In this document: piece by piece, positions 1 through 64,000 of the stretch
Layout: each line of letters starts with the position of its first letter
Numbering within the stretch: position 1 is the first letter of the stretch
Virus record (IMG/VR): IMGVR_UViG_3300032265_002746
Strand: one strand, 5' to 3'
Length of the DNA stretch: 64,000 bases
Origin: a virus
Taxonomy: Duplodnaviria > Heunggongvirae > Uroviricota > Caudoviricetes
Notes under the pieces: generated by a model
Database searches by the model: none
What the model saw: the letters and a program-made list of their open reading frames with translations, nothing else
What the model was told of the DNA's origin: nothing
Program-made: the position numbers and the translations under genes

Positions 1-24
1 ATTGTGGTATGTCGATTGCTGTAC

Positions 25-729
25 TCACTTCTTTTTGGTGTTGTTAATATGTTCTTTATATTTTTTGTATATCCTTTGTACTAATTGGGATCTCATTTGG
101 AACTCTTCACCTAACTCAATTATACCTATTTCATCTTCATTACTCACAATCTCAATGAATTCTGCTATACCTGTGTGCTTTATATCTGATTGTAAAGGAT
201 CTGCCATTACAATTAATTTAGAGCTTTCGTGAGTTCTAGTAGCAAACGTCATCAATTCATGTAAGGTACACCCTTGTGCCTCATCTAAGATAATAATTGA
301 TGATTCGTAGGTTCTTCCTCTAGAAAATTGAATAGCTTCAAATACTATTTGCTTTTCTTTGAATAGCTTTTCTCTCTCTTGTACCCCCACTAACTTGTCT
401 ATTATGTCTGTGTAGGATATTAAATAGCTTTCAACTTTCTCTTCTATACTTCCAGGTAAAAATCCTATTGAAACTCCTACTTCTACTATTGGTTTTGTTA
501 TTATAATCTTCTCGTATTCTCTTTTTCTTAATTTAGTTAAGGCAAAATATAATGCGAGAGTGGTTTTACTACAACCTGGATCCGCTATTAAAACTGACAT
601 TTGTTTACTTTGTATGAACTCTATTACTGGTTTTTGAAAATCTCTTAATTGAAAATCTTTAAACTTCACTTCGCCTTTCGGAACCCTTTTTTGTTTGTAC
701 ACTTCGTCAGTATGCGGGGCTGATGCCAT
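25..729 (-). CDS. phoH: PhoH-like ATPase
   Basis: Translation carries a P-loop ADPGCSKTTLAL plus PhoH-family blocks ITKPIVEVG..GFLPGSIEEKV and IILDEAQ / FSRGRT. ATG at 727-729, stop inside the window. Confidence 0.8.
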   Translation of the reverse strand: MASAPHTDEVYKQKRVPKGEVKFKDFQLRDFQKPVIEFIQSKQMSVLIADPGCSKTTLALYFALTKLRKREYEKIIITKPIVEVGVSIGFLPGSIEEKVESYLISYTDIIDKLVGVQEREKLFKEKQIVFEAIQFSRGRTYESSIIILDEAQGCTLHELMTFATRTHESSKLIVMADPLQSDIKHTGIAEFIEIVSNEDEIGIIELGEEFQMRSQLVQRIYKKYKEHINNTKKK

Positions 730-768
730 TCGAATAGTTTTGGTTCACTAATAAATATCAGACGAGAT

Positions 769-2043
769 TTAAGTTCTCTTTATGAATGTGCCTTTCTCAT
801 CTCTAGCTTGGTCTGTACGACTAGTAAGCTTACCTACACGCTCTTGGTACTTCTGTCTACCTAGCTCCTCTCCATTACGTTCTATGAACCATTCTAGGGT
901 ATAGCGACCCTTGGCTTTTTCCTTCATCAATTGTTTAGATTCAGGGGACATAGGGATTCCTTTGTTATTAGCAACCCTACCCTTCATACTATCTGATAAC
1001 TTTTTTATATACGCAGCATAAGCTTCCGGTTCATCATCCTGATCAATCGGAGAGCCTCCACCTTGTGTCTTTAATGTTCTATTATATCCATTCTTGAAGC
1101 TATCAAAAAAGTTTATCCACCTAAGCTCTTTTTTGATAGCTTCAGATTTATCATCAGCTAAATCTATAACCTCAGCTTTCATGTTATCCCAACCGTATTT
1201 CTGTACAGCATGGTATAATCCTACAGTAGCCGACCTTTCAGATACTTTTTTATGCTGTGACATCCTGTGATAAAAATTTACAGTTCTTCCAATATAACAT
1301 TTACCAGACGGAGATGTTATCTTATAGATAAAATGCCTACCTTCCTTAAGCAAGGAGTCATAGTCATAGGTGAAATAATCAACACCTTCTTTAAATACTT
1401 TCAACTCTTTCTTTTTAGAAAATTGGCCTTTTTCTTTTTTAGCTACAGGAGTCTTAGTTTTAGGTTTCTTGTAATTAACTAAGCCGTTTTCTGAGTAATA
1501 CACCTCTCTAGATATTTCTTTTGTCTTTTTTGAAAGAATCTCTTCCATACCTGTAGCTTCTCTGAATTCATCCATAGTCATACCATGCTTCTGTATGTGT
1601 GTATTTCTGATAGCTTTAAAATACTTCATGCAAATAGGGCATTGAATTCTGTTGTCAGGGGATTCTGCGAGCTCTTTTTGCCTATTTAAGATTAACAACT
1701 GGGTATTAAATAAATGCTTTTCACTAGGGTATTGCTCTAAATAGTCTTTTATCTCTGTCTTATGATGATTTGTAATGTGCCCTGTAAGCATCCCACTTTT
1801 ATTAGTTGCATCTTTGAATACTTTGTTGCATATTTTACAATAGCATCTTGGGACATCTTTGTAAGGATTGTCTATTATATCATAGTAATCTAGACAATTT
1901 TCAAACTTTATACCTAACTTAGTTAAGTATTGCTTTAACCCCATGTTTACACTCCCTTCTGTGTACTTAAGTTCATTTCCGTCAATTTTACATACGGCTA
2001 GTTTTTCCCAATTCTCTACTCCCGGCTTATCTTTTGTTTTCAT
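769..2043 (-). CDS. GIY-YIG homing endonuclease (Seg/I-Tev-like) with N-terminal C2H2-like zinc fingers
   Basis: Central motif FIYKITSPSGKCYIGRT..R..H matches GIY-YIG. N-terminal CxxC..HxxxH repeats (CKICNKVF..HITNHH; CPICMKYF..HIQKH). C-terminal NUMOD-like GRVANNKG. Confidence 0.75.
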   Translation of the reverse strand: MKTKDKPGVENWEKLAVCKIDGNELKYTEGSVNMGLKQYLTKLGIKFENCLDYYDIIDNPYKDVPRCYCKICNKVFKDATNKSGMLTGHITNHHKTEIKDYLEQYPSEKHLFNTQLLILNRQKELAESPDNRIQCPICMKYFKAIRNTHIQKHGMTMDEFREATGMEEILSKKTKEISREVYYSENGLVNYKKPKTKTPVAKKEKGQFSKKKELKVFKEGVDYFTYDYDSLLKEGRHFIYKITSPSGKCYIGRTVNFYHRMSQHKKVSERSATVGLYHAVQKYGWDNMKAEVIDLADDKSEAIKKELRWINFFDSFKNGYNRTLKTQGGGSPIDQDDEPEAYAAYIKKLSDSMKGRVANNKGIPMSPESKQLMKEKAKGRYTLEWFIERNGEELGRQKYQERVGKLTSRTDQARDEKGTFIKRT

Positions 2044-2057
2044 CTTTGATGTTTTAC

Positions 2058-2072
2058 ATTAATAAATATAAG
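2058..2072 (+). promoter_or_regulatory. Conserved TAATAAATAT box upstream of minus-strand gene start 2043
   Basis: One copy of the recurring motif described in the findings. Confidence 0.3.
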
Positions 2073-2200
2073 CAAAGGTAATGTATCTAGTTCACATGAA
2101 AAAATTTATTTTGAATTATGTGGGATAATGGCTGTAATTTAATCTATTTTGGAAGTATTCATATTTTGAATTCTTTGGATAGAAATGTTTTTTAATCTTT

Positions 2201-2235
2201 CTAAAATGAAAGAGCCACTCTGTTAGAAGTGGCTC
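2201..2235 (-). terminator. Intrinsic terminator downstream of the capsid gene
   Basis: 8-bp stem GAGCCACT/AGTGGCTC at 2212-2235; on the minus strand it is followed by TTTCATTTTAG. Confidence 0.5.
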
Positions 2236-2265
2236 ATTTTCAATGGTTTATGTGGTTAATTAATA

Positions 2266-3948
2266 CTAGAACGTGTTGAAATCTGCAACTAAAATTTTTC
2301 CAAAAAATTCCTGCCTCAGAATTAGCTTTGCATAACGGGTCATTAATCCCTTACTAAGCGCAAATGTCTTAGGATCGTACACAAGTGGAGTAGAAATCAA
2401 TGGAATGTATGGAGCAAATACCCCACCGCTATCCAAGTAATTAGCTCCCTTGAAGCCCATGATGATAGCATTCTCTTGCATATAGGCGTTTACAAGTATT
2501 TTGAATTTACCATTCAATTTACCAGCTTCTTTACTACCGAATGCATATTCCATTTTAGAACCGTCAGTTCCAGCAGCGTAACCAGCGATTGACTCGATGA
2601 TTGCAGCAACTTTTGGAGATACCATTGCAACGTTAGCTTCACCTCTTTGAGTTTTAGCGTGGATTGCACGTGATACTTTTTGCATTTTAGTACCCAAAGT
2701 TTGGAACCAGTCTTGTTGGCTATTGTAATAACCACCTGCAGCAGCACCTACTTGAGAGAATGTGTTAGTACTAGAGTTGAATATTGTGTTGTTAACTGCT
2801 GACCAAACCTCTACAGTTTGAACTGCTGCTAAATCAATCATATCAATCAATTCTAAGTCAATTTCACGAGAAATGTACTCACTCAACAAACTTGTAGCTT
2901 CAGCTTCGATATCAATGCTTTGGAAAGCGTTGTAATCTTGTTGAGCTTCTTGAGTGTATGAGTATTTCAACTTACGAGTCTTGGCAGTGATACTTACACT
3001 TGTAGGTGCGATATCAATTTCAGGAATTGAATTACTACCTGTCAATGGAGTGTTAGGAGTGTCTTCGAAGTCACCACGGAAGTTACCGTTAGTTTGTACT
3101 GAGTAGTAAGAAACTACACTACCTGTAGGAGTAGTTGTACCAGATTGAACTGAGATACTACCTGTTACTAGGATACTTAATTGGTCAAAAGTACTATTGT
3201 AAGAAGTAAACTCAGGGTAGATTGTAGCTTCAGAAACTTGACCTAAAGAACCTGAGAATACGAATGATCTTACTGCAGTTGCATCAAAGTTAGTAAGGAT
3301 AGCAGATGCACTAGCAATAGTTATTTTACGTAGACCGTTAGCAGCTACTGATGCAGATACGTTAGCATTGTAGTTAGTGTCTGCGTAAGAAGCTGTTGTT
3401 ACTGTCATTGATTGTGAAGGGATAGTTGCGATGTACTCATTGATTGAGAAACCGAACTTACCAGCACCATACAAACCACCAAATGGATCAACACCTGGAG
3501 TGTTAGTAGTACCGTATACGCTTTGACCTAAGTTAAAACGGCTACCGGCTGTACCACCATTGATGTTAGGTTGTTGGTTGTTGTATTGGAAGTCTAGGTA
3601 GAATACAAGACCGTAAGGCATGCTCATTGGTTGTGTACTCAAGAATTCTTTTGCAGAAATCTCAGCAAATACTTTACGAACCATTGGCAAAACGATACCT
3701 GCCCATTGTTCACCAGCTCCTGGAGTGAAGTTAGCTCCACCTTTGTTGGTTGTTTGTTCTTCTACAAGGATTTGCTTGTTTTGGTTCTCAAGCAAAAGAG
3801 CCATGTTTCTTTTTTCATATGGGTGTTGCTTCATAGCTGTACCGTCTAATAGACCGGTAGGTGCCCATTTTTGTTCTAATCTTGAAAGGACTTGCATTTT
3901 GTCCTCCATGTTTCTAGATGATTCTAGTAATTTTGAGATTGTACTCAT
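2266..3948 (-). CDS. Major capsid protein (T4 gp23-like)
   Basis: C-terminal block ILVNAYMQENAIIMGFKGANYLDSGGVFAPYIPLISTPLVYDPKTFALSKGLMTRYA parallels T4 gp23 YIDQYA..YFTVGYKG..DAGIYYAPYVAL..DPKNF..MGFKTRYG. 560 aa. Followed by a terminator. Confidence 0.85.
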   Translation of the reverse strand: MSTISKLLESSRNMEDKMQVLSRLEQKWAPTGLLDGTAMKQHPYEKRNMALLLENQNKQILVEEQTTNKGGANFTPGAGEQWAGIVLPMVRKVFAEISAKEFLSTQPMSMPYGLVFYLDFQYNNQQPNINGGTAGSRFNLGQSVYGTTNTPGVDPFGGLYGAGKFGFSINEYIATIPSQSMTVTTASYADTNYNANVSASVAANGLRKITIASASAILTNFDATAVRSFVFSGSLGQVSEATIYPEFTSYNSTFDQLSILVTGSISVQSGTTTPTGSVVSYYSVQTNGNFRGDFEDTPNTPLTGSNSIPEIDIAPTSVSITAKTRKLKYSYTQEAQQDYNAFQSIDIEAEATSLLSEYISREIDLELIDMIDLAAVQTVEVWSAVNNTIFNSSTNTFSQVGAAAGGYYNSQQDWFQTLGTKMQKVSRAIHAKTQRGEANVAMVSPKVAAIIESIAGYAAGTDGSKMEYAFGSKEAGKLNGKFKILVNAYMQENAIIMGFKGANYLDSGGVFAPYIPLISTPLVYDPKTFALSKGLMTRYAKLILRQEFFGKILVADFNTF

Positions 3949-3978
3949 GTTTTTCTGTTTTTGTTTTTGGGTTTTTAA

Positions 3979-5238
3979 TTAGTCTTTAATACCTGCTCTC
4001 TTACGGAATACGTCAGCTTCAGGTAAGTAGTTGATTGTTGTTGTTTTTGCATTTTCAAATAAGATATCAGAAGTTTTTTGTCTGAAACCTAAAGATTCTG
4101 CGATAGTTTGTTTTCTCTTTACAGGAGTAATTGAAGATTTCAATACTTCGTAAGTTGCTTTTGCACCTTCTACTGATTTTACTTTGTCAAATGCAGTGAT
4201 TGCCTTTGCCTTATGTGCTTCAGTTAAGTTAGGAAGAACCAATACTTTGTTCAAGTACATGTTCTTAGCTGCAAACAATTTCATTTCGTTTAATTCGCTC
4301 TTCAATTGTTTAGCAAGTCTAACTTCTTCTAGGTGTTCTGTACTAACATTTTTGCTACCTGCAGCTTTAACATCACTTTCTTTACCAGAATTAATGTCTT
4401 TACCTTTCTCAGCACCTTTACCAGCTTGATAGGCTTTAGCCATATCGTCTACTAGTTGGTGTAATACTTTAATGTGGTCTTTAGAAAATGCTTTAGTAGG
4501 AGCTTTTGAATGAGCCATTTTACCTTTCTCTGCACCTTTAGCGATTTCTGGACCAGGGTTACCAAATCCTTTTTTCTCTTTTAGTTCATCAGGTTCGTAG
4601 CCTTCTTCTTCGTAGTCTTCATCCATTTCGCCTTCAGAATCCATTTCAGCCAAGATAGCATCGATGTCGTACTCTTCATCTAAATCGTTTTCTTTAATGT
4701 TTTCTTCGTCTTCTTCTTGACCTTCTTCGCTTTCACCTTCTTCTTCAGCATCTTTTTTAGCTTGACCCTTAGCGTCTTCTTCTTTATCTTCTTCAGAATC
4801 CTCGTAGTCTTCACCTTCAGATAATCTTTCGATTTCAGCTAGAGCTTCGTCAAGGTCAAACGCTTCTTCCATTGCAGACTCTTCTTCTTCTGTTTCTTCC
4901 ATATCTTCTTCACCTTGTGATTCTTCACTCAATGCACCTTTGATAGCAGCGATAGTGGTTTCATCAAGACCAAGTTTTTTAAGTCTTTCCATCATGTTAC
5001 CTTTAAGGGCTGTGTCAGTGTTCATTGGATTTTTTTGATTAGAAGTTTCACCAGCACCTGCGTAGTAGTTTTCATCTTCTTCTTCTGTTTCACCTAAGTC
5101 TTCGTTAAGTTGTTTTGAAAGAAGTTTCTCGATTTCAGGAGTGATTTTTTCGTGAAGAGATTGTTTGGCTTCTTCGATTGCCATTGCTTTCAGTTGCTTT
5201 GCGTCTGCAAGAGCTTCCTCTAATACAGTTTTTTTCAT
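3979..5238 (-). CDS. Prohead scaffold/core protein (gp22-like), highly acidic
   Basis: Long D/E-rich alpha-helical protein located between the prohead protease and capsid genes, as gp22 is in T4. Confidence 0.55.
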   Translation of the reverse strand: MKKTVLEEALADAKQLKAMAIEEAKQSLHEKITPEIEKLLSKQLNEDLGETEEEDENYYAGAGETSNQKNPMNTDTALKGNMMERLKKLGLDETTIAAIKGALSEESQGEEDMEETEEEESAMEEAFDLDEALAEIERLSEGEDYEDSEEDKEEDAKGQAKKDAEEEGESEEGQEEDEENIKENDLDEEYDIDAILAEMDSEGEMDEDYEEEGYEPDELKEKKGFGNPGPEIAKGAEKGKMAHSKAPTKAFSKDHIKVLHQLVDDMAKAYQAGKGAEKGKDINSGKESDVKAAGSKNVSTEHLEEVRLAKQLKSELNEMKLFAAKNMYLNKVLVLPNLTEAHKAKAITAFDKVKSVEGAKATYEVLKSSITPVKRKQTIAESLGFRQKTSDILFENAKTTTINYLPEADVFRKRAGIKD

Positions 5239-5375
5239 TTTTGTTTCTTGGGTTTGTTTTAGTTTCTGTACCTATTAGGGGAGGGGGTACAATAGAATTT
5301 TTACTTATTATCTTCGGTCATCTATAGAAAAATGACAATATGAAGTTATGTAAAGGGGTAATTGGTGTACCCCTA

Positions 5376-5390
5376 TAATAATAAATATAC
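5376..5390 (+). promoter_or_regulatory. TAATAATAAATATAC box
   Basis: Recurring motif; this copy lies in the intergenic region upstream (minus strand) of the scaffold gene. Confidence 0.25.
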
Positions 5391-5406
5391 AGCAATAAGA
5401 GGTGAA

Positions 5407-6021
5407 CTATTTTTTATCTAATCTACAAGGGCAAAAGTTGCTATTAGCACAGATAATCCCATGTATTATATCGTCAATCTTACTGTATTTATTTGCAAGT
5501 ATGGTTGCACCTTCATTCAATGAAAGTGTAGAACCTTGAGTGGATTCAAAAGAAACTGCATCAAAACACAGCATCTCTAAATCATCCTGAACCATTATGG
5601 CCTCATTTGTTTCCATTACGCTTCCCTGAGCCCTAGAACTAATCCCAAAAGGGATTTTCTTCATAGCTAGTTCTCTAAGTATTTTGCCAGAAGGTGTGTC
5701 TAGTATCTCTACGTCTCCGTATACTTCGTCACCTTCCCAGTGCATCTCGGTAATTACATGTGATACATTTTTAAGTTCAACCACCATTTGACTACAATGG
5801 TCTAGCTCGCCTAGTGCTCTTCTGGTTTTTACGAATTCTTCGTTGTATTTTGATAATACACGCTCAAGTACAGTTCTTGGATAGATTCTTCCGTTTCTAT
5901 TTTTTGCATTAGCCCTTTGAAGCAATATATGCCTAAATACAATTGGAGCATTAGGTAAGGATGCAGCTTCGTTTAACTGGTAATCGCTAAGGGTGACTGG
6001 GAAATATTCGGTAAGTATCAT
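5407..6021 (-). CDS. Prohead core protease (T4 gp21-like, peptidase U9)
   Basis: NRNGRIYPRTVLERV..ALGELDH aligns with T4 gp21 NRNKRLYPKRILEKAV..ALGELNHP. Position next to scaffold and capsid genes agrees. Confidence 0.8.
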   Translation of the reverse strand: MILTEYFPVTLSDYQLNEAASLPNAPIVFRHILLQRANAKNRNGRIYPRTVLERVLSKYNEEFVKTRRALGELDHCSQMVVELKNVSHVITEMHWEGDEVYGDVEILDTPSGKILRELAMKKIPFGISSRAQGSVMETNEAIMVQDDLEMLCFDAVSFESTQGSTLSLNEGATILANKYSKIDDIIHGIICANSNFCPCRLDKK

Positions 6022-9000
6022 TAGATTCTGTATTTTGCTTTTAAGTCTTCTAAAGCCTGTTGTAACTCCTCTTTATGTTTACAATTAGGTTGTGATAATT
6101 TATATTTAACAAAGGCAACTGCAATCTTATGCTCTTTTTTACCTGGATTAAAATAGGTATTTTGTAAGTATTCTGTGAATGGAGTTATTCCAGTCTTAGG
6201 CACGCACTTTTTATAAATATCATTTAATGTTTCAAGTATGTTCTGTTGGTTAGGGGTGAAAGAAGGTTTTTCTGATTCAAAAACCTCTTTGGTTTTACGT
6301 TTAACAGGCTCTACATTACCATCTCCATCTATATAAGTACGGTCATCGTCTGGAACTTGTACCGGATTAAAGATTTGAGCTCTTACATCATACGGAGCAC
6401 ATCCTAGTGCTTTTGCATATTTGTTGTAGAGGTCTATTCCAGGTTGTCCCATTTGTCTGATTAACTGATCAATCTTTACTAGTCTTTCTGAGTCTATTCT
6501 GTTTGTGTATACAGAAGTGTGGTCAGTGTAGTTTTGGTTATCAGCCGGGGTATTGTTTCTTAGTTCTCTTTCTAAATCGTCTTTATCCACTAGTCTTCCT
6601 TGTGGATATGGTACGAACATACCTAGAGAAGGAGTGTAGAGGTCTTCTAGGAGTCTTTGTTTCAATATCTCAACTACAAACTGCTCTTTTAGCCCTTTGG
6701 TTATTTTGATTTTCTTTAGCTTTTTTACTAAATTGTCTATACTACCTTCATTCTCTAAGTTAATTATCACCGGGAATGCTTTTACATTAGCTTTTGCTGT
6801 ATCCTTTAGCTTATTTATGGTACTAGCTAATAGACTATCTTTCTTCTTTATTTCTTTATTATAGGCTAGCTTTACTGCAGGGTCTACCTTTATTATAATT
6901 TTATTTCTGATTAAATTACCCTCTTCATTTTTTTCTTCAGGAATTATAATAGATTCAACTGGTTTAGCTAGTGCTTTCATGGTAGTAGCTACATACCTAG
7001 CTGGCTTGCCATAAGGAATTAGTTCTTCCTTCTCACCTCCGGTAAAGTCAAGTTCTCCTTGCTTAGCAGCTACTTTTTCTCCAGACTTTTTAACAGGCGT
7101 CTTACTACTCTTCTCCTTTTCTGTCTTAGCTTTAGCTCCTTTTCCTCCTTCTTCTCCTGCTGCTTGAGTGAGTTTTTTACCTGTTTTTGTATTTGTCTCT
7201 GGTTCATTTTTTGTATTTACTGGCTCTGTTGATTTTACTCTAGGTGTACCTTTTCTTGCTAATTCAAGCTTTTCTTTACTATTTAATTCGTCCCAACTCC
7301 TCTCTGTAACTCCTTTTCTTCCTAATTCTAGTTTTTGCATTAAGGTTAATTCAGAAAAATCTTTAGAGGTATCTTTAGGAGATAATTCAATTGGTTTAGA
7401 AGTATTTGAGCTATTGAATCTATTCAATAATTCTTTTGCTCTTTTATCTGCCAGTTTACTAATTTCCAAATCAGACATACCATCTGTTGCTTTTGGTGCC
7501 TGTGTTCTTACAAATTCAAGTTTATCTTTTAGAGGTAAGTCCTTGAACTCAGTTGGGTTGTTTATGATGAAAGGTACGTCTGCTGGTGATTTTTCTTTTT
7601 CTTTAGGCTTTTCTTCAGGAGTTGTTATGTTGGGATTAAGCTCTATTGTATTACTACTTTTTGTTAATTCTCGGGTTCCCTCTGGTTCTTCTTCTTTTTC
7701 TTCTTCCCCTTTAGTGCCTGTTAGATTAAGCACTATTTCATCACTACTTTTTGTTGGTTCTGTACTGCCACCTTCTTCATTATCCTCTTGATCTCTTTCT
7801 GGTTCATTACTAACACTATCTTCTTCTGTTTCTGGTGCAGGCTTCATTAAATTATAAAAGTCATTTAAAGTTGCATATCTAGAATCGTTATTTTTTGCAA
7901 ATTTAAAAGTTCCTTTAGCTGCAAAATAAAGTACCCCCAATGATGATAATAAAGCCGCTACTGCCGCTGCATTTTGACCTGCGCTATGATGCACAACATG
8001 TTTTACTGCATGCGCTGCTTGTTTAATAGTATCACCATGTTGTGTTACATGTGTTGCTGCATTACCTGCTAATTTTGCTACTGCGTTTGCTATCTTTTCT
8101 GTGGTAGCTGGTGGTAGTTTAACTGAGAATAAACCTTTGTTTCCAAAAGTCCCAGTAGATTTAGCAAATACATCTCCCATCTTACCTCCATGAGAAATTA
8201 AGTCGGTAAGTTTATCGGCTTGTTGATCTACAGATCCTGCACCGTTATTGGTGAATAGTTTTTTGGTTACTTCAAGACCTTTCTCGTAATTACCACCACC
8301 TACTTTTTCTATGGCAGATTTAAGGTTATTAACGCTTTGATTTTGGTTTAAGCTTATACCTGTCATCTTTTGCAAGATTTGGGTAAAGCCATCAGCTGCG
8401 GTTACAGCTACATTTTCATTCAGAGATTCATTAAAGGCTTTATAAGTACTCGCTAATTCGGAGTCTTTTAGAGTTTTTACGTACAGCTTAATACCATCTA
8501 TTAGCTTATTAGCTAAAATAGGGTCCATATAGCCTTGTTCACTTGAGTCTAAAGTAGCAGCATGCTTTATAGAATAGTACGTATCATATATAAATTCACA
8601 ACCTTGGTTAAACTTTTCAATTGATTCCCCGTTAGGAAATTCTGGATCTATTTTATTTAAAGCTGACTCTAACTTATCTAATTCATCATTAACAGCTTGG
8701 TCAGATATACTATTCAGCTTATCTTCTAAAGCTTTTCTTTCTTTTGATTTAGGCTTGTATTTATGTAGCGATGCAGAAAGTGATTTTAATTTACTCCAGG
8801 CACCTTCATTAAGTTGATTATCGGATAAATTTTTTTTTTTGAAGTCCTCTAGTAATTTGGTCTTTAACTTTTCTATTTTAACCCTATCGGAGTCTTCTTT
8901 AGTATCCTCAGGTTTAGCTGGCTTTACGGGCTTTACCTGGTGATTCTTATCCTTGTAGTTTTCACCCTTGGATATATCAATCATCTTTTTAGATTCCACT

Positions 9001-9440
9001 TCTTTATCTGTAGGGGCATGTTTACCCATTTCAATCTTAGTGTAGTAGATTGCATCCTTCTTCAAGTTAGCTATAGCTTTCTTTTGTGCAGCAAGAATAA
9101 CCTTATCATCGCTAAGGTCTTTTCCTTTTGCCTCATATCTCCATCCTTTTTCGTATTCAAAAGGATTGACTTGTTGAACCTGATGAGCAAAATCATCTGG
9201 TTTGTCTAAATCACTAATGGACTCTTTTAGAATTGACATGAAGTTGAATTCTTTTTCTTCACTTTTATTTACAGTTTCTGTAATGAACCCTCTGTTTTTG
9301 AATATACTTATCACTTCCTCATAAGAATTGAGGTGTGAAAACGTTTTGTTTACGCGTGTATCTTCTTTTGCTTCTTTCAAGAAATCTGCTTTTGAGAACT
9401 CTCCGGCTACTACTTGTCTGTATCTTGTATTGATATCCAT
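6021..9440 (-). CDS. Large K/E-rich virion protein, possible prohead-core or ejection protein
   Basis: 1139-aa ORF with low-complexity charged tracts, one hydrophobic segment (VAALLSSLGVLYFAA), and a location between portal and protease. ATGA overlap with the protease start. Confidence 0.6.
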   Translation of the reverse strand: MDINTRYRQVVAGEFSKADFLKEAKEDTRVNKTFSHLNSYEEVISIFKNRGFITETVNKSEEKEFNFMSILKESISDLDKPDDFAHQVQQVNPFEYEKGWRYEAKGKDLSDDKVILAAQKKAIANLKKDAIYYTKIEMGKHAPTDKEVESKKMIDISKGENYKDKNHQVKPVKPAKPEDTKEDSDRVKIEKLKTKLLEDFKKKNLSDNQLNEGAWSKLKSLSASLHKYKPKSKERKALEDKLNSISDQAVNDELDKLESALNKIDPEFPNGESIEKFNQGCEFIYDTYYSIKHAATLDSSEQGYMDPILANKLIDGIKLYVKTLKDSELASTYKAFNESLNENVAVTAADGFTQILQKMTGISLNQNQSVNNLKSAIEKVGGGNYEKGLEVTKKLFTNNGAGSVDQQADKLTDLISHGGKMGDVFAKSTGTFGNKGLFSVKLPPATTEKIANAVAKLAGNAATHVTQHGDTIKQAAHAVKHVVHHSAGQNAAAVAALLSSLGVLYFAAKGTFKFAKNNDSRYATLNDFYNLMKPAPETEEDSVSNEPERDQEDNEEGGSTEPTKSSDEIVLNLTGTKGEEEKEEEPEGTRELTKSSNTIELNPNITTPEEKPKEKEKSPADVPFIINNPTEFKDLPLKDKLEFVRTQAPKATDGMSDLEISKLADKRAKELLNRFNSSNTSKPIELSPKDTSKDFSELTLMQKLELGRKGVTERSWDELNSKEKLELARKGTPRVKSTEPVNTKNEPETNTKTGKKLTQAAGEEGGKGAKAKTEKEKSSKTPVKKSGEKVAAKQGELDFTGGEKEELIPYGKPARYVATTMKALAKPVESIIIPEEKNEEGNLIRNKIIIKVDPAVKLAYNKEIKKKDSLLASTINKLKDTAKANVKAFPVIINLENEGSIDNLVKKLKKIKITKGLKEQFVVEILKQRLLEDLYTPSLGMFVPYPQGRLVDKDDLERELRNNTPADNQNYTDHTSVYTNRIDSERLVKIDQLIRQMGQPGIDLYNKYAKALGCAPYDVRAQIFNPVQVPDDDRTYIDGDGNVEPVKRKTKEVFESEKPSFTPNQQNILETLNDIYKKCVPKTGITPFTEYLQNTYFNPGKKEHKIAVAFVKYKLSQPNCKHKEELQQALEDLKAKYRI

Positions 9441-9450
9441 TTAATTATTT

Positions 9451-9888
9451 TTAATATGTTGCGCTATAATATTCTAAGGCTACTGGGATTGAGCCTGTAT
9501 ATACATATGCTGATATTGAGGCTATTTTTTCTGTACCGCCCTTCATCCAAGTGTTATTGGATATGTGAGAACTCTGAGGTTGTAGTTGTACTTCGTATGA
9601 ACTTGAAACAGAGCCTGAAATGACTAGATTTAAAGTACCTTGTGTATCTATGTTAGTTAAACGGAGATAAGCCAAGGAAGAGGCTTGTATGTTGCCTGCT
9701 AGAGCCCCTGCCAGTGAACTTGTGAATGCTACTATTTGTACAGGACTGCCAGTAGGTATGTTAAATATTCTATTGTCTACAGAGCCAATACTAATATTAG
9801 TATCTGTTACAGATGAATTTCTGTAATTATTGTTAAGAAAGATATCTTCTGATATATTTACTGTTAGGGTAGCTGGTACACTTGACAT
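9451..9888 (-). CDS. Hypothetical protein
   Basis: 145-aa ORF tightly packed (2-nt gap) with the next gene, between portal and the large virion protein. Confidence 0.5.
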   Translation of the reverse strand: MSSVPATLTVNISEDIFLNNNYRNSSVTDTNISIGSVDNRIFNIPTGSPVQIVAFTSSLAGALAGNIQASSLAYLRLTNIDTQGTLNLVISGSVSSSYEVQLQPQSSHISNNTWMKGGTEKIASISAYVYTGSIPVALEYYSATY

Positions 9889-9890
9889 AA

Positions 9891-10736
9891 TTACTTGGTT
9901 GCTTTATATTCCTTTAATAATTCAAAATAACTAAGTATATTACTAATATCTGCTTCACTGATATTCTTATTGGCCGGTACTTCTTCTATTAGATTTGATA
10001 CTTCTTGAAGTTTCACTTTACGTACTTGGTCTGGTATTTCCTTTATTATCTTTTTTAGCTCAGTTTTGATAGTCTTAACTTGGGTGTTACAGTACTCCTT
10101 TAAACTGTTTGAAGTAGAGATATTGTTGATATACTCCTTCAAAAGATTTTTTTGGCTTTCGTTTAAATCTTCATACCTATCATTGAACTTGTTTAGGGTC
10201 ATTCTGTAAACAAGTGCCCTTGTGCCTTTATCCGATTTAGCAAATTCCTCTATAAAGCCGCTGTCTTGAGGTTCTCTTTTAGAGGTAATGTGCTCAAGGA
10301 TAGTTCCTTTGCATTTAGCATAGGTATCAATGTCTATGTTGACACTTGAGTGCATCTCTAGTAGACTGTATACTGATGCAAAAACAGTGTAATCATCTAC
10401 CTTTGCTTTAAAAAACTCTTCTAAATTGTAATTCTTTTTTATTTCAGCGATTAAGTTGTACTTATCTCGTTTTAACTTGTCTTTAGGTAACTTCTTATAA
10501 GATTCTAAACAAGCATCAATAAGTACCTCTGCTTTTGCATCTGGAAGATTCCTAGCTTTAGTGATAGTATTGTAGATTTGGTATTCTCTGAATATATCAG
10601 TATTGTTGAAATACTCGCGGAGTATGGCAACTGAACTTGAGTCTTCTTTTTTAGTTAGGGTATCTGTTGTGAACTGTCTCACTAACAATTCAAAAAGAAG
10701 TCCCGTATTACGTAGTTTGTTATGCTTAGATGCCAA
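9891..10736 (-). CDS. Hypothetical protein
   Basis: 281-aa ORF preceded by the conserved upstream box. Confidence 0.55.
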   Translation of the reverse strand: MASKHNKLRNTGLLFELLVRQFTTDTLTKKEDSSSVAILREYFNNTDIFREYQIYNTITKARNLPDAKAEVLIDACLESYKKLPKDKLKRDKYNLIAEIKKNYNLEEFFKAKVDDYTVFASVYSLLEMHSSVNIDIDTYAKCKGTILEHITSKREPQDSGFIEEFAKSDKGTRALVYRMTLNKFNDRYEDLNESQKNLLKEYINNISTSNSLKEYCNTQVKTIKTELKKIIKEIPDQVRKVKLQEVSNLIEEVPANKNISEADISNILSYFELLKEYKATK

Positions 10737-10756
10737 GGCTTTAAAGTTTAGCTATT

Positions 10757-10770
10757 ATTAATAAATATCA
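10757..10770 (+). promoter_or_regulatory. ATTAATAAATATCA box upstream of gene start 10736
   Basis: Recurring motif, see findings. Confidence 0.3.
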
Positions 10771-10771
10771 A

Positions 10772-13735
10772 TTAGTCTTTGTCTAACAAATTACCCTCGT
10801 CTAACATAGATAACTCTTTAGGCTCTCCTCCTTCAAACAGTTGGACTTTCTTTCCAGGTTTAATTTTTTCTAAGTCAGACTTCTTCAACCCTTCATTATA
10901 GATACCCTTTCTAGGATTAGGTCTTAGGCTGTCTTTCTTGTACTTATCTCGCATTTCTTTCTTCCCAAAAGGATCCCTTCCAGCAAAAGAACTGTCTGTG
11001 CCGTAAGAAGAAGCGTGTAATACCGGTCTGCCTATGACTTTTTTCTCATCATATCCATCTGGTACGCTTTCTGGGCCTGAAGCATTGTTTTTGTAAATAG
11101 ATGCTAGGTCATGTGGTGTTCCATAAGATACTCCGGATAAAGCTGGGTCATTACCTTCCTGCTCAATCTGAGTGTATCTGAATTTACGTTTAACATCTTC
11201 AGCTATAAGGTCACGCTCACGATTAATCTGGTCTTCACTCATCTGGAATATGTTATCATAAATCCAGTCTGTTGAGATAAAGTTCTTCTCTTGCATCTGA
11301 TTAGCTAAATCAACTTTTTCTTTCAATAAAGCAATACGTTCTTGCTCATGCAAGATAGAAGGGCGAGCAAGTGTTATGTCAAAATTGGCAAGGTCTGAAT
11401 CCTCATACCCTAATAAGGTAAGGTGTACCTGTGCTATTTTTTGTAGTTGAGATACAGTCAATCTTTGGATATACTCTATTTGGCGAGACCAACTCAAGCT
11501 TAATCCAGATAAGGTAGATTTACCATTTAACTCATCAGAATAGTTCAAATAAGCTTTTGGAATCTTTAAAGCAGAGAACATCTTATTGATGAAGTAATTC
11601 ATATCATCCATACCTGTATACTCCAATCCTTTAGCTGTATCAATTCTGGTTAGGTTGTCACCATTACGGACTGGAATATGGAAATCCTCCAATAGGTTCA
11701 TCATATTGAACTTATAGTTGAATTGTCCGGTTTTGTGGTCGAATAGGGGTGTACGCTTTTGATTGGAAATGTGCTTTTGCATCATGGCATCTACCTCATT
11801 TGGAGGAAGATTACCCACATTATAGTAGAACACCCTCTTTTCGGCAGACTTTGTAACACGATGGGTTACCGCAGCATCCTCCATCATGGTATATGCCTTG
11901 AATAATTTACGTCCAGGTTCAAGCCAGGAGTTATGTACTACTATCCCATTAGCAATAAAGTTGTGATTTTCAGACTCCACGTGTATGTCGTAGGTCAATT
12001 CTTTGTCAGACTCTTCTATGGCTGTAATAGGCTCTAAAATAACGTTTTCAATACCTTCTTGTTTATACTTCTTTGTTTGGATTAATTTCCTACCTTCCAT
12101 ATAAAAGCTCAAAAGGTAAGCTTCACTTTTATTATATATTTTATCTCCAAAAACAACAGTTGTCCTCTCTTTTCTTTTACGTATTTTGCCAGATTTTATT
12201 TTTAATCTTTGCAGTAATACTTTCAAATCCTCTAACATTTCTTTGTTAACAAGCTCAACTGTATACCTGTTACAGCCCCATTCATCTATATTGGTACTAC
12301 CGTCAGCATCTACTAATCCTTCTATAAATGCCAGTTGTACGTTTTCAGGCTGCTCATATATCCAAGATGGAAATCTCTTAGTTTTTGCTTTTCCTGTAAA
12401 TCCGTTATTTTTAAGGATAACATTAAGGGCTTTTGAATGACAGAAAGCTTGAGAGCTTATATTTGTATTTGTTATTTTTTTATTATGCTCACCACATATT
12501 TTTCCTGAATACTTTTGTAATATACCTTTGTACTTTTGATTGATGTCATCATGAACACCTTGTGCAAACGCAACGCAAGATTTAGATAACCACCCATCCC
12601 CTAGCATAAAGCCAAATAATCTTGCAAAGTCTTCTTCGTATGTATTTGGTATGTATTCCAATAACTTTTGCCAGCCATTTTTCTTATTTTCATTAGAAAC
12701 ATCTTTATTGATTTTGCTTTCAATATTAGGTTGTTTAAAAGAATAATTGGTAATAGCTACTAGGTCTTTTATGTTAAGTTCTTGTATCTGTTTGTATTTT
12801 AATACTCCGTCCGAAAATACAAGAATGGGGTGTTCTGCACTGCCTTCTATGAAGTTATTTTTAGTTGAAACTTTGTAGATTTCCTTTTCTCCAGAACACA
12901 CTTGCTTCAATACTTTAGTTAATTCATACTTATCTTCCTTGGTATTGTATGACCAAACCTTATCGCCTTCCTGTATTTTATCAATTGTATTTACTCCAAA
13001 TTCTGTCTCAACGTAGGAGTTACCTTTTAGACATCTGCCATATGGTAAAAAGTTACTATCTTTCATCAGCCTAAAATGTGCTATCTCATAGTTTTCATAA
13101 ATCCTATGATTACGGGATTGATTAATTGAGCTTACACCTCCCATGATTGCTCCTGGGTCTTGTATAAACCTGACATATTCCCCATTATTTGCATCTAAAC
13201 CCTCTTCTCTCACCATTTCATAAGGAGACAAGGATTTTACCCCATAAACTCCGAACTGATCTGAAAGACGTAACAAAAGGAAGAAATCTCCATATTTGCA
13301 AAAGGACCTTATCCACATCGGTAAATTGAATTCAACATTCAATACGTTGTAAAAAAGATTATACAATTCATCCTGGATGTTCTCAGAAGAAGACCTTATA
13401 GATAAGATTTCGTTATTCATTTCATTAACCTGTGTAGCTTCCTCACAAAGGATATCTAAGGCCGGTGCCACTAGGGCATCTAAGTCCATTGCTTCATAGT
13501 CTAGGTATAGTTGTGCCCTTGTTATCTGCATCCCATAGCCTATACCCGGTTCTATCAGGGAGCTATTGGAATATAATCTAGTATATCTATTTGCAAGCGT
13601 GTTTTGTTGTAAGTTTCCGAATGCTTGTATACCATTAAAATCGGATACTTTTAAGTATTTACCTCCTGCTCTTTTGATTATGGTGTCAGTAGTAAACTTC
13701 TGTTTTAATTGTGCAAATAGAGCTTTATTAGCCAT
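10772..13735 (-). CDS. Portal protein (T4 gp20-like) interrupted by an in-frame intein
   Basis: Exteins match gp20: MEDAAVTHRVTKSAEKRVFYYNVGNLPPNEVDAMMQKH parallels T4 [37 protein letters not shown], and RNGDNLTRIDTAKG parallels RDGKAVTEVDTLPG. 987 aa, of which about 368 aa are intein. Confidence 0.85.
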   Translation of the reverse strand: MANKALFAQLKQKFTTDTIIKRAGGKYLKVSDFNGIQAFGNLQQNTLANRYTRLYSNSSLIEPGIGYGMQITRAQLYLDYEAMDLDALVAPALDILCEEATQVNEMNNEILSIRSSSENIQDELYNLFYNVLNVEFNLPMWIRSFCKYGDFFLLLRLSDQFGVYGVKSLSPYEMVREEGLDANNGEYVRFIQDPGAIMGGVSSINQSRNHRIYENYEIAHFRLMKDSNFLPYGRCLKGNSYVETEFGVNTIDKIQEGDKVWSYNTKEDKYELTKVLKQVCSGEKEIYKVSTKNNFIEGSAEHPILVFSDGVLKYKQIQELNIKDLVAITNYSFKQPNIESKINKDVSNENKKNGWQKLLEYIPNTYEEDFARLFGFMLGDGWLSKSCVAFAQGVHDDINQKYKGILQKYSGKICGEHNKKITNTNISSQAFCHSKALNVILKNNGFTGKAKTKRFPSWIYEQPENVQLAFIEGLVDADGSTNIDEWGCNRYTVELVNKEMLEDLKVLLQRLKIKSGKIRKRKERTTVVFGDKIYNKSEAYLLSFYMEGRKLIQTKKYKQEGIENVILEPITAIEESDKELTYDIHVESENHNFIANGIVVHNSWLEPGRKLFKAYTMMEDAAVTHRVTKSAEKRVFYYNVGNLPPNEVDAMMQKHISNQKRTPLFDHKTGQFNYKFNMMNLLEDFHIPVRNGDNLTRIDTAKGLEYTGMDDMNYFINKMFSALKIPKAYLNYSDELNGKSTLSGLSLSWSRQIEYIQRLTVSQLQKIAQVHLTLLGYEDSDLANFDITLARPSILHEQERIALLKEKVDLANQMQEKNFISTDWIYDNIFQMSEDQINRERDLIAEDVKRKFRYTQIEQEGNDPALSGVSYGTPHDLASIYKNNASGPESVPDGYDEKKVIGRPVLHASSYGTDSSFAGRDPFGKKEMRDKYKKDSLRPNPRKGIYNEGLKKSDLEKIKPGKKVQLFEGGEPKELSMLDEGNLLDKD
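11930..13033 (-). mobile_element. Intein with LAGLIDADG homing-endonuclease domain inside the portal gene
   Basis: Starts with Cys in R|CLKGNSYVETEFG, has a block-B-like SAEH, two dodecapeptide motifs LFGFMLGDGWLS and AFIEGLVDADGS, and ends VVHN|S. Residues 235-602 of the ORF. Confidence 0.8.
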
Positions 13736-13755
13736 AGTATGTTCTTTTGTATTGT

Positions 13756-13767
13756 TATAAATATAAT
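13756..13767 (+). promoter_or_regulatory. TTATAAATATAA box, 20 nt upstream of the portal start
   Basis: Recurring motif with an exact TATAAATA on the plus strand. Confidence 0.3.
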
Positions 13768-15408
13768 TTAACTACCAAGTACCCATGAATAATCCTCCAT
13801 TTCTCCTGTTACAGGGTTCGGCATTAGGTAATTACTGGCCTTCCTGTTCATACTACTATGGATAACAGTAGCAGGTGTTGTTGATTTTATAGCTCCCAAT
13901 ACAGCTCTTTGCATGTCTGTGCTATTTGCTGCATATGCCAATGCAGTACCTCTCAGATAAGTGCCTATCGCTAATGGAATCAACAAGTCATCATTAGAAC
14001 CTGATTTAGCTGCAGGTTTTGGGCCTTTCCAAACAAATGCCCTCATTTCCGCATAAGTCCTCTTAGACCTTATTTTTATAGATTTTTCTTCTACAGCAAT
14101 CTTGAATGATTGTAGCATCGGTATTCTGGTAGAGGTTGATGTGGTAAATCCAGGAGTCATTTTGTCCTCATCCATATACTTATTAAGGTATTGACTAACA
14201 TTGGTTGTATCACCCTTGAACGACTTATATACATTTCTGTATCCAGAATCGGTAACGTAACTACAGGTAGTGTTACCTATACCTGTATTTTCAGCTATCA
14301 ATAATGCGCTGTTGTATTCAAGGCAGACTGATACCGCAAAGTTGGCTAGTTCTTTAGGTCCCATGTCTCCCATATATTCACCTATTTGATCACCAGTTAG
14401 CAAATCTACTATCTGAATGGTAGAATAGTCTAGTCCATCGCCCCTAGAGGTATCTAGTATAACTGCACAGTTGGTTACTTCTTCTGGAAATTTCCATATC
14501 CAGAATGCATTGTCCCTTCCCCTCATTTGTACCGGTTCTTCTAGGTTGACTTTTACCCAATCTAAATCTTCTGGTTCAAAGTATGTATTACCAGAACTAA
14601 TCATTTCGGCATCACACTCTTGTTTTGCAAGACGTTTACCAAGCTCTTGGTCTTGTCTATCTCTCCAATCTTGTGTATGCTCTGGGTGAACTCTCCAGTC
14701 TAGCTTTATGGGTAGGTATTCATTGTTACCTAGCTCTGCTTCTGAGTATAAATCTGCGAATTTATTCTCTGTACCTTCTGGAGTTGATAATACTATACAC
14801 TTACCTCCTGTCGCTAGTGTTTGCTGAGCTGCTGCATAAGTCTCCTCTGCGTCTTCCACGAATGCAAACTCATCATAAATAAGAAAAGAGGCTGTCTTAC
14901 CTCTAGCGGAGTTCTTAGCTCCGGATATTACCTCAATCTTTGATCCGTTAGATGATACTACTTTCTTTTGGTTTTCTTCTTTGGTAGTTGAATTGGACAA
15001 TTCAATCATCCATTTAGGTAACTCCTCAAAAGCAAACTTAAATTTATCCATTACGGCTTTAGCCATATTGGTAGTTGGAGCCATACAGAGTATTGAAGAG
15101 TCATTCTTGAATAAGAATAGCCACAATGCATATGCTGAAGCTAGTGTGGTTACACCTAGCTGACGGCTTTTAAGGATAATGATGCGGTCTCTGGTGTGCA
15201 TCAGATGTAAAAGCTTTCTTTGGAAAGGGTATAATTGGAATTTACTTCTACCTCCACTTGTGGTCTGAATCCACACATAGGTTAATATGAAGTATTCAGG
15301 GGATTCCATACACTTCTTAAACTCCGATAAAGCTAATTCTTTCAGGTTTACAGGTCTAACTGCCGGTGTATTAGTTGTTTGTGTCGTTTTCTTAGCTGCT
15401 TTTGTCAA
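13768..15408 (-). CDS. Terminase large subunit (T4 gp17-like)
   Basis: YPFQRKLLHLMH..LKSRQLGVTTLASAYALWLF parallels T4 gp17 YQRDMLKIMHD..NLSRQLGKTTVVAIFLAHF. Walker B LIYDEFAFV. C-terminal nuclease-like region. 546 aa. Confidence 0.85.
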   Translation of the reverse strand: MTKAAKKTTQTTNTPAVRPVNLKELALSEFKKCMESPEYFILTYVWIQTTSGGRSKFQLYPFQRKLLHLMHTRDRIIILKSRQLGVTTLASAYALWLFLFKNDSSILCMAPTTNMAKAVMDKFKFAFEELPKWMIELSNSTTKEENQKKVVSSNGSKIEVISGAKNSARGKTASFLIYDEFAFVEDAEETYAAAQQTLATGGKCIVLSTPEGTENKFADLYSEAELGNNEYLPIKLDWRVHPEHTQDWRDRQDQELGKRLAKQECDAEMISSGNTYFEPEDLDWVKVNLEEPVQMRGRDNAFWIWKFPEEVTNCAVILDTSRGDGLDYSTIQIVDLLTGDQIGEYMGDMGPKELANFAVSVCLEYNSALLIAENTGIGNTTCSYVTDSGYRNVYKSFKGDTTNVSQYLNKYMDEDKMTPGFTTSTSTRIPMLQSFKIAVEEKSIKIRSKRTYAEMRAFVWKGPKPAAKSGSNDDLLIPLAIGTYLRGTALAYAANSTDMQRAVLGAIKSTTPATVIHSSMNRKASNYLMPNPVTGEMEDYSWVLGS

Positions 15409-15550
15409 TTGGTTCTTTTTTCTTTTGGTATTTTTCTCTAGCCTTAGCGTCTATTACGGCTTTGTTCCGTGTATAATAACGCTTGGTGGCTTCGTTTTTA
15501 GCTTCTTTTACCTGCTCTTCCGTTGTATATTTTTTAGTCCTTCCCATTAT

Positions 15551-16309
15551 CTACAATTCAAAATTGTTTATATGTTGAAGGGTTCCGTCCTCAATGTAGT
15601 AGCAAGAATGAGCTTCTACTTTTGCTTTTTCTTTACCTTTCTTAGCTACTTTTTTGTTAAACCACTTTTCAGTCCTTTGATCACTGATATTACTGGATAT
15701 CTCTATGTACTGACCTTCAAATTTTCCTTCACGAGCTGCTGCACACTGTTCAAGAAATTCAGATTTATGGTATAAAGTTGAGGCTGTTACTAAACAGCCT
15801 TTTGGTTTCAACTTGTCTTTTAATCTTTGTTGTGTTTCTTTTAAGGTTGTTACAAAGTCTGCATTCTCTATTATAGCTAGATCTATTTCGTCTTCTGGTA
15901 TTTCTTCAGATGGACCTATTATGTACAGCTTAGAGCCATTCTTTAGCTCAATAAAGAATGGTGTTTGTGATTCTATAAGTGCAAAGATAGGTAATTTATT
16001 GAAAGAATACATTAGTAGGTCAATAAATTCTTTGGCTATTATCTTAGTAACACTTGTTACTACTATTTTTGTGTTCGGTCTGAATACCATCATCCAGGCA
16101 GAGTATGCTGTAAGCATGGTAGTTACACCCACTTTTCTGGCAGAGTTGATGAGTAGTTCACTTGTTTTTGGGATTAATCTAGTGATCTGCCATTGGTATT
16201 TTTTAGGGATTATCAATTCAATCCTGTGGCCATAACTCATCACTTTCCATTCATTTAAAAAGAAGTCTTCAAATGATGATGAACGTTTTTCATAAAGGCT
16301 TTGACTCAT
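15551..16309 (-). CDS. Terminase-ATPase-like paralog (N-terminal ATPase domain only)
   Basis: LINSARKVGVTTMLTAYSAWMMVF and LAIIENADFV parallel the Walker A and B regions of the adjacent terminase. No nuclease domain. 252 aa. Confidence 0.6.
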   Translation of the reverse strand: MSQSLYEKRSSSFEDFFLNEWKVMSYGHRIELIIPKKYQWQITRLIPKTSELLINSARKVGVTTMLTAYSAWMMVFRPNTKIVVTSVTKIIAKEFIDLLMYSFNKLPIFALIESQTPFFIELKNGSKLYIIGPSEEIPEDEIDLAIIENADFVTTLKETQQRLKDKLKPKGCLVTASTLYHKSEFLEQCAAAREGKFEGQYIEISSNISDQRTEKWFNKKVAKKGKEKAKVEAHSCYYIEDGTLQHINNFEL

Positions 16310-16923
16310 AACTTTACTTTCCAGTAGGTTCCTACACCGTACACAATCTTACCTGTTATGTCTACCCCTGCTTTTACCTGGAATAATCTGTCAGATTTGG
16401 TCTTGTAGATAAGTCCGGCCTCTGCTGAATTTACTAATGAAGGAAGGTTACCATTAAGTGCTCCTCCTACATACAGTTGATTCTTAGGTATACAAGGTTC
16501 TTTTATGGTTATGGTGTTGGTAATTGTTGGGTATTTGAAATTTAGTATGTATCCTGCTCCTTTTATTTTATTCTTGAATATGGTATCCATGATGTATACC
16601 TTGGAGCTATCAAATTTGATAGAGTCTTTGTATATGTTCTCTGCTAGGAACATATCTCTTAGTGATTCAAATTGAGTTCTTAGTTTACTGTAGTTTGTGT
16701 CTGGTATGAACAGAGTATCCTTTGATTTAACCACATAAGGAATTGTCTTTGTAATAGTTGGACTTGAGCCTTTTATGGTGTCTCTATGAGCCAACCATTG
16801 GGTGTCTCGTACTATTGTTACGGTTGGTCCTGGTATTGTGGTATTTCCACAACGTTGTAGAAGCATAACAAATAGTAAAACTAAGCATATGATGCTTAAT
16901 AGGTTTTGTTTTATGTAATTCAT
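16306..16923 (-). CDS. Secreted or membrane-anchored hypothetical protein
   Basis: N-terminal hydrophobic signal-like segment LLSIICLVLLFVMLLQRCG. ATGA overlap with the downstream gene. Confidence 0.55.
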   Translation of the reverse strand: MNYIKQNLLSIICLVLLFVMLLQRCGNTTIPGPTVTIVRDTQWLAHRDTIKGSSPTITKTIPYVVKSKDTLFIPDTNYSKLRTQFESLRDMFLAENIYKDSIKFDSSKVYIMDTIFKNKIKGAGYILNFKYPTITNTITIKEPCIPKNQLYVGGALNGNLPSLVNSAEAGLIYKTKSDRLFQVKAGVDITGKIVYGVGTYWKVKL

Positions 16924-16952
16924 AATGTTAGAGATAGGGGGAATTACCCTAT

Positions 16953-16978
16953 ACTAATAAATATCAAGATAAATATCA
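16953..16978 (+). promoter_or_regulatory. ACTAATAAATATCA plus partial second copy AGATAAATATCA upstream of gene start 16923
   Basis: Recurring motif, tandem here. Confidence 0.3.
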
Positions 16979-17033
16979 TTAGACTATTTTCCAGACTTTA
17001 GCTTCTCAGTATAGCCTCTCATAAGAGTATTCT

Positions 17034-17402
17034 CTACTTACCTTTCGAGTTTTGTTCTATCTTATGGAACAAATCTGCAACGTCTTTATCGAATTTTTTA
17101 GCTCCCGGTCCATTCATTATCTTGTAAAATTCAACTTTTACCTCATCTTTGTCGTCTTTACTTTCTAAGTGGTGAAGTAAACCGGTTGTTAATAAGCCTA
17201 AAGTTATAACACCTGTTTTAATATAGAATTTTACCTTATCTTTTAACTTTTCTATAGCCATTTCATCCATAGCTTCATCAACTACTCCCTGAGCATGAGC
17301 TAGATCTATTACTGCCTGAATGGCTTTTTTCTCTTCGGGTGTTTGATTGTCGTAGGATTCTTTTAGAATTTGTCTTAATACATTTGAGTACAAGTCTTTC
17401 AT
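17034..17402 (-). CDS. Hypothetical protein
   Basis: 122-aa ORF. A 30-bp repeat follows its stop. Confidence 0.5.
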   Translation of the reverse strand: MKDLYSNVLRQILKESYDNQTPEEKKAIQAVIDLAHAQGVVDEAMDEMAIEKLKDKVKFYIKTGVITLGLLTTGLLHHLESKDDKDEVKVEFYKIMNGPGAKKFDKDVADLFHKIEQNSKGK

Positions 17403-17407
17403 TTTAT

Positions 17408-17815
17408 TTAAATTTTAGTTTTTAACTTCTCAGTGTAGCCTCTCATAAGAGTATTACCCATTAGATAAGCTTCATCTTCCATTTCTTTTAGGTGTTCGGA
17501 ACCTTTTGTGTAATCATCTGACACACCACCTATCTTATCCTCAGCTAAGTCTCCTCTGTGCCCTTGCAATACATGAATAAACTCATGGGAACAAGTTCTT
17601 AGACAGTCTTTAGGAGAACGGCCATTTGTGAATATGACTACAACGTTTTCTTCAGGATTGTAATATCCTGTTTTATCCAGGATATCGTCTGGGTTATTCT
17701 CATTTGAGAATATGATTTGAGGATAGGGTTTAAGATTAAATCCTTGCTGTCTGAAATAAAGAACAAGTCCTGCTATATGTTGCTTAAGTGATTGGAGTTG
17801 GGATGGTGTCATCAT
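17408..17815 (-). CDS. Putative HExxH zinc metallopeptidase-like protein
   Basis: CSHEFIHVLQGH contains an HExxH motif. 135 aa. Confidence 0.45.
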   Translation of the reverse strand: MMTPSQLQSLKQHIAGLVLYFRQQGFNLKPYPQIIFSNENNPDDILDKTGYYNPEENVVVIFTNGRSPKDCLRTCSHEFIHVLQGHRGDLAEDKIGGVSDDYTKGSEHLKEMEDEAYLMGNTLMRGYTEKLKTKI

Positions 17816-18351
17816 TAGCTTTTTGTTTCTGGTTCTTTTGGATTAGGGCCGGCTGGTACCTCTTCAGTAGGAGTTTCTCCCTTTTCTATTGCTTGTGTTT
17901 CTAAGTCTGGATTCTTGGTGTCTATTGGGTTTTGTCTTAAGGCTATACCTATTTGGTCTAGGCATTGTTCATACTGGGAACCTACTCCTAAATCATATAT
18001 TTTACCTAGAACTCTAGCTCTGAAGTAATCTGATGGAGTGTAGTTCTTAGGGTTGTTTACCATGCTTGGTGTGGGATCATATTTCAAATCCATGTAATTG
18101 GAGTTCTTGAATATGATACGGAAGGTAGTAGGTCTTTTTTGTATGACTTTTATATCAGTAACGATATCTTTTATTTCTTTGTCGGTAATTGGACCAGGTT
18201 CTTTTTGAGATGTAAGAGTACGCATTAGAGTATACCTCAACTTAGGTGATTTAGACAAAACCTTGTCCATATCGGATTCTTCTGCCTCTTGTGATTGTAT
18301 GTCTGCCTCCGCTATATATTTACGGAAATTTTGAAAAGTAAAGTCTGGCAC
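17815..18351 (-). CDS. Hypothetical protein
   Basis: 178-aa ORF, 1-nt overlap with the downstream gene. Confidence 0.5.
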   Translation of the reverse strand: MPDFTFQNFRKYIAEADIQSQEAEESDMDKVLSKSPKLRYTLMRTLTSQKEPGPITDKEIKDIVTDIKVIQKRPTTFRIIFKNSNYMDLKYDPTPSMVNNPKNYTPSDYFRARVLGKIYDLGVGSQYEQCLDQIGIALRQNPIDTKNPDLETQAIEKGETPTEEVPAGPNPKEPETKS

Positions 18352-18355
18352 TATA

Positions 18356-19030
18356 TTAAAATTTTGGTAGTTTTTGGATATCCTTCTGGAGGTAATATAT
18401 TAAGTCCACAAGCTGTTGAATATGGTCTATTTGCTCTTCAGATAGTATATGTTTTTTATTTACCCATACAAGACTTACCATACCTTCGTATACGGTACTC
18501 CCTATCTTGAAGTCATATGACATTGCAATCTGGTATCTCTCCATCATTCTTTTGTCATCTCCGTCTAATTCGTCTGTTTCAATAACTGCGTAACCTTCTT
18601 GTGATTTGTCTACTTTATCTAGGATAGTTCTGAAATAACCTGCCGGTATGTTTTGGAATGTGTCTATAAGTGGTGCTACAATCCCATCTGTTTTCTCTTC
18701 AATCATCGAAACAAAATTCATTGAAAACCCGAAATGTGTTTTAGTTCCGTTATGATATGCATACAAGCAAGCTCTGGAACATTCTGTATAACCTTGTAAT
18801 TGTATTAAGATTTCTTTTATCTTCTTTTGAATGTCGTTATTGTGCTGTAACGACTTGTCTATTTGTTGATTTTTCCTCTCCTCTTCTTTTCTTAGTCTTC
18901 GTCTTGCTACTGATTTCTCTACTGCATCTTTTATATAAACCCCTAGAACTGTGATTATGCTTGTAAATGCTGCTATTATTAAGTTAGTTGAGTTGTACTG
19001 AACTTGGAGGATTATTTCGTTAATCATCAT
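18356..19030 (-). CDS. Hypothetical membrane protein
   Basis: N-terminal TM helix LIIAAFTSIITVLGVYI. 224 aa. Confidence 0.5.
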   Translation of the reverse strand: MMINEIILQVQYNSTNLIIAAFTSIITVLGVYIKDAVEKSVARRRLRKEEERKNQQIDKSLQHNNDIQKKIKEILIQLQGYTECSRACLYAYHNGTKTHFGFSMNFVSMIEEKTDGIVAPLIDTFQNIPAGYFRTILDKVDKSQEGYAVIETDELDGDDKRMMERYQIAMSYDFKIGSTVYEGMVSLVWVNKKHILSEEQIDHIQQLVDLIYYLQKDIQKLPKF

Positions 19031-19033
19031 GAG

Positions 19034-19300
19034 TTATATGTGCAGTTTAGTTACTTTTATTTTAAGGTTATCGGTTCCTTTTATTAATCTATGGAAAATA
19101 TCTCTCTTAATAAATATAGGTTTGTCTATAATGACAGGTAGCTCATCATCTATTTGAAGCTTCCAATCTGTGGTATGTAGTGGTTCAACTATTCGGTCTT
19201 CTCTGTCTCTGTGCCAGACCAGCTCTTCTTCAGGTACTTCTTGGGGAAATTCTCTAATGTAATAGTCTTGTTCTTTCAGTTCGGTAAATGGATATTGCAT
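19034..19300 (-). CDS. Hypothetical protein
   Basis: 88-aa ORF. Confidence 0.45.
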   Translation of the reverse strand: MQYPFTELKEQDYYIREFPQEVPEEELVWHRDREDRIVEPLHTTDWKLQIDDELPVIIDKPIFIKRDIFHRLIKGTDNLKIKVTKLHI

Positions 19301-19751
19301 TGTGCAAAAATAAGTATTAATTCGGATATTTTCCGAATTATTGATAATGGATTATCATTTTTTCTAGTAAATTTGATAATGAGGTAGTAAAACTATGTCT
19401 ATAACTTGGTTCCTACTAGGTACTAACTTAGATACTTTTTGTCGCATTTATAGTAAATATTTGAGACAAAATTTTTAGTACAACCCTTTACTACATTAAG
19501 TTTCATACAAAAAATTAGCGAGGGGGGTATTGGCGTTTTAACTAGGTACTAACTTAGTCCTGACTAGGTACCTGTTCACATTTTTTGGTTGTACACGTTC
19601 CGTGAACAGAGGTAATTCGTGAACAGTATTTTATCAATTATGCTATAATTTAGCGATATTTTTAAATTATCGTGTATTTTATGCAATTAGCTCACCTTGT
19701 GAATCAGTGAAGCAAAATCTAAATATTTGATTACGAATAGTTTACACTATC
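19301..19751. promoter_or_regulatory. Palindrome- and repeat-dense non-coding hub, candidate origin or operator region
   Basis: Perfect inverted repeats AATTCGGAtatttTCCGAATT (19319-19339) and TGATAATggATTATCA. Direct repeats CTAGGTACTAACTTAG x2. CTGTTCAC..GTGAACAG x2. No ORF of 60 aa or more on either strand. Confidence 0.4.
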
Positions 19752-19783
19752 TTAAAAAGAAACCCCCTACAATGAGTAGAGGG
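19752..19783 (-). terminator. Intrinsic terminator
   Basis: On the minus strand, CCCTCTAC-tcatt-GTAGGGGG (one U.G pair) followed by TTTCTTTTT. Confidence 0.6.
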
Positions 19784-20019
19784 TCGGCCTAAGGATGCTA
19801 TCCTAAGGGAAGGTGGAGTCACCATAAGTGACAAAGGATATGCACAGAGGCAGTCCGGGGTTTTCAGAAATCCAACAAGGGACTTCGTATCTCCTTCTCC
19901 ACATGGAAGTTGAGATGAATTAACCTAGAATCAGTATCTAGGTGCAAAGACTTACGGTATCTTGCCTGACGGGAATAAATCCCTGAACCAGTTCCTCCAC
20001 CCTTTGGGTGGTGATATCT
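19784..20019 (-). other. Structured GC-rich 3' non-coding RNA region of unknown class
   Basis: Perfect stems CCTAAGGAT/ATCCTTAGG, GTCAC/GTGAC, CCTAGA/TCTAGG and CCACCC/GGGTGG, located between the stop of the upstream ORF and the terminator. Confidence 0.3.
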
Positions 20020-20610
20020 TTACCAGTAGCCGCTTATGTTGCTGGCTAGGCCTAGTGATTTCGCATATCGAGGTAATCGACACGCCCAGTATCCTGGTTT
20101 AGTCTTGTCTTTCTTTGCCGGGCAGTTCATTCTGTCTGAAAAAGCTTTACGAGCTTTAGGGTCTGTTATCTTAGAAGATAGACCTCCATGCTTGTCTCCA
20201 AATGTAACCTTAATTACCTTACCGGTTTTAGGGTTGTGTGTAAAGACTACATACTTTTTACCTGAACCTGAATTACGCCTAGGGTGATTCAACTGGACAC
20301 TCTTTCCATGGAACTCGGCTTCCATCAATAGGTAATCCTCAGTAAGGGGATAATCTAAAGGAACTCTTATACCATTGTATTCACCAAACTCACCTAAGTC
20401 TGTTTCTGTTAAAATCTCTGTGTCAATCGTGTCAAGGACAATGTTACCTTCTTGAAGAAGTTCTCTAGCCTCACGGAACAAATGATAAAAGCTATTAGAG
20501 CCTGGGCGATAAATCGATTCATTTAATGGTGTTTGTGTTTTTATATGGTATTGGAGACCTTCGGATAAGGTTGATATATCGGAGGCCTCCATTAGGTATT
20601 TTTTTAACAT
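20020..20610 (-). CDS. Hypothetical protein
   Basis: 196-aa ORF. Its stop TAA at 20020-20022 was checked by eye. Confidence 0.55.
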   Translation of the reverse strand: MLKKYLMEASDISTLSEGLQYHIKTQTPLNESIYRPGSNSFYHLFREARELLQEGNIVLDTIDTEILTETDLGEFGEYNGIRVPLDYPLTEDYLLMEAEFHGKSVQLNHPRRNSGSGKKYVVFTHNPKTGKVIKVTFGDKHGGLSSKITDPKARKAFSDRMNCPAKKDKTKPGYWACRLPRYAKSLGLASNISGYW

Positions 20611-20954
20611 ATTTTGAATTCATTTAATATTGCTTGATAAATAGCACCTGCGATATATTCATCTGTAAAAATTTTATCTTTATAACTGAAGGTATATACT
20701 CCCGAATTAGAGGATATCTCAAATTTAATGTCATTTTTTGATAAATACTCAAAGAATAAATATTGTCTATCTAAACTGCAATCAAAGTTAAGGTCTTTGT
20801 GATACCTGCAGTAAACAACGTCTGGTGCCCAAATAGGGTTGAAATTCTTTGTATGCCAACCTGGATACTTACCCTCTTTATTATTACAAGTATGATACTC
20901 TAATCCTAAGGATAATGCTATCTTTTTATTATTTTCTCTTATACCCGATGCCAT
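20604..20954 (-). CDS. Hypothetical protein
   Basis: 116-aa ORF overlapping the downstream start. Confidence 0.5.
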   Translation of the reverse strand: MASGIRENNKKIALSLGLEYHTCNNKEGKYPGWHTKNFNPIWAPDVVYCRYHKDLNFDCSLDRQYLFFEYLSKNDIKFEISSNSGVYTFSYKDKIFTDEYIAGAIYQAILNEFKIC

Positions 20955-20970
20955 ATTATACGGGGACTAA

Positions 20971-21705
20971 CTATTTCCTTTTAATATTCTTCCACATTGC
21001 GGCAGCAGCCACACGTTTGCCTGCCTCTTTTGATCCATATTCTTTAGCAGCTTTATCAGCTAGCTTCTCAAACCCTTTCCCTTTCTTACCTATATCTTCA
21101 CCTTTCTCAGCTTTCTTTACAACAGCTGATTTTTGTTTCTTGGTAAGGCCGGCAGAAGGTTTCTTTTTCTTTGCTTCTCCTACCACTCCGATATTATCGT
21201 AAGGATTAGGCTCTTCGGTGTACATTCCTTCGTCTTCATATTGATCCATGTATGGGTCTTTCTCTGCTTTGAAGTATGTAGTGACTTCTTCAATATTATC
21301 ACATGCAACGTTTAAATGTTGGAATGCCCAAGCTGGCCAATCGTGACCTTCCATTACTTGCATCTTTAAGAATTCTACATTTTCACAGATAGAATCAAGT
21401 TCACCTGCAACCATGTGTAACTCTTGAGGATCTTGTTCTTCTTCGTACTCTCCTACAGTAGCCATCATTTTAGACTCATAGAGGGCTTTTAGGTCTTTGG
21501 TAGTGATAAGTACTGACTTACTATTTAAAGTGTCTAGAGCCTCATCTAATGAGGTCTGAGGTACATTAGAGATTTCACCTTCACTATTTAAAGTGAAAAA
21601 AGATTCTGATGATTGTTGGTTAAGTGGTTTTACGTTGACAATCGCACTTTCATTAATAAAGCTTTTTCTAAATTTGTTTGCGATTTGATCCGCTTCTTTA
21701 ATCAT
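20971..21705 (-). CDS. Hypothetical protein with lysine-rich C-terminal tail
   Basis: 244 aa. The C-terminal 60 aa are KK-rich and histone-tail-like. Confidence 0.55.
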   Translation of the reverse strand: MIKEADQIANKFRKSFINESAIVNVKPLNQQSSESFFTLNSEGEISNVPQTSLDEALDTLNSKSVLITTKDLKALYESKMMATVGEYEEEQDPQELHMVAGELDSICENVEFLKMQVMEGHDWPAWAFQHLNVACDNIEEVTTYFKAEKDPYMDQYEDEGMYTEEPNPYDNIGVVGEAKKKKPSAGLTKKQKSAVVKKAEKGEDIGKKGKGFEKLADKAAKEYGSKEAGKRVAAAAMWKNIKRK

Positions 21706-21724
21706 TGTTTTTGTTTTTTATTTG

Positions 21725-21967
21725 TTAGGATTTAGTTTGAGTCCACCAGTTACACAAATACTTTTCAGGTTCGGTAGGTATAACTCCTGAACCATTATAC
21801 TCTATGAAGTATTTACCTTCACATTCTCCTTTATCGGCATTCCATTTTATGCAGTTAGCACAATTGGCACCTCCGTAAGGTACTTCTCTTGCAGCTTTGT
21901 ATCCAGGAGGATAAACTGCGTTTCCTTCTAGGATTAAGTTAATTAGTTTCATTGATTCTATTTTCAA
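21725..21967 (-). CDS. Hypothetical Cys-containing small protein
   Basis: 80-aa ORF. Confidence 0.4.
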   Translation of the reverse strand: MKIESMKLINLILEGNAVYPPGYKAAREVPYGGANCANCIKWNADKGECEGKYFIEYNGSGVIPTEPEKYLCNWWTQTKS

Positions 21968-22517
21968 GTTCGGTAAGCTCTTTGTCCATTTGTTGGATTA
22001 TATGGTCATTACTATTGTTACCAGTCCAGTTTTGTTTTTCACCTGTTTCTGTGTAAATACCTCTGTCCATCCCATTTAGTTCCTTCATAAACGCCCTTGC
22101 ATCTTTTGTGAATGTAATTGCGTTTTCGGTCATTATCCTTTGGGCGTATTCTTCATACTTACCTTCTGCTCTTAATTTGGTTTCTAAGGATAACTGGCAG
22201 GAGAAGCAGTGCTCAAATAAACTGTAAAATTTAGAGTCGAGTCTGTGCTTCATACTATTTTTACATGAAGGGCATACTAATGGTGCAAATAACGCTTTCT
22301 TAACTGAGCTGTATTTCGTATTGGTCTGCCTGATACCATCTTTTATGGTCCATTCTTTACCATCTTCTACCCAGGTGTCACCTTCTTTGTATTCAGTGAA
22401 ACCTTTCTCGTACCCTACTTGGGTACCTGTTGATTGGGTTGCATTTCCTGAAAACAGGTTACGAAGACGTTTTACGTCTTTGCTCCTAAACTCTTTTAAT
22501 AACGCATTATCTGCCAT
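21939..22517 (-). CDS. Hypothetical zinc-ribbon protein
   Basis: CPSC..CFSC motif. 192 aa. Confidence 0.5.
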   Translation of the reverse strand: MADNALLKEFRSKDVKRLRNLFSGNATQSTGTQVGYEKGFTEYKEGDTWVEDGKEWTIKDGIRQTNTKYSSVKKALFAPLVCPSCKNSMKHRLDSKFYSLFEHCFSCQLSLETKLRAEGKYEEYAQRIMTENAITFTKDARAFMKELNGMDRGIYTETGEKQNWTGNNSNDHIIQQMDKELTELENRINETN

Positions 22518-22519
22518 AA

Positions 22520-23110
22520 TTATTTTACTCCGAATTTTTCGTATAATCCTTGTAGGTATCCTACATTAATCACATTTCCATTGTTCTCATCAACTTGTTC
22601 CCTTAACATATCAAATACCTTTTGAACAGATAATTTAGATAATTCAGGTGGGATATACTTCATGAATTCCTTCATGTTTTCATCTATCACGGACTGCATC
22701 ATTTCACCCCTGATACCGTAGTTGTACTCAGGGATAAGTATTATCTCGTAATTATGAAACTTCCTGAATTTGTTTTGGAACTCATGACTCTTAGCTACCT
22801 TTTCTGGTATAGCTATAATAAATGGTTCTTCAACATTACTCTCAAGAATTTTATATATGTAGTGTCTAGGGGAATCCTCTCCGGATAATTGAGTCTTGAT
22901 TATATCCCCGTTAGTTTCGTGGATATATAAATCAAAGATTTCCTGATTGACCTTTGCAGGTACTAAAGCATTTTTCTCTTCACCTATAACAATCACCACT
23001 TCGCTTATCTCAGATTGCTTTCTACCTAACCAGTAGGCAATTTGCAAATCCTTTTCAGTTGGTGGACAAAAGTATCCAGGTAGGTAGCATCTTTTTAATA
23101 ATGAAGGCAT
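22520..23110 (-). CDS. Hypothetical protein
   Basis: 196-aa ORF. The 16-nt upstream intergenic region consists entirely of the conserved box. Confidence 0.55.
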   Translation of the reverse strand: MPSLLKRCYLPGYFCPPTEKDLQIAYWLGRKQSEISEVVIVIGEEKNALVPAKVNQEIFDLYIHETNGDIIKTQLSGEDSPRHYIYKILESNVEEPFIIAIPEKVAKSHEFQNKFRKFHNYEIILIPEYNYGIRGEMMQSVIDENMKEFMKYIPPELSKLSVQKVFDMLREQVDENNGNVINVGYLQGLYEKFGVK

Positions 23111-23112
23111 AT

Positions 23113-23125
23113 ACTATAAATATCA
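23113..23125 (+). promoter_or_regulatory. ACTATAAATATCA box immediately upstream of start 23110
   Basis: Exact TATAAATA on the plus strand. Confidence 0.3.
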
Positions 23126-23126
23126 A

Positions 23127-23675
23127 TTAATCCTTTAGTAAGGTTACTGTATAAGAAGAATTACTTGTTTTAGTAGGGGCTGTAATTGTGATGTTTTCCA
23201 ATAGCTCACCTGTAGCAGGGTCTGGAATACTTACAATCATGAAGTCACTGATTGATTTCAAGAATTCCTCTCTCTTTTTGATTTCCTTATCTAGTTCTTT
23301 TTTCTTAGCTGATAGATTATTGTAAAGTGGATCACCGGAAGAAGCATAGTCATATTTAGTTCCTGTTTCAGCTAACTTGAACTTAGTGCCTTTTGGGGTA
23401 ATAAATTCTTTCTTTCCTTCTGCGTTTATTGAGATTTCTTCACAGATTAATCCTGTCATAGATATCTTTCCAGATTCATCTACCATCTCTTTAAGCTCTG
23501 CATGAACTTTGCTCATTAGAGCAAAAGCCTCTATAGCTGTTACTGCTGATATCCTACCTTCGGTTACATCTTCAAACACTTTGTGTGCTATCGCTTTAGC
23601 GGAGCTGTCTGATACTACTAATGCGTTTGAGTTAACCTTAACCTTGTCTAACTCGAATTTCAACTTTGTATTCAT
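23127..23675 (-). CDS. Hypothetical protein
   Basis: 182-aa ORF. Confidence 0.55.
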   Translation of the reverse strand: MNTKLKFELDKVKVNSNALVVSDSSAKAIAHKVFEDVTEGRISAVTAIEAFALMSKVHAELKEMVDESGKISMTGLICEEISINAEGKKEFITPKGTKFKLAETGTKYDYASSGDPLYNNLSAKKKELDKEIKKREEFLKSISDFMIVSIPDPATGELLENITITAPTKTSNSSYTVTLLKD

Positions 23676-23684
23676 GATAAATTA

Positions 23685-24158
23685 TTATTTTCTATTAAAA
23701 TTTGGTTTATGTTCAGGTGATGGGTTGTCTTTCCTATTTTGTTCTAAAATGTCACCATCCAACTCTACTATTGCTTCACCTCTCAATCTGCGAATATCAA
23801 GATTTATGAGATCTACTGATTCACCTGTCTCTTCTATTATTTCCGGAGATTTAATATCCAGATGTACACACCCATTTATGTGCCTATCTATTGCAGTTAC
23901 TGTCCCTTTAAATCCTGTAGCTTTATCTTCTACTTTAGTACCTAACACCTCCAATGGCAAATCACTAACAACCTCTATACCTCCTACAATTCTTGCAGGA
24001 TTAATCCAAGATGTCTCTAGAGGTTTCTTAGTCTTAGGATTAAGCCCAGAAGGTTGGAATACATACAATTCGTTATGTGCCATATCTACGTTGTAGATTG
24101 TCAGCATACCCTTTCGATTTGTCACACTGTCCGTGACGATTGTTCCTAATTTTAACAT
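23685..24158 (-). CDS. Hypothetical protein
   Basis: 157-aa ORF. Confidence 0.5.
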   Translation of the reverse strand: MLKLGTIVTDSVTNRKGMLTIYNVDMAHNELYVFQPSGLNPKTKKPLETSWINPARIVGGIEVVSDLPLEVLGTKVEDKATGFKGTVTAIDRHINGCVHLDIKSPEIIEETGESVDLINLDIRRLRGEAIVELDGDILEQNRKDNPSPEHKPNFNRK

Positions 24159-24171
24159 AATTGTTTTTTTT

Positions 24172-24492
24172 TTAAAATTTATAATTGTTAAGATAATGCA
24201 GTGTTTTCATGATACGAATGTACTCATTCTTATCCTCAGAGGTGCAGTCAGGGTTATTGATTATACCAACGTACTTCTTCATCTGTGAGTTATAGTAATC
24301 TACCTCTGCTAGTATTAAAGCTGCTACGTATACATTGTCAAATGGCTCTTCAACCTCAACACAATGCATAGGTATTACCTCGGTCCATTTACCGAACTTA
24401 AGCGTGTAAGCTTTTTTTCTTTCTAGATTGTAGTACCTCATACGGTATTTACCGTTTGGGTCTTTAAATCTTTCGTTTATAATGACGTTCAT
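24172..24492 (-). CDS. Hypothetical protein
   Basis: 106-aa ORF overlapping the primase start. Confidence 0.5.
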   Translation of the reverse strand: MNVIINERFKDPNGKYRMRYYNLERKKAYTLKFGKWTEVIPMHCVEVEEPFDNVYVAALILAEVDYYNSQMKKYVGIINNPDCTSEDKNEYIRIMKTLHYLNNYKF

Positions 24493-25463
24493 ATCTTGTT
24501 TATTTTCATCTTCATCAACTTGCTCGTTGTCAGTGGACTTACCTGTTGTATCAGCTTAGTAAAGTCCTCAAAAGTCATAGACCCTGGGTCTTTCTCGTCT
24601 AATTCAACTAGATACACTGTCTTACCCATTTCCATCAATAGCTGACAATTAGCTAATGATTCCTTCAATGCATCTGAATCTAGGCAAAGATACACCTTTT
24701 TTGATTTGCAGGTCAATAATTTTTTCATTAACTCGGGTTGTATGACTTTACCCAATAGCGGTATACAGTTACGCTTAATGGTAAACATATCAAATACACC
24801 TTCACAAAGTATGATAGGCTTAGACCAGTTAATCATTGACTCAAAAGGGATAATATCCCTAGAGCATTCTGGAAATTCATACTTGACGAAGGTCTCATCA
24901 GATAGTGCTCTACCTATCAGGTAATTAACCTTCATAGATTTATCGTAGGATGGAATGACAATACGGTTACGGTACCGGCCTTCTTCACAATATCCTATGT
25001 TCCATTTAATGATGTCATCTTCACGTACATTACGCTTCTTAACATAAGCTTTAGCATGACGAAGCTTAAGATCATGTTTAGGTAGTTTGCCTTGTACAGA
25101 TTTGAATTCGGCTGGGAGCTGGCCTGAAAATACACCTTTTACCTCTTTGGGTTTATGTATAGAGGTATCTGTGTATTTTAGTATTTCTTTGAGTTCATTG
25201 AACCTTTGTTCTGTAGCACCTATCTTTTTAAGTAGGTTGTAAATAGACTTACCTTTCTCACCACAAGACCAGCAGTGGTAGATGTTGACAGGTTTTCCAT
25301 CTTCTATTATGGTTTCCATATCAACCTCTAGTTTCTTCTGACCGGCAATTCTAGAAGGCCTGTTTGCACATCCTACAAATGGGCATAGGTATTTTCTGTT
25401 TGATGAAGAGGAACCGGTACCTGTGCCTAATACTGAATCAAGAAAGGGAATTAGACTACTCAT
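24489..25463 (-). CDS. DNA primase (zinc-ribbon plus TOPRIM; gp61/DnaG-like)
   Basis: Zinc ribbon CPFVGC..CWSCG. TOPRIM Glu in ILCEGVFD and DxD in VYLCLDSDALKE. 324 aa. Confidence 0.7.
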   Translation of the reverse strand: MSSLIPFLDSVLGTGTGSSSSNRKYLCPFVGCANRPSRIAGQKKLEVDMETIIEDGKPVNIYHCWSCGEKGKSIYNLLKKIGATEQRFNELKEILKYTDTSIHKPKEVKGVFSGQLPAEFKSVQGKLPKHDLKLRHAKAYVKKRNVREDDIIKWNIGYCEEGRYRNRIVIPSYDKSMKVNYLIGRALSDETFVKYEFPECSRDIIPFESMINWSKPIILCEGVFDMFTIKRNCIPLLGKVIQPELMKKLLTCKSKKVYLCLDSDALKESLANCQLLMEMGKTVYLVELDEKDPGSMTFEDFTKLIQQVSPLTTSKLMKMKINKI

Positions 25464-25764
25464 TAGGTTCGAATTCAGCTTTAAGTTTTAGATAGCCTTC
25501 ATATCTTTCTTTTCTACGTTCAGCTTGTTTCTCTCTTATGAACTTTTTCATTTCTTCTTTTTCTTCTGGAGTCTGCTCTCTTTCTACAGCAATTCTGATT
25601 ATTGTCTCTCCATCACTCCAGCCATTACTATCATGATACGATGAATGAACATTAATCATTATTTTGTTTTCAGGAACAAGAAACTCTTGAGGTATATCTG
25701 ATATAGGTAGCCATCCATACTCTCCCTCATATTCTTTCTCAAATACTACTTTTGTTATTATCAT
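25456..25764 (-). CDS. Hypothetical protein
   Basis: 102-aa ORF. Confidence 0.45.
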   Translation of the reverse strand: MIITKVVFEKEYEGEYGWLPISDIPQEFLVPENKIMINVHSSYHDSNGWSDGETIIRIAVEREQTPEEKEEMKKFIREKQAERRKERYEGYLKLKAEFEPNE

Positions 25765-25766
25765 AA

Positions 25767-26096
25767 TTAAAATGTTTTTAAATTTTCTATTAATATTTCG
25801 TCTGCTAGTAAAACATAAGACTGGCTTTTATACTTTGGCCTTAGGCCTCTAGCTAAACATCCTACTATTACTCTGTCTGTTTTTCTAAATCTGTTTAGAT
25901 ATTTTTTAGCATTGTCTAATCCATCTATGATGTGTATGCCAGATGTGTAGGAAGATCCTTTACCATCTATCACATTATCTTTTATGTTAGCTTTACACCA
26001 CTGGTTGATAGGTATATTCCTGGTACCATCTATACCATGGAATAGAAACTTTATTTTATCTTTATCCTTCTGGACTATCTTGTAGTATTTCTTCAT
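25767..26096 (-). CDS. Hypothetical protein
   Basis: 109-aa ORF. Confidence 0.5.
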   Translation of the reverse strand: MKKYYKIVQKDKDKIKFLFHGIDGTRNIPINQWCKANIKDNVIDGKGSSYTSGIHIIDGLDNAKKYLNRFRKTDRVIVGCLARGLRPKYKSQSYVLLADEILIENLKTF

Positions 26097-26108
26097 AAAT
26101 TGTTGATT

Positions 26109-26591
26109 TTAATATCCAAAATCTTTGGGAGTTATGTCTGGATTTAGAACTGGGTTATCTAAACAATAATTAACAGCATCCTTAAAAGTGGAGTGAGGTA
26201 CCACATACGCTAATTCATTACATTCTCTGGTAATATACTTAGGAAGCATAGGGTGATTTTGGTACTGAATCAATTGCCCATTAAACCACCATTCTTCTAT
26301 TTCTAATTGAATAGGTTTTAAATTACCAAATGAATCAGTTGACTTTAGAGTTTTTAAACATGCCTTACAAATGTTTGACTTAGTTAGTATTTCCTCTTTG
26401 GTTAGTTGTAAATCCTCAATTTCATATACTTTATAACTTTCAGTTATAATTTCATAATTAAAACCTATAAAAGGTCTGCACATAGGACTTATGTTCCTAA
26501 GCTCTTTTGATATATGTATCTTAGACTTGTCGTCAAAACATTTGGTGGACCCGATTAGATTGTATTTCATAACATTTAATTTAGGATGCAA
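26109..26591 (-). CDS. Hypothetical protein
   Basis: 160-aa ORF. Confidence 0.5.
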   Translation of the reverse strand: MHPKLNVMKYNLIGSTKCFDDKSKIHISKELRNISPMCRPFIGFNYEIITESYKVYEIEDLQLTKEEILTKSNICKACLKTLKSTDSFGNLKPIQLEIEEWWFNGQLIQYQNHPMLPKYITRECNELAYVVPHSTFKDAVNYCLDNPVLNPDITPKDFGY

Positions 26592-26623
26592 AGATATACA
26601 CCTAAATTGAATCTACCAAAAAA

Positions 26624-27373
26624 CTATTTTTTAAAGGTTTTTAGTATCTTGTATATATCTTTCAAATCCTTTAGGTTTATTATGTGAAATACATTCAAAT
26701 CTTTAACTGAGTCTTTAATTTCTTCATCAAATAACTTCTTCCAAATATCGTACATTTTTTTATACTGTGGATTTTTACTCACAAACCTTTTAAACTCAGC
26801 GTCATTTACATGTTTGTACTCATTCGCTGGTGTTATTTTATCATAATCAATATTTCCTTCTTTATCCATGACTTGTTCAGCTTCATGATAAACACGTTCT
26901 ATATCCTCAACAGTTTGTGTGTCATAAAAACCTAGTAATTTATTCATTATAAATACAGACGGAGTGAATGTTATGTCTTTTTCAAATACTGGTAATATTA
27001 ACTCTTCAAATTTTTCTAGCTTTAATTTGGATATCTCCCTTTTTTTCAGTGTAACTAAGTCTTCTGATACAGCTAAACGTATTTTATCTAAATTCTTTAG
27101 AAATTCTGTTTGGTCCTTATTATCAACAAAATTATTAAATCCTTCACCATCAAATTTTCCATTGGGGTCTGTGAATCTATCTTGTTCCTTATTCCAATCA
27201 AATTTATGCTGGTAATAGTGTCCATAATTATATTCAAACTTTTTAAGTAAGTCTTCTGGAAATTTATTAAAATCTACTAAATTACCTTTTTGTTTTTCTA
27301 ACTCACCCTTAGCGTTTACTTGTAATGACTCAGCAAGAATTGTTTTTAGTAATTGTTTAAATAAGTCTGCCAT
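26624..27373 (-). CDS. Hypothetical protein
   Basis: 249-aa ORF. Confidence 0.55.
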   Translation of the reverse strand: MADLFKQLLKTILAESLQVNAKGELEKQKGNLVDFNKFPEDLLKKFEYNYGHYYQHKFDWNKEQDRFTDPNGKFDGEGFNNFVDNKDQTEFLKNLDKIRLAVSEDLVTLKKREISKLKLEKFEELILPVFEKDITFTPSVFIMNKLLGFYDTQTVEDIERVYHEAEQVMDKEGNIDYDKITPANEYKHVNDAEFKRFVSKNPQYKKMYDIWKKLFDEEIKDSVKDLNVFHIINLKDLKDIYKILKTFKK

Positions 27374-27399
27374 TTTTATTTTAGTTTTGATGTATAGTT

Positions 27400-27861
27400 T
27401 TACTTTGTTTTACCCCAACTTTTACCTTTACCTGGGTCTTTGCATGCTGCCGGTGTAGGCCGGCATGAAGGATACTTAGACCTCTTTTCTCCATCTTGTC
27501 TTCCACAAGATTTACATTTTACTTTTCCGTTTTCCTTCTTACATGTATTACAATCAACCCATCCCTTAGACTTACCTGGTGCACCTTTTCTATTAAACCA
27601 TTTGTGCAGTGATTCTTCCTCTTCTTTTATGTCGCTCCAGATATCTCCTTTACGACATCTTACGATTGCTCCTGATCTATAAGCTGACGGCTTGTCATAT
27701 TTTTGACGTGCAATACGTAGACATCTATCAGCTTTTTTCTCTTGTAGTATCTCCTTTAATAAATTGATCAACTCACTATTAGACTGACATGAGTTACATT
27801 CTTTTAATTCAGATTTCTCCAGTAGAACTTTCTTCACTAGGTTGCTATGTAAATCTTGCAT
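27400..27861 (-). CDS. Hypothetical Cys/Lys-rich protein
   Basis: Multiple CxxC pairs (CNTCKK, CKSCGR). 153 aa. Confidence 0.5.
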   Translation of the reverse strand: MQDLHSNLVKKVLLEKSELKECNSCQSNSELINLLKEILQEKKADRCLRIARQKYDKPSAYRSGAIVRCRKGDIWSDIKEEEESLHKWFNRKGAPGKSKGWVDCNTCKKENGKVKCKSCGRQDGEKRSKYPSCRPTPAACKDPGKGKSWGKTK

Positions 27862-27865
27862 GTTT

Positions 27866-28315
27866 TTACTGAATTAAGTCCTTCCTGAAGAAGGTGGAAT
27901 TTATGTTTGAGTTATAAGAATTGTCTGATTCTAAAACACCCTCCATGAATTGATACTTTATTTCATAGTAAGTATTTTGTTTCTTCCCATATGTAAATAT
28001 CAGAATTTCTCGAATGAACTGATTTTCACCATAAGTTTTAAGGTCTAGCAGTAACTCTTCGCTACTTCCCCAGTACTTATGCCAATCTGATTCTTTCTTT
28101 ACTAACTTCTTAGTTGGCTTCCGGCCAGGCTTCTTTAGTAAAGATTGTTCTTGAAGTTCTTTCTTACCTAGCTTTATATTTCGCTCGCTGAATAGTTGTT
28201 TCTTTCCTATATAGAACTTTCCTGTAGAGATGTGAGTTATCTTGTATATAAAACCAAATGCACCCTCTGGTGCATCTGCTATTGATTGTATGGTTGATTC
28301 TTTATACTTCCACAT
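27866..28315 (-). CDS. GIY-YIG nuclease-domain protein (Seg-like)
   Basis: FGFIYKITHISTGKFYIGKK.. matches the GIY-YIG motif. 149 aa. Confidence 0.6.
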   Translation of the reverse strand: MWKYKESTIQSIADAPEGAFGFIYKITHISTGKFYIGKKQLFSERNIKLGKKELQEQSLLKKPGRKPTKKLVKKESDWHKYWGSSEELLLDLKTYGENQFIREILIFTYGKKQNTYYEIKYQFMEGVLESDNSYNSNINSTFFRKDLIQ

Positions 28316-29146
28316 TTACCAGTCTAATTTTACATTTATGTTGAAATCTGTGTTTGCTGACATAGGTAGGGGTTGTCCAAACTTTGCTATCGCCATCAGT
28401 TGATTGTCTGGGCTATAGAGGCCTACAGCGGTAATGTACGGCTGAAAGCTGCTACTTGTAGCAAAAGACTGTAAAGTGCCGTCACTACCTGAGACAAGTA
28501 AAGTCGGATTGTATGAATAGTTAAAATCATGTTGTTTTATTTTAAGCCTGTAAGTCTGTTCATATACAGTTAAGGTATTGTTAAATGAAAAAAATATATC
28601 ATCTACTTCTGGGTCTATGAAATAACTCCCGTTTGTGATAACAACTAGCCCTTGACTGTAGAATACATTTCCTATATGAACATAATCCCCCACATCGTTT
28701 AGGTTAGGATCAAATACTGTAATATTTCCATACCCGTCATCTGAACCTGGGTAGGAGGTTTCTCCACCAATATAGAGTGTAATACCAAGATTGCTTGGTT
28801 TTATACCTTCTCCGTAGTAAGATCTAGGGAATGACAAAATTTGAACTTCATAACCTATGGATGAAACATCATAACTTATGTTTCTGTAATCCACATAAGA
28901 ACTAGAAGGTTGTTGATATGAGGCTGATATATAGTTATTAGACTGTAATCTTTGCTGAACACCTGTTAAACTACCGGATATGTAGTTTGGATAGTATTGT
29001 TTTACAATTATGTTGTAGAAAGGGTCTCCTACTGATACATCATAAAACTGTACTCCGGGAGTTTCTAAATTCCCATAGTATGTTTTATTTGCAACGTAAG
29101 GCACAAGAGCTACGTCTGAATCTGATATATTCTTAAATGCGCTCAA
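28316..29146 (-). CDS. Tail fibre / receptor-binding-like protein
   Basis: S/T/N/Y-rich. C-terminal module VGLYSPDNQLMAIAKFGQPL is shared with the neighbouring gene. Confidence 0.5.
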   Translation of the reverse strand: MSAFKNISDSDVALVPYVANKTYYGNLETPGVQFYDVSVGDPFYNIIVKQYYPNYISGSLTGVQQRLQSNNYISASYQQPSSSYVDYRNISYDVSSIGYEVQILSFPRSYYGEGIKPSNLGITLYIGGETSYPGSDDGYGNITVFDPNLNDVGDYVHIGNVFYSQGLVVITNGSYFIDPEVDDIFFSFNNTLTVYEQTYRLKIKQHDFNYSYNPTLLVSGSDGTLQSFATSSSFQPYITAVGLYSPDNQLMAIAKFGQPLPMSANTDFNINVKLDW

Positions 29147-29147
29147 G

Positions 29148-30191
29148 CTATGATTGTATTTTTACTCTAAGATTTAGAGTCTGAGTAAAGTTCTTTTTTA
29201 AAGGTGTGCTCAACTTTGCTACAGCCATTAATTCGTTTTGCATACTATACAACCCAATTGATGTGATGAATGTCTCAGGATTATTAACAAGTGTGGTATA
29301 TATGATATTGCCATTTTTATCAATTACTGATGGGTTGGTTGTATAATTTAAGTCTGTGAAATTTACCTTCACATTAAAATACCTAGAAGTGATTGTTTCT
29401 AGACTGTTTAAAGAGAATGAATTACCTGAGTAAATAGCAGAGTACAACCTTGATGTATTTATATTGTATGTGGCATTATAAGATGTACTATTAGTACTGT
29501 CAATGACCAAACCAATACCTCCACCAACTCCTGGGGCTGCTGCAAGCGCAGACGGATTCAGGATAATAGTACTGATATTTGGTAAGAATATACCATACGA
29601 ACCACTTACTGTTTGTACATCATTACCGTTGTAAGATGCACCATTTGATCCACTTACAATCAAGAATACTTCGTTACTTCCTACAAAAGATTCAACAGTA
29701 ACATCATTACTATTATCGGTTAGTTGAATAGTACCTGAGGGTCCTGTCAGTGTCAGATTCAAAGACCCAGGTTGTAATGCTTCTTTATATTGAGCACGAG
29801 AAACTGTTAGCACAAATATATCTGTAGAAGATGCATTACTTGTCCCAAAAGTAAATGGCTTCTGACTACTTGCTTGTCCATATACCAAACTTGAATACTG
29901 ACCATATATATCGGATGTAGGTGATTTACCAGCTACATTCTTATTATATGCAGGAGACCCGTATCCGTTTAAATTACCATAGGCTATTGCAAATTGTAGA
30001 GATGACCCTACTGCTGATATAGGTAAATTATATACATTTAAGTATGAAAGCCCTTGAGGTGAATTTGCTTGAACAGATGATGTGTACATTGCTGCCTGAG
30101 TCAATGTATTGGTATTATTTGACCATAATGGGGATACTATTGATTCTTGGACTATAACAGAATCATTTGTGCCAAAGGATATGTAAGACAT
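29148..30191 (-). CDS. Tail fibre / receptor-binding-like protein (paralog)
   Basis: C-terminal IGLYSMQNELMAVAKLSTPL matches the neighbouring gene. S/T/N-rich. Confidence 0.5.
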   Translation of the reverse strand: MSYISFGTNDSVIVQESIVSPLWSNNTNTLTQAAMYTSSVQANSPQGLSYLNVYNLPISAVGSSLQFAIAYGNLNGYGSPAYNKNVAGKSPTSDIYGQYSSLVYGQASSQKPFTFGTSNASSTDIFVLTVSRAQYKEALQPGSLNLTLTGPSGTIQLTDNSNDVTVESFVGSNEVFLIVSGSNGASYNGNDVQTVSGSYGIFLPNISTIILNPSALAAAPGVGGGIGLVIDSTNSTSYNATYNINTSRLYSAIYSGNSFSLNSLETITSRYFNVKVNFTDLNYTTNPSVIDKNGNIIYTTLVNNPETFITSIGLYSMQNELMAVAKLSTPLKKNFTQTLNLRVKIQS

Positions 30192-30197
30192 ATTTTA

Positions 30198-30851
30198 TTA
30201 AGTTGTTTTAGTGATTGTTAAAGGTACTCTAATTGATGCTCCACTGTTTCTTCCTACTATATATATTTGAGTGTACAGAGAAGTGCCTGATGTACCAAAT
30301 AGTGTATTGATAGTAGTACCAGTAAGGTTAAATGTTGTACCTATTTGACTTGTACTAATATTAGTGGTTTGGATAGTGGTAATGGTTGATGTGCTCATTT
30401 TTGAAGTGTCAATACCTGTTCCGGTAAAAGTTGATAACAATCTACCATCACCTATTGTAACCAAATATCCATCTGGCTCTATAGTAGTCTTTGAACCTAG
30501 GTAATTCAATGTTTGAGGTATAATAGCTATGGATGCACCTTGTTTCAAGGTTACAGTTACTGACCCAATAGATATCACAGGAAGAGTGGCCGTACCTTGT
30601 GGTAGGGTTACCAACTTGTACTTCATACACTGCGTATCATCTGGGAATGCCTCTAATATAGGTAGGTTTTGAATTGCCTCTCCATAGAAAGCTGACCCAG
30701 AAGGGTGATTTACGTTGTAGAGTGTGTAGTCGACTTCATCATCAGCACAAGCAAATGATGTTATGTCGAAAGTCCCTTGGGATAAGTATTGACGTCCTTT
30801 TTTAGTTAGGATTGCATCAATGGTTACTGTTTGATTACTTAAATAAGCCAT
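30198..30851 (-). CDS. Structural hypothetical protein (fibre-associated)
   Basis: T/S-rich 217-aa ORF inside the fibre gene block. Confidence 0.5.
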   Translation of the reverse strand: MAYLSNQTVTIDAILTKKGRQYLSQGTFDITSFACADDEVDYTLYNVNHPSGSAFYGEAIQNLPILEAFPDDTQCMKYKLVTLPQGTATLPVISIGSVTVTLKQGASIAIIPQTLNYLGSKTTIEPDGYLVTIGDGRLLSTFTGTGIDTSKMSTSTITTIQTTNISTSQIGTTFNLTGTTINTLFGTSGTSLYTQIYIVGRNSGASIRVPLTITKTT

Positions 30852-30880
30852 GTTGTAGTTTTGTAGTTATAAATATCGTG

Positions 30881-33800
30881 TTATTGTGGTAATAGGTTAT
30901 TGGTTAAGGGTTGAATAATATTTGAGACATTATTTTCTATTGCAGGGTCTAGATATTCAGGTATTAAAACTGCTGATGATACTACACCAAGTTGCTTTTG
31001 TGATTCAATTATTACAGATGTTTCATCTGGCATTAGTCTTATTATTGCAAATGCAGAACTAGTGTCGGATACTACTGGTGCTCTATCTAATGTGGCTTGT
31101 AATTTTCTAGTTACGGTACCACCTACTGTAATTGGTGCAAGAACGCTCTTTACTATATATACTGGGTCCAATACATTTTCTATGGGAGATATTCTAACTA
31201 AATCCCCTTGTTGTATTGTAAATATATCTTCTACTGGTGAGTAGCTTGCTGTTATATACGATGTGAGTGCTCCTGTATTATATTGTGGACTAAATATACT
31301 GTTATTGTATAAAAGAGATGATGTAACATCAAATATCAATGTGTCGTTATAACCTGTAGTATAGCTACTTGATATATAAAACATCGGTGCCCCTGATGCA
31401 ATGCTTTGTGTTACAACTTGTTTAGTTTGACCTCTTGAATCTATTACTTGGAAATAACCACCTTGTGGTATGGTGAAATTTATTTGATTACTTCCTTGAA
31501 AGAAAAGTGATAAATCTAAGAAAAATACCCTGAGTCTTAATTTTTCACCTTGCTGAAGGTGTATTGTCTGGTCTAATTTTTGATTAAAAGTTATATAATT
31601 GCCATTAAGATGATCCCAAATATATATGTTACCTGGATATCCATAAGCTCCATTATCTAGTCCAGAGTAGTCCCCTGAAGGTGCTACAGGTATATTCCAG
31701 TCTCCTAGACTCGTACTAGCTGCATATCCCCAGCTACCCCCAGCATACTTTTCCACTACCCCTATTACTTTAAATGTACCATTACCTCCATCAGGATGAT
31801 TACCTGTATATTGTATAGGGATATATGCAGATACATAATAATCTGATGTTTCTGGAGCAGTAAATACTAATCTGCCTGTTTGGTCATTTGTATCGTATGT
31901 CACGTAACTATTTAGTCCACTAGATATAAATCCTCCTGCAGAGCTAGTGTTTGGTAAATGAAAGTAGCTTAGTTCATAGTAACCCTTTAGATAATCTGTA
32001 CCTGTTGGTTGATATAAAGTTTGTTGATAGTAAGACTCATCATAACCTTTGTATAACCATGTTTGTGGTGTACCATAAGAAGTGTTTATCGTAGGGTACA
32101 TAGAATTAAAATCGGATAATGATCCATATACTTTAGATAATATACCATCTGTTACTTGTTGACCATTAACTATAAGTTGAACAGCATTGCTTGGGGGTTG
32201 TGGCTGTCTTATTGGTACGTACTGTAAGGCAAAAGATAGATTAGTGTCAGCTCCATTAATTGTATGCCAATTAACTGAATAATCCATTACTGCTTTAAAT
32301 CCAACAGATTCTGTATAAGTCTGTACTGGTTTAGTGAATGTAAATGAAAGAGGTTCATTGCTATCCCTGTACACTATAGGTTTAAAAGAATATCCTCCTA
32401 GATATATAGTAGAGGTTCCGTCTATAGAAAATTGATTAGAAGGGCTCAATGGGTTTGTGAGTGAAATAGTTATACTATCCCCTGACTTAAATGTGTTTTG
32501 GACCTCAAATAAATTTTTATTTGCCCGAGTCAATGTTGTAGTTGAACCAGATGCGTCCAAAAGATATTTTATACTAAAGGTTGTTTTATCTAAAAAATTA
32601 CAATTGTTTACACTACCTTGTAAAGAATACCCAAACTTACCCGAATAGGTGTTTATATTAGGAAACGTACCCGATCCTGTGTCTCCTTGTGTATACTTAT
32701 TAAGCTTTTGTACGCTAACCTTACTACCTATATATCTAGGAATACTCCACCTTTTATGATTATACTCACTATCCTGTAAGGCAACAGGTTGTAGTATATT
32801 TGGATTATTTATATCCTGCTTCTTAGATACAGTTGATAAACGGTTGGTATACACATCATTATTAGTTACGTTAAAATCGCTATTTTTGAAAATAGCAGTA
32901 CTAAAGCTTTGTGTATAAGATAGGTAGGGATTGTAATTACGAATCTCATAGTTATCATGTATATCTACATAAGATCCTGAAATATCCCCTGTCATAAAAG
33001 TCATCTCCTCATTGAATTGAGGGTATGATGTACCTGCTTTTATAGTATTATGTCCTACAGATGCGGTATACTGGACCAAGGACATGCTAGGCTGGTGCCT
33101 AGATATTTTGTTACGTTCAAGGATTGGTGACTTAATTGTTACGCCTGTGCTAAGGTTTGTTCTAGCAGGGGTAAAATCACCTATCATTTTGAATAGTGTA
33201 TTATCTATTTGCCCTACTAAATTTATAAAGTCTTTGTAATCATATTTAGATATAAACTTCTGGTAATATTGAGCATTTATTGTGACAATATCTGGATATA
33301 CATTTAAACCTTGATAAGTTGGGTCTCCTATATATTGGTCTAAATCAAGTAAGCTACCATATTGAGATATGATATCTTTGTTTATTTCATTCTGAGGGGA
33401 GAAACTTACTTCAGCAAAGTGGGTATCTCTTGACCTATTTGTATCAGGTGCTTCTATCCTTAAAATAGGACTTAATACATTACTATTAGGGGTGTTATTG
33501 ACTATACGAACTTTCTCTGTAACAGGGCTGTAATAGCCAGCTTGAGGAGTATTTGTGTAGGACAACTCATACTCTGATTGGTAGTTATTCTGATTGGGAA
33601 ATCCTATAAATAAAAGGCTATTGTATGATGAGCTGTATTGTAAGGATTGTGTTGGTAATCCTCCATAACTACTGGTACTGTAATGAGCATAAGTGCCGTA
33701 TAAGGATCCTCCTGATGCTGAATATACACTTCCTGATGTGTAGTATAATTTGAACTGTGGATGTACTGAGCCTACAGATGCAGTTTGATAGTGATTATAG

Positions 33801-36271
33801 GTCAACAAGTTGTTGCCTAAAGGGAATCTTGCTGCTAAATCGTTATAGGCACCATTTATATTATTTCCTTGAAAAGATTCATTACTTAACGTATGTGCAT
33901 CAAATGCTGTTGATGATAAAGGTTCAGACCAATATCTAAGCTCTTGTATTCCTCCTATAAATGATGAACTAAATAAAGGTGTTACTACACCTGGGCCTCC
34001 AACTGACAAATATACTAATGATGATGTATTACCGTAATAGCTCCACGCCCTATTCAGTGTAAGATCTGAAGCTAGTCTGTAATTTATATTATTGTAGTTA
34101 CCTATTGAAGTTTTAGCTGTATGACCTACTCTTCCTGATATACAATTTTGAACAGTTAGTGTATATTTTTGACTACCTGATATTGATGATATGTAATCTT
34201 TATACTTTGTATCTGTTGTCAGCAACACATTCCAAAATCCAGTATCTCCATCACTTCCTGTTGCATACATAGGAACAGAAAGGGAAGATGATACATACCC
34301 ACTTGACCCTGAGATAATCAAAGTAAAGTTGGCAGAAGGGACGCTTTGGGATACTATATAGTTTAATTCAACACCAAAGTTTACTTTCGAACTTCCGCTT
34401 TGGTACACTTCTATTAACGATACATTGGATGGTTTTGTATGTTTATCCGGCTTTATTCTAAATTCAATAGAATTTGGAACAAGGTCATTTACACCATATT
34501 TTAAGTAATTTTGGGTGAGTGGTGCCCAATAAGCTTTAACATAGCTTCCTGAAGCATTTGACAGAGAATAAGAGAATCTATCGTATACATAGTCAGGCTT
34601 AGTGGATGTGCTATCTGCTCCTCCATATTGTACAGGAGTTAAAATGGTATCAGGTATGCCATATACTGTTATTAAATTCTGGATACCTCTTGTGGTTCCT
34701 TTAGATTTAAGTAAGTAAGGTAAGTTATGATAAAGTCTTTTGTAAAGCTCCTTTGATTGGTCTTGACCGCTAGTTAGTATTCCTGAGCCAGTTACTGTGT
34801 AACTTCCTGTTGGTGCTCCTATAAGATACTCAGATAGGTTCAAATCAGAGTTGTTATTATAGAGCTTCATGCCGTATGACCTTAATACATCATAAACCAT
34901 ATCTTTTGAGATACCGGTATTCATATTGTTATCCGCCTTATGAATATCGTTTATGGCTTTGATATATACCCATATGCTATCGTAATGCTGACCAAGCATG
35001 TTTGTAAACAATAGGAATTGAGCATTCTTGGGGTCATCTACTATGAAACCAGGAGTACTGAATACCAAATTATCTTGATTCTCTAAATCATACAGAGATG
35101 CACTATATAATTGTCCGTAGGTCTGGTTATCACCTAAAAAGGCTTGTGCTTGTGGGGATGTAACGCTGTACAAAACACTACCACTTTTTGGCCATGCATA
35201 TGGTGATTGGTCATAATATAAGAACGACTCGTAAGGGTCAAAGTTCTTTATTATGTTATTTGTAGATGCTTGTATTGACTGTGCACTTCCACTAACAGAT
35301 ACATCCATTCCAGGTAATGATAATAACCTAGATACTGTAGATTCATTCTGTTGTATCTCAGTTAACTTGTAAACAAAGTTAACAAGTCTTTGAGCTGCAG
35401 ATGAAAAGTGTACAAAGTTTTTATAATCAGTGTAATCAACGTTAATTCCTATTGAATCATTATTAAGTTGATTAATTATTGCCTGATAGTCTTGTAATGT
35501 AGGCGTGTTAAATATTGTCGATTGGTTAACATAAGCCGATGCTAACCCTGATTGAGCATGCACATCTATGTCAAAATTAGCCGAAGCTATCATAGGTGTA
35601 GGTGCCGGGGTGAAGTCTGGTGTAAGCACCACTTCAAATACAATAGGGGAAGCTAGTTCTTCTACTATCCATAAAGGAGCCTTTAAACCGAATTCAGTAG
35701 GTAAAGGTTGATATAGCTTTATTAATAGGGAGTAAGGATTAGTACTCTCATCTATGGCAATATTGACAGCATTAACTGCATTGTTATTACCAAAGTTCAA
35801 TAAAAAGTCCTTGAAATATGGAGAAGACTGTACTTGGTTAATGAAGTTAAGGGTATTGGTCTCTAAGGTTAAATTAGATACAATATTTGAGGATAGGCGT
35901 ATTTCTGTTCGGTCAGTGCTTATCTCCGTTATGAAAAAGGTATACGAAGACAGATTGTATATCTGATGCCTGTATATCCTGTAATCAAGCTTAAAATCAC
36001 CTACATTATAATTCCTACTGGTTAGGTAAGTACCTGGGTCAAATAAAATCTGGTTACTGGTATTATATCCTGTATCTGGTAAAGTGTACTCTGTAACATT
36101 ATAGTTAGAATCTAAAAGAATATCATCCTGAGTGTAGACATGACATTCCACATAATCCGTAGTAGGATTGAAATTACGTAAGAAGCTCTGAGAAGGTATG
36201 AGTACTTGATCAATAGTATCATACTTATCTAAAGCTGGGTCTTTTATTTGGTTTATGGATACGACTGACAA
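30881..36271 (-). CDS. Giant fibre / baseplate-associated structural protein
   Basis: Uninterrupted 1796-aa ORF rich in S/T/N/Y/G, typical of fibre or adhesin composition. Lies in the tail module. Confidence 0.6.
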   Translation of the reverse strand: MSVVSINQIKDPALDKYDTIDQVLIPSQSFLRNFNPTTDYVECHVYTQDDILLDSNYNVTEYTLPDTGYNTSNQILFDPGTYLTSRNYNVGDFKLDYRIYRHQIYNLSSYTFFITEISTDRTEIRLSSNIVSNLTLETNTLNFINQVQSSPYFKDFLLNFGNNNAVNAVNIAIDESTNPYSLLIKLYQPLPTEFGLKAPLWIVEELASPIVFEVVLTPDFTPAPTPMIASANFDIDVHAQSGLASAYVNQSTIFNTPTLQDYQAIINQLNNDSIGINVDYTDYKNFVHFSSAAQRLVNFVYKLTEIQQNESTVSRLLSLPGMDVSVSGSAQSIQASTNNIIKNFDPYESFLYYDQSPYAWPKSGSVLYSVTSPQAQAFLGDNQTYGQLYSASLYDLENQDNLVFSTPGFIVDDPKNAQFLLFTNMLGQHYDSIWVYIKAINDIHKADNNMNTGISKDMVYDVLRSYGMKLYNNNSDLNLSEYLIGAPTGSYTVTGSGILTSGQDQSKELYKRLYHNLPYLLKSKGTTRGIQNLITVYGIPDTILTPVQYGGADSTSTKPDYVYDRFSYSLSNASGSYVKAYWAPLTQNYLKYGVNDLVPNSIEFRIKPDKHTKPSNVSLIEVYQSGSSKVNFGVELNYIVSQSVPSANFTLIISGSSGYVSSSLSVPMYATGSDGDTGFWNVLLTTDTKYKDYISSISGSQKYTLTVQNCISGRVGHTAKTSIGNYNNINYRLASDLTLNRAWSYYGNTSSLVYLSVGGPGVVTPLFSSSFIGGIQELRYWSEPLSSTAFDAHTLSNESFQGNNINGAYNDLAARFPLGNNLLTYNHYQTASVGSVHPQFKLYYTSGSVYSASGGSLYGTYAHYSTSSYGGLPTQSLQYSSSYNSLLFIGFPNQNNYQSEYELSYTNTPQAGYYSPVTEKVRIVNNTPNSNVLSPILRIEAPDTNRSRDTHFAEVSFSPQNEINKDIISQYGSLLDLDQYIGDPTYQGLNVYPDIVTINAQYYQKFISKYDYKDFINLVGQIDNTLFKMIGDFTPARTNLSTGVTIKSPILERNKISRHQPSMSLVQYTASVGHNTIKAGTSYPQFNEEMTFMTGDISGSYVDIHDNYEIRNYNPYLSYTQSFSTAIFKNSDFNVTNNDVYTNRLSTVSKKQDINNPNILQPVALQDSEYNHKRWSIPRYIGSKVSVQKLNKYTQGDTGSGTFPNINTYSGKFGYSLQGSVNNCNFLDKTTFSIKYLLDASGSTTTLTRANKNLFEVQNTFKSGDSITISLTNPLSPSNQFSIDGTSTIYLGGYSFKPIVYRDSNEPLSFTFTKPVQTYTESVGFKAVMDYSVNWHTINGADTNLSFALQYVPIRQPQPPSNAVQLIVNGQQVTDGILSKVYGSLSDFNSMYPTINTSYGTPQTWLYKGYDESYYQQTLYQPTGTDYLKGYYELSYFHLPNTSSAGGFISSGLNSYVTYDTNDQTGRLVFTAPETSDYYVSAYIPIQYTGNHPDGGNGTFKVIGVVEKYAGGSWGYAASTSLGDWNIPVAPSGDYSGLDNGAYGYPGNIYIWDHLNGNYITFNQKLDQTIHLQQGEKLRLRVFFLDLSLFFQGSNQINFTIPQGGYFQVIDSRGQTKQVVTQSIASGAPMFYISSSYTTGYNDTLIFDVTSSLLYNNSIFSPQYNTGALTSYITASYSPVEDIFTIQQGDLVRISPIENVLDPVYIVKSVLAPITVGGTVTRKLQATLDRAPVVSDTSSAFAIIRLMPDETSVIIESQKQLGVVSSAVLIPEYLDPAIENNVSNIIQPLTNNLLPQ

Positions 36272-36277
36272 TTGATT

Positions 36278-36604
36278 CTATGAATTAGTTATGGTGTATA
36301 ATTGTTGTTTCAGAGATACATTTTCATTACGTAGATTTTCCACTTCCTTGGTTAAGTCTGCGTAAGATATACCCAGATAGTCACTGCTTCTATTCACTAA
36401 CTCGAGATGAGAGTTAATAGATCCTGTGGCCGGTATATCGTAGAATATGGTATTGTAAGACATAAAAAAGTTATTCACATCCGTTATTGTATTTGGAGGT
36501 GCTGAATTATCTGGAGGTACAAGCTGGGTGAAGTTGGTTTTTACCACATTCTGAAAGCTGTTCTTTCCGTAGATTACCCTTGATATAGGAACTTGTTCTG
36601 CCAA
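36278..36604 (-). CDS. Hypothetical protein (possible fibre assembly factor)
   Basis: 108-aa ORF directly downstream of the giant gene. C-terminal coiled-coil-like NLRNENVSLKQQL. Confidence 0.4.
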   Translation of the reverse strand: MAEQVPISRVIYGKNSFQNVVKTNFTQLVPPDNSAPPNTITDVNNFFMSYNTIFYDIPATGSINSHLELVNRSSDYLGISYADLTKEVENLRNENVSLKQQLYTITNS

Positions 36605-36625
36605 TTTATATTTAAGGTTTATTGG

Positions 36626-37630
36626 TTATTTTTCTACTTTGAATGTATAATCGTTATCAAACACTATCTCTTCATTATTTATAATTGATTTGATAAGTAT
36701 CTTATAGTATCTCGAAGGTTCTAGACCGTTCATATAAATAGTGAAGTAATTGCTTTTACTATCTGCAGATACTTTAGTATAAGTAGTATCGTAATCAATT
36801 ACTACATCTTTTGTTTTGTAGTCCACTAGTGACCAATAAGAACTGCTAGGTAAGAACTTGTTCTGAGTGAACATACTAGTAGTCATGAACTGTCTAGTTG
36901 GGTATTGATCTCTTACACTTATTCTAAATTTTTGTATAGAACCTGGTCTAAATGTTCCAACATTGTTTTGCAAAGATACGTTAATTGCTTCACCTGAGCA
37001 AATATTTCCTCCAGGTAAATAATGAGAGTCATCCCATCTGAATTCAAGGCATGGTGGATATATAGTATTGCTGTCTCTAGAGAAGAAGTTTAAGGTATAG
37101 TTGTATTTAGCGTCATACTCTAAACTTCCTGATGTTTTTACTATAAATCCGTAGTTAGGTATTGACCCAGATAAGAATAAGTTAGTAAAAGCAGTTGTTT
37201 CTATTTGAATATCCTTTTCCGTGTATGGAGTAAATGATTGTGTATATGATGATGTATACCAAGTACCTCCCCCAGGATTGGTGCTGATGAATGATCCTGT
37301 TACACCGGCAGGAAACCCAGACGTTAGCCAATAGCTAGAGCTGTAAGCAGTGGGAAAATTCCAGGTTGCTCCAGTTTCATTGACAGGATTATCACCTAAC
37401 TTACCGGTACCCATATCCCATTTCTGATATGTAGGGTGTAACTCTATGGTATAATTTGTGGGAATTCCATAAGCCTCACACAAATACATTTTAAAGTATG
37501 ATTGGTAAGAGCTTGTTCCTATGTAATTGGTGACTACATCTGACATGTCTTCAGTTGAAAACTGAACTAAAGGTCTCGCATATGTAGATTGAGATGCATA
37601 CAATAAAGATACATCCTTAGATAGGTACAA
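36626..37630 (-). CDS. Structural hypothetical protein
   Basis: 334-aa ORF, Y/S/T-rich, in the tail module. Confidence 0.5.
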   Translation of the reverse strand: MYLSKDVSLLYASQSTYARPLVQFSTEDMSDVVTNYIGTSSYQSYFKMYLCEAYGIPTNYTIELHPTYQKWDMGTGKLGDNPVNETGATWNFPTAYSSSYWLTSGFPAGVTGSFISTNPGGGTWYTSSYTQSFTPYTEKDIQIETTAFTNLFLSGSIPNYGFIVKTSGSLEYDAKYNYTLNFFSRDSNTIYPPCLEFRWDDSHYLPGGNICSGEAINVSLQNNVGTFRPGSIQKFRISVRDQYPTRQFMTTSMFTQNKFLPSSSYWSLVDYKTKDVVIDYDTTYTKVSADSKSNYFTIYMNGLEPSRYYKILIKSIINNEEIVFDNDYTFKVEK

Positions 37631-37714
37631 TAATGCATCTAATCCTGTATTAGCGTTATTTACTTCGCTGTACAGAGTCGTATCTTGAGTCGGGAATATT
37701 TTATATACTGCCAG

Positions 37715-38398
37715 TTATACTATATATTTTTTGCATAAGTCATAATAGCGTTTCCTTTCAGCTTGCCCTATTAATCCTCCGTTTATTCTCTTTGTAATTG
37801 TTACTAAGTCACCACTATCTGACTCATCAAGTAATTTCTTATTTACTGCATATTCCCAACAAGCTGCATCTAAAGCATATTCATCTGAAGAATGTACCAA
37901 GTCAGATGTATCGCTTACAGGTTTTTTAAGGTAGTCTGCGTAGGCTTTATAACTTTCAAAGCCTGTAAGTTGTAAATAACCGCCTCCTCTATACCTAAAT
38001 CCATCACCACTTGCAAAGTCACCATTACCCATCCTGTTAGCATAGACAGTATTAGCTAATTTTTGGGCATTCTTTACATATTCATTTGCATTTAGTTTAC
38101 CATTAATACCTGTTAGGTTAAACCTGCTAGGCCATATTTCGACTATACGTTCAGCATGAGTGTAGAATAAACTTTCAGTTTTTATCGTGAATTCTCCACT
38201 CTCATGAAGTACCTCAGCTAAAAAAGCTTGCAATCTAGGTGCTGTATCTATGTTATATTTAGGGCAGATTTTGTTGATTAAATCCACCATTACCTGTGCC
38301 CTATCATCTTTAATGTTGGGACAAATAGACTTTAATTGTTGTTTAGTTAGTTGCATTTTCAGTAGGTTGTGGTGTTTCTGTATTAGGTTTTTCGTCAC
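37715..38398 (-). CDS. Endolysin, glycoside hydrolase family 19 (chitinase-like)
   Basis: LAEVLHESGEF..E and GDGFRYRGGGYLQLTGFESY match the GH19 catalytic-Glu and YRGRG-QLT blocks. 227 aa. Confidence 0.7.
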   Translation of the reverse strand: MTKNLIQKHHNLLKMQLTKQQLKSICPNIKDDRAQVMVDLINKICPKYNIDTAPRLQAFLAEVLHESGEFTIKTESLFYTHAERIVEIWPSRFNLTGINGKLNANEYVKNAQKLANTVYANRMGNGDFASGDGFRYRGGGYLQLTGFESYKAYADYLKKPVSDTSDLVHSSDEYALDAACWEYAVNKKLLDESDSGDLVTITKRINGGLIGQAERKRYYDLCKKYIV

Positions 38399-38645
38399 TG
38401 CCCATCAAGGTTAGTCCCTTCTCTTGGGTGAACCTTCTGATACCAAGCAAGCCGGCACCGAGTGTAGCAAATGCTATTGACAGGTTCATAGCAATTTCGT
38501 ACTTAATTACCAGTGCCCATCCAAATCCGAAGCATGCTGTTACTATCATTAAGAATGCACATATCAGTGACATTTCTGTTTTACCTGAATTATTATTGAA
38601 GGCCTCTTTAAAAGAGAATTGACTAATGTCTGGGTATTTAATCAT
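38343..38645 (-). CDS. Holin candidate (two TM helices)
   Basis: 100 aa. Hydrophobic segments LICAFLMIVTACFGFGWALVI and LSIAFATLGAGLLGI. Charged C-terminal tail. Overlaps the endolysin start. Confidence 0.45.
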   Translation of the reverse strand: MIKYPDISQFSFKEAFNNNSGKTEMSLICAFLMIVTACFGFGWALVIKYEIAMNLSIAFATLGAGLLGIRRFTQEKGLTLMGSDEKPNTETPQPTENATN

Positions 38646-38660
38646 ACTATTTTCTTTTAA

Positions 38661-40553
38661 TTATTTTGTTACTATCCTACCTTTAATGTCTATAGAAGGG
38701 TATTTGATTTCGAATATACTAGGATCCCTAGATGGATAGATAATTCCGTTTTTGGTGGCCCCTACAATATCGTAACCATACTGGGAATAGCCATCGTTAA
38801 CTCCTGATACGTTGTTTACATTTACATCCAATACACTTTGAACACCTTTTACTTTCAATATCAATGTGTAAATATCCGCAAGTATTATTGGTTGATTTAT
38901 AGCTGTATTGTAATCCCCATAGTAATCAGCAATGTTGTTTAAACATTGACTTAATATCTGTTGTGAATTGTATGAAGGAAGTATTGATATACTGAAGCCT
39001 ATTTGTATGTTTATCACAAACGCATCCTTAATAGACACCCCATCCCCTAGCATAGCATATTGGCTAAGATAGTTTTTCAGGTTCTCTTTAAGAGCATTAC
39101 TAGCTGTGGTCAAATTCTGGTTTGCATCATAGCTAAGGATGTACAATGAAATACCTAAAGGGTTACTGTTTACAAATGTATTATCAGTAGCTAATGCATA
39201 GTCACTTGTAGCATATGCCTTAGCAACAGCTCCATACTGAGATGGAAGTGATACTGCTCTGGTTACTATGTCATCATTGGTAACACATCTCAATTGAGTA
39301 GGATAAGCTGCCATGGCATGCAGACGTATGTCATCTACACTATCACCGGCACCACCACCAGAAGCTGCATTTTCATTAGTAAAAGTAACACTGTTACTTA
39401 TCTGTTGAAACAAAGCCTGGTTTATAGAATTAGGATTACTGTTTGCAGCGGTCTTAGTTATGGAGTATACAGTAGTGATATCATTCGCAGGAACATTTGT
39501 TGTAACACCTCCTCCATTTATGTAGGTTATGTTTAATGTGGTATTACTAGGTGCTAAACCATATTGCTTTGTATACAAAGGGTTTGCAGGATCAAATGCA
39601 GTGTTCAACATCGATATACTGTCAATTAGACCCATGCCTACATTCTCTGTATTGGGTATAATTGTCTCATCAGGCTGGCTTACAACACCTGCTCCAAAAT
39701 ACATTGTAAGGGTTGAATCTCCATTGTACCTTGTCGCAAACCTTCTCTGAACTGTTCTCAACTTCAGTATGTAAGGTACTGTCCCGTTATCCTGAGCCAT
39801 AGTTGGATCATTTAATGGAATGTTAGGTACAGTGTCATATATAGTTGATTGAGCTAAGTAAGGTACTTCATACCAGGTATTTCCATCACTATCAACCACA
39901 GATAATATCTCTATTATGTCTGTATCAGGTAATGTTACACTATCAAACTTAACTGGATTACCAAAAGAGTAAGTTTGTGTGTTTATAGTTCCGGCAATAG
40001 CTTGCACCTGTTTCTTCAATAAATAATATTCAGGTTGACTTGTGTTAGAGTTGACTGAATATACAGATACTGTTGTAGGGTCTGAAGAAGAAGAATGAGC
40101 AAAGTTTACAGGTGCCTGAGTAATGAACGTAACATTACTGTTTGACTTTGAATTTATCTTTGCGTTAGTTGCTATATTTACAGCGTAACTATAATCTGGT
40201 GAGGTTGTACCTCCGCTTACTAATGCCGGTATCTGTTGGTATACGTCTAAAATAACTACAGCAGTACTGGTTACTCTAGGTCTATACCCTTGAGTATATG
40301 CAAGAGACATTATATTGTCTTTTTGCACCGCAAACTCCAAAAAGTTTTCCTGTACAGACCTATCTGTGTACAAAGACAAGATGTCTCCAATAACAGATGC
40401 TTGCTCTATAATCATAGTAGCCGGAGAAGCATCCGAGAAGTCATTGTTCGTATTAGGAAAATAGGCCTGAGCAAAGTTAATCAAGGCTTGTTTGAAGCTG
40501 TTGAAGTCTCTGTTAAGGTACTTTATGTCAATATTAGGTGAGGTTGTGGCCAT
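38661..40553 (-). CDS. Baseplate wedge protein (gp6 / Baseplate_J-like)
   Basis: N-terminal DFSDASPATMIIEQASVIGDILSLY..ENFLEFA..LAYTQGYRPR matches the Baseplate_J pattern. 630 aa. Confidence 0.7.
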   Translation of the reverse strand: MATTSPNIDIKYLNRDFNSFKQALINFAQAYFPNTNNDFSDASPATMIIEQASVIGDILSLYTDRSVQENFLEFAVQKDNIMSLAYTQGYRPRVTSTAVVILDVYQQIPALVSGGTTSPDYSYAVNIATNAKINSKSNSNVTFITQAPVNFAHSSSSDPTTVSVYSVNSNTSQPEYYLLKKQVQAIAGTINTQTYSFGNPVKFDSVTLPDTDIIEILSVVDSDGNTWYEVPYLAQSTIYDTVPNIPLNDPTMAQDNGTVPYILKLRTVQRRFATRYNGDSTLTMYFGAGVVSQPDETIIPNTENVGMGLIDSISMLNTAFDPANPLYTKQYGLAPSNTTLNITYINGGGVTTNVPANDITTVYSITKTAANSNPNSINQALFQQISNSVTFTNENAASGGGAGDSVDDIRLHAMAAYPTQLRCVTNDDIVTRAVSLPSQYGAVAKAYATSDYALATDNTFVNSNPLGISLYILSYDANQNLTTASNALKENLKNYLSQYAMLGDGVSIKDAFVINIQIGFSISILPSYNSQQILSQCLNNIADYYGDYNTAINQPIILADIYTLILKVKGVQSVLDVNVNNVSGVNDGYSQYGYDIVGATKNGIIYPSRDPSIFEIKYPSIDIKGRIVTK

Positions 40554-40555
40554 GT

Positions 40556-40954
40556 CTATACACTTATAGTTATTTGGTTATCGGTATTATTAAAGCTGTA
40601 CTTCAGGGTTATATACAGTGTATGAGTATTGTCAGGTGAAGTTACAGTCAAGCTATTTATATTGATCTGTGGAAACTGATTGGATACAGCTGTTCTTATA
40701 GCGTTATCTATAGCTTGAAGGTCATCATCTGGGCTAAAAAGTAAATCTCTAATACCAGCTCCAAACGAAAGGTTAAATAACCTCTCACCTGGATTGGTTA
40801 GCATAAAGTTTATGAGATTCGTTTTTAATTGGTCTTGAGTAGTGTAGTTTTGACCAAAAATTGCCGGTGCGTCAAAAGGAAGCCTCAACCCTACGGCAAC
40901 TGCCTTTTGGGTATCTATAGGGTATACTTTTGTTTGAATCCTTTGACGTCTCAC
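40556..40954 (-). CDS. Baseplate wedge protein gp25/GPW-like
   Basis: LTNPGERLFNLSFGAGIRDLLF matches the gp25 GER..P.FG.GI.DL.F block. 132 aa. Confidence 0.7.
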   Translation of the reverse strand: MRRQRIQTKVYPIDTQKAVAVGLRLPFDAPAIFGQNYTTQDQLKTNLINFMLTNPGERLFNLSFGAGIRDLLFSPDDDLQAIDNAIRTAVSNQFPQININSLTVTSPDNTHTLYITLKYSFNNTDNQITISV

Positions 40955-40958
40955 TTAT

Positions 40959-41321
40959 TTACTTTTTAAATATATTCGGAATCGGTAAATCTACATCCGG
41001 AAGACCTTCACTTGCTTTTGCATGCATAGATGCCAACTTTAATGATGGATCATCGTATATACTAGGAGCGTCAGCTGCCGGCCTTCTACCTTCTGTTATG
41101 ATGTCTTCATCATAGCTTTGTGGCTTACCTAGCAATGTTAATCTAGGTGAAGTTTGTGAATACTCTTGTTGAGGTGCTTGTCTTCCCTCTTTTAAAATCT
41201 GAGCGTTAAGTGCCTTGATTTTCTTCAGTTCCTCTTTTAAAGGTGCTATAGCTTTTGTTACTGCTACTTCAGTATGGATTTTCAGTACTTCTGCTAATAA
41301 ATTGATTTCTGTTGATGTCAT
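40959..41321 (-). CDS. Hypothetical baseplate-module protein
   Basis: 120-aa ORF. Confidence 0.45.
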   Translation of the reverse strand: MTSTEINLLAEVLKIHTEVAVTKAIAPLKEELKKIKALNAQILKEGRQAPQQEYSQTSPRLTLLGKPQSYDEDIITEGRRPAADAPSIYDDPSLKLASMHAKASEGLPDVDLPIPNIFKK

Positions 41322-41354
41322 TGTGTATAAATATAAGTGGTTATGAAAATTAGA

Positions 41355-42272
41355 TTATGCTCCAATAATGGCTTTTAATTCTGAAATAAGTTGATCTGGT
41401 GTTGCTATGTAGCTTGGGGCAGTTTCTACCTTTGTTAATCCTGAGAATTGATCTATTGCCTTAGCTATTAGTTCTCCTGTACCGTAAGGCTCTACTTTCA
41501 AAAAGTAAGTATTTCCTGATTGGTCGGTGTATGTTTCTGTATTTGATTTGCTGGATGGTGATGCAACTATACTTGAACTGGCTATAGAATTGAGAGCCTG
41601 TTGTTGGGTTATGATATTTCCTTGGTTAGCTGCATTGTCTACTGTAAATTTTACATTAATACTAGTTATTGCTTTTACTAATTCTTGAAATACCTGTGCG
41701 TTTTGTGCAACCTCTCCTTGCAGAATTCTGATGTAATCGCTTAGTGTGTCTTTGTATGTTAATATTTTTAGGCCTATTTTCATTACAGATAAACTTGCTT
41801 TTGAAACAGGGTTTATAGTTAGTAAAGCCTCTTGTACATCTAAAACCGCCTTTAGTGTATTAGCGGTATTGGCTATTACAGATAAGGTTGCTATGAGTGT
41901 CTGCATTTTAGTTAATGTAGACTGTATGCTAGTTAGGTCTTTTTGTATCTTTGCCTGATATATAGGCACCAAAGCAGCATCCTTTGGGTCAACTGTTATG
42001 ATTATTGTATTACCGGATAATTTAACTTTTCCCGTATTGTCTACGGATTTTACTATATCTTCTTCTAATTTTTTAATACGATCAGTAGCTATGCTTGAAA
42101 TGCTATTGATAGAAGTAAGGGATTTTTTAACTAAAGCTCCTATCGGGTCAGGCATAGAAATGCCTATGCCCTTCTTTGCATTATTAAGTATCGCAGCAGA
42201 AGTTGCATTTGTAGTTACCGATGAAATGGTACTTGATATACCGCTTACAGCGGAGTCTGTTAGTTGATTCAT
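41355..42272 (-). CDS. Hypothetical structural protein (helical, S/T/I-rich)
   Basis: 305-aa ORF. Confidence 0.5.
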   Translation of the reverse strand: MNQLTDSAVSGISSTISSVTTNATSAAILNNAKKGIGISMPDPIGALVKKSLTSINSISSIATDRIKKLEEDIVKSVDNTGKVKLSGNTIIITVDPKDAALVPIYQAKIQKDLTSIQSTLTKMQTLIATLSVIANTANTLKAVLDVQEALLTINPVSKASLSVMKIGLKILTYKDTLSDYIRILQGEVAQNAQVFQELVKAITSINVKFTVDNAANQGNIITQQQALNSIASSSIVASPSSKSNTETYTDQSGNTYFLKVEPYGTGELIAKAIDQFSGLTKVETAPSYIATPDQLISELKAIIGA

Positions 42273-42689
42273 TTAGTTTATTGATACTATTTTTGACTTA
42301 ATTTTATCTACATCTTTTTGTATTTGTTGTATCTGAGATGACAACTTACTCGCTGCTGTATTAACTTGTAACAAATTTATAACACCTATACCCTGGCCTG
42401 TTGCAGACGAAAGTGATGTTGCCAATTCTAACAATGAATTAAGTATTGCATTCAATGTATTAACAGTTGAGGTGGCCTTTGCTACTGGCTCCAGATTTAC
42501 ATTATCTAGCCCTATTTGAACTGCTTTTGCATTAACAATAACATTGTTTGTGTTTATATGGACATCACCTTGGGTAGATACTGTAAAGTCTTTTGCAGCT
42601 AGTATGAATATATTATCAGACTTGGAGTTTAATACCAACCTATCTGAATTCATAATCCATTGATGTCCTGTATAATTATTAAAGTCCAT
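42273..42689 (-). CDS. Hypothetical structural protein
   Basis: 138-aa ORF, start abuts the upstream stop. Confidence 0.5.
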   Translation of the reverse strand: MDFNNYTGHQWIMNSDRLVLNSKSDNIFILAAKDFTVSTQGDVHINTNNVIVNAKAVQIGLDNVNLEPVAKATSTVNTLNAILNSLLELATSLSSATGQGIGVINLLQVNTAASKLSSQIQQIQKDVDKIKSKIVSIN

Positions 42690-42695
42690 GTTATT

Positions 42696-44294
42696 TTATA
42701 TGTATATTTTTGCCTTTTCATATCCAGCTGATTTTTCGGCTTGTAATTTAGGCGTCATAGGGGCTCCATACCAAGTTGATACATATTTCTCAGCATATTT
42801 AACAGAGTCTGAATTATCATAAGGTATAGTATCAAATCCTTTTTTATAAAATTTATCTATTGCAAATTGTATTGCATCCTCTAAACTAGCAAATGCGATA
42901 TATCCTCTGAATGATTTAGTTTGACCTTCTAATGCAAATACTTGTCCTGAAAGTTTTACATTAGGATATTTAGGTCCCAAACTCCATCTTGTTTTTAAAT
43001 CAGATTGTATTCCGAAGAAATCATTATTAAATCCTCTGATTATATTGTGACCATGAGTTTGTTCATTTATACCTGTAGCTAGTATACTTCTAGCAATGTT
43101 TTTTGAAATAGCTCCTGAATCCACATACTTTTTCAGAGCATCAGCAAAAGCTTTGTAACCGTAAGAGGTATACTCAAAATTTAAAACTGGTAAATCTGGG
43201 TAAGCTCCCTTTTTTATAGCAGCTTCTGCATCAGCCTTATTGAAGTACAACTTACCACCCTTATTGGTTGCATTACCTTTTAGGGTATATGCAGTAGGGA
43301 ATTGTACAAAGCTCTGCCTTACTTCTACGACTAAGTCTCCAATCTCCTGTGTATACTCCGGTTCCTCTTTATCTGGTAAAAAGGCTACCTCATCTTCTGG
43401 AGTTGGGGAGTCTACTGTTTTAGTTTGTGTAGGATATACAACAGGTGGAGTATCTTTCACAGGTACTTTATCAGTGTTATCTAAAGATGAAGTAGCAGCT
43501 GAGGCTACTTGGTTATTAGCAACTATGATATTATTCTTAGATACTGTAGATGTAGTTCCTGGGCCATAAGATAGGAAGTTGGTACTGGCCGGCACGAACT
43601 GAATCTTATGATTATTCAATGCCCAAATAGAAGAACCATCTCCATTTATGTCTTCGTATACCGCAGATATGTTAGATGCTGTCTGTTTTTTCTGACCGTT
43701 TGTTATAGTCAGTACAGGATTTCCCTGAGGACCTTTCCAAGGTGCACTAGAGAAATCTGGATGTGAGTTACCGAATCTAATTGATTGTCCGAACCTGGCG
43801 TCTATTACACTATCTCCAGGAAGATGTTGAAGCTTGTAAATGTTACCCTTTTCAACAAATGGGCCTGTAATAGATGCTTGGTTGCTTCCACTGAAGAATT
43901 TATCACTTGGTAGTGCATTATGCTCAGGTGAATCAAATAAAGGAATTATGTCGTCATAGTAATAAGTAGGTATTGTATTACCGGCAGCATTTGAAGCTTT
44001 GTTAGAAGCTCTTGATACGATATTTACAAGCTCGTTCTGTACAGGGTACTTCTTTATATGACCTAAAGGATAGGCAACTAAGGAATTGGTTCCTCCATAT
44101 TCGATGCCATTATAGATCATCCTGAATTGAATAGCACCTATAGAGCCAGATGGGACTTGCATCTTTGCAAGCTGTTCAGGGTCATCGGTAAGTAATGTAT
44201 ATATGACACGACCAATCATCTGGGTGTTTCCGGAATCAACTCCACCCCCTTTATATTGACCTGTATATATAGAATTTACACCTTCTATTGCCAT
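42696..44294 (-). CDS. Putative baseplate hub / central spike protein (gp5/gp27-like) with extra C-terminal domain
   Basis: N-terminal GRVIYTLLTDD..SIGAIQFRM resembles the gp5/VgrG OB-fold. Lies upstream of gp25 and gp6. 532 aa. Confidence 0.45.
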   Translation of the reverse strand: MAIEGVNSIYTGQYKGGGVDSGNTQMIGRVIYTLLTDDPEQLAKMQVPSGSIGAIQFRMIYNGIEYGGTNSLVAYPLGHIKKYPVQNELVNIVSRASNKASNAAGNTIPTYYYDDIIPLFDSPEHNALPSDKFFSGSNQASITGPFVEKGNIYKLQHLPGDSVIDARFGQSIRFGNSHPDFSSAPWKGPQGNPVLTITNGQKKQTASNISAVYEDINGDGSSIWALNNHKIQFVPASTNFLSYGPGTTSTVSKNNIIVANNQVASAATSSLDNTDKVPVKDTPPVVYPTQTKTVDSPTPEDEVAFLPDKEEPEYTQEIGDLVVEVRQSFVQFPTAYTLKGNATNKGGKLYFNKADAEAAIKKGAYPDLPVLNFEYTSYGYKAFADALKKYVDSGAISKNIARSILATGINEQTHGHNIIRGFNNDFFGIQSDLKTRWSLGPKYPNVKLSGQVFALEGQTKSFRGYIAFASLEDAIQFAIDKFYKKGFDTIPYDNSDSVKYAEKYVSTWYGAPMTPKLQAEKSAGYEKAKIYI

Positions 44295-44295
44295 T

Positions 44296-44676
44296 CTATT
44301 TTATTTTGTCTAGTTGTTTTTGTTGTGTTGATGGTAATTTTAAGTCTTGTTCAGCTTGTTCTGACAATAACAGTAGTTGTTGCCTGTCTTCATCTGAAAA
44401 CATAAAGTCACCTGTTTCCTTACCTTTATCCATGCATTTCTGAGCAATCTGTGCCATCTTGATCAAATGTTCATTGTTATCAAGAATAAGCTTCATATAG
44501 CTGGCTATAATAGGTGCTATTTGCTGTGCATCACCAATAGTACTTATTAAATCCTTCAACTGTTCAATCAACCCTACAATCCTCTCATCATTCTTTCGGG
44601 AGTTACTATGTATCTCCTCTAAGATGTCACTTAAAGTCTTCTTTTTAAATATTACAGTTCCTAAAGCTTCACTCAT
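44296..44676 (-). CDS. Hypothetical protein
   Basis: 126-aa ORF. The conserved box lies 7 nt upstream of its ATG. Confidence 0.5.
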   Translation of the reverse strand: MSEALGTVIFKKKTLSDILEEIHSNSRKNDERIVGLIEQLKDLISTIGDAQQIAPIIASYMKLILDNNEHLIKMAQIAQKCMDKGKETGDFMFSDEDRQQLLLLSEQAEQDLKLPSTQQKQLDKIK

Positions 44677-44682
44677 AATCGT

Positions 44683-44695
44683 CTATAAATATCAC
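44683..44695 (+). promoter_or_regulatory. TCTATAAATATCA box
   Basis: Exact TATAAATA on the plus strand, between two minus-strand genes. Confidence 0.3.
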
Positions 44696-45618
44696 TAGGT
44701 AAAATATTCCTCAAAATCAGGCTCTTCTAATTTTGTTGGATCTTTGTACCTGTTAGGGAAAATACCTTCTTTTTTGATATTAAGTTCTCCTCTATGATGG
44801 AACTCATACAATTGCTCATGGAAAGCTTCCTTTAGTATATTTACCACTCTGGTTATATCCTGTGTTTTCTGCAGAGTCTCCTCACGTATTTGCAAATAGA
44901 ATGCCGGCTTCCAGAATATCTCTAGGTCTTCTACAGCTCTGAAAAACTTGATGATGCATCGTACTATTATTTTTTCGGATTCCGAAAACTTTATAGCTTC
45001 TTCTTTTTCATCTCTTATTATGTAGAACCAATTATCTATACCTTCTTCTACCCAATCGGCAAACTCCTGTGTAAACTCCTGTAGATTATCATCGGTTTCA
45101 CCTTCGTGCCTTATCTTATCTACCTTCTCTTCGTCTTCTTGTGATTCTAAGTCTTGACGGTTTTTATGAAGCTTGTACTGCTTATCGTTGTATTGAATCA
45201 GGAATCTTTTAGTGATAATGTTGAAGTATCCGAACCCTAAGGTTCCTTTAGTATACTTAACTTCAGATCTGTCTTCACTGATTTTCATACCTTTTTCTCT
45301 GTCAAACTTAGGCATCTCCTGCATCAACTTGCAGATAACTTCATGCTTTAAGTCCTCATAGCCTCCGGCATGCTCCTGTGCATATTCAAAACCATTCCCA
45401 TTTATGTTATTCTCCGCTAACTTTGAGAAAGCAGGAAATATCTTTTCTGAGAATAGTTTATTACGCAGAATGGGGTCATCGGATACATTGTATAGTACGA
45501 TGGCCTCATCTGTTTCTTTAGTGAAGTATTCCTGGTTAGGTTTCTTACGTTTTCTTTTACGTGGTTTACCCTCCTTGGTGTATAACTCCAAGTCGAGCTG
45601 TTTCTTTTCTGTTTGCAA
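44695..45618 (-). CDS. Hypothetical protein
   Basis: 307-aa ORF with a basic N-terminus (KPRKRKRKK). Confidence 0.5.
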   Translation of the reverse strand: MQTEKKQLDLELYTKEGKPRKRKRKKPNQEYFTKETDEAIVLYNVSDDPILRNKLFSEKIFPAFSKLAENNINGNGFEYAQEHAGGYEDLKHEVICKLMQEMPKFDREKGMKISEDRSEVKYTKGTLGFGYFNIITKRFLIQYNDKQYKLHKNRQDLESQEDEEKVDKIRHEGETDDNLQEFTQEFADWVEEGIDNWFYIIRDEKEEAIKFSESEKIIVRCIIKFFRAVEDLEIFWKPAFYLQIREETLQKTQDITRVVNILKEAFHEQLYEFHHRGELNIKKEGIFPNRYKDPTKLEEPDFEEYFT

Positions 45619-45648
45619 TCTTCATTAGGATTTTGGTTTTTATTATCT

Positions 45649-46062
45649 TTACTGGTTAGAATCCAGATCTTGTTTCTCAATCTGGAATTTATCAAGGTTT
45701 GCTTGTATTTCTTTCAAGGTTTCGAAGAAGAATTCAACTTCATCGTCAGTCTTGAATGACCCTTTAGCATCAACTTCTCTTATTTTTTGAGATGATACTT
45801 GTATAAGCATATCAATACTAGTTATGTATTTCTCATACAATTCTATAGCAGGTATGTACTCATTTTCTAATTCTTTTATCCTTGAGTCGGCTAAATCAGA
45901 AAGCTCTTTTAGTTCTGAATCATTGTCAGATTCAATCTTAGACAAGTCTTGTTTAAACTTATCTGAAAGGGTTTTATACTGCCGATAAGCAACTGCCCAT
46001 CCAGCCATAGCTAGAAGGGTTAATAGTGCAACTCCGATTTGAGCAAGATTGATTGTAATCAT
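45649..46062 (-). CDS. Membrane-anchored coiled-coil hypothetical protein
   Basis: N-terminal TM helix LAQIGVALLTLLAMAGWAVA. 137 aa. Confidence 0.5.
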   Translation of the reverse strand: MITINLAQIGVALLTLLAMAGWAVAYRQYKTLSDKFKQDLSKIESDNDSELKELSDLADSRIKELENEYIPAIELYEKYITSIDMLIQVSSQKIREVDAKGSFKTDDEVEFFFETLKEIQANLDKFQIEKQDLDSNQ

Positions 46063-46070
46063 TATATAGT

Positions 46071-46733
46071 TTATTTTTTAGTTAATCTTAAATCACCCAT
46101 AGATTCTATCCTAGCTGACATAGAATCTGCTTGATGAATGATATAAGGCAGGTTACTGTGTAATTTGTATTCGGGTGAATGTGAAATCAAATAAGACTTG
46201 TTACCTTCATCGTACAGACCGGCCTGAAGCTTAATAGAAAGATACTCAGTTTCAGATACCTCTATTCCATGCTGCATAAGCAGGAATATAGTCCTGTCAT
46301 GATCCTTCATAAAAGATAGCTTAGAGTTGAAACCATAAACTTCACCTAACTTCTCAAGTCTCCACTTATCCTTCTGCTCTATATAGAACTCATGTTGATC
46401 ATCACCCATCTTACCTAAGTCGTGAGTTAAGCATACAAAAGTCAATTCTTCTATGCTGAAGTCTATCTCTGCACCCTGCTTACTCCATACTTTGGTGAGA
46501 GATACAGCTGCATCATACACATTAAGAGTATGTTGTACGAACCCTCCTACATAAGCACTATGATAAGATACTTTAGATGATGCCGGCATAAGGGCTAACC
46601 TGTTAGCATATTTTTCAAATAAGTCTGAAAGCTTATTCCATCTGTTTTTTTGCTCTGGATTCTCCGGACAGAATTGTTTAGCTAAATCTGTGAATCTTTC
46701 CCAGTTCTGTTCAATTTTCTTTTCGTCAATCAT
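46071..46733 (-). CDS. HD-domain phosphohydrolase
   Basis: H..H (YHSAYVGGFVQH), HD (CLTHDLGK) and downstream D (IHQADSM) form the HD motif set. 220 aa. Confidence 0.65.
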   Translation of the reverse strand: MIDEKKIEQNWERFTDLAKQFCPENPEQKNRWNKLSDLFEKYANRLALMPASSKVSYHSAYVGGFVQHTLNVYDAAVSLTKVWSKQGAEIDFSIEELTFVCLTHDLGKMGDDQHEFYIEQKDKWRLEKLGEVYGFNSKLSFMKDHDRTIFLLMQHGIEVSETEYLSIKLQAGLYDEGNKSYLISHSPEYKLHSNLPYIIHQADSMSARIESMGDLRLTKK

Positions 46734-46906
46734 AAATGTAAATTTTAAGTTGTTTCTAAATTAAGTTTTAAATAAAAGGCCTCAGAGTGGACACTCATTG
46801 CCTTATGTAATGCAAAGGTATAACAAATAATTGAATATTTTACAAATAATTTTTTTAGGTTAATTATTCATACTATATTTGCATCATATCTAAAATAGAA
46901 TATAAC
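46734..46906. promoter_or_regulatory. Divergent promoter / strand-switch region
   Basis: AT-rich 170-bp gap between the last minus-strand gene and the first plus-strand gene. Confidence 0.4.
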
Positions 46907-47152
46907 ATGAACGGCACACTTAAACCAGGATATAAAATCTTAAAAACAAACGGTATATCATTCTCGATAATGCCATCAGAAGGCAGGATTACAGTCCCAC
47001 CATTATTGAACTTCAAAGAATTCCTAGAAGGTAAGGAAGGCTACGTAGTATGGAGTGATAAGAAGCAAAGTCTTATGTTCCCAGGAGAGAAATTAAAATA
47101 CACCGGCAAAATAATTCTAAAAAGTGAAAGTAAAGTTCCAAGTGAGATATAA
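46907..47152 (+). CDS. Hypothetical small protein
   Basis: 81-aa ORF, first gene after the strand switch. Confidence 0.45.
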   Translation: MNGTLKPGYKILKTNGISFSIMPSEGRITVPPLLNFKEFLEGKEGYVVWSDKKQSLMFPGEKLKYTGKIILKSESKVPSEI

Positions 47153-47309
47153 CGGTTACAGACAGCCGGTAGTGTCCATATTTGAGGTAAAGGCACCTAA
47201 GGGTGCCACAGAGCTTCAGAAGAAGAACCTAATAGACAAGTTCTTCAAGGATAATATAAAACAAGATGGGATTATCCAGAGATGGCCCTATGAAATAATC
47301 GAAAAATAA
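47124..47309 (+). CDS. Hypothetical small protein
   Basis: 61-aa ORF. Confidence 0.35.
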   Translation: MKVKFQVRYNGYRQPVVSIFEVKAPKGATELQKKNLIDKFFKDNIKQDGIIQRWPYEIIEK

Positions 47310-47545
47310 TGAATATAGATTTCAAATGGTTTCGGGACAATCAAAATATATACCACTCCATATTGGTTGATCAGACTATGGAACCTAAGTTCTGTTACTC
47401 AATCTCCCAGTATATTTCAGGTAAGGATAGTTTTGAATGGATAGATATAGTATCTTCATCAGACCTGTACAGAACATACGAAGAAGCAGAGATTGCCTGC
47501 TTAAATGCAATTTATGAAAATAGATTTGGTAGTGTAAATAATTAG
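47309..47545 (+). CDS. Hypothetical small protein
   Basis: 78-aa ORF. Confidence 0.4.
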   Translation: MNIDFKWFRDNQNIYHSILVDQTMEPKFCYSISQYISGKDSFEWIDIVSSSDLYRTYEEAEIACLNAIYENRFGSVNN

Positions 47546-47655
47546 TATTACTTTTGCCTTATATTTATTATTAGTACCGTAAGCAGACGGACGAAGGTAA
47601 AAAAATTAAGAGCGTAACATACTTTTAACATAGTAGGAGAGAGATACAAACTACT

Positions 47656-47703
47656 CCGAAGCCCTGACTCTAGCTGCTTCTAGAATTCGGGGCTTTTTCT
47701 TTT
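47656..47703 (+). terminator. Intrinsic terminator (compound hairpin plus T-run)
   Basis: AAGCCC..[TCTAGctgcttCTAGA]..GGGCTT followed by TTTTCTTTTTC. Confidence 0.5.
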
Positions 47704-47709
47704 TCTACT

Positions 47710-48534
47710 ATGACGCAATTAGCAAAATACCGCACTCTGGCTTTCATCACTCTCATCAAACTTGAGAGGAAGAACTCCGTTGTGGATATGGATGCTCATC
47801 TAGGAGACTTCGCAGCTAAGATTGGTATTTCATACAACTCATATAAGAAGTACCGGAAAATATGCCTAGAACTAGGATTATGCAAAATAGAAAACGGTCA
47901 CGACAGATACATCGATATCCAACAGTGCATCCAGGTACTGGGGCTCACCAAGATAAACAAACATGTTCATTTCTTCAATAAATGTAAGCATGCAGACAGG
48001 ACACTCATCGGTGTCTACGATACCATAATAAAGGGTATCACCCTAAACAACTTCAAGCAACAACAGCATAACACAAATAAGAATAAGGATCTCAAGAGAG
48101 TTACTAAATTGATTCGTAAGAACAGAAATATAGCATCCGCTAAGGATAGAGCTATGGTCAAGCATATCACTAAGAATGCAAGGTACCATAACCTCTCTAC
48201 TTTAGAATACTGTGATAGTATCTTACTAAAAGAATTACAACCTACCGAGGATTCCATTAAGACAGGTAAGTATCATCTATCTAAGCTACTAGGGCTTTCT
48301 CCTTCTACAGGGATTAATCTCTTGAAGGATATGATAAAGGATAATACTGTCAAAAGGACAGTCATTAAGTTTAATGTATCTAAGTTAGGATATAGTAATG
48401 ACTCTTTTGACTTACTTAGGGCTAAGTATCCTAAGTTTACAGTATTACCTTACTCTGGGAATAAGTCCTTTAATGTGTATAAGGGAAGTAGAATTGAATT
48501 AATATCACAGGATCAGCAACTACATATGAGCTAA
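47710..48534 (+). CDS. Hypothetical protein
   Basis: 274-aa ORF. Confidence 0.55.
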   Translation: MTQLAKYRTLAFITLIKLERKNSVVDMDAHLGDFAAKIGISYNSYKKYRKICLELGLCKIENGHDRYIDIQQCIQVLGLTKINKHVHFFNKCKHADRTLIGVYDTIIKGITLNNFKQQQHNTNKNKDLKRVTKLIRKNRNIASAKDRAMVKHITKNARYHNLSTLEYCDSILLKELQPTEDSIKTGKYHLSKLLGLSPSTGINLLKDMIKDNTVKRTVIKFNVSKLGYSNDSFDLLRAKYPKFTVLPYSGNKSFNVYKGSRIELISQDQQLHMS

Positions 48535-48568
48535 CGATGCTATTAAAAGGTATATAAATTGACAGCAG

Positions 48569-49213
48569 ATGAATTCACTAATAGATTTCAGTAAATTAGT
48601 AAAAGAGCCGAAACCGGACGATTCTAGCCAGTATAGGCCTAGAGTGAAGCAATCTATCCAACAGAGGATAAAAAGCGGTAAGAAAGGGGATATAGGTACT
48701 AAAGAGGTGGTATTGGCTTTAGCTAATTACTTCCAGCATCATAAAGTGCAGATAAATAATTGTTATGTGTTTAACGACAAGTTTGAAAACGACTTCGTAA
48801 CCCTATTCGATAGTGGTTACCTAGGTGAGATTGAGGTGAAGGTGAGCCGGAGTGACTTTGCTGAGGATATCACTGGGAAACCTAAGAAACATAAGCTATT
48901 GCTCGAAGGAACCTCCTGGGAGATAATCCCTAACAAATTCTATTACTGTGCGCCCAGAGGGCTGCTATTAAGCTCTGAGGTACCAAAATACGCAGGTCTC
49001 ATAGAGGCTATAAGAGATGAGGAAGGTAATCTTACCTGTACCATAACTAAAGAGGCACCATTCATACATAAGAATGATGTATATAGTAAGGTGAAGGATA
49101 GGATATTCAGGAAGTTAGCCTGGAGGTATAGGCAGATGTTACTAGGTAACTTTGAGCTGTTATTTGAAGATACAGACTCGGATGAAAAAATAAATTTTGA
49201 GGAAGTTGAGTAA
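48569..49213 (+). CDS. Hypothetical protein with possible PD-(D/E)xK nuclease motif
   Basis: LFDSGYLGEIEVKVS contains a D..ExK arrangement. 214 aa. Weak. Confidence 0.4.
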   Translation: MNSLIDFSKLVKEPKPDDSSQYRPRVKQSIQQRIKSGKKGDIGTKEVVLALANYFQHHKVQINNCYVFNDKFENDFVTLFDSGYLGEIEVKVSRSDFAEDITGKPKKHKLLLEGTSWEIIPNKFYYCAPRGLLLSSEVPKYAGLIEAIRDEEGNLTCTITKEAPFIHKNDVYSKVKDRIFRKLAWRYRQMLLGNFELLFEDTDSDEKINFEEVE

Positions 49214-49243
49214 TCACATTATCTTTGCTGAAAACAATGAGTT

Positions 49244-49726
49244 ATGATAAAAAGAATCACCCACGAAGAGTCAAAGAATTACCGGCTGCTGAATCCTGAG
49301 AAGGATTTCAGATATAGTATGGATTGTGCAGTAGCCTTCACTCTAACAGAGACAGACCCACACCCTTGGGAGAATGTCACATATTTTGGAGAAAGTTTTA
49401 CAGATCCAACCAATTCAGTATTAAAACCCCAATGGGTGTATGTGATGGTGAACCCCTCAATCCCAAATACGGTTAAAGTGGGAGCAACCACAACTAGTGT
49501 CACACAACGTGCTAGGGAATTATCTTCACAGACTAGTAGTATCACACCTTGGTATCCTGTATATAGTCTGAAAGTTGGAAATGCATTCATGCTAGAGAAA
49601 GAAGTACACCAGTACTTAGAAGATCGCGGAACCCGTGTATCTCCGCGCAGAGAAGGGTTTGAGATAAGCTCTGAAAGAGCTATTGAAGTAATAAAAGAAT
49701 TAGGTCAGAAATATTTAACAAAATAG
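49244..49726 (+). CDS. T5orf172 (GIY-YIG-like) domain protein
   Basis: QWVYVMVNPSIPNTVKVGATTTSVTQRARELS matches the T5orf172 pattern (YVYVL..KIG.T..RR..EL). 160 aa. Confidence 0.55.
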   Translation: MIKRITHEESKNYRLLNPEKDFRYSMDCAVAFTLTETDPHPWENVTYFGESFTDPTNSVLKPQWVYVMVNPSIPNTVKVGATTTSVTQRARELSSQTSSITPWYPVYSLKVGNAFMLEKEVHQYLEDRGTRVSPRREGFEISSERAIEVIKELGQKYLTK

Positions 49727-49732
49727 GATAAC

Positions 49733-50167
49733 ATGGCACTATTTGAATTAGAAGAAGTAGACAAAGGTAATTACTACGAAGTGAAGGTTATAAAATCTGG
49801 TGATATTTTTGGTAAATTTGCCCTAGATGTAGATGGTTGTTACGGCTTCTGGCCTGAGCCGGGTGAAGGTTGTTATAGTGATTATGTACTGCTTGAATTA
49901 GGTACTCTCCTGAAGAAATTGAATAAACCTTTTTATGATTCGGTAGACGAGTACTACAATTCCAATCGTGGAGGCTTTGGTGAATTAGAGCACAAAGGGT
50001 TTAAGGGTATTGCTGAGTATGATGAATCAGAGGAGTTGTGGCATGCTAAGGCAGTAGGTATAGATAGTGTGACATACATCAGAGCAGAAGGAGAATCCTT
50101 CGAAGAGTTGATAAAAGATTTTGAACAAGCAGTAGAAGATTATTTACAAACAATCGATGAATTATGA
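49733..50167 (+). CDS. Hypothetical acidic protein
   Basis: 144-aa ORF. Confidence 0.5.
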   Translation: MALFELEEVDKGNYYEVKVIKSGDIFGKFALDVDGCYGFWPEPGEGCYSDYVLLELGTLLKKLNKPFYDSVDEYYNSNRGGFGELEHKGFKGIAEYDESEELWHAKAVGIDSVTYIRAEGESFEELIKDFEQAVEDYLQTIDEL

Positions 50168-50484
50168 CAAAAGAGAAATTTAAAGAGTATTTTAAGTTAC
50201 AACAGGGTATATCAGAAAGGTACAGTAACCTTTACAAGAACGGTGTAGACTTGATAGACTACGACAATGAGTTCTACCTTATAATAGAATTATTAGGTGA
50301 AGAATTATTTGGAAAATTTGGGTGGGACCATGTATCTAATTTTGAGATGAGTAGGAAAGAAGTATACTCTCGTGAGAAGCCTATGTGCTGGGATTCAGAG
50401 ACTGAAGAACCTTTATATTGGGATTTGGATTCATTATGGGATTTTATGATTAAGGAAAAATATATTTTGGTTAAAGAGTCTTAA
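50164..50484 (+). CDS. Hypothetical protein
   Basis: 106-aa ORF, ATGA overlap with the upstream gene. Confidence 0.5.
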   Translation: MTKEKFKEYFKLQQGISERYSNLYKNGVDLIDYDNEFYLIIELLGEELFGKFGWDHVSNFEMSRKEVYSREKPMCWDSETEEPLYWDLDSLWDFMIKEKYILVKES

Positions 50485-50493
50485 TCAATACAT

Positions 50494-50787
50494 TTGCATC
50501 AAAAAAATAGATACAGTATGTCATTAATAAAAGAAAAACTACAAGGTAGAATAAAGCCCGTCCTAGAAAAAGAACTAGGCGGGCAAACAAAAGATCAGAT
50601 AGAGCTCATCAGAGAAAGGTATAAGTACCTAGATGAAAAGCTAAGGGATGAGGTGTTAAACAAAGTAGCCGTAGAATACTACCTAGACCTAGATGCCGGT
50701 GAAGACCAGCAGACAGTAATTAATTCATTTATAGCCGGAGCACTCTACGAGAAGTGGAGAGCTGCTATTGAAAAACACGCACAATAA
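50494..50787 (+). CDS. Hypothetical protein
   Basis: 97-aa ORF. Confidence 0.45.
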   Translation: MHQKNRYSMSLIKEKLQGRIKPVLEKELGGQTKDQIELIRERYKYLDEKLRDEVLNKVAVEYYLDLDAGEDQQTVINSFIAGALYEKWRAAIEKHAQ

Positions 50788-50838
50788 AATTAAAACTATA
50801 AATTATAAAGTAATTGAATATTAGTAAAAAAGAAAACA

Positions 50839-51501
50839 ATGAAAAAGATGCTATTAACATTTGCAATGTGCATTTTTTGCACAATACTTTTTGCACAACA
50901 CACCATAACTGTAAAGCACAGTTATTACACCTTAGAATATGACACGTGTATTAAGTCACCTTTGATTAGTTGGTATATACAGACAACTGCTCATGAAAAG
51001 AGTACAAATAAGATAGACCGTAAGACAGTTGCATCTTTCCATCAAGACCCTTTAATTAACCCTAAGTATCAGGTAGCCACTGACAAGGAATACCTGAACA
51101 ATGGTAAATATGATAAAGGGCACCTGGCTCCATACAGTGCATTCTATTTCGACTTAACAGCTGCAAAGGAATCTATGTTGTATACAAACACAGCTCCGCA
51201 GTATTCCTTCTTTAATGAGCACCCTTATGAGCGTTTAGAGCAGCATATACTTAAAGAACTTGCCCCTGATTTTGACTCAATATATGTCTATACAGGATGT
51301 TTATATGGTAATGAAAAGATGAAGGATGTACCTGTACCAGATTATTACTGGAAGGTAATAAAATACAACGGAAAAATAGAAGGGTGGGTGTGTCCAAATG
51401 AGTTTACTAATAACTCAGACTATACAAGATACAAAAAAGACATTGTGTTTATCCGAGATTTGATTTTAAAATATTACCCTAAGTTAAATATACCTTTTTA
51501 A
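50839..51501 (+). CDS. Secreted DNA/RNA non-specific endonuclease (Serratia-nuclease / EndoG family)
   Basis: Signal peptide MKKMLLTFAMCIFCTILFAQ. Active-site block YDKGHLAP (the DRGH motif). Metal-binding NTAPQ. 220 aa. Confidence 0.7.
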   Translation: MKKMLLTFAMCIFCTILFAQHTITVKHSYYTLEYDTCIKSPLISWYIQTTAHEKSTNKIDRKTVASFHQDPLINPKYQVATDKEYLNNGKYDKGHLAPYSAFYFDLTAAKESMLYTNTAPQYSFFNEHPYERLEQHILKELAPDFDSIYVYTGCLYGNEKMKDVPVPDYYWKVIKYNGKIEGWVCPNEFTNNSDYTRYKKDIVFIRDLILKYYPKLNIPF

Positions 51502-51504
51502 TAA

Positions 51505-52137
51505 ATGAACAGACTAAGAGTACTTATTGGTTGTGAAGAATCACAAGAGATAGCAAAGGCATTCAGGGAACTAGGTCACGAAGCATACAGTAATGACTTA
51601 CAAGATTGCTCAGGTGGACACCCAGAATGGCATATTAAGGGTGATGTACTCGAAGTTATCAAGATAAACTGCTGGGATTTAGCTATATTCCACCCAGATT
51701 GCACTTATTTGACCTGTACAGCCAATAAATGGCTGAAAGACCAGCCTGAGCGTAAATCTGGTGTATTAGTAGGAGAACCTCGCAGAATAGCCCAAAAAGA
51801 GGCTATAGAGTTCTTTATGAAGCTATATAACTGCGATATTCCCCATATTGCAATAGAAAACTCCATAGGAGTGATGAGTAGTGCCTTCCGTAAGCCTAAT
51901 CAGATACTACAACCATGGCAATTTGGTCATGGGGAAGTTAAGGCTACCTGCCTATGGACTAGGAACCTACCCATACTAAGCCCTACGGATGTAGTATCAG
52001 GTAGGGTAGCTAGGTCACATAATGTACCACCTAGCCCAGAAAGGTCTAAAATAAGGTCTAAGACCTACCCAGGTATTGCGAAAGCAATAGCAAAGCAGTA
52101 TTCAGACTACGTAATAAAATATAAAAGATGCTTCTAG
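51505..52137 (+). CDS. Hypothetical protein with cytosine-C5-methyltransferase-like core motifs (speculative)
   Basis: WDLAIFHPDCTYLTCTA resembles MTase motif IV (PCQ..S.G). IAIENS resembles the ENV motif. No canonical FxGxGG. 210 aa. Confidence 0.45.
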   Translation: MNRLRVLIGCEESQEIAKAFRELGHEAYSNDLQDCSGGHPEWHIKGDVLEVIKINCWDLAIFHPDCTYLTCTANKWLKDQPERKSGVLVGEPRRIAQKEAIEFFMKLYNCDIPHIAIENSIGVMSSAFRKPNQILQPWQFGHGEVKATCLWTRNLPILSPTDVVSGRVARSHNVPPSPERSKIRSKTYPGIAKAIAKQYSDYVIKYKRCF

Positions 52138-52346
52138 AGTTAAAACTAAAGGTAGATGTAGGAGAAAACTTCATAAGTACCCCTCCAACCCAGGCAGAAC
52201 TGGACTGGTTATATTATGATTTCCTTAATCCCATAAACCTATCACTAGGGGATGAACCATACCCAGTCCTGGGAGTATCTGAAATAAAGTTAATAAATGA
52301 ACAAACCGGCCCTGAAATCCCTAAAATAACATTCTTTAGTGTATGA
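52128..52346 (+). CDS. Hypothetical small protein
   Basis: 72-aa ORF. Confidence 0.4.
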   Translation: MLLELKLKVDVGENFISTPPTQAELDWLYYDFLNPINLSLGDEPYPVLGVSEIKLINEQTGPEIPKITFFSV

Positions 52347-52588
52347 GACATCCATTAATAGCTTTGAGAGAACGACTAAGTAAGATAGGTATAGAAATAG
52401 GCATGTCATCTAATTACCCATGGGTATATTTAGACACTGTAAATGGTAACAGAGTAACTGAAATATACCAAAGTGATCATTACTTCACTATTGGGTTTAT
52501 GAGTATAAGAGATGAAAATGAGTTTAGGTTCACAAACCTAAAAGAAATATTTTTGGTAATCAGAAAATACCTATCTTTGCATAAATAA
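52343..52588 (+). CDS. Hypothetical small protein
   Basis: 81-aa ORF. Confidence 0.4.
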   Translation: MRHPLIALRERLSKIGIEIGMSSNYPWVYLDTVNGNRVTEIYQSDHYFTIGFMSIRDENEFRFTNLKEIFLVIRKYLSLHK

Positions 52589-52595
52589 AATAAAC

Positions 52596-53072
52596 ATGTA
52601 TACAAACAAAAACTACACGACTACCATCAGCTCTTACAAAGAGTTCGAAGAAGAATTAAATGAAGCAATTAACTCATTGAAACCAATGACAGAAAAAGAA
52701 GCAGACATGATAGAATATCTAGCTGACTACCTGGACTTATTCGACCTGCAAGGCGAAGAAGAAGAAGAGTTAGAATCAGAAGTAACAGCCCTGAAACAAA
52801 AGGTAACAGAGCTAGAGAACAGGCTTAAAAACCTAGAGGCACTCCATGAAGATGTAAAAGTAGAACCAGCTAAAAAAGCTGAAGTTGACTACTCCTTCTG
52901 TAACTTCATGGATAAAACACATCCAAGTAAGAATAGAAAAATTATCATAGGTACAAACATAGGTTCATCCACATATAGTGGAATGGCCGAAGTGAAAATA
53001 TCAGAAAGTGTAAACTACACCCAAGACTACATAGACGAGATGGTAAAAACTCAAAAATGGGTAAAATTATAG
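52596..53072 (+). CDS. Hypothetical coiled-coil protein
   Basis: 158-aa ORF with an acidic heptad region. Confidence 0.5.
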   Translation: MYTNKNYTTTISSYKEFEEELNEAINSLKPMTEKEADMIEYLADYLDLFDLQGEEEEELESEVTALKQKVTELENRLKNLEALHEDVKVEPAKKAEVDYSFCNFMDKTHPSKNRKIIIGTNIGSSTYSGMAEVKISESVNYTQDYIDEMVKTQKWVKL

Positions 53073-53314
53073 TAAACAAAAGGTATATTAATTCAATGTT
53101 AAAGAAATTAGCCAAGTCCTATCTGAGGACACTTGAAGTAATAGCAGTTTTATTTATACTACACAAGGTAGTAAGGGAAGCCTTTTCACTAATGAACGCA
53201 AGTAACGACATACTTAACTTCACAGGATTAGTGATACTTACCTTTGTATTTTTAAGTGGATATTACTACATTAAATGGTTTATTCAAAGAATAAATAAAA
53301 AGCAAAAATCATGA
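53057..53314 (+). CDS. Small membrane protein (two TM helices)
   Basis: LEVIAVLFILHKVV and GLVILTFVFLSGYYYI. 85 aa. Confidence 0.45.
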   Translation: MGKIIVNKRYINSMLKKLAKSYLRTLEVIAVLFILHKVVREAFSLMNASNDILNFTGLVILTFVFLSGYYYIKWFIQRINKKQKS

Positions 53315-53544
53315 TAATACTGATAATATACATAGTATTGGTAATAGTACATTTAGGGTGCTTCTTTGCATTTATGGACAGTAAAAAAGGTGATAGTAAA
53401 TACTGGGATGAGTACGGTAACACCTGGGAATTAGGTTATATGCTTTTAGCGGGTATAGGTTCCATACTCTGGCCTATCTTTCTGCCAGTGATATTACTAT
53501 TCAGGCTAGTACGTAAAAAATCAGAAAAATTTTTCAACAAATAG
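53311..53544 (+). CDS. Small membrane protein (two TM helices)
   Basis: IILIIYIVLVIVHLGCFFAF and LLAGIGSILWPIFLPVILLF. 77 aa. Confidence 0.45.
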   Translation: MIILIIYIVLVIVHLGCFFAFMDSKKGDSKYWDEYGNTWELGYMLLAGIGSILWPIFLPVILLFRLVRKKSEKFFNK

Positions 53545-53574
53545 TAATTAACAATTAAAAAAAAAACAAAAAAG

Positions 53575-54438
53575 ATGAAAAACATCGTAAGTTTTCTAGC
53601 ATTCATTATGCTAATGAGTAGTTTAACCAGTTGTATGACGAGAATATCTCCAACTGAAGTAGGATTTCGAATTGACAATGCCGGTGATTATAGAGGCATA
53701 GATAGTTTACCACTATTAACAGGTTGGCAGTTTTACATGCCAGGTGGTAGTTACATCGTAACGTTACCAACAACACAGGAACACGTAGTATGGACTGAAA
53801 GTGAAACAGAAGGTAGCCCAACTGATGAAGCAATCACAGTAGCATGTAGCGGAGGTGCCGGCTTTAAGATGGATGTAGGTGTTAACTATCAGATTATACC
53901 CAATAAAGCCTCTAAGCTATACCTGAAATATAAAACAGACAACCTAAAGACCATTACTAATGGGTTTCTAAGAAACACAGTAAGAAGAGCTATGCAGGAT
54001 GTATCCGGTACTATCACTGTAGATAGTATACTAATAAACCTACCGGCTTATGAGCATGCTGTAAATGACCTACTGAATAAACAATTAGAACCACAAGGTA
54101 TCACACTTATGTTCAGTGTACTAAAGCAACCTACACCTACAGACCCTAATCTGGCTAAGTCTATCGCTTCTAAGATACAAGCAAAGCAAGATGCTGAACG
54201 TGCTGTAACAGAACTACAAAGCAGTATAGCTGAAGCTAATAAGCGTATAGCAAAAGCAAGAGGTGACAGTGCATCAAGAGTGATTGAAGCCTTAGCAGAA
54301 GCTAAAGAAATCACAGTTAAACAAGAAGCATTACGTCAATCACCTCAATACATTGAGCTTGTAAAAGCACAACGCTGGAATGGAGTATTACCTACAGTAA
54401 CAGGTGGTGGATCAGGAATGATTCTCAACATCAAGTAA
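53575..54438 (+). CDS. SPFH/band-7 domain lipoprotein (HflK/C- or flotillin-like)
   Basis: Lipobox LTSC after a signal peptide. Central SPFH-like core. C-terminal QAKQDAERAVTELQSSIAEANKRIAKARGD..EALAEAKEI typical of the SPFH coiled-coil. 287 aa. Confidence 0.55.
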   Translation: MKNIVSFLAFIMLMSSLTSCMTRISPTEVGFRIDNAGDYRGIDSLPLLTGWQFYMPGGSYIVTLPTTQEHVVWTESETEGSPTDEAITVACSGGAGFKMDVGVNYQIIPNKASKLYLKYKTDNLKTITNGFLRNTVRRAMQDVSGTITVDSILINLPAYEHAVNDLLNKQLEPQGITLMFSVLKQPTPTDPNLAKSIASKIQAKQDAERAVTELQSSIAEANKRIAKARGDSASRVIEALAEAKEITVKQEALRQSPQYIELVKAQRWNGVLPTVTGGGSGMILNIK

Positions 54439-54530
54439 AATTTTCCAAAAATTTTTTCAAAGGGGAAATAGCCTTTCAAAGGTAAAATCCCCTTTGATAT
54501 TTTAACAATAAAAAAAGGGGGGTAGGGGAT

Positions 54531-54716
54531 ATGTACATAGACGAAAATCTATTCAATACTATAAGAGCCCAGGCTCTTGTAAAACTGAATAACAACAAAG
54601 ACAGACCTATGTCTGAAGCAACCATAGAGGCAGAAGCTATCCTAGATGTACTAAAGGCCCTAGAGGAAAGCTCCAGGCCTAACTATGATGAAGAAGATTT
54701 AATTAACAGAATATGA
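54531..54716 (+). CDS. Hypothetical small protein
   Basis: 61-aa ORF. Confidence 0.35.
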   Translation: MYIDENLFNTIRAQALVKLNNNKDRPMSEATIEAEAILDVLKALEESSRPNYDEEDLINRI

Positions 54717-54925
54717 AATACAGAATAAAAAGCTATGTAGGCTACGATGGTACTACCTATTACGTAGCAGAGTGTAAACCTAACTGGTGGAGTCTATGGA
54801 TGGAATCTATGTATCACTACAAAACAGAAGAAAAAGCACTAGACCACATAGAAACATGGAAGGAGAATGAAGCAAAAGAACTAGCTAGAAAAAATAGAAA
54901 GTACACTTATAAAGAAGTAAGCTAA
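54713..54925 (+). CDS. Hypothetical small protein
   Basis: 70-aa ORF. Confidence 0.4.
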   Translation: MKYRIKSYVGYDGTTYYVAECKPNWWSLWMESMYHYKTEEKALDHIETWKENEAKELARKNRKYTYKEVS

Positions 54926-55143
54926 TGAAAAACAGGGTATTATTGACACATCTAATGCTAAACAATTTACCACATACAGAAATGAATGTACAAAGTTGGT
55001 CAGTAGGGAGTATAAAGACTAGGAATTATAAACTGGGTGAATACGAAGTCCAGGTGATTGAGTACGAAGGAATGCAAGAAATAAAAGACTATGACCTATA
55101 CATAAACGGTAAGTTTTTTAAAGGTGAGGATACCCCGAATTAA
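54925..55143 (+). CDS. Hypothetical small protein
   Basis: 72-aa ORF. Confidence 0.4.
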   Translation: MKNRVLLTHLMLNNLPHTEMNVQSWSVGSIKTRNYKLGEYEVQVIEYEGMQEIKDYDLYINGKFFKGEDTPN

Positions 55144-55185
55144 CAAGAGGTTAAATAGGCTAGTCAGGGGTGAAGGAGTTTAACA

Positions 55186-55213
55186 GGGGGACATAGTTGT
55201 CCCTTTGTTGTTT
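55186..55213 (+). terminator. Intrinsic terminator
   Basis: GGGACA-tagt-TGTCCC followed by TTTGTTGTTT. Confidence 0.55.
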
Positions 55214-55505
55214 AGTATAGTGAAGTGAGGGTATCTTGGCCGGTAGTTAGGGTAGAAGGGTTTAACCTTAGGTCCAGGGGGAAGGGCAGCCAGAGCAGAT
55301 CTTAGGGTTATTTTATATAATTATATATTTATATATTTTTTTAGATTTGGGGGATTTGGGGTGGGGTTAGAGAGGCAATCTGCTGGATTCCTCCAGCGAA
55401 ATTTTTTCGCTAGTTACGAAAAATCCAGGTTTTTTACGAAAAAAATAAAACGAAAACGATTGAAATTTACGATATTGGAAAAAAGCAAAAAAAAAGTTTG
55501 TCTAG

Positions 55506-55513
55506 TAACTTTG
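55506..55513 (+). promoter_or_regulatory. TAACTTTG, matching a Bacteroidetes-type -7 element (TAnnTTTG)
   Basis: Lies about 140 nt upstream of the 55651 gene in a structured leader. Confidence 0.25.
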
Positions 55514-55650
55514 CAACCCCTATCTTCGCCATGCCATACCATTACCCACTAAAAACACCCTTAAGGGGTGACGGGTAAAGTATTGCCCATACTTTTACAA
55601 TTAAAGTATGGTATTAATTAAAAGGCTATAATAGCCGCAAATTAAAAGTT

Positions 55651-56331
55651 ATGAATGAAGTAAAGAATGTAGTAAAAGAAGTAAGTAAAGAAGCTACAAA
55701 ACAAGTAAAAGAAGTGGTTAGTATTGAAACACTACTTAGTCGCTACCCTATCATTGAGACTGAAACCATAGAAAGGGAAACAGGTTTAAAGGTAGATGGG
55801 TTCGAGGGCTACAACTTAGTAAAAGAAGTGGTTAAAAGTAAAGTTACTAATATAGAAGGAAACAAGCTAGTAACCACTGAAACAGAAACGCAAACGGGGT
55901 TACTACTTAGAAAAGAAGGGGTTGAACCTATTAAGTTTGTAGGGGGCAATGATTATTTTTTGGACACTTCAACCAATACTTTTAAGAAGTATATTAATGT
56001 AGGGGGCAAGATTAGCGAAGCACTGACAGAAGGGGCGAAAAGTAAAGATGTAACAATTGCCAAAAAGGAAACTAAAGGCGAAATAAAGGGCGAGATATAT
56101 AGCCCTTCTTATTGCTTCAAAATAGCCCTTCGCAAAATGAAACAAAACGGCAAATTTGCGAAGCTATTTAGAAAGGGCGAAACATTAGACACTTTACAAT
56201 TGCCTACTATTTTACCCTATATAAATGCTGCACGTCGGGAAAGGTTTAACGGGGGCGAAACGGCTATTTTCACGCCTATTGCTTTTGTTGATTTTATTAC
56301 TAAGTATTTAAGTGACACGACTAACAAGTAG
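55651..56331 (+). CDS. Hypothetical K/E-rich protein whose 3' half carries GGGGCGAA-type repeats
   Basis: 226-aa ORF. The repeats encode GGK / GAK / KGEI / KGET / GGET. Confidence 0.45.
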   Translation: MNEVKNVVKEVSKEATKQVKEVVSIETLLSRYPIIETETIERETGLKVDGFEGYNLVKEVVKSKVTNIEGNKLVTTETETQTGLLLRKEGVEPIKFVGGNDYFLDTSTNTFKKYINVGGKISEALTEGAKSKDVTIAKKETKGEIKGEIYSPSYCFKIALRKMKQNGKFAKLFRKGETLDTLQLPTILPYINAARRERFNGGETAIFTPIAFVDFITKYLSDTTNK

Positions 56332-56690
56332 GGCGTAATTTTACCCCCCTTTACCCCTATGCAAAGTAGGGGGTTAATATCGTAATATTAGAGGGGGGCG
56401 AAGCCAAAGGGGATACCCTTAAACTGTTTTATTGACTATGTTTTGAATAGTCGGGGCGTAATGCCTTGTAAGTAATTTATAAGTAAAACGGGGCGAAGTT
56501 ATTTGACATAAATGTTTATTTTTTCGGGGCAAAGATATTTGCTTTATGTAGCTATTTATGTAATGAATACGAGGGGGCGAAGCTATGTATAAACGAAATT
56601 AAAATAAGGGTTAAAAGAATTATTAAATAGTCTTTTTTGTGGGCTGTTTTGGGCGTAATGCCTTGTAAGTAATTTATAAGTAAGGGCGTT
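55940..56690. repeat. Irregular array of at least 12 GGG(G)CRAA(G) iteron-like repeats, plus a 33-bp direct repeat
   Basis: GGGGCGAAG / GGGGCAAAG / GGGCGTAAT copies at about 55942, 56005, 56030, 56080, 56147, 56173, 56250, 56333, 56396, 56454, 56490, 56526, 56573, 56652 and 56686. GGGCGTAATGCCTTGTAAGTAATTTATAAGTAA occurs at 56453-56487 and again at 56652-56684. Confidence 0.5.
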
Positions 56691-57221
56691 AATCTAAGTT
56701 GTAAACATAATAGTAAAAATAAAAGTAGGTGTATCAGTACACATTGCTGAAGGGATACGTATGTCCCCTTCAGAAAAACTGTTTTATGTAATCCCTAATA
56801 AAGTACGTTGGTTATTAGATTAGGTATTGGAGTAGTAAATGAGTAGGTTTACATAAATAATCTATCTACCTTTACGTTTACTATGTTTGACCTCTGCATA
56901 TTGACCGTTCCCGAAAGGAGTCGTATGTATGTATTTTATCTCTAAACACTATTGGGATATGAACCACCTCTGTATGGATACAAGTGGTAAAGGAGATATT
57001 AATGGAACCATAGTTATAATGGTAAGGTAGTCAAGCAACTACAAAAATGTTAATACATAACACGTATGCAGTAACGTGTTTAATCCCCACAAGAAGGGTA
57101 AAACAACTATAATAAACTTGCAGTCGAAAGGCTACCTATGTGAGTAGGTTAATCCCCGCAAGAAGGGTAAAGGTTGTACAATAGACTTGTATGTCTGCAA
57201 ACATAGTGTAGTGGGCTTGCA

Positions 57222-57246
57222 GAGGGTTCGAGTCCCTCGCTACCAC
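57222..57246 (+). other. tRNA-like T-arm plus acceptor 3' strand (degenerate tRNA or fragment)
   Basis: GAGGG-TTCGAGT-CCCTC followed by GCTACCA-C. No convincing complete cloverleaf upstream. An upstream paralogous unit shares TTAATCCCCRCAAGAAGGGTAAA. Confidence 0.3.
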
Positions 57247-57358
57247 AAACCGCCTGGATTGAGCACTCTTGCCTTTCGGGTGTGTGTCCTCTTGTATACA
57301 ATTTACAAGGGGTGTTTTTAACAAGGGGGTACATTGGTTACTCCTTAAAAAGTTATGT

Positions 57359-57508
57359 ATGGAAAAAGGAGATTTATTTTTATTGATTGTAGGCACTGCA
57401 TTCTGTATATGGATGGCTAGTACTGTGATACCTGAATTGTGCGCTATAGCCACATTCGTAGGTATAGGTTGTGTATTTGGATGGAGAGACTTATTAAATA
57501 AAATATAG
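57359..57508 (+). CDS. Small membrane peptide (49 aa)
   Basis: MEKGDLFLLIVGTAFCIWMASTVIPELCAIATFVGIGCVFGW, preceded by AAAAAGTTATG-type context. Confidence 0.3.
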   Translation: MEKGDLFLLIVGTAFCIWMASTVIPELCAIATFVGIGCVFGWRDLLNKI

Positions 57509-57511
57509 TAT

Positions 57512-57718
57512 ATGAAAAAGAATTTGGATCTAAAGGGGTATGAGTACCCTGAGAAAATGTCATCTAGGGAAAAGACTGCCCTAGTGATAATCATTATAGT
57601 GATGATTGCGTTTACTTTAACTTCGTGTTCTTACCACGAGTACGATTGTGCGGCTCATTACCACTACCACGATTACTACAGTGGTAGGATTACTCCTAGG
57701 TACAAATTAGCCCACTAG
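57512..57718 (+). CDS. Small TM protein with His/Tyr-rich tail
   Basis: 68-aa ORF. TM helix ALVIIIIVMIAFTLT. Confidence 0.4.
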   Translation: MKKNLDLKGYEYPEKMSSREKTALVIIIIVMIAFTLTSCSYHEYDCAAHYHYHDYYSGRITPRYKLAH

Positions 57719-57808
57719 GAGGCTCAAGGCTGCCCTTTACTAGGGTGGCTAGTATGTATGTATTGTTTTATCTTTTAACCGCCTATATTAGGCTTAAATT
57801 AAATTGTT

Positions 57809-57994
57809 ATGGAATTACCTAAGATTCTAGGTAGAATAGTACTACCTGAACCTCCTAAGAAGGAAAGGTGTGCTTGTTGTAGTAGTACTCAGTATCTAAC
57901 TGAGGCAGGGGATAAAATCCTATGTGGTAAATGTTATGAAGATGAGGTATCCTCTTATTGGGAGGTTAACCCATATTATATAGAGTTAATGTAA
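57809..57994 (+). CDS. Small zinc-ribbon protein
   Basis: CACC..CGKC motif. 61 aa. Confidence 0.4.
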   Translation: MELPKILGRIVLPEPPKKERCACCSSTQYLTEAGDKILCGKCYEDEVSSYWEVNPYYIELM

Positions 57995-58039
57995 ATAATT
58001 TTTAAACCCGTTCACATAGTTGAACACAATAATTAGTAT

Positions 58040-58468
58040 ATGGAAAAGATGACTAAGTTCGAGTTCAATCTCGAAAAACAATCCCTTGCTAAGGGAAGCA
58101 ATAATAGTGAGGTTGTATATGAACCTACTAAGAAAGAACTAGTAATAGAGAAGGTTAACACATTGGAGTTATCTTGGTGGAAAAAAACCGCTGAGAGAGT
58201 GTATGGTCGTCCTATTCCCCATAAGGAAGGAGATAGGTATATTCCCTTAGAGAAGGTAAAGGACATACAGTTAGTAGAAGGTAAGATACTCACTGAGTAT
58301 AGAGCCTTGAATGGCTATCTAGATAAGCCTAAGAAGAAGCTAAGAAAAAGGATCCAGTCTATACATACATCTTGTATCAACTCTATCCCTAGTGGAAGGA
58401 AGGTGTATGAGGCAGCACAGAGAAAATGTATTCCTTATTTTCAAGCAAAAGCACTAGCACATGTATAA
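58040..58468 (+). CDS. Hypothetical protein
   Basis: 142-aa ORF. Confidence 0.5.
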   Translation: MEKMTKFEFNLEKQSLAKGSNNSEVVYEPTKKELVIEKVNTLELSWWKKTAERVYGRPIPHKEGDRYIPLEKVKDIQLVEGKILTEYRALNGYLDKPKKKLRKRIQSIHTSCINSIPSGRKVYEAAQRKCIPYFQAKALAHV

Positions 58469-58781
58469 AGATATATTAGAACAGGCCAGGAAGCATTATA
58501 CATTCCACCTGGACCTTATGGAAGGGATGAGTGACGTAGGGGAGATGATAGACTATGCCCATAAGTACGACATAGGCATGGGTCTGTGTTGGTATTTAAT
58601 TATGAGAGCCGGCTATCATAGGGGTGAATACGAGGGTGGCATATTTGATGTCATCAAGAAGGTATCTAAGGGGAATAGGTACTACTTCGAGTATGCCTCT
58701 GATATGCATACTAAGGAGAAGGTATTACAGGCGATAGCTAAGAGGGTTGAATTAATTGATAGGGTATATAAACGCTTATAG
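58461..58781 (+). CDS. Hypothetical protein
   Basis: 106-aa ORF overlapping the upstream gene. Confidence 0.5.
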   Translation: MYKDILEQARKHYTFHLDLMEGMSDVGEMIDYAHKYDIGMGLCWYLIMRAGYHRGEYEGGIFDVIKKVSKGNRYYFEYASDMHTKEKVLQAIAKRVELIDRVYKRL

Positions 58782-58804
58782 CCTACTGATTAGGGTAGGC
58801 TTTC
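58780..58804 (+). terminator. Hairpin / weak terminator
   Basis: AGCCTAC-tgattag-GGTAGGCT followed by TTT. Confidence 0.35.
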
Positions 58805-59083
58805 CTGGGATATAGATACCCTTACCCAAGTAAATGGAGGAGGTCTATTGTTTATGTCTGATCCATCATACTGACTCTGGAGCCTTACCAGTTGAACGCC
58901 TTCTTCCGATGACAAACCAATGAAACACTTGTGAAACGGTTCTTGTTATTATATCGTGCTGTGACTCTTAGGTTGTTGTTGCTACTTAACAGGACACTGT
59001 GGACCATTCGCTTTAACCTGTTTATACTACCTACAGCTGATACTTTTTAAGAACTTATAAGATACTTTTAAGTGATTCCTACA

Positions 59084-59097
59084 TTAATAAATATACA
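59084..59097 (+). promoter_or_regulatory. ATTAATAAATATAC box (orphan copy)
   Basis: Same motif as upstream of the minus-strand genes, here in the plus-strand gene region. Confidence 0.2.
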
Positions 59098-59842
59098 ACT
59101 TTATGAAAAGAAGAATAAAATGTAAGGTTATACGCCTTAAAAACGATGCTTTACTACTACTCTTTGGTATAAAACCTAGGAGAAATAGACTGAAATTTAA
59201 TAAAATAAAGGTAAAAGAAAGGGAAATTACCCCTGAATTATTTAATAAATGGACTGAGGTTGTCTTTAAACGATAGCCTTTTTTGATTGATTCTAGCCTC
59301 AAGGTTAGACTTTAGGTGTGTGAGTAGGGTGATTACCTTACTCTTTTATTTAATAGCCCTTAATAAGTCTTAAAAATGATTAGTATTATAAAACTGATAG
59401 GTGTATCCCTAATGGTACTGGGGATAATAATGTGTTTACACAACAGAGTTGAAGGAGGAGTCGTGGCTTTTCTCCTGGGAGTATTGCTTGCTAGGGAAGG
59501 TGATGAGGATTAATTTTATATAAAGTGGTAAAATATTATTAATTTTTGGTAAGATATTCTCAAAAAGCAGATACCCTCCCTCCCCCTCCCACTTTTTACC
59601 ACTTTCTCCCACCTGAAAGCTGGCTTTTTATATATCTATATATTTTTAACCCTTTAAATTAATTATTTCAGTTATGGTAGTATCTTCAAAAGGTTATTAC
59701 TCTATTGTATTTGATGGTAGTACTTATACTGTTTTGTATAAGGGTTCTATTATTGTCAGTGGTAAGTATAGGTATAGAGATGTTGCTTCTTATTGTTTGT
59801 AGGATAGGTAGTATTCTTTTAATTAAATAAAAAAAACAAGTT

Positions 59843-60199
59843 ATGCACAAGTATCGAGTAGGTCAAAAAGTGAAAGTAGTAGTAGAGAACCCTAACTCCT
59901 CAGGTTATGCTCAAGGGGATGTAGTGGAGATAGTAAGTATTCTTTCCGGCACCTTTTACAGGTGTACTGAGGATACTAGGTATTACATGAACATACAGGA
60001 AGAGTACTTAGAACCTGTTGACTTAATAACAATTCCATTACCTACTGATGGTGAACAGACTCAAGCCTTATTAAAGGAACTTGGGATGGAAGACCAGATG
60101 TTAAGGCAGCTAATTATGTCTATGCCTTTTGATATGGTTGAAACTCTGTATCTAGAAAGGAAAGCGTATGAAGTTGATAAAGATTCAATTAAATTTTAA
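59843..60199 (+). CDS. Hypothetical protein (SH3/KOW-like N-terminus)
   Basis: MHKYRVGQKVKVVVEN..GDVVEIVSI. 118 aa. Confidence 0.5.
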   Translation: MHKYRVGQKVKVVVENPNSSGYAQGDVVEIVSILSGTFYRCTEDTRYYMNIQEEYLEPVDLITIPLPTDGEQTQALLKELGMEDQMLRQLIMSMPFDMVETLYLERKAYEVDKDSIKF

Positions 60200-60217
60200 A
60201 TTTTAAAAAAGTTAGTT

Positions 60218-60595
60218 ATGAAAAGAAGATGCGAATTTAATGTTTGGTTTTGGTATGTGTTAGGGATTATCCTCTCTTGTGTTTCGTTGGGGTTAGTCTT
60301 TTGCTTATTTTATGAGTGCTTTTTCGAAAGGCACTATTGGTTTAATAGAAGGTTACTTTACAGGAGATTAAAGGATGGCTACTATGAGGTGGTCTCTACC
60401 AGAATGATATCTCAATGTAATATTGAAGAACATAAGTTGAAAAATGGTTCCATTTGGGTTTGGCTTGACCATGAAAAAGTTACCTTTAATGAAAGTAAAA
60501 ATGACTATCCTGATTATGTAGGGTTGTTTACACAATCCCCTATCATGAAAAGGTATAATAAAAAGATAATCAAGTTACTCTATGAGAACAGATAA
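60218..60595 (+). CDS. Hypothetical membrane protein
   Basis: TM helix WFWYVLGIILSCVSLGLVFCLF. 125 aa. Confidence 0.5.
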   Translation: MKRRCEFNVWFWYVLGIILSCVSLGLVFCLFYECFFERHYWFNRRLLYRRLKDGYYEVVSTRMISQCNIEEHKLKNGSIWVWLDHEKVTFNESKNDYPDYVGLFTQSPIMKRYNKKIIKLLYENR

Positions 60596-60776
60596 GTTCA
60601 TCAGGTTATTCAGGATGTCTCATGTCATAGAGAGTGAGATTTTATCTATTAATAGAAAGCTATGTAAGTCTCCCTCTGATAAGGTAGTTATTAGTTTGAC
60701 TAAAAGATATGATAGTCTTTCCAGGAGGAGATACATAGTTCATTTCCATAAACAAAAATTTAGTAGTATTCATTAA
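60582..60776 (+). CDS. Hypothetical small protein
   Basis: 64-aa ORF. Confidence 0.35.
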   Translation: MRTDKFIRLFRMSHVIESEILSINRKLCKSPSDKVVISLTKRYDSLSRRRYIVHFHKQKFSSIH

Positions 60777-60796
60777 CAATTAAAAAAAAAACAGTT

Positions 60797-61138
60797 ATGC
60801 GTAAAAAAGTTAAAGATTGGTTGATGGAATTGCCTCAGCCTTATCGTAGTCAGGCATTGGATAATACTAATGTGCCTGATGGTGATGGATGTGAATCACT
60901 TGCAGATGCTATCAGTTGTGCATTTGTTTGGGATCGTAGTCCAGAAGGACACGAGTATTGGTGTAATCTAAGAGATAGGGTAAAAAATGGATTACCTCCA
61001 CTACCTACAGCTATCCAACTAGGTAATTTGATATCTGATATCATTAACCAGGATGGAGATGATTATACAGATGGAGAAGTGGTTGACCAGATAGTAGACT
61101 TACTTAATGGTTATGGTCTTTATTCAGCTCGTAAATAA
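60797..61138 (+). CDS. Hypothetical protein
   Basis: 113-aa ORF preceded by the AAACAGTTATG context. Confidence 0.5.
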   Translation: MRKKVKDWLMELPQPYRSQALDNTNVPDGDGCESLADAISCAFVWDRSPEGHEYWCNLRDRVKNGLPPLPTAIQLGNLISDIINQDGDDYTDGEVVDQIVDLLNGYGLYSARK

Positions 61139-61177
61139 AAATTAAAAAGAATTTTTTAACAAATAAAACAAACAGTT

Positions 61178-62065
61178 ATGGAACGTAAGTTCAAATTAAA
61201 CGATGAAGTATTAATCGTAGGAAACTTCAATGGTTCACAAAACCAAATAGGTAATATAGGAAGAGTTGTTGAAGTAGAACCAGATCACTACCCAGGTGAC
61301 CTAGTCTACAGGGTGCTCGTACCTGGTAGAAGCGAAACAGAAAATTGGCATGCAGAACAAGATTTAGAATTAAAACAAACAGCTATGACAGATTACAAAG
61401 TAAAAGGTAAAAGGCTACCTGCAATACCGGACAATACAGAGTATAGAACGGTGCGTTGGCTATCACCAGAACTAAATAGTCGATTAGTATCTGGCTATGG
61501 TGTTGGTGAATTAGTTAGCTATGGTAGTAAAGAGTTCAATGGTGTTACTTACATCATAGCAGAAAGACCTGACTACACAGGTGATCATCACTACATGTTC
61601 AAAGAAAGTGATTTGATATCTCTTACTGAAAAAGATACTGTCATTGGTTACAAGTTAATAAAAGAAAAGTACAGAGAGGCTGCTAAGAAGATTGCTTTGA
61701 GAGATACTCCTAATTTTATTATTGGTGAAAATTGTGATTTCTATGTTGGCTCTCGTTCAGAAGAGCGACTCAGGGATGCAGGTTTGTTAGACTTATGGTT
61801 TGAACCTGTTTATGAAGAAAAGTGTACTACTATAACAGATAGCAAAGGTAGACAAGCTAAAGTAATAGATCGTGAGTTACATGTTGCTGATGGTAAACTA
61901 ACTTTAGCAGATTTGAAATCTCTATCTGAGAGATACTATGGTCTTGACTTAGGAGATAAGAATTGGAGTGTTGAGCTTGTATCTGCTACATTTGACATAG
62001 GATGCTGGTCAGGTGTTACGCTTGAAGATATTAACAAAGCAATCGAAGCGATAGAATCATTTTAA
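61178..62065 (+). CDS. Hypothetical protein (SH3/KOW-like N-terminus)
   Basis: KFKLNDEVLIVGN..IGRVVEVEPD. 295 aa. Confidence 0.55.
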   Translation: MERKFKLNDEVLIVGNFNGSQNQIGNIGRVVEVEPDHYPGDLVYRVLVPGRSETENWHAEQDLELKQTAMTDYKVKGKRLPAIPDNTEYRTVRWLSPELNSRLVSGYGVGELVSYGSKEFNGVTYIIAERPDYTGDHHYMFKESDLISLTEKDTVIGYKLIKEKYREAAKKIALRDTPNFIIGENCDFYVGSRSEERLRDAGLLDLWFEPVYEEKCTTITDSKGRQAKVIDRELHVADGKLTLADLKSLSERYYGLDLGDKNWSVELVSATFDIGCWSGVTLEDINKAIEAIESF

Positions 62066-62066
62066 A

Positions 62067-62090
62067 GAGAGGGGCAAAGCCCCTTTCTTA
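62067..62090 (+). terminator. Intrinsic terminator
   Basis: GGGGC-aaa-GCCCC followed by TTTCTTAT. Confidence 0.55.
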
Positions 62091-62112
62091 TATTCATCTA
62101 AATAAATAAGTT

Positions 62113-62484
62113 ATGATACATAGATTTTACAAAGACAACGAAGGTTGGTTTATTGATTTGCCTGAGTTCTTAGAACTAGGTTTAGGTACTAAAGGTAACC
62201 TAGCAATGGTAGCAGGTGCAGATAAGCTACTAGACGAGCTATCAGGTAACAGTGACGAAGTAACCTTACAGTTCTATGATGAACCGTTTGATGGTTTTGA
62301 ACACCATATGATAATGGATGATATGGGCATGGATGAAGATGTGCTTGAAGGATATGGACACCCGATAGAGATAGGCGGGTACTATCATAGAGAGTCTGAT
62401 GGCTTTAAGATATGGTTATGTCCAGTTACTAAGTATGTGTTTGGTGGATATTACCCTGATAATATATACCTTAGAGTAGTTTAG
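62113..62484 (+). CDS. Hypothetical acidic protein
   Basis: 123-aa ORF. Confidence 0.5.
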   Translation: MIHRFYKDNEGWFIDLPEFLELGLGTKGNLAMVAGADKLLDELSGNSDEVTLQFYDEPFDGFEHHMIMDDMGMDEDVLEGYGHPIEIGGYYHRESDGFKIWLCPVTKYVFGGYYPDNIYLRVV

Positions 62485-62517
62485 GTATTCACCTTTCAAC
62501 AATTAAAACAAACAGTT

Positions 62518-62916
62518 ATGACTATCTACGAAGAGATGCAAGAGCTGGCTAAGAAAAAACTACGAGCCGAAAAATCTGAACAGGAAGATTGTAATCTTAT
62601 TCAACATGAGATTGCCCGGGAACTATATAGATTCCTGAAGGATAGCGGTCTGTCAGTAGAGTTGGTTGCTGGAAGTTGTGTCTATGACATCTATGCCACT
62701 ATTGATGCAGACACCACAGGTACCGTAAGGGTATTCTACAAGAGTGCCTCAAACAAAAATGAAAAGCATAAGGTAGAATACTTATCTCCTTTAATATGTG
62801 ATTCAATCATAGGGAGAAAAAGATGCTGGGTTTCTGTGTCATCTAATGAACAGATGCTAGACCTCATAAAGGGTGACATAGTAGATGTTTTCACTTACAA
62901 ACTGAAAAATAAATAA
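62518..62916 (+). CDS. Hypothetical protein
   Basis: 132-aa ORF. Confidence 0.5.
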   Translation: MTIYEEMQELAKKKLRAEKSEQEDCNLIQHEIARELYRFLKDSGLSVELVAGSCVYDIYATIDADTTGTVRVFYKSASNKNEKHKVEYLSPLICDSIIGRKRCWVSVSSNEQMLDLIKGDIVDVFTYKLKNK

Positions 62917-63077
62917 CTATGCTTCCTATCGTATTTGAATTCAACCAGGACTATCTAGCCTGCTCGGGAAGTATGGTAGAACAGCCAGGTTTATTTGTTT
63001 ACATCCGGACTCTTTACCAAGAGGCGTGGATGGGTACTACATTTTTTATATCAATGAATTAATCTAAATTAAATTTT

Positions 63078-63377
63078 ATGAGTGAAATTAAAAAGTCATC
63101 AAATGACTTTAAGAGTCTGCCTAGTAATGGAGTATATGATGGTATTCAGTATTTAGCTAAATTTCCTAATGGATATGGAGCTTCAATAGTCAGGCACCAA
63201 TTCTCTTATGGAGGTAGGAAGGGATTATGGGAGTTAGCTGTCTTGGATGATGAGGGTAATCTTTGCTATGATACACCTATTACAGATGATGTGTTAGGGT
63301 ATCTGACAGAAGATGATGTGAATGAGATTCTGGATAGGATAGAAGAACTACCCCCTTGTGTTTCGAAGAATGTTTAG
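63078..63377 (+). CDS. Hypothetical protein
   Basis: 99-aa ORF. Confidence 0.5.
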   Translation: MSEIKKSSNDFKSLPSNGVYDGIQYLAKFPNGYGASIVRHQFSYGGRKGLWELAVLDDEGNLCYDTPITDDVLGYLTEDDVNEILDRIEELPPCVSKNV

Positions 63378-63392
63378 TTTATGTGTAAAAAG

Positions 63393-63424
63393 AAGCCTGT
63401 TCAACTGAGCAGGCTTTATTATTT
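63393..63424 (+). terminator. Hairpin / terminator
   Basis: AAGCCTG..CAGGCTT followed by TATTATTT. Confidence 0.4.
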
Positions 63425-63444
63425 AATCACTTAAAAAGTTTGTA

Positions 63445-63654
63445 ATGAAAAAGATGTATTACGTTGTGGAACGACAATTAGAATCTGATGGTGAGTTTGA
63501 CTATGCCACAGATACTAAAGATGTAACCTTGTATGTTTGGGATTCTAATGTTAATGATTTAGTGTATGTGGGTGGTTCAGAGTTAGCTGTAGAGATCAAT
63601 GTATTAGAGTATTTACAAAAGCATTTTCCTGATAATGAATTTAAAAAATTGTAA
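63445..63654 (+). CDS. Hypothetical small protein
   Basis: 69-aa ORF. Confidence 0.45.
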   Translation: MKKMYYVVERQLESDGEFDYATDTKDVTLYVWDSNVNDLVYVGGSELAVEINVLEYLQKHFPDNEFKKL

Positions 63655-63656
63655 TT

Positions 63657-63875
63657 ATGACGTACAGAATAATCTGGGAGGTAGAGTTAGATGCAGATAA
63701 TCCTTTAGAAGCAGCTAAGGAAGCCTTAGACTATATAATATATGGTGAAGCAAGATTCTTTGAGGTCCGGCAGGAGCGGGACGATAAAGATAACCTTCTG
63801 GATAAGCCTGTAATCTATGGGGTAGATTTACTAGAGGGAGAAGATGCAGTATTTTTAATTGAAGAAAACAAATAA
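63657..63875 (+). CDS. Hypothetical small acidic protein
   Basis: 72-aa ORF. Confidence 0.45.
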   Translation: MTYRIIWEVELDADNPLEAAKEALDYIIYGEARFFEVRQERDDKDNLLDKPVIYGVDLLEGEDAVFLIEENK

Positions 63876-63878
63876 GTT

Positions 63879-64000
63879 ATGCAAACAGAATACAATTTAG
63901 AGTTCCTGTTAGAAAATACAGGATGTTATGAAGAGGGAAAAATAGAAACTCTCTTTCCAAAAGAAAGAGAAGTAGTTAGCTACAAGGATATATTGCAAAG
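63879..64000 (+). CDS. Hypothetical protein, 3'-truncated by the window end
   Basis: ATG preceded by AATAAGTTATG. The ORF runs to the window edge. Confidence 0.4.
   Translation, partial: MQTEYNLEFLLENTGCYEEGKIETLFPKEREVVSYKDILQ

Follow-up and report, generated by a model that had tools for sequence, protein, structure and literature searches.

The viral DNA analysed here, a stretch of 64,000 nucleotides (the window) from a member of the Caudoviricetes (IMG/VR record IMGVR_UViG_3300032265_002746), encodes a small membrane hairpin protein and, downstream of it, a lipoprotein with the SPFH fold, and the gene order and gene junctions seen across related sequences identify the two as a conserved, translationally coupled two-gene cassette. 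The best reading overall, to which a probability of roughly 0.45 is assigned, is that the pair constitutes a periplasmic cage cassette that would serve in envelope protection or superinfection exclusion. The first-pass annotation of this DNA had described the locus as something other than a standard annotated phage module. This does not hold for the SPFH gene, which belongs to PHROG_200 and is routinely labeled 'lipoprotein' or 'SPFH'; by itself the lipoprotein is common in phages and not unusual, with homologs in 692 GenBank phage records (669 covering at least 80% of the query by tblastn). What is new here is its conserved pairing with the hairpin, which was previously undescribed. The features of the locus are as follows.

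53096..53314, plus strand: hairpin partner gene (ORF85, family A), 72 aa counted from Met14
53057-53314, plus strand: longest open reading frame for the hairpin gene, 85 aa
53311..53544, plus strand: two-transmembrane (two-TM) accessory gene (ORF77, family B), 77 aa, from the open reading frame and two TM segments
53545..53574, plus strand: A-rich spacer of 30 nt between family B and the SPFH start codon, read from the sequence
53575..54438, plus strand: SPFH/Band_7 lipoprotein gene (PHROG_200), open reading frame of 287 aa, from Pfam, PHROG, AF2, and Foldseek
53575-53634, plus strand: signal peptide and lipobox of the SPFH protein, residues 1-20
54476..54497, plus strand: putative terminator-like hairpin followed by a T-rich run, from a consensus scan and the sequence

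All three open reading frames lie where they had originally been placed (53057-53314, 53311-53544, and 53575-54438, plus strand). The 85 aa first given for ORF85 correctly describe the open reading frame and probably not the protein: the most likely start is Met14 (53096), giving 72 aa, because the source annotation (P0128) is of that length and family members align from Met14, and also because the 16-nt overlap with the upstream open reading frame then disappears. Annotation pipelines sometimes overlook this small gene. Its stop codon overlaps the start codon of ORF77 in the sequence ATGA, and the terminator-like hairpin, ~40 nt past the SPFH stop codon, is a possible end of the transcription unit. 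According to a Pfam and PHROG scan of the window, the cassette lies in an arm made up of small genes of early or host-takeover type. A sigma-70 promoter scan, using a consensus that does not include Bacteroidota promoters, was uninformative, with 9 sites versus 12.4 expected, and an Rfam scan of the whole window gave no match. The PADLOC defense models yielded no meaningful match (best for the SPFH protein, PDC-M14B at E = 0.012; coiled-coil noise only for the upstream open reading frame). The region has no megablast match among GenBank phages; the phage has no close cultured relative.

The SPFH protein begins with MKNIVSFLAFIMLMSSLTSC, in which L-T-S-C fits the lipobox pattern [LVI][ASTVI][GAS]C; the lipobox proposed in the first-pass annotation is thereby borne out, and its cysteine (Cys20) is nearly invariant among 24 homologs (alignment A1). 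The SPFH-like core proposed alongside it is recovered both by the Pfam Band_7 profile PF01145 (77.6 bits against a gathering cut-off of 23.6 bits; E = 1.6e-21; residues 23-214) and by Foldseek searches of the PDB, in which ~290 columns of the AF2 model were aligned to prohibitin, HflK/C, erlin, stomatin, and QmcA (E from 6e-11 to 1e-8, probability 1.00) at 12-16% identity; prohibitin is also matched by sequence profile at 3e-4. The PHROG_200 'lipoprotein' profile matches the full length of the protein (residues 1-282, 4.7e-51), and PHROG_200 relatives in phages are 25-31% identical to it over the full length. The AF2 model (pLDDT 70, moderate) consists of a beta-rich domain and an alpha/beta domain, with the SPFH domains at about residues 21-182, followed at residues 191-255 by two long helices (191-230 and 233-255) that correspond to the A/E/K-rich coiled coil originally described; the C-terminal tail is conserved (RWNGVLPTVTGGGSGMILNIK). 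The full-length architecture of cage formers (SPFH1, SPFH2, long helices, and C-terminal segment) is present in this model, and profile matches and structural modeling together confirm the 287-aa protein as an SPFH-fold lipoprotein with putative lipidation. SPFH proteins (prohibitin, stomatin, flotillin, HflK/C) build membrane cages, and by analogy with this family behavior the phage protein would be expected to oligomerize as a cage. An exact-sequence look-up in the contig index gave no entry for the SPFH protein, and recent capture of the gene from a host was rejected because a contig scan gave only 3 Bacteroidetes MAG contigs. A role for the lipoprotein as a unimolecular spanin was also rejected, as the signal peptide is its only hydrophobic segment and a C-terminal TM helix is absent; the spanin reading also faces the occurrence of SPFH homologs in Gram-positive phages.

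An extracytoplasmic orientation of the SPFH protein is suggested by the near-invariant cysteine, by the presence of an N-terminal signal-anchor in lineages that lack the lipobox cysteine (DSS3P8, B13, and Amboise), and by aspartate at position +2 in every E. coli version examined. Aspartate at +2 is an established Lol-avoidance (inner-membrane retention) signal. Since the rules of lipoprotein sorting in Bacteroidota are not established, placing the lipoprotein at the inner membrane of its Bacteroidota host is an extrapolation from the E. coli relatives. Against this location stands the prophage-encoded HflK/C-like SPFH protein PM0222 of Pasteurella multocida, studied as a virulence factor and reported to be shed in outer-membrane vesicles and to activate TLR1/2 (PMC9872710). 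In the literature searched, PM0222 is the only prophage-encoded SPFH protein on which experiments have been published, and that work addressed virulence rather than a phage-related role; searches for phage SPFH, prohibitin, HflK, and band 7 proteins turned up no paper on the function of the phage proteins.

The hairpin partner consists of a first TM helix, a conserved turn (FSLMNASNDILNFTG), a second TM helix, and a Lys-rich tail. AF2 models the hairpin family as two helices (residues 2-33 and 38-71; pLDDT 88) joined by a turn at residues 34-37, and the family A turn motif, F-x-L-M-N-x-x-S-T-x-x-N-x-x-G, maps to the apex. Positive charges in the hairpins average 3.4 in the N-terminal tail, 0.6 in the loop, and 3.3 in the C-terminal tail, a distribution that places the apex in the periplasm and predicts an N-in/C-in topology with the turn towards the periplasm. 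On average, hairpins share 26% pairwise identity and their SPFH partners 65%, and conservation in the hairpins is confined to the turn motif. A family profile built without ORF85 recovers it at E = 1.4e-9, and family A members left out of profile building score between 2e-21 and 1e-9. ORF85 has no match in Pfam (E up to 1), PHROGs (E up to 0.1), or NCBIfam, and four typical family A members do not match PHROG_1130 directly in PHROGs (E up to 0.1), so that ORF85 is tied to PHROG_1130 by profile-profile comparison only. In that comparison (hhalign), the family A alignment (A2) matches an alignment of PHROG_1130-type hairpins (A5; seven members, 4/7 matching PHROG_1130 directly) at a probability of 96.2% and E = 2.6e-9 with the motifs in register, against 1.0% and 1.4% in control comparisons, identifying ORF85 at the sequence level as a remote homolog of the PHROG_1130 hairpins. 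The PHROG category of the hairpin is 'moron, auxiliary metabolic gene and host takeover'.

Among non-redundant metagenomic relatives, 26/27 have a family A gene upstream of the SPFH gene on the same strand. The same order is found in phages P88, Stx2a-EH1910, Paxi, Iguana, E253, DSS3P8, and Lak-B8 and in three E. coli prophages or plasmids (an example of the E. coli pair is WP_001242071.1 and WP_000720006.1), so that the pair spans phages of Bacteroidota and of Alpha-, Beta-, and Gammaproteobacteria, virulent and temperate alike. The genes overlap at 14 of 38 junctions and lie 0-3 nt apart at another 16 (median gap 1 nt). Of 5,426 complete E. coli genomes, 714 (13%) carry the P88/Stx-type cassette, and in lambdoid E. 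coli prophages the cassette adjoins xis/int. The cases in which PHROG_200 follows an upstream PHROG_1130 gene (P88, Stx2a prophages, Paxi from Stenotrophomonas, Iguana from Klebsiella, and DSS3P8 from Roseobacter) share with the window the lipoprotein family, the C-terminal (K/R)W(N/D)GxLP tail, and a two-TM hairpin with the same turn motif encoded directly upstream in an overlapping or abutting frame; the window differs from them in its more divergent hairpin, the inserted family B gene, and the host phylum, Bacteroidota. The partner is not universal: in Erwinia phage Coenus the upstream protein is a soluble 69-aa protein, Gram-positive phages carry single-TM partners from other families, and L032 has a different small TM protein. 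In the nearest relative (L001/L004), two genes lie between the hairpin and SPFH genes.

ORF77, the second small protein, has two hydrophobic segments by the Kyte-Doolittle scale, as does ORF85, consistent with the original description of both as two-TM proteins. It has 73 homologous clusters, and family B conserves residues Y31, D33, G36, W54, and P59 (alignment A3, which leaves out a non-TM open reading frame from L006). Its matches in Pfam are sub-threshold and unrelated, none were found in PHROGs or NCBIfam, and typical members of the ORF85 and ORF77 families have no Pfam or PHROG match either. Family B lies between the hairpin and SPFH genes in the window and in L005, L007-L012, L047, and L050, and occurs without an SPFH gene in L048/L049. 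By this distribution, ORF77 is a second two-TM accessory inserted between the cassette genes in the window's phage lineage; it is lineage-specific, whereas ORF85 is the ancient, near-universal partner, and an equivalence of the two small open reading frames is not supported. Recovery of ORF85 by the hairpin profile, the 73 clusters of ORF77, and a dN/dS of 0.064 for the SPFH gene versus the nearest relative indicate that these open reading frames are more than chance. The first-pass annotation had staked its interpretation on an SPFH-like fold and on conservation of the small genes in relatives; the fold was found and the small genes are conserved.

The resemblance to NfeD-SPFH operons that had been pointed out is a fair functional analogy as regards operon logic, and does not extend to the small proteins themselves, which are not NfeD because they have no PF01957 match and two helices leave no room for an OB-fold. 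In SPFH-NfeD operons (E. coli QmcA-YbbJ, B. subtilis YuaF-FloT, and Pyrococcus PH1510-PH1511), the gene for an SPFH scaffold is co-transcribed with that for a small membrane protein (PMC2636767), an arrangement common to the window, where the partner is instead a 72-aa protein of two helices only without an NfeD domain. QmcA in the solved QmcA-YbbJ complex (8z5g) is matched by the SPFH model at 5e-9 in Foldseek. QmcA, stomatin, and flotillin are cytoplasm-facing proteins tethered to the membrane by a TM or hairpin segment, whereas the SPFH protein of the window is a lipoprotein predicted to face the periplasm.

In the favored reading of a hairpin-SPFH cage cassette, the proteins would be expressed early, from the host-takeover arm. 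The lipoprotein would be exported, lipid-modified at Cys20, and kept on the periplasmic face of the cytoplasmic membrane, where its long helices and conserved C-terminal tail would let it oligomerize, as other full-length SPFH proteins do, and the resulting ring or dome would fence off a membrane patch. The hairpin, with both ends cytoplasmic, would expose its polar turn (L-M-N-x-x-S-T) at the periplasmic membrane surface and touch the membrane-proximal SPFH domain; the turn is the proposed site of contact because only this motif is conserved, it lies at the apex, and the apex is predicted to be periplasmic. The hairpin may provide the TM anchor that the lipid-anchored SPFH protein is missing, or may be a client inside the cage. 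The cassette would thereby harden or re-organize the inner membrane of the infected cell against outside interference, most likely blocking genome entry by superinfecting phages or membrane-damaging events. Envelope protection or superinfection exclusion is accordingly the function we favor, and the cassette would operate outside the lysis machinery.

A role in lysis timing, in which the hairpin and ORF77 would form holin- or antiholin-like pores that the SPFH cage corrals or frees, is considered unlikely. The hairpin does have traits of class II holins (~70 aa, two TM helices, N-in/C-in topology, Lys-rich C-terminal tail), all of which are generic rather than holin-specific, and to our knowledge a strictly conserved polar turn in the periplasm is not a feature of holins. 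Neither the window nor the sampled relatives, Kayvirus excepted, have an endolysin or another lysis gene next to the cassette, and neighbors in relatives include AAA ATPases, tRNAs, dUTPase, RecA, and xis/int; the assignment of ORF85 and ORF77 as class II holins was set aside since size and TM traits agree with it and linkage to an endolysin, outside Kayvirus, does not. The Staphylococcus phages of that genus favor the lysis explanation, because there the pair formed by mbpS, the homologous SPFH gene, and mbpV is part of the lysis module, directly 3' of the endolysin gene lysK, and MbpV 'resembles holins' according to a paper that noted the pair in speculation only (PMC7150955). MbpS is a PHROG_200 homolog (26% identical across 97% of the query), and, as in the window, a small membrane protein precedes it, with a stop codon that overlaps the mbpS start codon. 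However, Kayvirus encodes HolA, a holin in its own right (PMC7150955), its host is Gram-positive, and MbpV (102 aa, one TM helix and a charged coil) belongs to a different, single-TM family, PHROG_3667.

Two further explanations dispense with a hairpin-SPFH complex of the kind favored here. That the phage cage is an HflK/C mimic, engaging or displacing host FtsH-HflK/C and altering the degradation of membrane or regulatory proteins (e.g., lysis-lysogeny regulators), is regarded as rather improbable. FtsH-HflK/C control of lambda CII is established; the phage protein resembles the HflK/HflC-FtsH cage in its predicted periplasmic orientation, its SPFH1-SPFH2-coiled-coil-C-terminal architecture, and its fold (Foldseek E from 2e-10 to 1e-8 against structures 7vhq, 7wi3, and 9cz2), HflK and HflC are its only NCBIfam matches, and source annotations include 'HflC-like regulator of protease activity'. 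These matches fall far below the equivalog cut-offs, however (TIGR01933 hflK, 21.1 bits versus 159.4), and the phage has a single gene where HflK/C is a tandem pair, with a lipid anchor in place of the N-terminal TM helix, so that the likeness to HflK/C drawn at the outset does not make the SPFH protein an HflK/C. At 12-16% identity in the fold matches, the phage protein is unlikely to co-assemble with host HflK/C, the cassette is frequent among strictly virulent phages (N4-like Paxi, Kayvirus, PaP4, and phiCbK-like phages), for which no choice between lysis and lysogeny arises, and a mimic would leave the conserved hairpin without a role. It is very improbable that there is no complex at all and that the genes for the SPFH protein and the small membrane proteins are accessories independent of one another that travel together in a gene-dense arm. 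Mosaicism in the arm is high (the nearest relative shares only 2 genes over 8.8 kb), small TM open reading frames are abundant in phage early arms, family B is found without an SPFH gene, and in L004 the hairpin is displaced by two genes. Yet the hairpin-SPFH pairing persists in this mosaic background in 26/27 relatives and across phages of Bacteroidota and of Alpha-, Beta-, and Gammaproteobacteria, in overlapping or abutting frames.

A bolder version of the favored cage reading, possible but less likely, would make the pair an ancient phage-specific nanocompartment, in which a lipid-anchored SPFH cage on the outer face of the cytoplasmic membrane surrounds the hairpin and acts as an envelope-level exclusion or anti-defense device across at least 3 bacterial phyla. 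It would involve neither NfeD nor a protease partner, and its carriers include megaphages, E. coli prophages, and phage-plasmids. If true, SPFH systems would gain a new class, and conflicts between phages or between phage and host a new mechanism.

Why phages carry SPFH proteins was explicitly called unknown in a 2026 paper (PMC13239085). The present analysis indicates that the phage SPFH protein comes with a dedicated hairpin partner, with co-translation read from the gene junctions, from Bacteroidota phages to E. coli prophages, and such a conserved partner makes this a defined two-component system that is testable in a tractable host. The finding also bears on how SPFH cages choose the contents that they enclose. 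If the cassette excludes phages or shields the membrane, it would bear on prophage-mediated immunity and on host range in phage therapy, since therapeutic Kayvirus and Felix-O1-like phages carry homologs.

The window comes from a tailed phage (G+C ~35.5%) that encodes its portal, major head protein, baseplate protein and primase on the minus strand, and whose plus-strand arm, from ~46.9 kb onward, holds mostly small genes without an assigned function. In this arm the first-pass annotation had placed an SPFH lipoprotein preceded by two small two-TM proteins, and the ORF listing gives identical boundaries for all three genes:

53057-53314, plus strand: ORF85, 85 aa as the longest ORF
53311-53544, plus strand: ORF77, 77 aa
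53575-54438, plus strand: SPFH lipoprotein, 287 aa
54476-54497, 3' of the SPFH gene: weak terminator-like hairpin

The stop codon of ORF85 overlaps the start codon of ORF77 (ATGA), a 30-nt A-rich spacer separates ORF77 from the SPFH gene, and ORF85 probably starts at Met14 (53096), giving 72 aa. Terminator-like sites number 10 in 52000-55800 (2.6 expected), and a non-coding gap of ~500 nt (55144-55650) is rich in such hairpins (including a 13-bp stem at 55181-55210) and matches no Rfam family. The same early arm encodes a protein with a T5orf172/MUG113 domain (49244-49726, plus strand; 6.4e-15), a 220-aa DNA/RNA non-specific endonuclease (50839-51501, plus strand; PF01223, 4.6e-31) and a match to the PHROG_757 'DNA methyltransferase' (51505-52137, plus strand; 1e-57) that has no match in Pfam. 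A signal-peptide-like N-terminal segment (MKKMLLTFAMCIFCTILFAQ) suggests that this endonuclease is secreted. Three minus-strand ORFs stand out by their size: two (30881-36271 and 6021-9440; 1796 aa and 1139 aa) match no PHROG, and the third, the portal ORF (10772-13735), is of unusual length at 987 aa and resembles portal proteins in residues 529-858 only.

The signal peptide of the 287-aa protein extends up to the lipobox L-T-S-C, whose Cys20 is nearly invariant among 24 homologues (58-89% identity), and the protein scores 77.6 bits against Pfam Band_7 (gathering score 23.6). Searched against solved structures, the family profile matches prohibitin 1 and 2 (3e-4). The AF2 model (pLDDT 70) comprises a beta-rich domain and an alpha/beta domain, then helices (191-230 and 233-255) and a tail that is disordered in the model yet conserved, and Foldseek aligns ~290 columns, the full length, to prohibitin, HflK/C, erlin, stomatin, QmcA and flotillin (probability 1.00). 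The lipobox and SPFH core originally proposed are thereby borne out, and lipobox, Band_7 and fold matches together indicate a full-length, cage-type SPFH protein, predicted to be exported and lipid-anchored. Identity with HflK or HflC, which the first reading had evoked, is rejected (21 bits versus an equivalog cut-off of 159).

The lipoprotein was also said not to be a standard annotated phage module, which does not hold for this protein: it belongs to a known, widely annotated phage family (PHROG_200 'lipoprotein', 4.7e-51), and tblastn recovers it from 692 of 50,697 GenBank phage records, including phages of Staphylococcus (Kayvirus, MbpS), Pseudomonas, Klebsiella, Erwinia, Burkholderia, Caulobacter and Bacillus, Stx2 phages and Prevotella Lak megaphages. 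Its close subfamily (55-92% identity) is carried almost exclusively by phages, with 27 IMG/VR contigs versus only 3 Bacteroidetes MAG contigs among ~185,000 species genomes.

Neighbourhood analysis over all loci defined two small-protein families, A (ORF85) and B (ORF77), which are both real and conserved yet not equivalent. Of 27 non-redundant loci with sufficient upstream DNA, 26 have a family A gene 5' of the SPFH gene and in the same orientation, including loci outside profile training (L007, L013, L017, L047, L050); in L032, the sole exception, another kind of small TM protein occupies this position. Members (60-87 aa) consist of a TM helix, the motif F-x-L-M-N-x-x-S-T-x-x-N-x-x-G, a second TM helix and a Lys-rich tail, and a profile trained without ORF85 matches it at 1.4e-9. 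AF2 predicts a confident hairpin (pLDDT 88) whose turn, N34-N37, is the motif core. Since positive charges are concentrated in the tails (means 3.4 and 3.3) and not the loop (0.6), the predicted topology is N-in/C-in with the turn in the periplasm. Family B comprises 73 homologous clusters and lies between hairpin and SPFH gene in one subclade (the window, L005, L007-L012, L047, L050), and its most widespread member (P0330), present on 60 contigs, lacks an SPFH gene within 2.5 kb; it is therefore accessory and not a core part. Neither family has a match in Pfam, PHROGs or NCBIfam, and neither is NfeD. In the two closest relatives a third two-TM family (~91 aa), absent from the window, follows the SPFH gene directly (L004 3918-4196, L005 3867-4142).

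The hairpin-SPFH pairing reaches well beyond Bacteroidota phages. Sampling of 13 cultured phages with a PHROG_200 gene showed, in every one, a small gene that directly adjoins or overlaps the start codon of the SPFH gene. Seven of them (P88, Stx2a-EH1910, Paxi, Klebsiella Iguana, Burkholderia E253, Roseobacter DSS3P8 and Prevotella Lak-B8) encode a two-TM hairpin whose turn is similar, (P)-x-L-[MILV]-[SN]-x-x-[SD]-[ST]...G; in Iguana it is located one gene further upstream. Four of these seven match PHROG_1130 ('membrane protein; moron/host takeover') directly. Profile-profile comparison aligns family A with the seven hairpins at 96.2% probability (E = 2.6e-9) with motifs in register, whereas family B, of the same size and also with two TM helices, scores 1.0% and 1.4% with the two hairpin sets. 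In five others the small TM partner belongs to a different family (Kayvirus MbpV, B13 and Amboise (Gram-positive), PaP4, phiCbK-like Magneto), and Erwinia Coenus has a soluble protein there. Of 38 junctions examined, 30 overlap or are at most 3 nt apart, and the gap has a median of 1 nt. Carriers include very large genomes (Lak-B8, L044, 551 kb) and a 635,887-bp JGI contig (Ga0485806_000001, L002), where the near absence of Pfam-annotated genes around the cassette suggests a megaphage.

The P88-type SPFH gene occurs in 714 of 5,426 complete E. coli genomes, at 806 places, about half on plasmids of ~95-125 kb and the others chromosomal; tRNAs, dnaB or recA on the plasmids examined suggest phage-plasmids. 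The DNA match ends before the hairpin gene in most carriers, and in all three such cases examined a hairpin is encoded that has diverged but keeps the turn motif. Two public records, those of plasmid pCRECTL20-3 (NZ_CP191571.1, RefSeq; L051 ~930-1146) and Stx2a phage EH1910 (LC567834.1; L038 ~1310-1500), leave the hairpin gene immediately 5' of the SPFH gene without annotation, which shows that annotation pipelines can overlook it. The lipobox reads Cys-Asp in every E. coli version, and Asp at +2 of a lipoprotein is an inner-membrane retention signal.

In pairwise comparison SPFH proteins share 65% identity on average and hairpins 26%; among pairs with SPFH identity of at least 80%, the hairpin mean is 43%. 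Between the window and its nearest relative (L004) the values are 89% and 30%, with dN/dS = 0.064 and dS = 1.33 for the SPFH gene. The turn is the sole part of the hairpin held constant, as would be expected if it were a functional contact and the helices needed hydrophobicity only. The arm is highly mosaic, with only two genes common to both phages across 8.8 kb. In the relative, hairpin and SPFH gene are separated by an insertion (L004 1895-2935) comprising an AAA ATPase gene (346 aa; PHROG_2376, 1.7e-57) and a 126-aa ORF; mosaicism also shows in the window's homologue of this ORF, which lies at a distance of 8 kb (62113-62484, 65% identity).

Beyond the domain identities, fold, conserved linkage, tight coupling and topology signals, which are established, the lipoprotein may assemble at the periplasmic surface of the inner membrane as an SPFH ring or dome, and the periplasmic turn of the hairpin would bind the membrane-proximal SPFH domain, as anchor or client. 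The cassette lies among early or host-takeover genes, adjoins xis/int in lambdoid prophages and is found in virulent and temperate phages alike, a context that points to envelope protection or superinfection exclusion as its most likely role, at a modest probability. Rival readings are control of lysis timing, which the Kayvirus context favours, HflK/C mimicry acting on FtsH, and mere co-travel of unrelated genes.

The Kayvirus pair has already been remarked on, with speculation only (PMC7150955), and work on an SPFH protein from a Pasteurella prophage treated it as a virulence factor (PMC9872710). Phages and lipoproteins both go unmentioned in a 2009 classification of prokaryotic SPFH families and their NfeD operons (PMC2636767), and according to a 2026 paper, why phages carry SPFH proteins 'remains unclear' (PMC13239085). 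Open-access full text yielded no published description of a conserved hairpin-SPFH cassette, an absence that is not proof. Like SPFH-NfeD operons, the cassette joins an SPFH gene to a small membrane partner, but the partner is not NfeD and the scaffold would be lipid-anchored and periplasm-facing. The window carries one ordinary member of this widespread and ancient cassette.

Follow-up and report, generated by a model that had tools for sequence, protein, structure and literature searches.

A one-stranded motif array in and after an orphan gene of a T4-like phage, and its possible role as binding sites on a structured RNA

Why does a short G-rich motif recur through the 3′ half of a phage gene, run over the stop codon and continue in the non-coding DNA beyond it? 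A sequence-only reading of this locus had described an irregular array of at least 12 repeats, starting inside an open reading frame (ORF), and had likened it to iterons for an origin-binding or partition protein. Here we analyse the array within the window, that is, the whole 64-kb stretch of DNA in which it lies, and in the relatives of its phage, which is T4-like by its capsid protein.

A clustered array on the + strand

The array, with GGGGCGAAG as its motif, comprises the following copies:

55940–56690, + strand: array of GGG(G)C(G/A)AAG-type motifs in sense orientation throughout, ~14 copies by the loose and 9 by the strict definition, from within the 3′ half of the ORF to 360 nt beyond it
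55944, 56005 (GGGGGCAA), 56033 and 56077/56089 (GGCGAA/GGCGAG), + strand: copy starts in the ORF
56149, 56158 (GCGAAGC), 56175, 56253 and 56331, + strand: further copy starts in the ORF, the last overlapping the stop codon
56396, 56454, 56491, 56527, 56575, 56651 and 56684, + strand: copy starts past the ORF

The core GGGCGAA occurs six times in the 64-kb window (1.47 expected, both strands), each time on the + strand within 56033–56581, and 9 of the 10 window copies of GGGCG[AT]A lie inside 55940–56690. All of these six and nine copies are confined to 56033–56657, + strand. The looser form GGGC[GA][ATG][ATG] occurs 14 times on the + strand of 55940–56690 and never on the − strand, against 0.22 copies expected (Poisson P ~6e-21). 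The array is thus real, clustered and limited to the + strand; the count of at least 12 copies holds under the loose definition, whereas the strict core yields 6–10. GCGAAG is present in 5 copies versus 0.05 expected, and GCGAAGC, which accounts for only 4 of the ~14 copies in the window array and is found six times in the array of the relative L001, is absent elsewhere in both sequences.

Spacing between copies is irregular (33–78 bp) and without helical phasing: the start-to-start distances of 78, 78, 65, 58, 37, 36, 48, 76 and 33 bp share no common multiple of 10.5. The earlier judgement that this is not CRISPR-like agrees with what we find, copies that have just a 7–9-nt core in common, and the array does not consist of 24–40-nt repeats with unique spacers of similar length. 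L001 keeps the motif copies, one of which shifts towards the consensus there (GGGGCAAAGA to GGGGCGAAGC); motif cores are not clearly better conserved than spacers. The predicted structural context differs from copy to copy, with no single common one, and the array folded alone has a minimum free energy (MFE) z-score of −1.2 as RNA and −2.6 as DNA (+ strand). Runs of at least four Gs number 77 on the + strand of the window, 20 of them in 55167–56573; their densest cluster falls at the array locus, all on the non-template strand and some upstream of the promoter. A canonical intramolecular G-quadruplex was rejected, the G-tracts being at least 30 nt apart. The motif's reverse complement was also considered as a set of minus-strand Bacteroidota promoters (TAnCTTCGCCCC) and dismissed: it offers one true TAnnTTTG box, lost in L001, and no −33 elements.

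A coding gene and its codon choice

The ORF and a structural element within it are:

55651–56331, + strand: gene of the orphan protein (226 aa, pI 9.1), whose C-terminal third is basic
56116–56172, + strand: imperfect 15-bp inverted repeat (AAATAGC-CC-TTCGCAAA / TTTGCGAA-GCTATTT), fold z-score −2.3

Compared with its 86%-identical relative in L001, the ORF has a dN/dS of 0.16, with 58 of the 90 differences at codon position 3; in the repeat-bearing half, dN/dS is 0.09. By this check, which the sequence-only reading had proposed together with codon usage, the ORF is truly coding, its repeat-bearing half included. Motif copies within it encode EGAK, KGEI (twice), KGET and GGET, matching the GAK, GEI, GET and GGET peptides read earlier.

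Codon choice follows the motif. Glycine is encoded by GGC or GGG at 15 of the 17 positions in the ORF, versus 20% genome-wide (p=3e-9), and the L001 allele repeats this bias (16 of 18); the other cassette types described below are without it. Synonymous divergence between the window and L001 sinks from 0.3–0.5 to 0.06–0.12 at 56065–56184, where the copies are densest, and the drop is local, with normal values on both sides. The inverted repeat lies inside this zone; its 3′ arm is a motif copy, its 5′ arm the sole inverted copy, and the arms carry no substitution between the window and L001. Judged by codon usage and substitution pattern, the array is not a chance product: even within the ORF, selection acts on its nucleotides, and codons are bent to carry the motif.

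The protein itself belongs to a family with only six members among 5.8 billion proteins. It has no match in Pfam, PHROG, PADLOC, NCBIfam or a PDB sequence search, an exhaustive HMMER search returned the query alone, and a scan of IMG/VR proteins added no further relatives. AF2 modelling reaches a pLDDT of 36 when given one sequence and of 54.6 when given an alignment of six; a Foldseek search of the PDB with the low-confidence model gave nothing below E=0.07 and no recognisable RNA-binding fold. All three protein types found at this locus are basic (pI 8.8–10.2). Read-through of the stop codon was considered and discarded, as it adds just 17 codons before a TAA.

An exchangeable cassette with a structured non-coding region

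The ORF and its surroundings form a predicted transcription unit with these parts:

55181–55210, + strand: terminator hairpin of the upstream operon (terminator scan), invariant in four relatives, marking where the conserved non-coding leader begins
55290–55480, no strand given: conserved leader, nearly invariant in the window, L001, L124, L125 and L132
55496–55513, + strand: predicted Bacteroidota-type promoter of the ORF by consensus match, with its −7 box TAACTTTG at 55506–55513
55520–55650, + strand: structured 5′ UTR with hairpins at 55556–55570, 55573–55588, 55587–55611 and 55624–55636
56332–57017, + strand: non-coding part of the cassette, specific to its type and interpreted as a 3′ UTR or the body of a non-coding RNA
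56344–56398, + strand: three-way junction after the stop codon, an outer helix P1 around hairpins P2 and P3
56454–56486, + strand: first copy of a 33-nt perfect repeat, with two small hairpins and GUAAU loops in both
56651–56683, + strand: second copy of the 33-nt repeat
57018–57287, + strand: conserved tRNA-like 3′ domain, common to all cassette types
57288–57320, + strand: intrinsic terminator closing the transcription unit (terminator scan)

The ORF and ~700 nt downstream constitute one type-specific cassette between conserved flanks, the promoter and leader on the 5′ side and the tRNA-like domain and terminator on the 3′ side. Three ORF types exist, each paired with its own non-coding DNA and swapped together with it; in L124 and L125, the segment corresponding to 56332–57017 is replaced by unrelated sequence. 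In two sister phages, the ORF homologues are very distant and are followed by other downstream DNA, with no comparable array and at most two copies of any repeat. Since the array is inherited as one module with the ORF, the product of the overlapping ORF, already suspected as its binder, stays the natural candidate ligand.

Relative to L001, the non-coding part at 56332–57017 is 93–99% identical, against a dS of 0.47 in the neighbouring ORF. A diverged ORF next to conserved non-coding DNA is also seen in a second cassette type. Identity between the phages varies by segment, and some of the high non-coding identity could be due to phage mosaicism, because neighbouring segments span 89–97%. Conservation covers the whole ~1 kb downstream region, spacers as well as motif.

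The G-rich leader, singled out earlier for its regulatory character, is confirmed, and five relatives preserve it almost unchanged. Its sequence includes an AT-rich tract that varies in length (55307–55340), the G-tracts GGGGGATTTGGGGTGGGG at 55349–55366 and TTACGAAAAA-type repeats. TAnnTTTGC boxes stand upstream of many genes in this phage, and that of the ORF promoter is invariant in the relatives. At 55524, the 5′ UTR carries CTTCGCC, the reverse complement of the motif core. Its identity in the relatives (CTTCGCC or CTTTGCC) is uncorrelated with cassette type, L132 having an L125-type cassette yet CTTCGCC, and this part of the leader is therefore not a cognate operator. An internal promoter considered at 56882 was rejected, as a deletion in L001 breaks its −7 box.

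In the junction that follows the stop codon, the first motif copy past the ORF supplies its G-run as the 3′ strand of P1. The same architecture emerges from five sequences folded separately (z −2.4 to −3.9), and compensatory changes occur in P1 (CCCCCC/GGGGGG, ACCCC/GGGGU, GCAGCC/GGCUGC) as well as in P2 and P3. The 33-bp perfect direct repeat reported earlier is present, each copy one base away from its reported start (56454 and 56651); the two are not identical in L001, where all changes keep pairing through G·U. In the 3′ domain, GGUAGU at 57026 and GCUACC at 57240 form an acceptor-like stem that, with a T-arm at 57222–57238 (GAGGGTTCGAGTCCCTC), encloses a branched insert bearing a 69-nt tandem duplication. 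Three compensatory pair changes in L125 fall in the terminator (57288–57312); the terminator covaries, and sense transcription would therefore pass through the array.

Across the 3′ non-coding region, substitutions disrupt 6 of the pairs predicted on the + strand versus 15.0 expected (0 of 5000 permutations as low), whereas on the − strand of the same region in the window-type cassette 17 are broken versus 15.3. The independent pair L125/L132 gives 3 versus 11.0 on the + strand and 10 versus 13.4 on the − strand. The ORF, taken as control, yields a weaker + strand signal (26 versus 35.4, P=0.008), and the array on its own is marginal (P=0.048). One-sided changes in the 3′ region turn G-C or A-U into G·U, which keeps pairing on the + strand only and therefore points to RNA. 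The permutation tests in two cassette types, together with the compensatory changes, show the pattern of a structured sense-strand RNA in a set of six sequences; the covariation is thin because only these six related sequences exist.

The element matches no known family. Rfam gave no match for the whole window at gathering score and, for 55000–57700 at E≤10, three chance-level matches only, with GOLLD and ROOL absent. ARAGORN called no tRNA or tmRNA at default settings and a degenerate tRNA-Met-like one at −ps80 only. A scan of genome contigs for the T-arm 25-mer returned 0 matches, and thus no evidence for an origin from a host tRNA or attP. No credible hidden gene emerged in the non-coding DNA; a minus-strand 152-aa ORF at 57136–57594 is not retained in relatives.

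Wider searches returned the same few sequences. Phage and plasmid DNA collections gave no similarity match, scans with leader and T-arm patterns found no relatives beyond two known contigs, and a scan of one metagenome found a single, already known contig. Contigs with homologues of the downstream 142-aa gene end before the cassette. A two-copy motif pattern produced many chance matches in IMG/VR, and the 60 loci obtained there with three copies were set aside as unrelated 18-/27-nt periodic collagen-like coding repeats or giant-virus GGGGGCGAAGCCCCC hairpins.

What the array may bind

Our preferred reading, which is tentative, is that the GGGGCGAAG array lets a folded sense transcript bind a ligand, most likely the basic orphan protein, at many sites at once. 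Each site would consist of a G-tract followed by GCGAAG(C), many of them able to form a GNA-triloop mini-hairpin, and all would lie on the sense strand of one ~1.8 kb transcription unit. From its 5′ end, this unit would contain the conserved promoter, the structured 5′ UTR and the small basic orphan protein, followed by ~1 kb of structured non-coding RNA, the tRNA-like 3′ domain and the terminator. The sites would act on RNA or co-transcriptionally, double-stranded DNA iterons being less likely, and binding of the ORF product could serve in feedback control, in sequestration or in building an RNP. Known RNAs that present a short protein-binding motif many times over include the CsrB/RsmZ sponge RNAs and the TRAP-binding trp leader. 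With CsrB/RsmZ the array would share many short motif copies at irregular spacing on one RNA strand and small hairpins within a longer structured RNA. It differs in its motif (GGGGCGAAG, not GGA), in copies that overlap coding sequence, in having no Rfam match and in that binding here is putative; to our knowledge, CsrA has not been reported in Bacteroidota.

A rival reading, unlikely but a real contender, is that the repeats are double-stranded DNA iterons and the ORF product a novel initiator, copy-control or partition-type protein that binds in and after its own gene. Direct repeats with a single orientation, placed within or after the gene for their presumed binder, occur in the lambda ori within gene O and in P1 incA and F incC downstream of rep, where, as here, protein type and repeat type are co-inherited, as expected of a protein with cognate sites. 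The proteins are basic, and the leader holds an AT-rich tract and conserved repeats. As the phage is T4-like, T4 oriE (repEA/repEB) is a further parallel: it depends on an early promoter, and its clustered direct repeats lie close to small early genes of unclear function (PMC3016281). Its repeats, however, are evenly spaced 12-mers with a role that is still undefined (PMC3016281), whereas the present core spans only 7–9 nt at unphased distances of 33–78 bp; the two loci have no sequence or protein similarity, and an origin role here is a candidate only. Known iterons are 17–22 bp long, helically phased, placed beside AT-rich unwinding elements, often accompanied by DnaA boxes and bound by winged-helix proteins. 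Here DnaA boxes with at most one mismatch are absent from 55000–57500, and the searches found for the ORF protein, modelled at low confidence, no homology or fold in common with Rep, lambda O, other winged-helix initiators or ParB; an AT-rich tract is present at 55307–55340, upstream of the promoter and 600 bp from the array. No ParA-type ATPase or centromere-binding protein is found among the neighbouring genes scanned. The suggestion of origin or partition iterons in the sequence-only reading gains no support from phasing, Rep/Par homology or DnaA boxes. Sister cassettes at the same locus are also without a comparable array, spacers are as conserved as motifs, substitutions respect pairing on the + strand only, and the cumulative GC-skew minimum lies near 28–30 kb, adjoining the primase gene. 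Were the array an origin, it would be the first one described for these phages and would offer a useful comparison with the still unexplained T4 oriE repeats.

It is improbable, in our estimate, that the locus is an origin or priming element without a specific initiator, in which transcription from a strong promoter leaves a persistent R-loop at the G-clusters or GCGAAGC-type hairpins in single-stranded DNA serve as primase entry signals. R-loops prime leading-strand synthesis at T4 oriF/oriG, the non-template strand carries the entire densest cluster of G-runs in the window, a primase gene is present in the phage, and the + strand as DNA folds better than shuffles. T4-type origins combine a promoter with a downstream unwinding region and may lie inside genes (PMC3016281), and GCGNAGC and GCGNNAGC mini-hairpins have been reported at replication initiation and priming sites of phages (PMC13037366). 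These hairpins, in G4, St-1, alpha3 and RSF1010 ssiA, resemble the four GCGAAGC copies of the window array and the six of L001; they are, however, single sites on single-stranded DNA genomes or plasmids, whereas most copies here are imperfect mini-hairpins arrayed in a double-stranded DNA myovirus, with a true GCGAAGC in the minority. G-clusters and glycine bias are missing from the other cassette types, and R-loop formation or priming is therefore not a conserved property of the locus. G-runs also occur upstream of the promoter, and an R-loop needs neither a specific 9-mer nor conserved helices containing G·U pairs.

That the repeats have no function of their own, being leftovers of 33–46-nt unit duplications and of a Gly-Glu-rich peptide repeat conserved through recent recombination, we consider very improbable. 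The units U56489/U56526 and U56651/U56684 do look like diverged duplicates, one pair being identical over 33 nt, and identity between the phages varies by segment. Such leftovers would not account for a glycine codon bias present in two alleles 0.47 apart in dS, for a collapse of synonymous divergence between normal flanks, for a second cassette type that likewise pairs a diverged ORF with conserved non-coding DNA, for base pairs preserved on one strand, or for the L001 copy that moves towards the consensus. A system like type III toxin–antitoxin pairs, with the ORF as endoribonuclease and the units as a processed antitoxin RNA array, is barely credible. The units (33, 37, 37 and 46 nt) lie on the strand of the ORF and are similar in length to the ToxI, TenpI and CptI antitoxin repeats. 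They are, however, highly diverged, with the 7–9-nt head alone in common; TRF detects no tandem array; they lie inside and downstream of the ORF, not upstream behind a terminator; and neither PADLOC nor Pfam links the ORF to ToxN, AbiQ or their relatives. The locus thus departs from the ToxIN-like layout, in which tandem RNA repeats of nearly identical sequence precede a toxin gene of the ToxN/AbiQ family.

A broader form of the preferred reading, as binding sites on RNA, is more speculative and on balance doubtful: the locus might be a previously undescribed modular phage RNA–protein system, in which a ~1.8 kb transcript fuses the orphan mRNA to ~1 kb of structured RNA with a tRNA-like acceptor/T-arm end, protein and RNA body persist as ancient co-inherited allelic cassettes, and the GGGGCGAAG array is a multivalent docking platform. 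The allelic pattern would be consistent with diversifying selection on a specificity pair, and candidate roles are a counter-defence decoy for tRNA- or RNA-targeting host systems and competition between phages. GOLLD RNAs are variable at one end and conserved at the other. The present region resembles GOLLD and ROOL as a long structured phage non-coding region with tRNA-like sequence and with variable and conserved ends; it differs in matching no Rfam model at E≤10, in an RNA that is apparently fused to an mRNA and in being represented by a handful of sequences. If the reading holds, the locus would add one more example to the large phage non-coding RNAs, of which we know few and none with an established function, and would be a rare case of a nucleic-acid motif visibly overriding codon choice within a gene. 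A small T4-like Bacteroidota phage would then spend ~2.2 kb, or 3% of its genome, on a conserved promoter, one orphan gene and a structured RNA of ~1 kb, a unit of which part is exchanged en bloc between relatives.

Genome setting

The window covers most of a ~75-kb tailed-phage genome with a G+C content of 36%. The minus strand carries the structural and replication genes, and a second arm, made up of small genes that are mostly unknown, occupies the plus strand from 47.7 kb.

Landmark genes of the phage
2266–3948, minus strand, major capsid
10772–13735, minus strand, portal
13768–15408, minus strand, large terminase
24489–25463, minus strand, primase

The capsid protein is T4-like, with Flavobacterium phage vB_FspM_immuto as its top match (45% identity), and the TAnnTTTGC boxes that precede many genes are consistent with a Bacteroidota host. 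A GIY-YIG-type homing endonuclease gene (769–2043, minus) sits ~220 bp away from the major capsid gene. Neighbouring minus-strand ORFs at 13768–15408 and 15551–16309 each match large-terminase PHROGs, and the parts of the one profile that they cover overlap; the terminase gene may be split or duplicated. The two gene arms are separated by a divergent promoter region (46733–47710) with back-to-back TAnnTTTGCAT boxes at 46820 (minus) and 46874 (plus), where the AT skew switches sign. Within the plus-strand arm, the C-terminal part of a 144-aa ORF (49733–50167) matches a HicB-like antitoxin PHROG (phrog_9151, E=4e-9), immediately downstream of a T5orf172/MUG113-domain ORF.

A motif array that begins within an orphan gene

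All six copies of GGGCGAA in the 64 kb fall at 56033–56581 on the plus strand (1.5 expected), and GGGC[GA][ATG][ATG] occurs 14 times on the plus strand and never on the minus strand of 55940–56690 (0.22 expected). The wider zone 55167–56573 holds 20 of the window's 77 plus-strand runs of at least four G. The copies are spaced irregularly and out of phase with the DNA helix, the repeat units have only a 7–9-nt head in common, and Tandem Repeats Finder did not detect the array; a 33-nt perfect repeat is present at 56454–56486 and 56651–56683.

The ORF at 55651–56331 encodes a basic protein whose single close relative among 5.8 billion proteins is P0002 (86% identical), encoded on contig L001. 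Searches of families, defence systems, solved structures and folds gave no match, and the protein model was too poor to rule out a nucleic-acid-binding fold. Against the L001 allele, dN/dS is 0.16 over the whole ORF and 0.09 in the repeat-bearing half, 58 of 90 differences fall at third codon positions and a 6-nt indel is in frame, from which we conclude that the ORF, including the half where coding had been in question, is truly coding. Glycine is encoded by GGC or GGG at 15 of 17 codons (p=3e-9; 16 of 18 in the L001 allele), whereas GGT and GGA together account for 80% of glycines in the genes of the phage. Synonymous divergence is 0.3–0.5 over most of the ORF and collapses to 0.06–0.12 at 56065–56184, the zone of densest copies, which includes an imperfect 15-bp inverted repeat (56116–56135 / 56152–56172); the copy at 56033, beyond this zone, is absent from L001. 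The codon bias and the local drop in divergence bear out the sequence-only reading that the array begins within the ORF, and rule out a by-product of a peptide repeat.

Cassette exchange between conserved flanks

Two sister phages from IMG/VR, L124 and L125, match the window at 55168–55708 (84% identical) and 57018–57366 (91%). Between these flanks they carry other ORFs (174 and 242 aa), and the ~650 nt of non-coding DNA behind each ORF differs as well. Homology among the three ORF types is distant (19–24% identity); all have K/V/E-rich N-termini, and two have a common FTP..FV..KY C-terminus. Only the window-type cassette has the GGGCGAA motif and biased glycine codons. Cassettes of the L125 type carry a few small repeats peculiar to them, and GGGCRAAGnnTGTCC is present twice in the L124 type. 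Compared with L132, which has an L125-type cassette, and P0008, the L125 ORF contains an in-frame 33-nt duplication (7832–7897; AARQPKEVKAV twice); since the duplication is missing from the closely related P0008 and P0009, the K/V/E-rich N-terminal tail varies in repeat number.

Upstream, the non-coding leader at 55290–55480 is nearly unchanged across five relatives and comprises an AT-rich tract of polymorphic length, four TTACGA(A)n-type repeats and GGGGGATTTGGGGTGGGG, three consecutive, G-quadruplex-like G-tracts. As the predicted promoter is further downstream, the leader is not explicable as a 5′ UTR. Downstream, all cassette types share a tRNA-like domain (57018–57287), in which an acceptor-like stem (57026 / 57240) and a perfect T-arm (GAGGGTTCGAGTCCCTC) enclose a large branched insert. 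Neither ARAGORN at default settings nor Rfam called a tRNA or tmRNA here, and a search of 185,579 species genomes for the T-arm 25-mer gave no exact match. A tandem duplication within the domain (57080–57120 / 57149–57189; 69-nt spacing, 41-nt core 80% identical) is a single unit in L124.

A probable plus-strand RNA and readings of the array

Between the window and L001, dS is 0.47 in the ORF, yet the next 1 kb is 93–99% identical; the independent pair L125 and L132 shows the same contrast (0.6–0.9 synonymous differences, 97–100% identity), although phage mosaicism could inflate apparent constraint. No credible ORF was found in 56332–57400. We scored the fate of the partner's substitutions in the MFE structure of one sequence, against permutations. 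The window/L001 pair has 6 broken pairs on the plus strand (15.0 expected; 0 of 5000 permutations that low) and 17 on the minus strand (15.3 expected), and L125/L132 has 3 (11.0 expected) and 10 (13.4 expected), respectively. One-sided substitutions change G–C or A–U to G·U, which keeps pairing on one strand only. The 392-nt array alone is marginal (4 versus 7.4 expected, P=0.048), and the ORF, as control, gives a weaker plus-strand signal (26 versus 35.4 expected), so the test carries some background. A three-way junction directly 3′ of the stop codon has the same fold in five sequences (z −2.4 to −3.9), with compensatory changes in all three helices across cassette types; its outer helix has as 3′ strand the G-run of the first motif copy in the non-coding DNA. 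A covarying terminator (57288–57312) and a conserved −7 box at 55506 frame a predicted ~1.8-kb sense transcription unit. By these comparisons, within an analysis based on six metagenome sequences, the non-coding DNA after the ORF is constrained and behaves as plus-strand RNA.

Some motif copies are predicted to form GGC-GAA-GCC or GGCG-UAA-UGCC mini-hairpins, and an extended form, GGGGCRAAG-NUAU-UUG, gives a predicted 4-bp hairpin in three. The 33-nt repeat is predicted to form two hairpins with GUAAU loops, kept in L001 via G·U changes. Predicted contexts vary among copies, and the array alone has a modest MFE z-score; a 9-mer that recurs while its context changes argues for a sequence-specific ligand, not for structure alone. 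We tentatively prefer to see the copies as multivalent binding sites on a structured sense transcript, for which the co-inherited basic protein would be the most likely ligand. The iterons proposed earlier, bound by an origin-binding or partition protein, have in common with this proposal a protein with cognate sites; most defining features of iteron origins are missing, however, and iterons leave the plus-strand-specific conservation of the whole region unexplained. They are the less likely reading. An R-loop or priming origin agrees with the G-clusters, the T4-like ancestry and the mini-hairpin literature, but is at odds with sister cassettes that lack these features, and seems rather improbable. 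That the copies are neutral leftovers is unlikely, and that they belong to a type III toxin–antitoxin system very unlikely.

Similar motifs were seen elsewhere. In phage contigs unrelated to this one (L137, L185, L148, L015 and ~40 other IMG/VR loci), GGGGCRAAG repeats with a period of exactly 18 or 27 nt; these are probably collagen-like Gly-X-Y coding repeats, and such coding repeats are a pitfall for motif-based searches. A palindromic hairpin, CATTGGGGGCGAAGCCCCC, is found many times along a giant-virus contig (L061, L031, L048; IMG/VR MAG GVMAG-S-1101165-105), in a genome unrelated to the phage; the same GGGGCGAAGC core forms its GAA-triloop hairpin.
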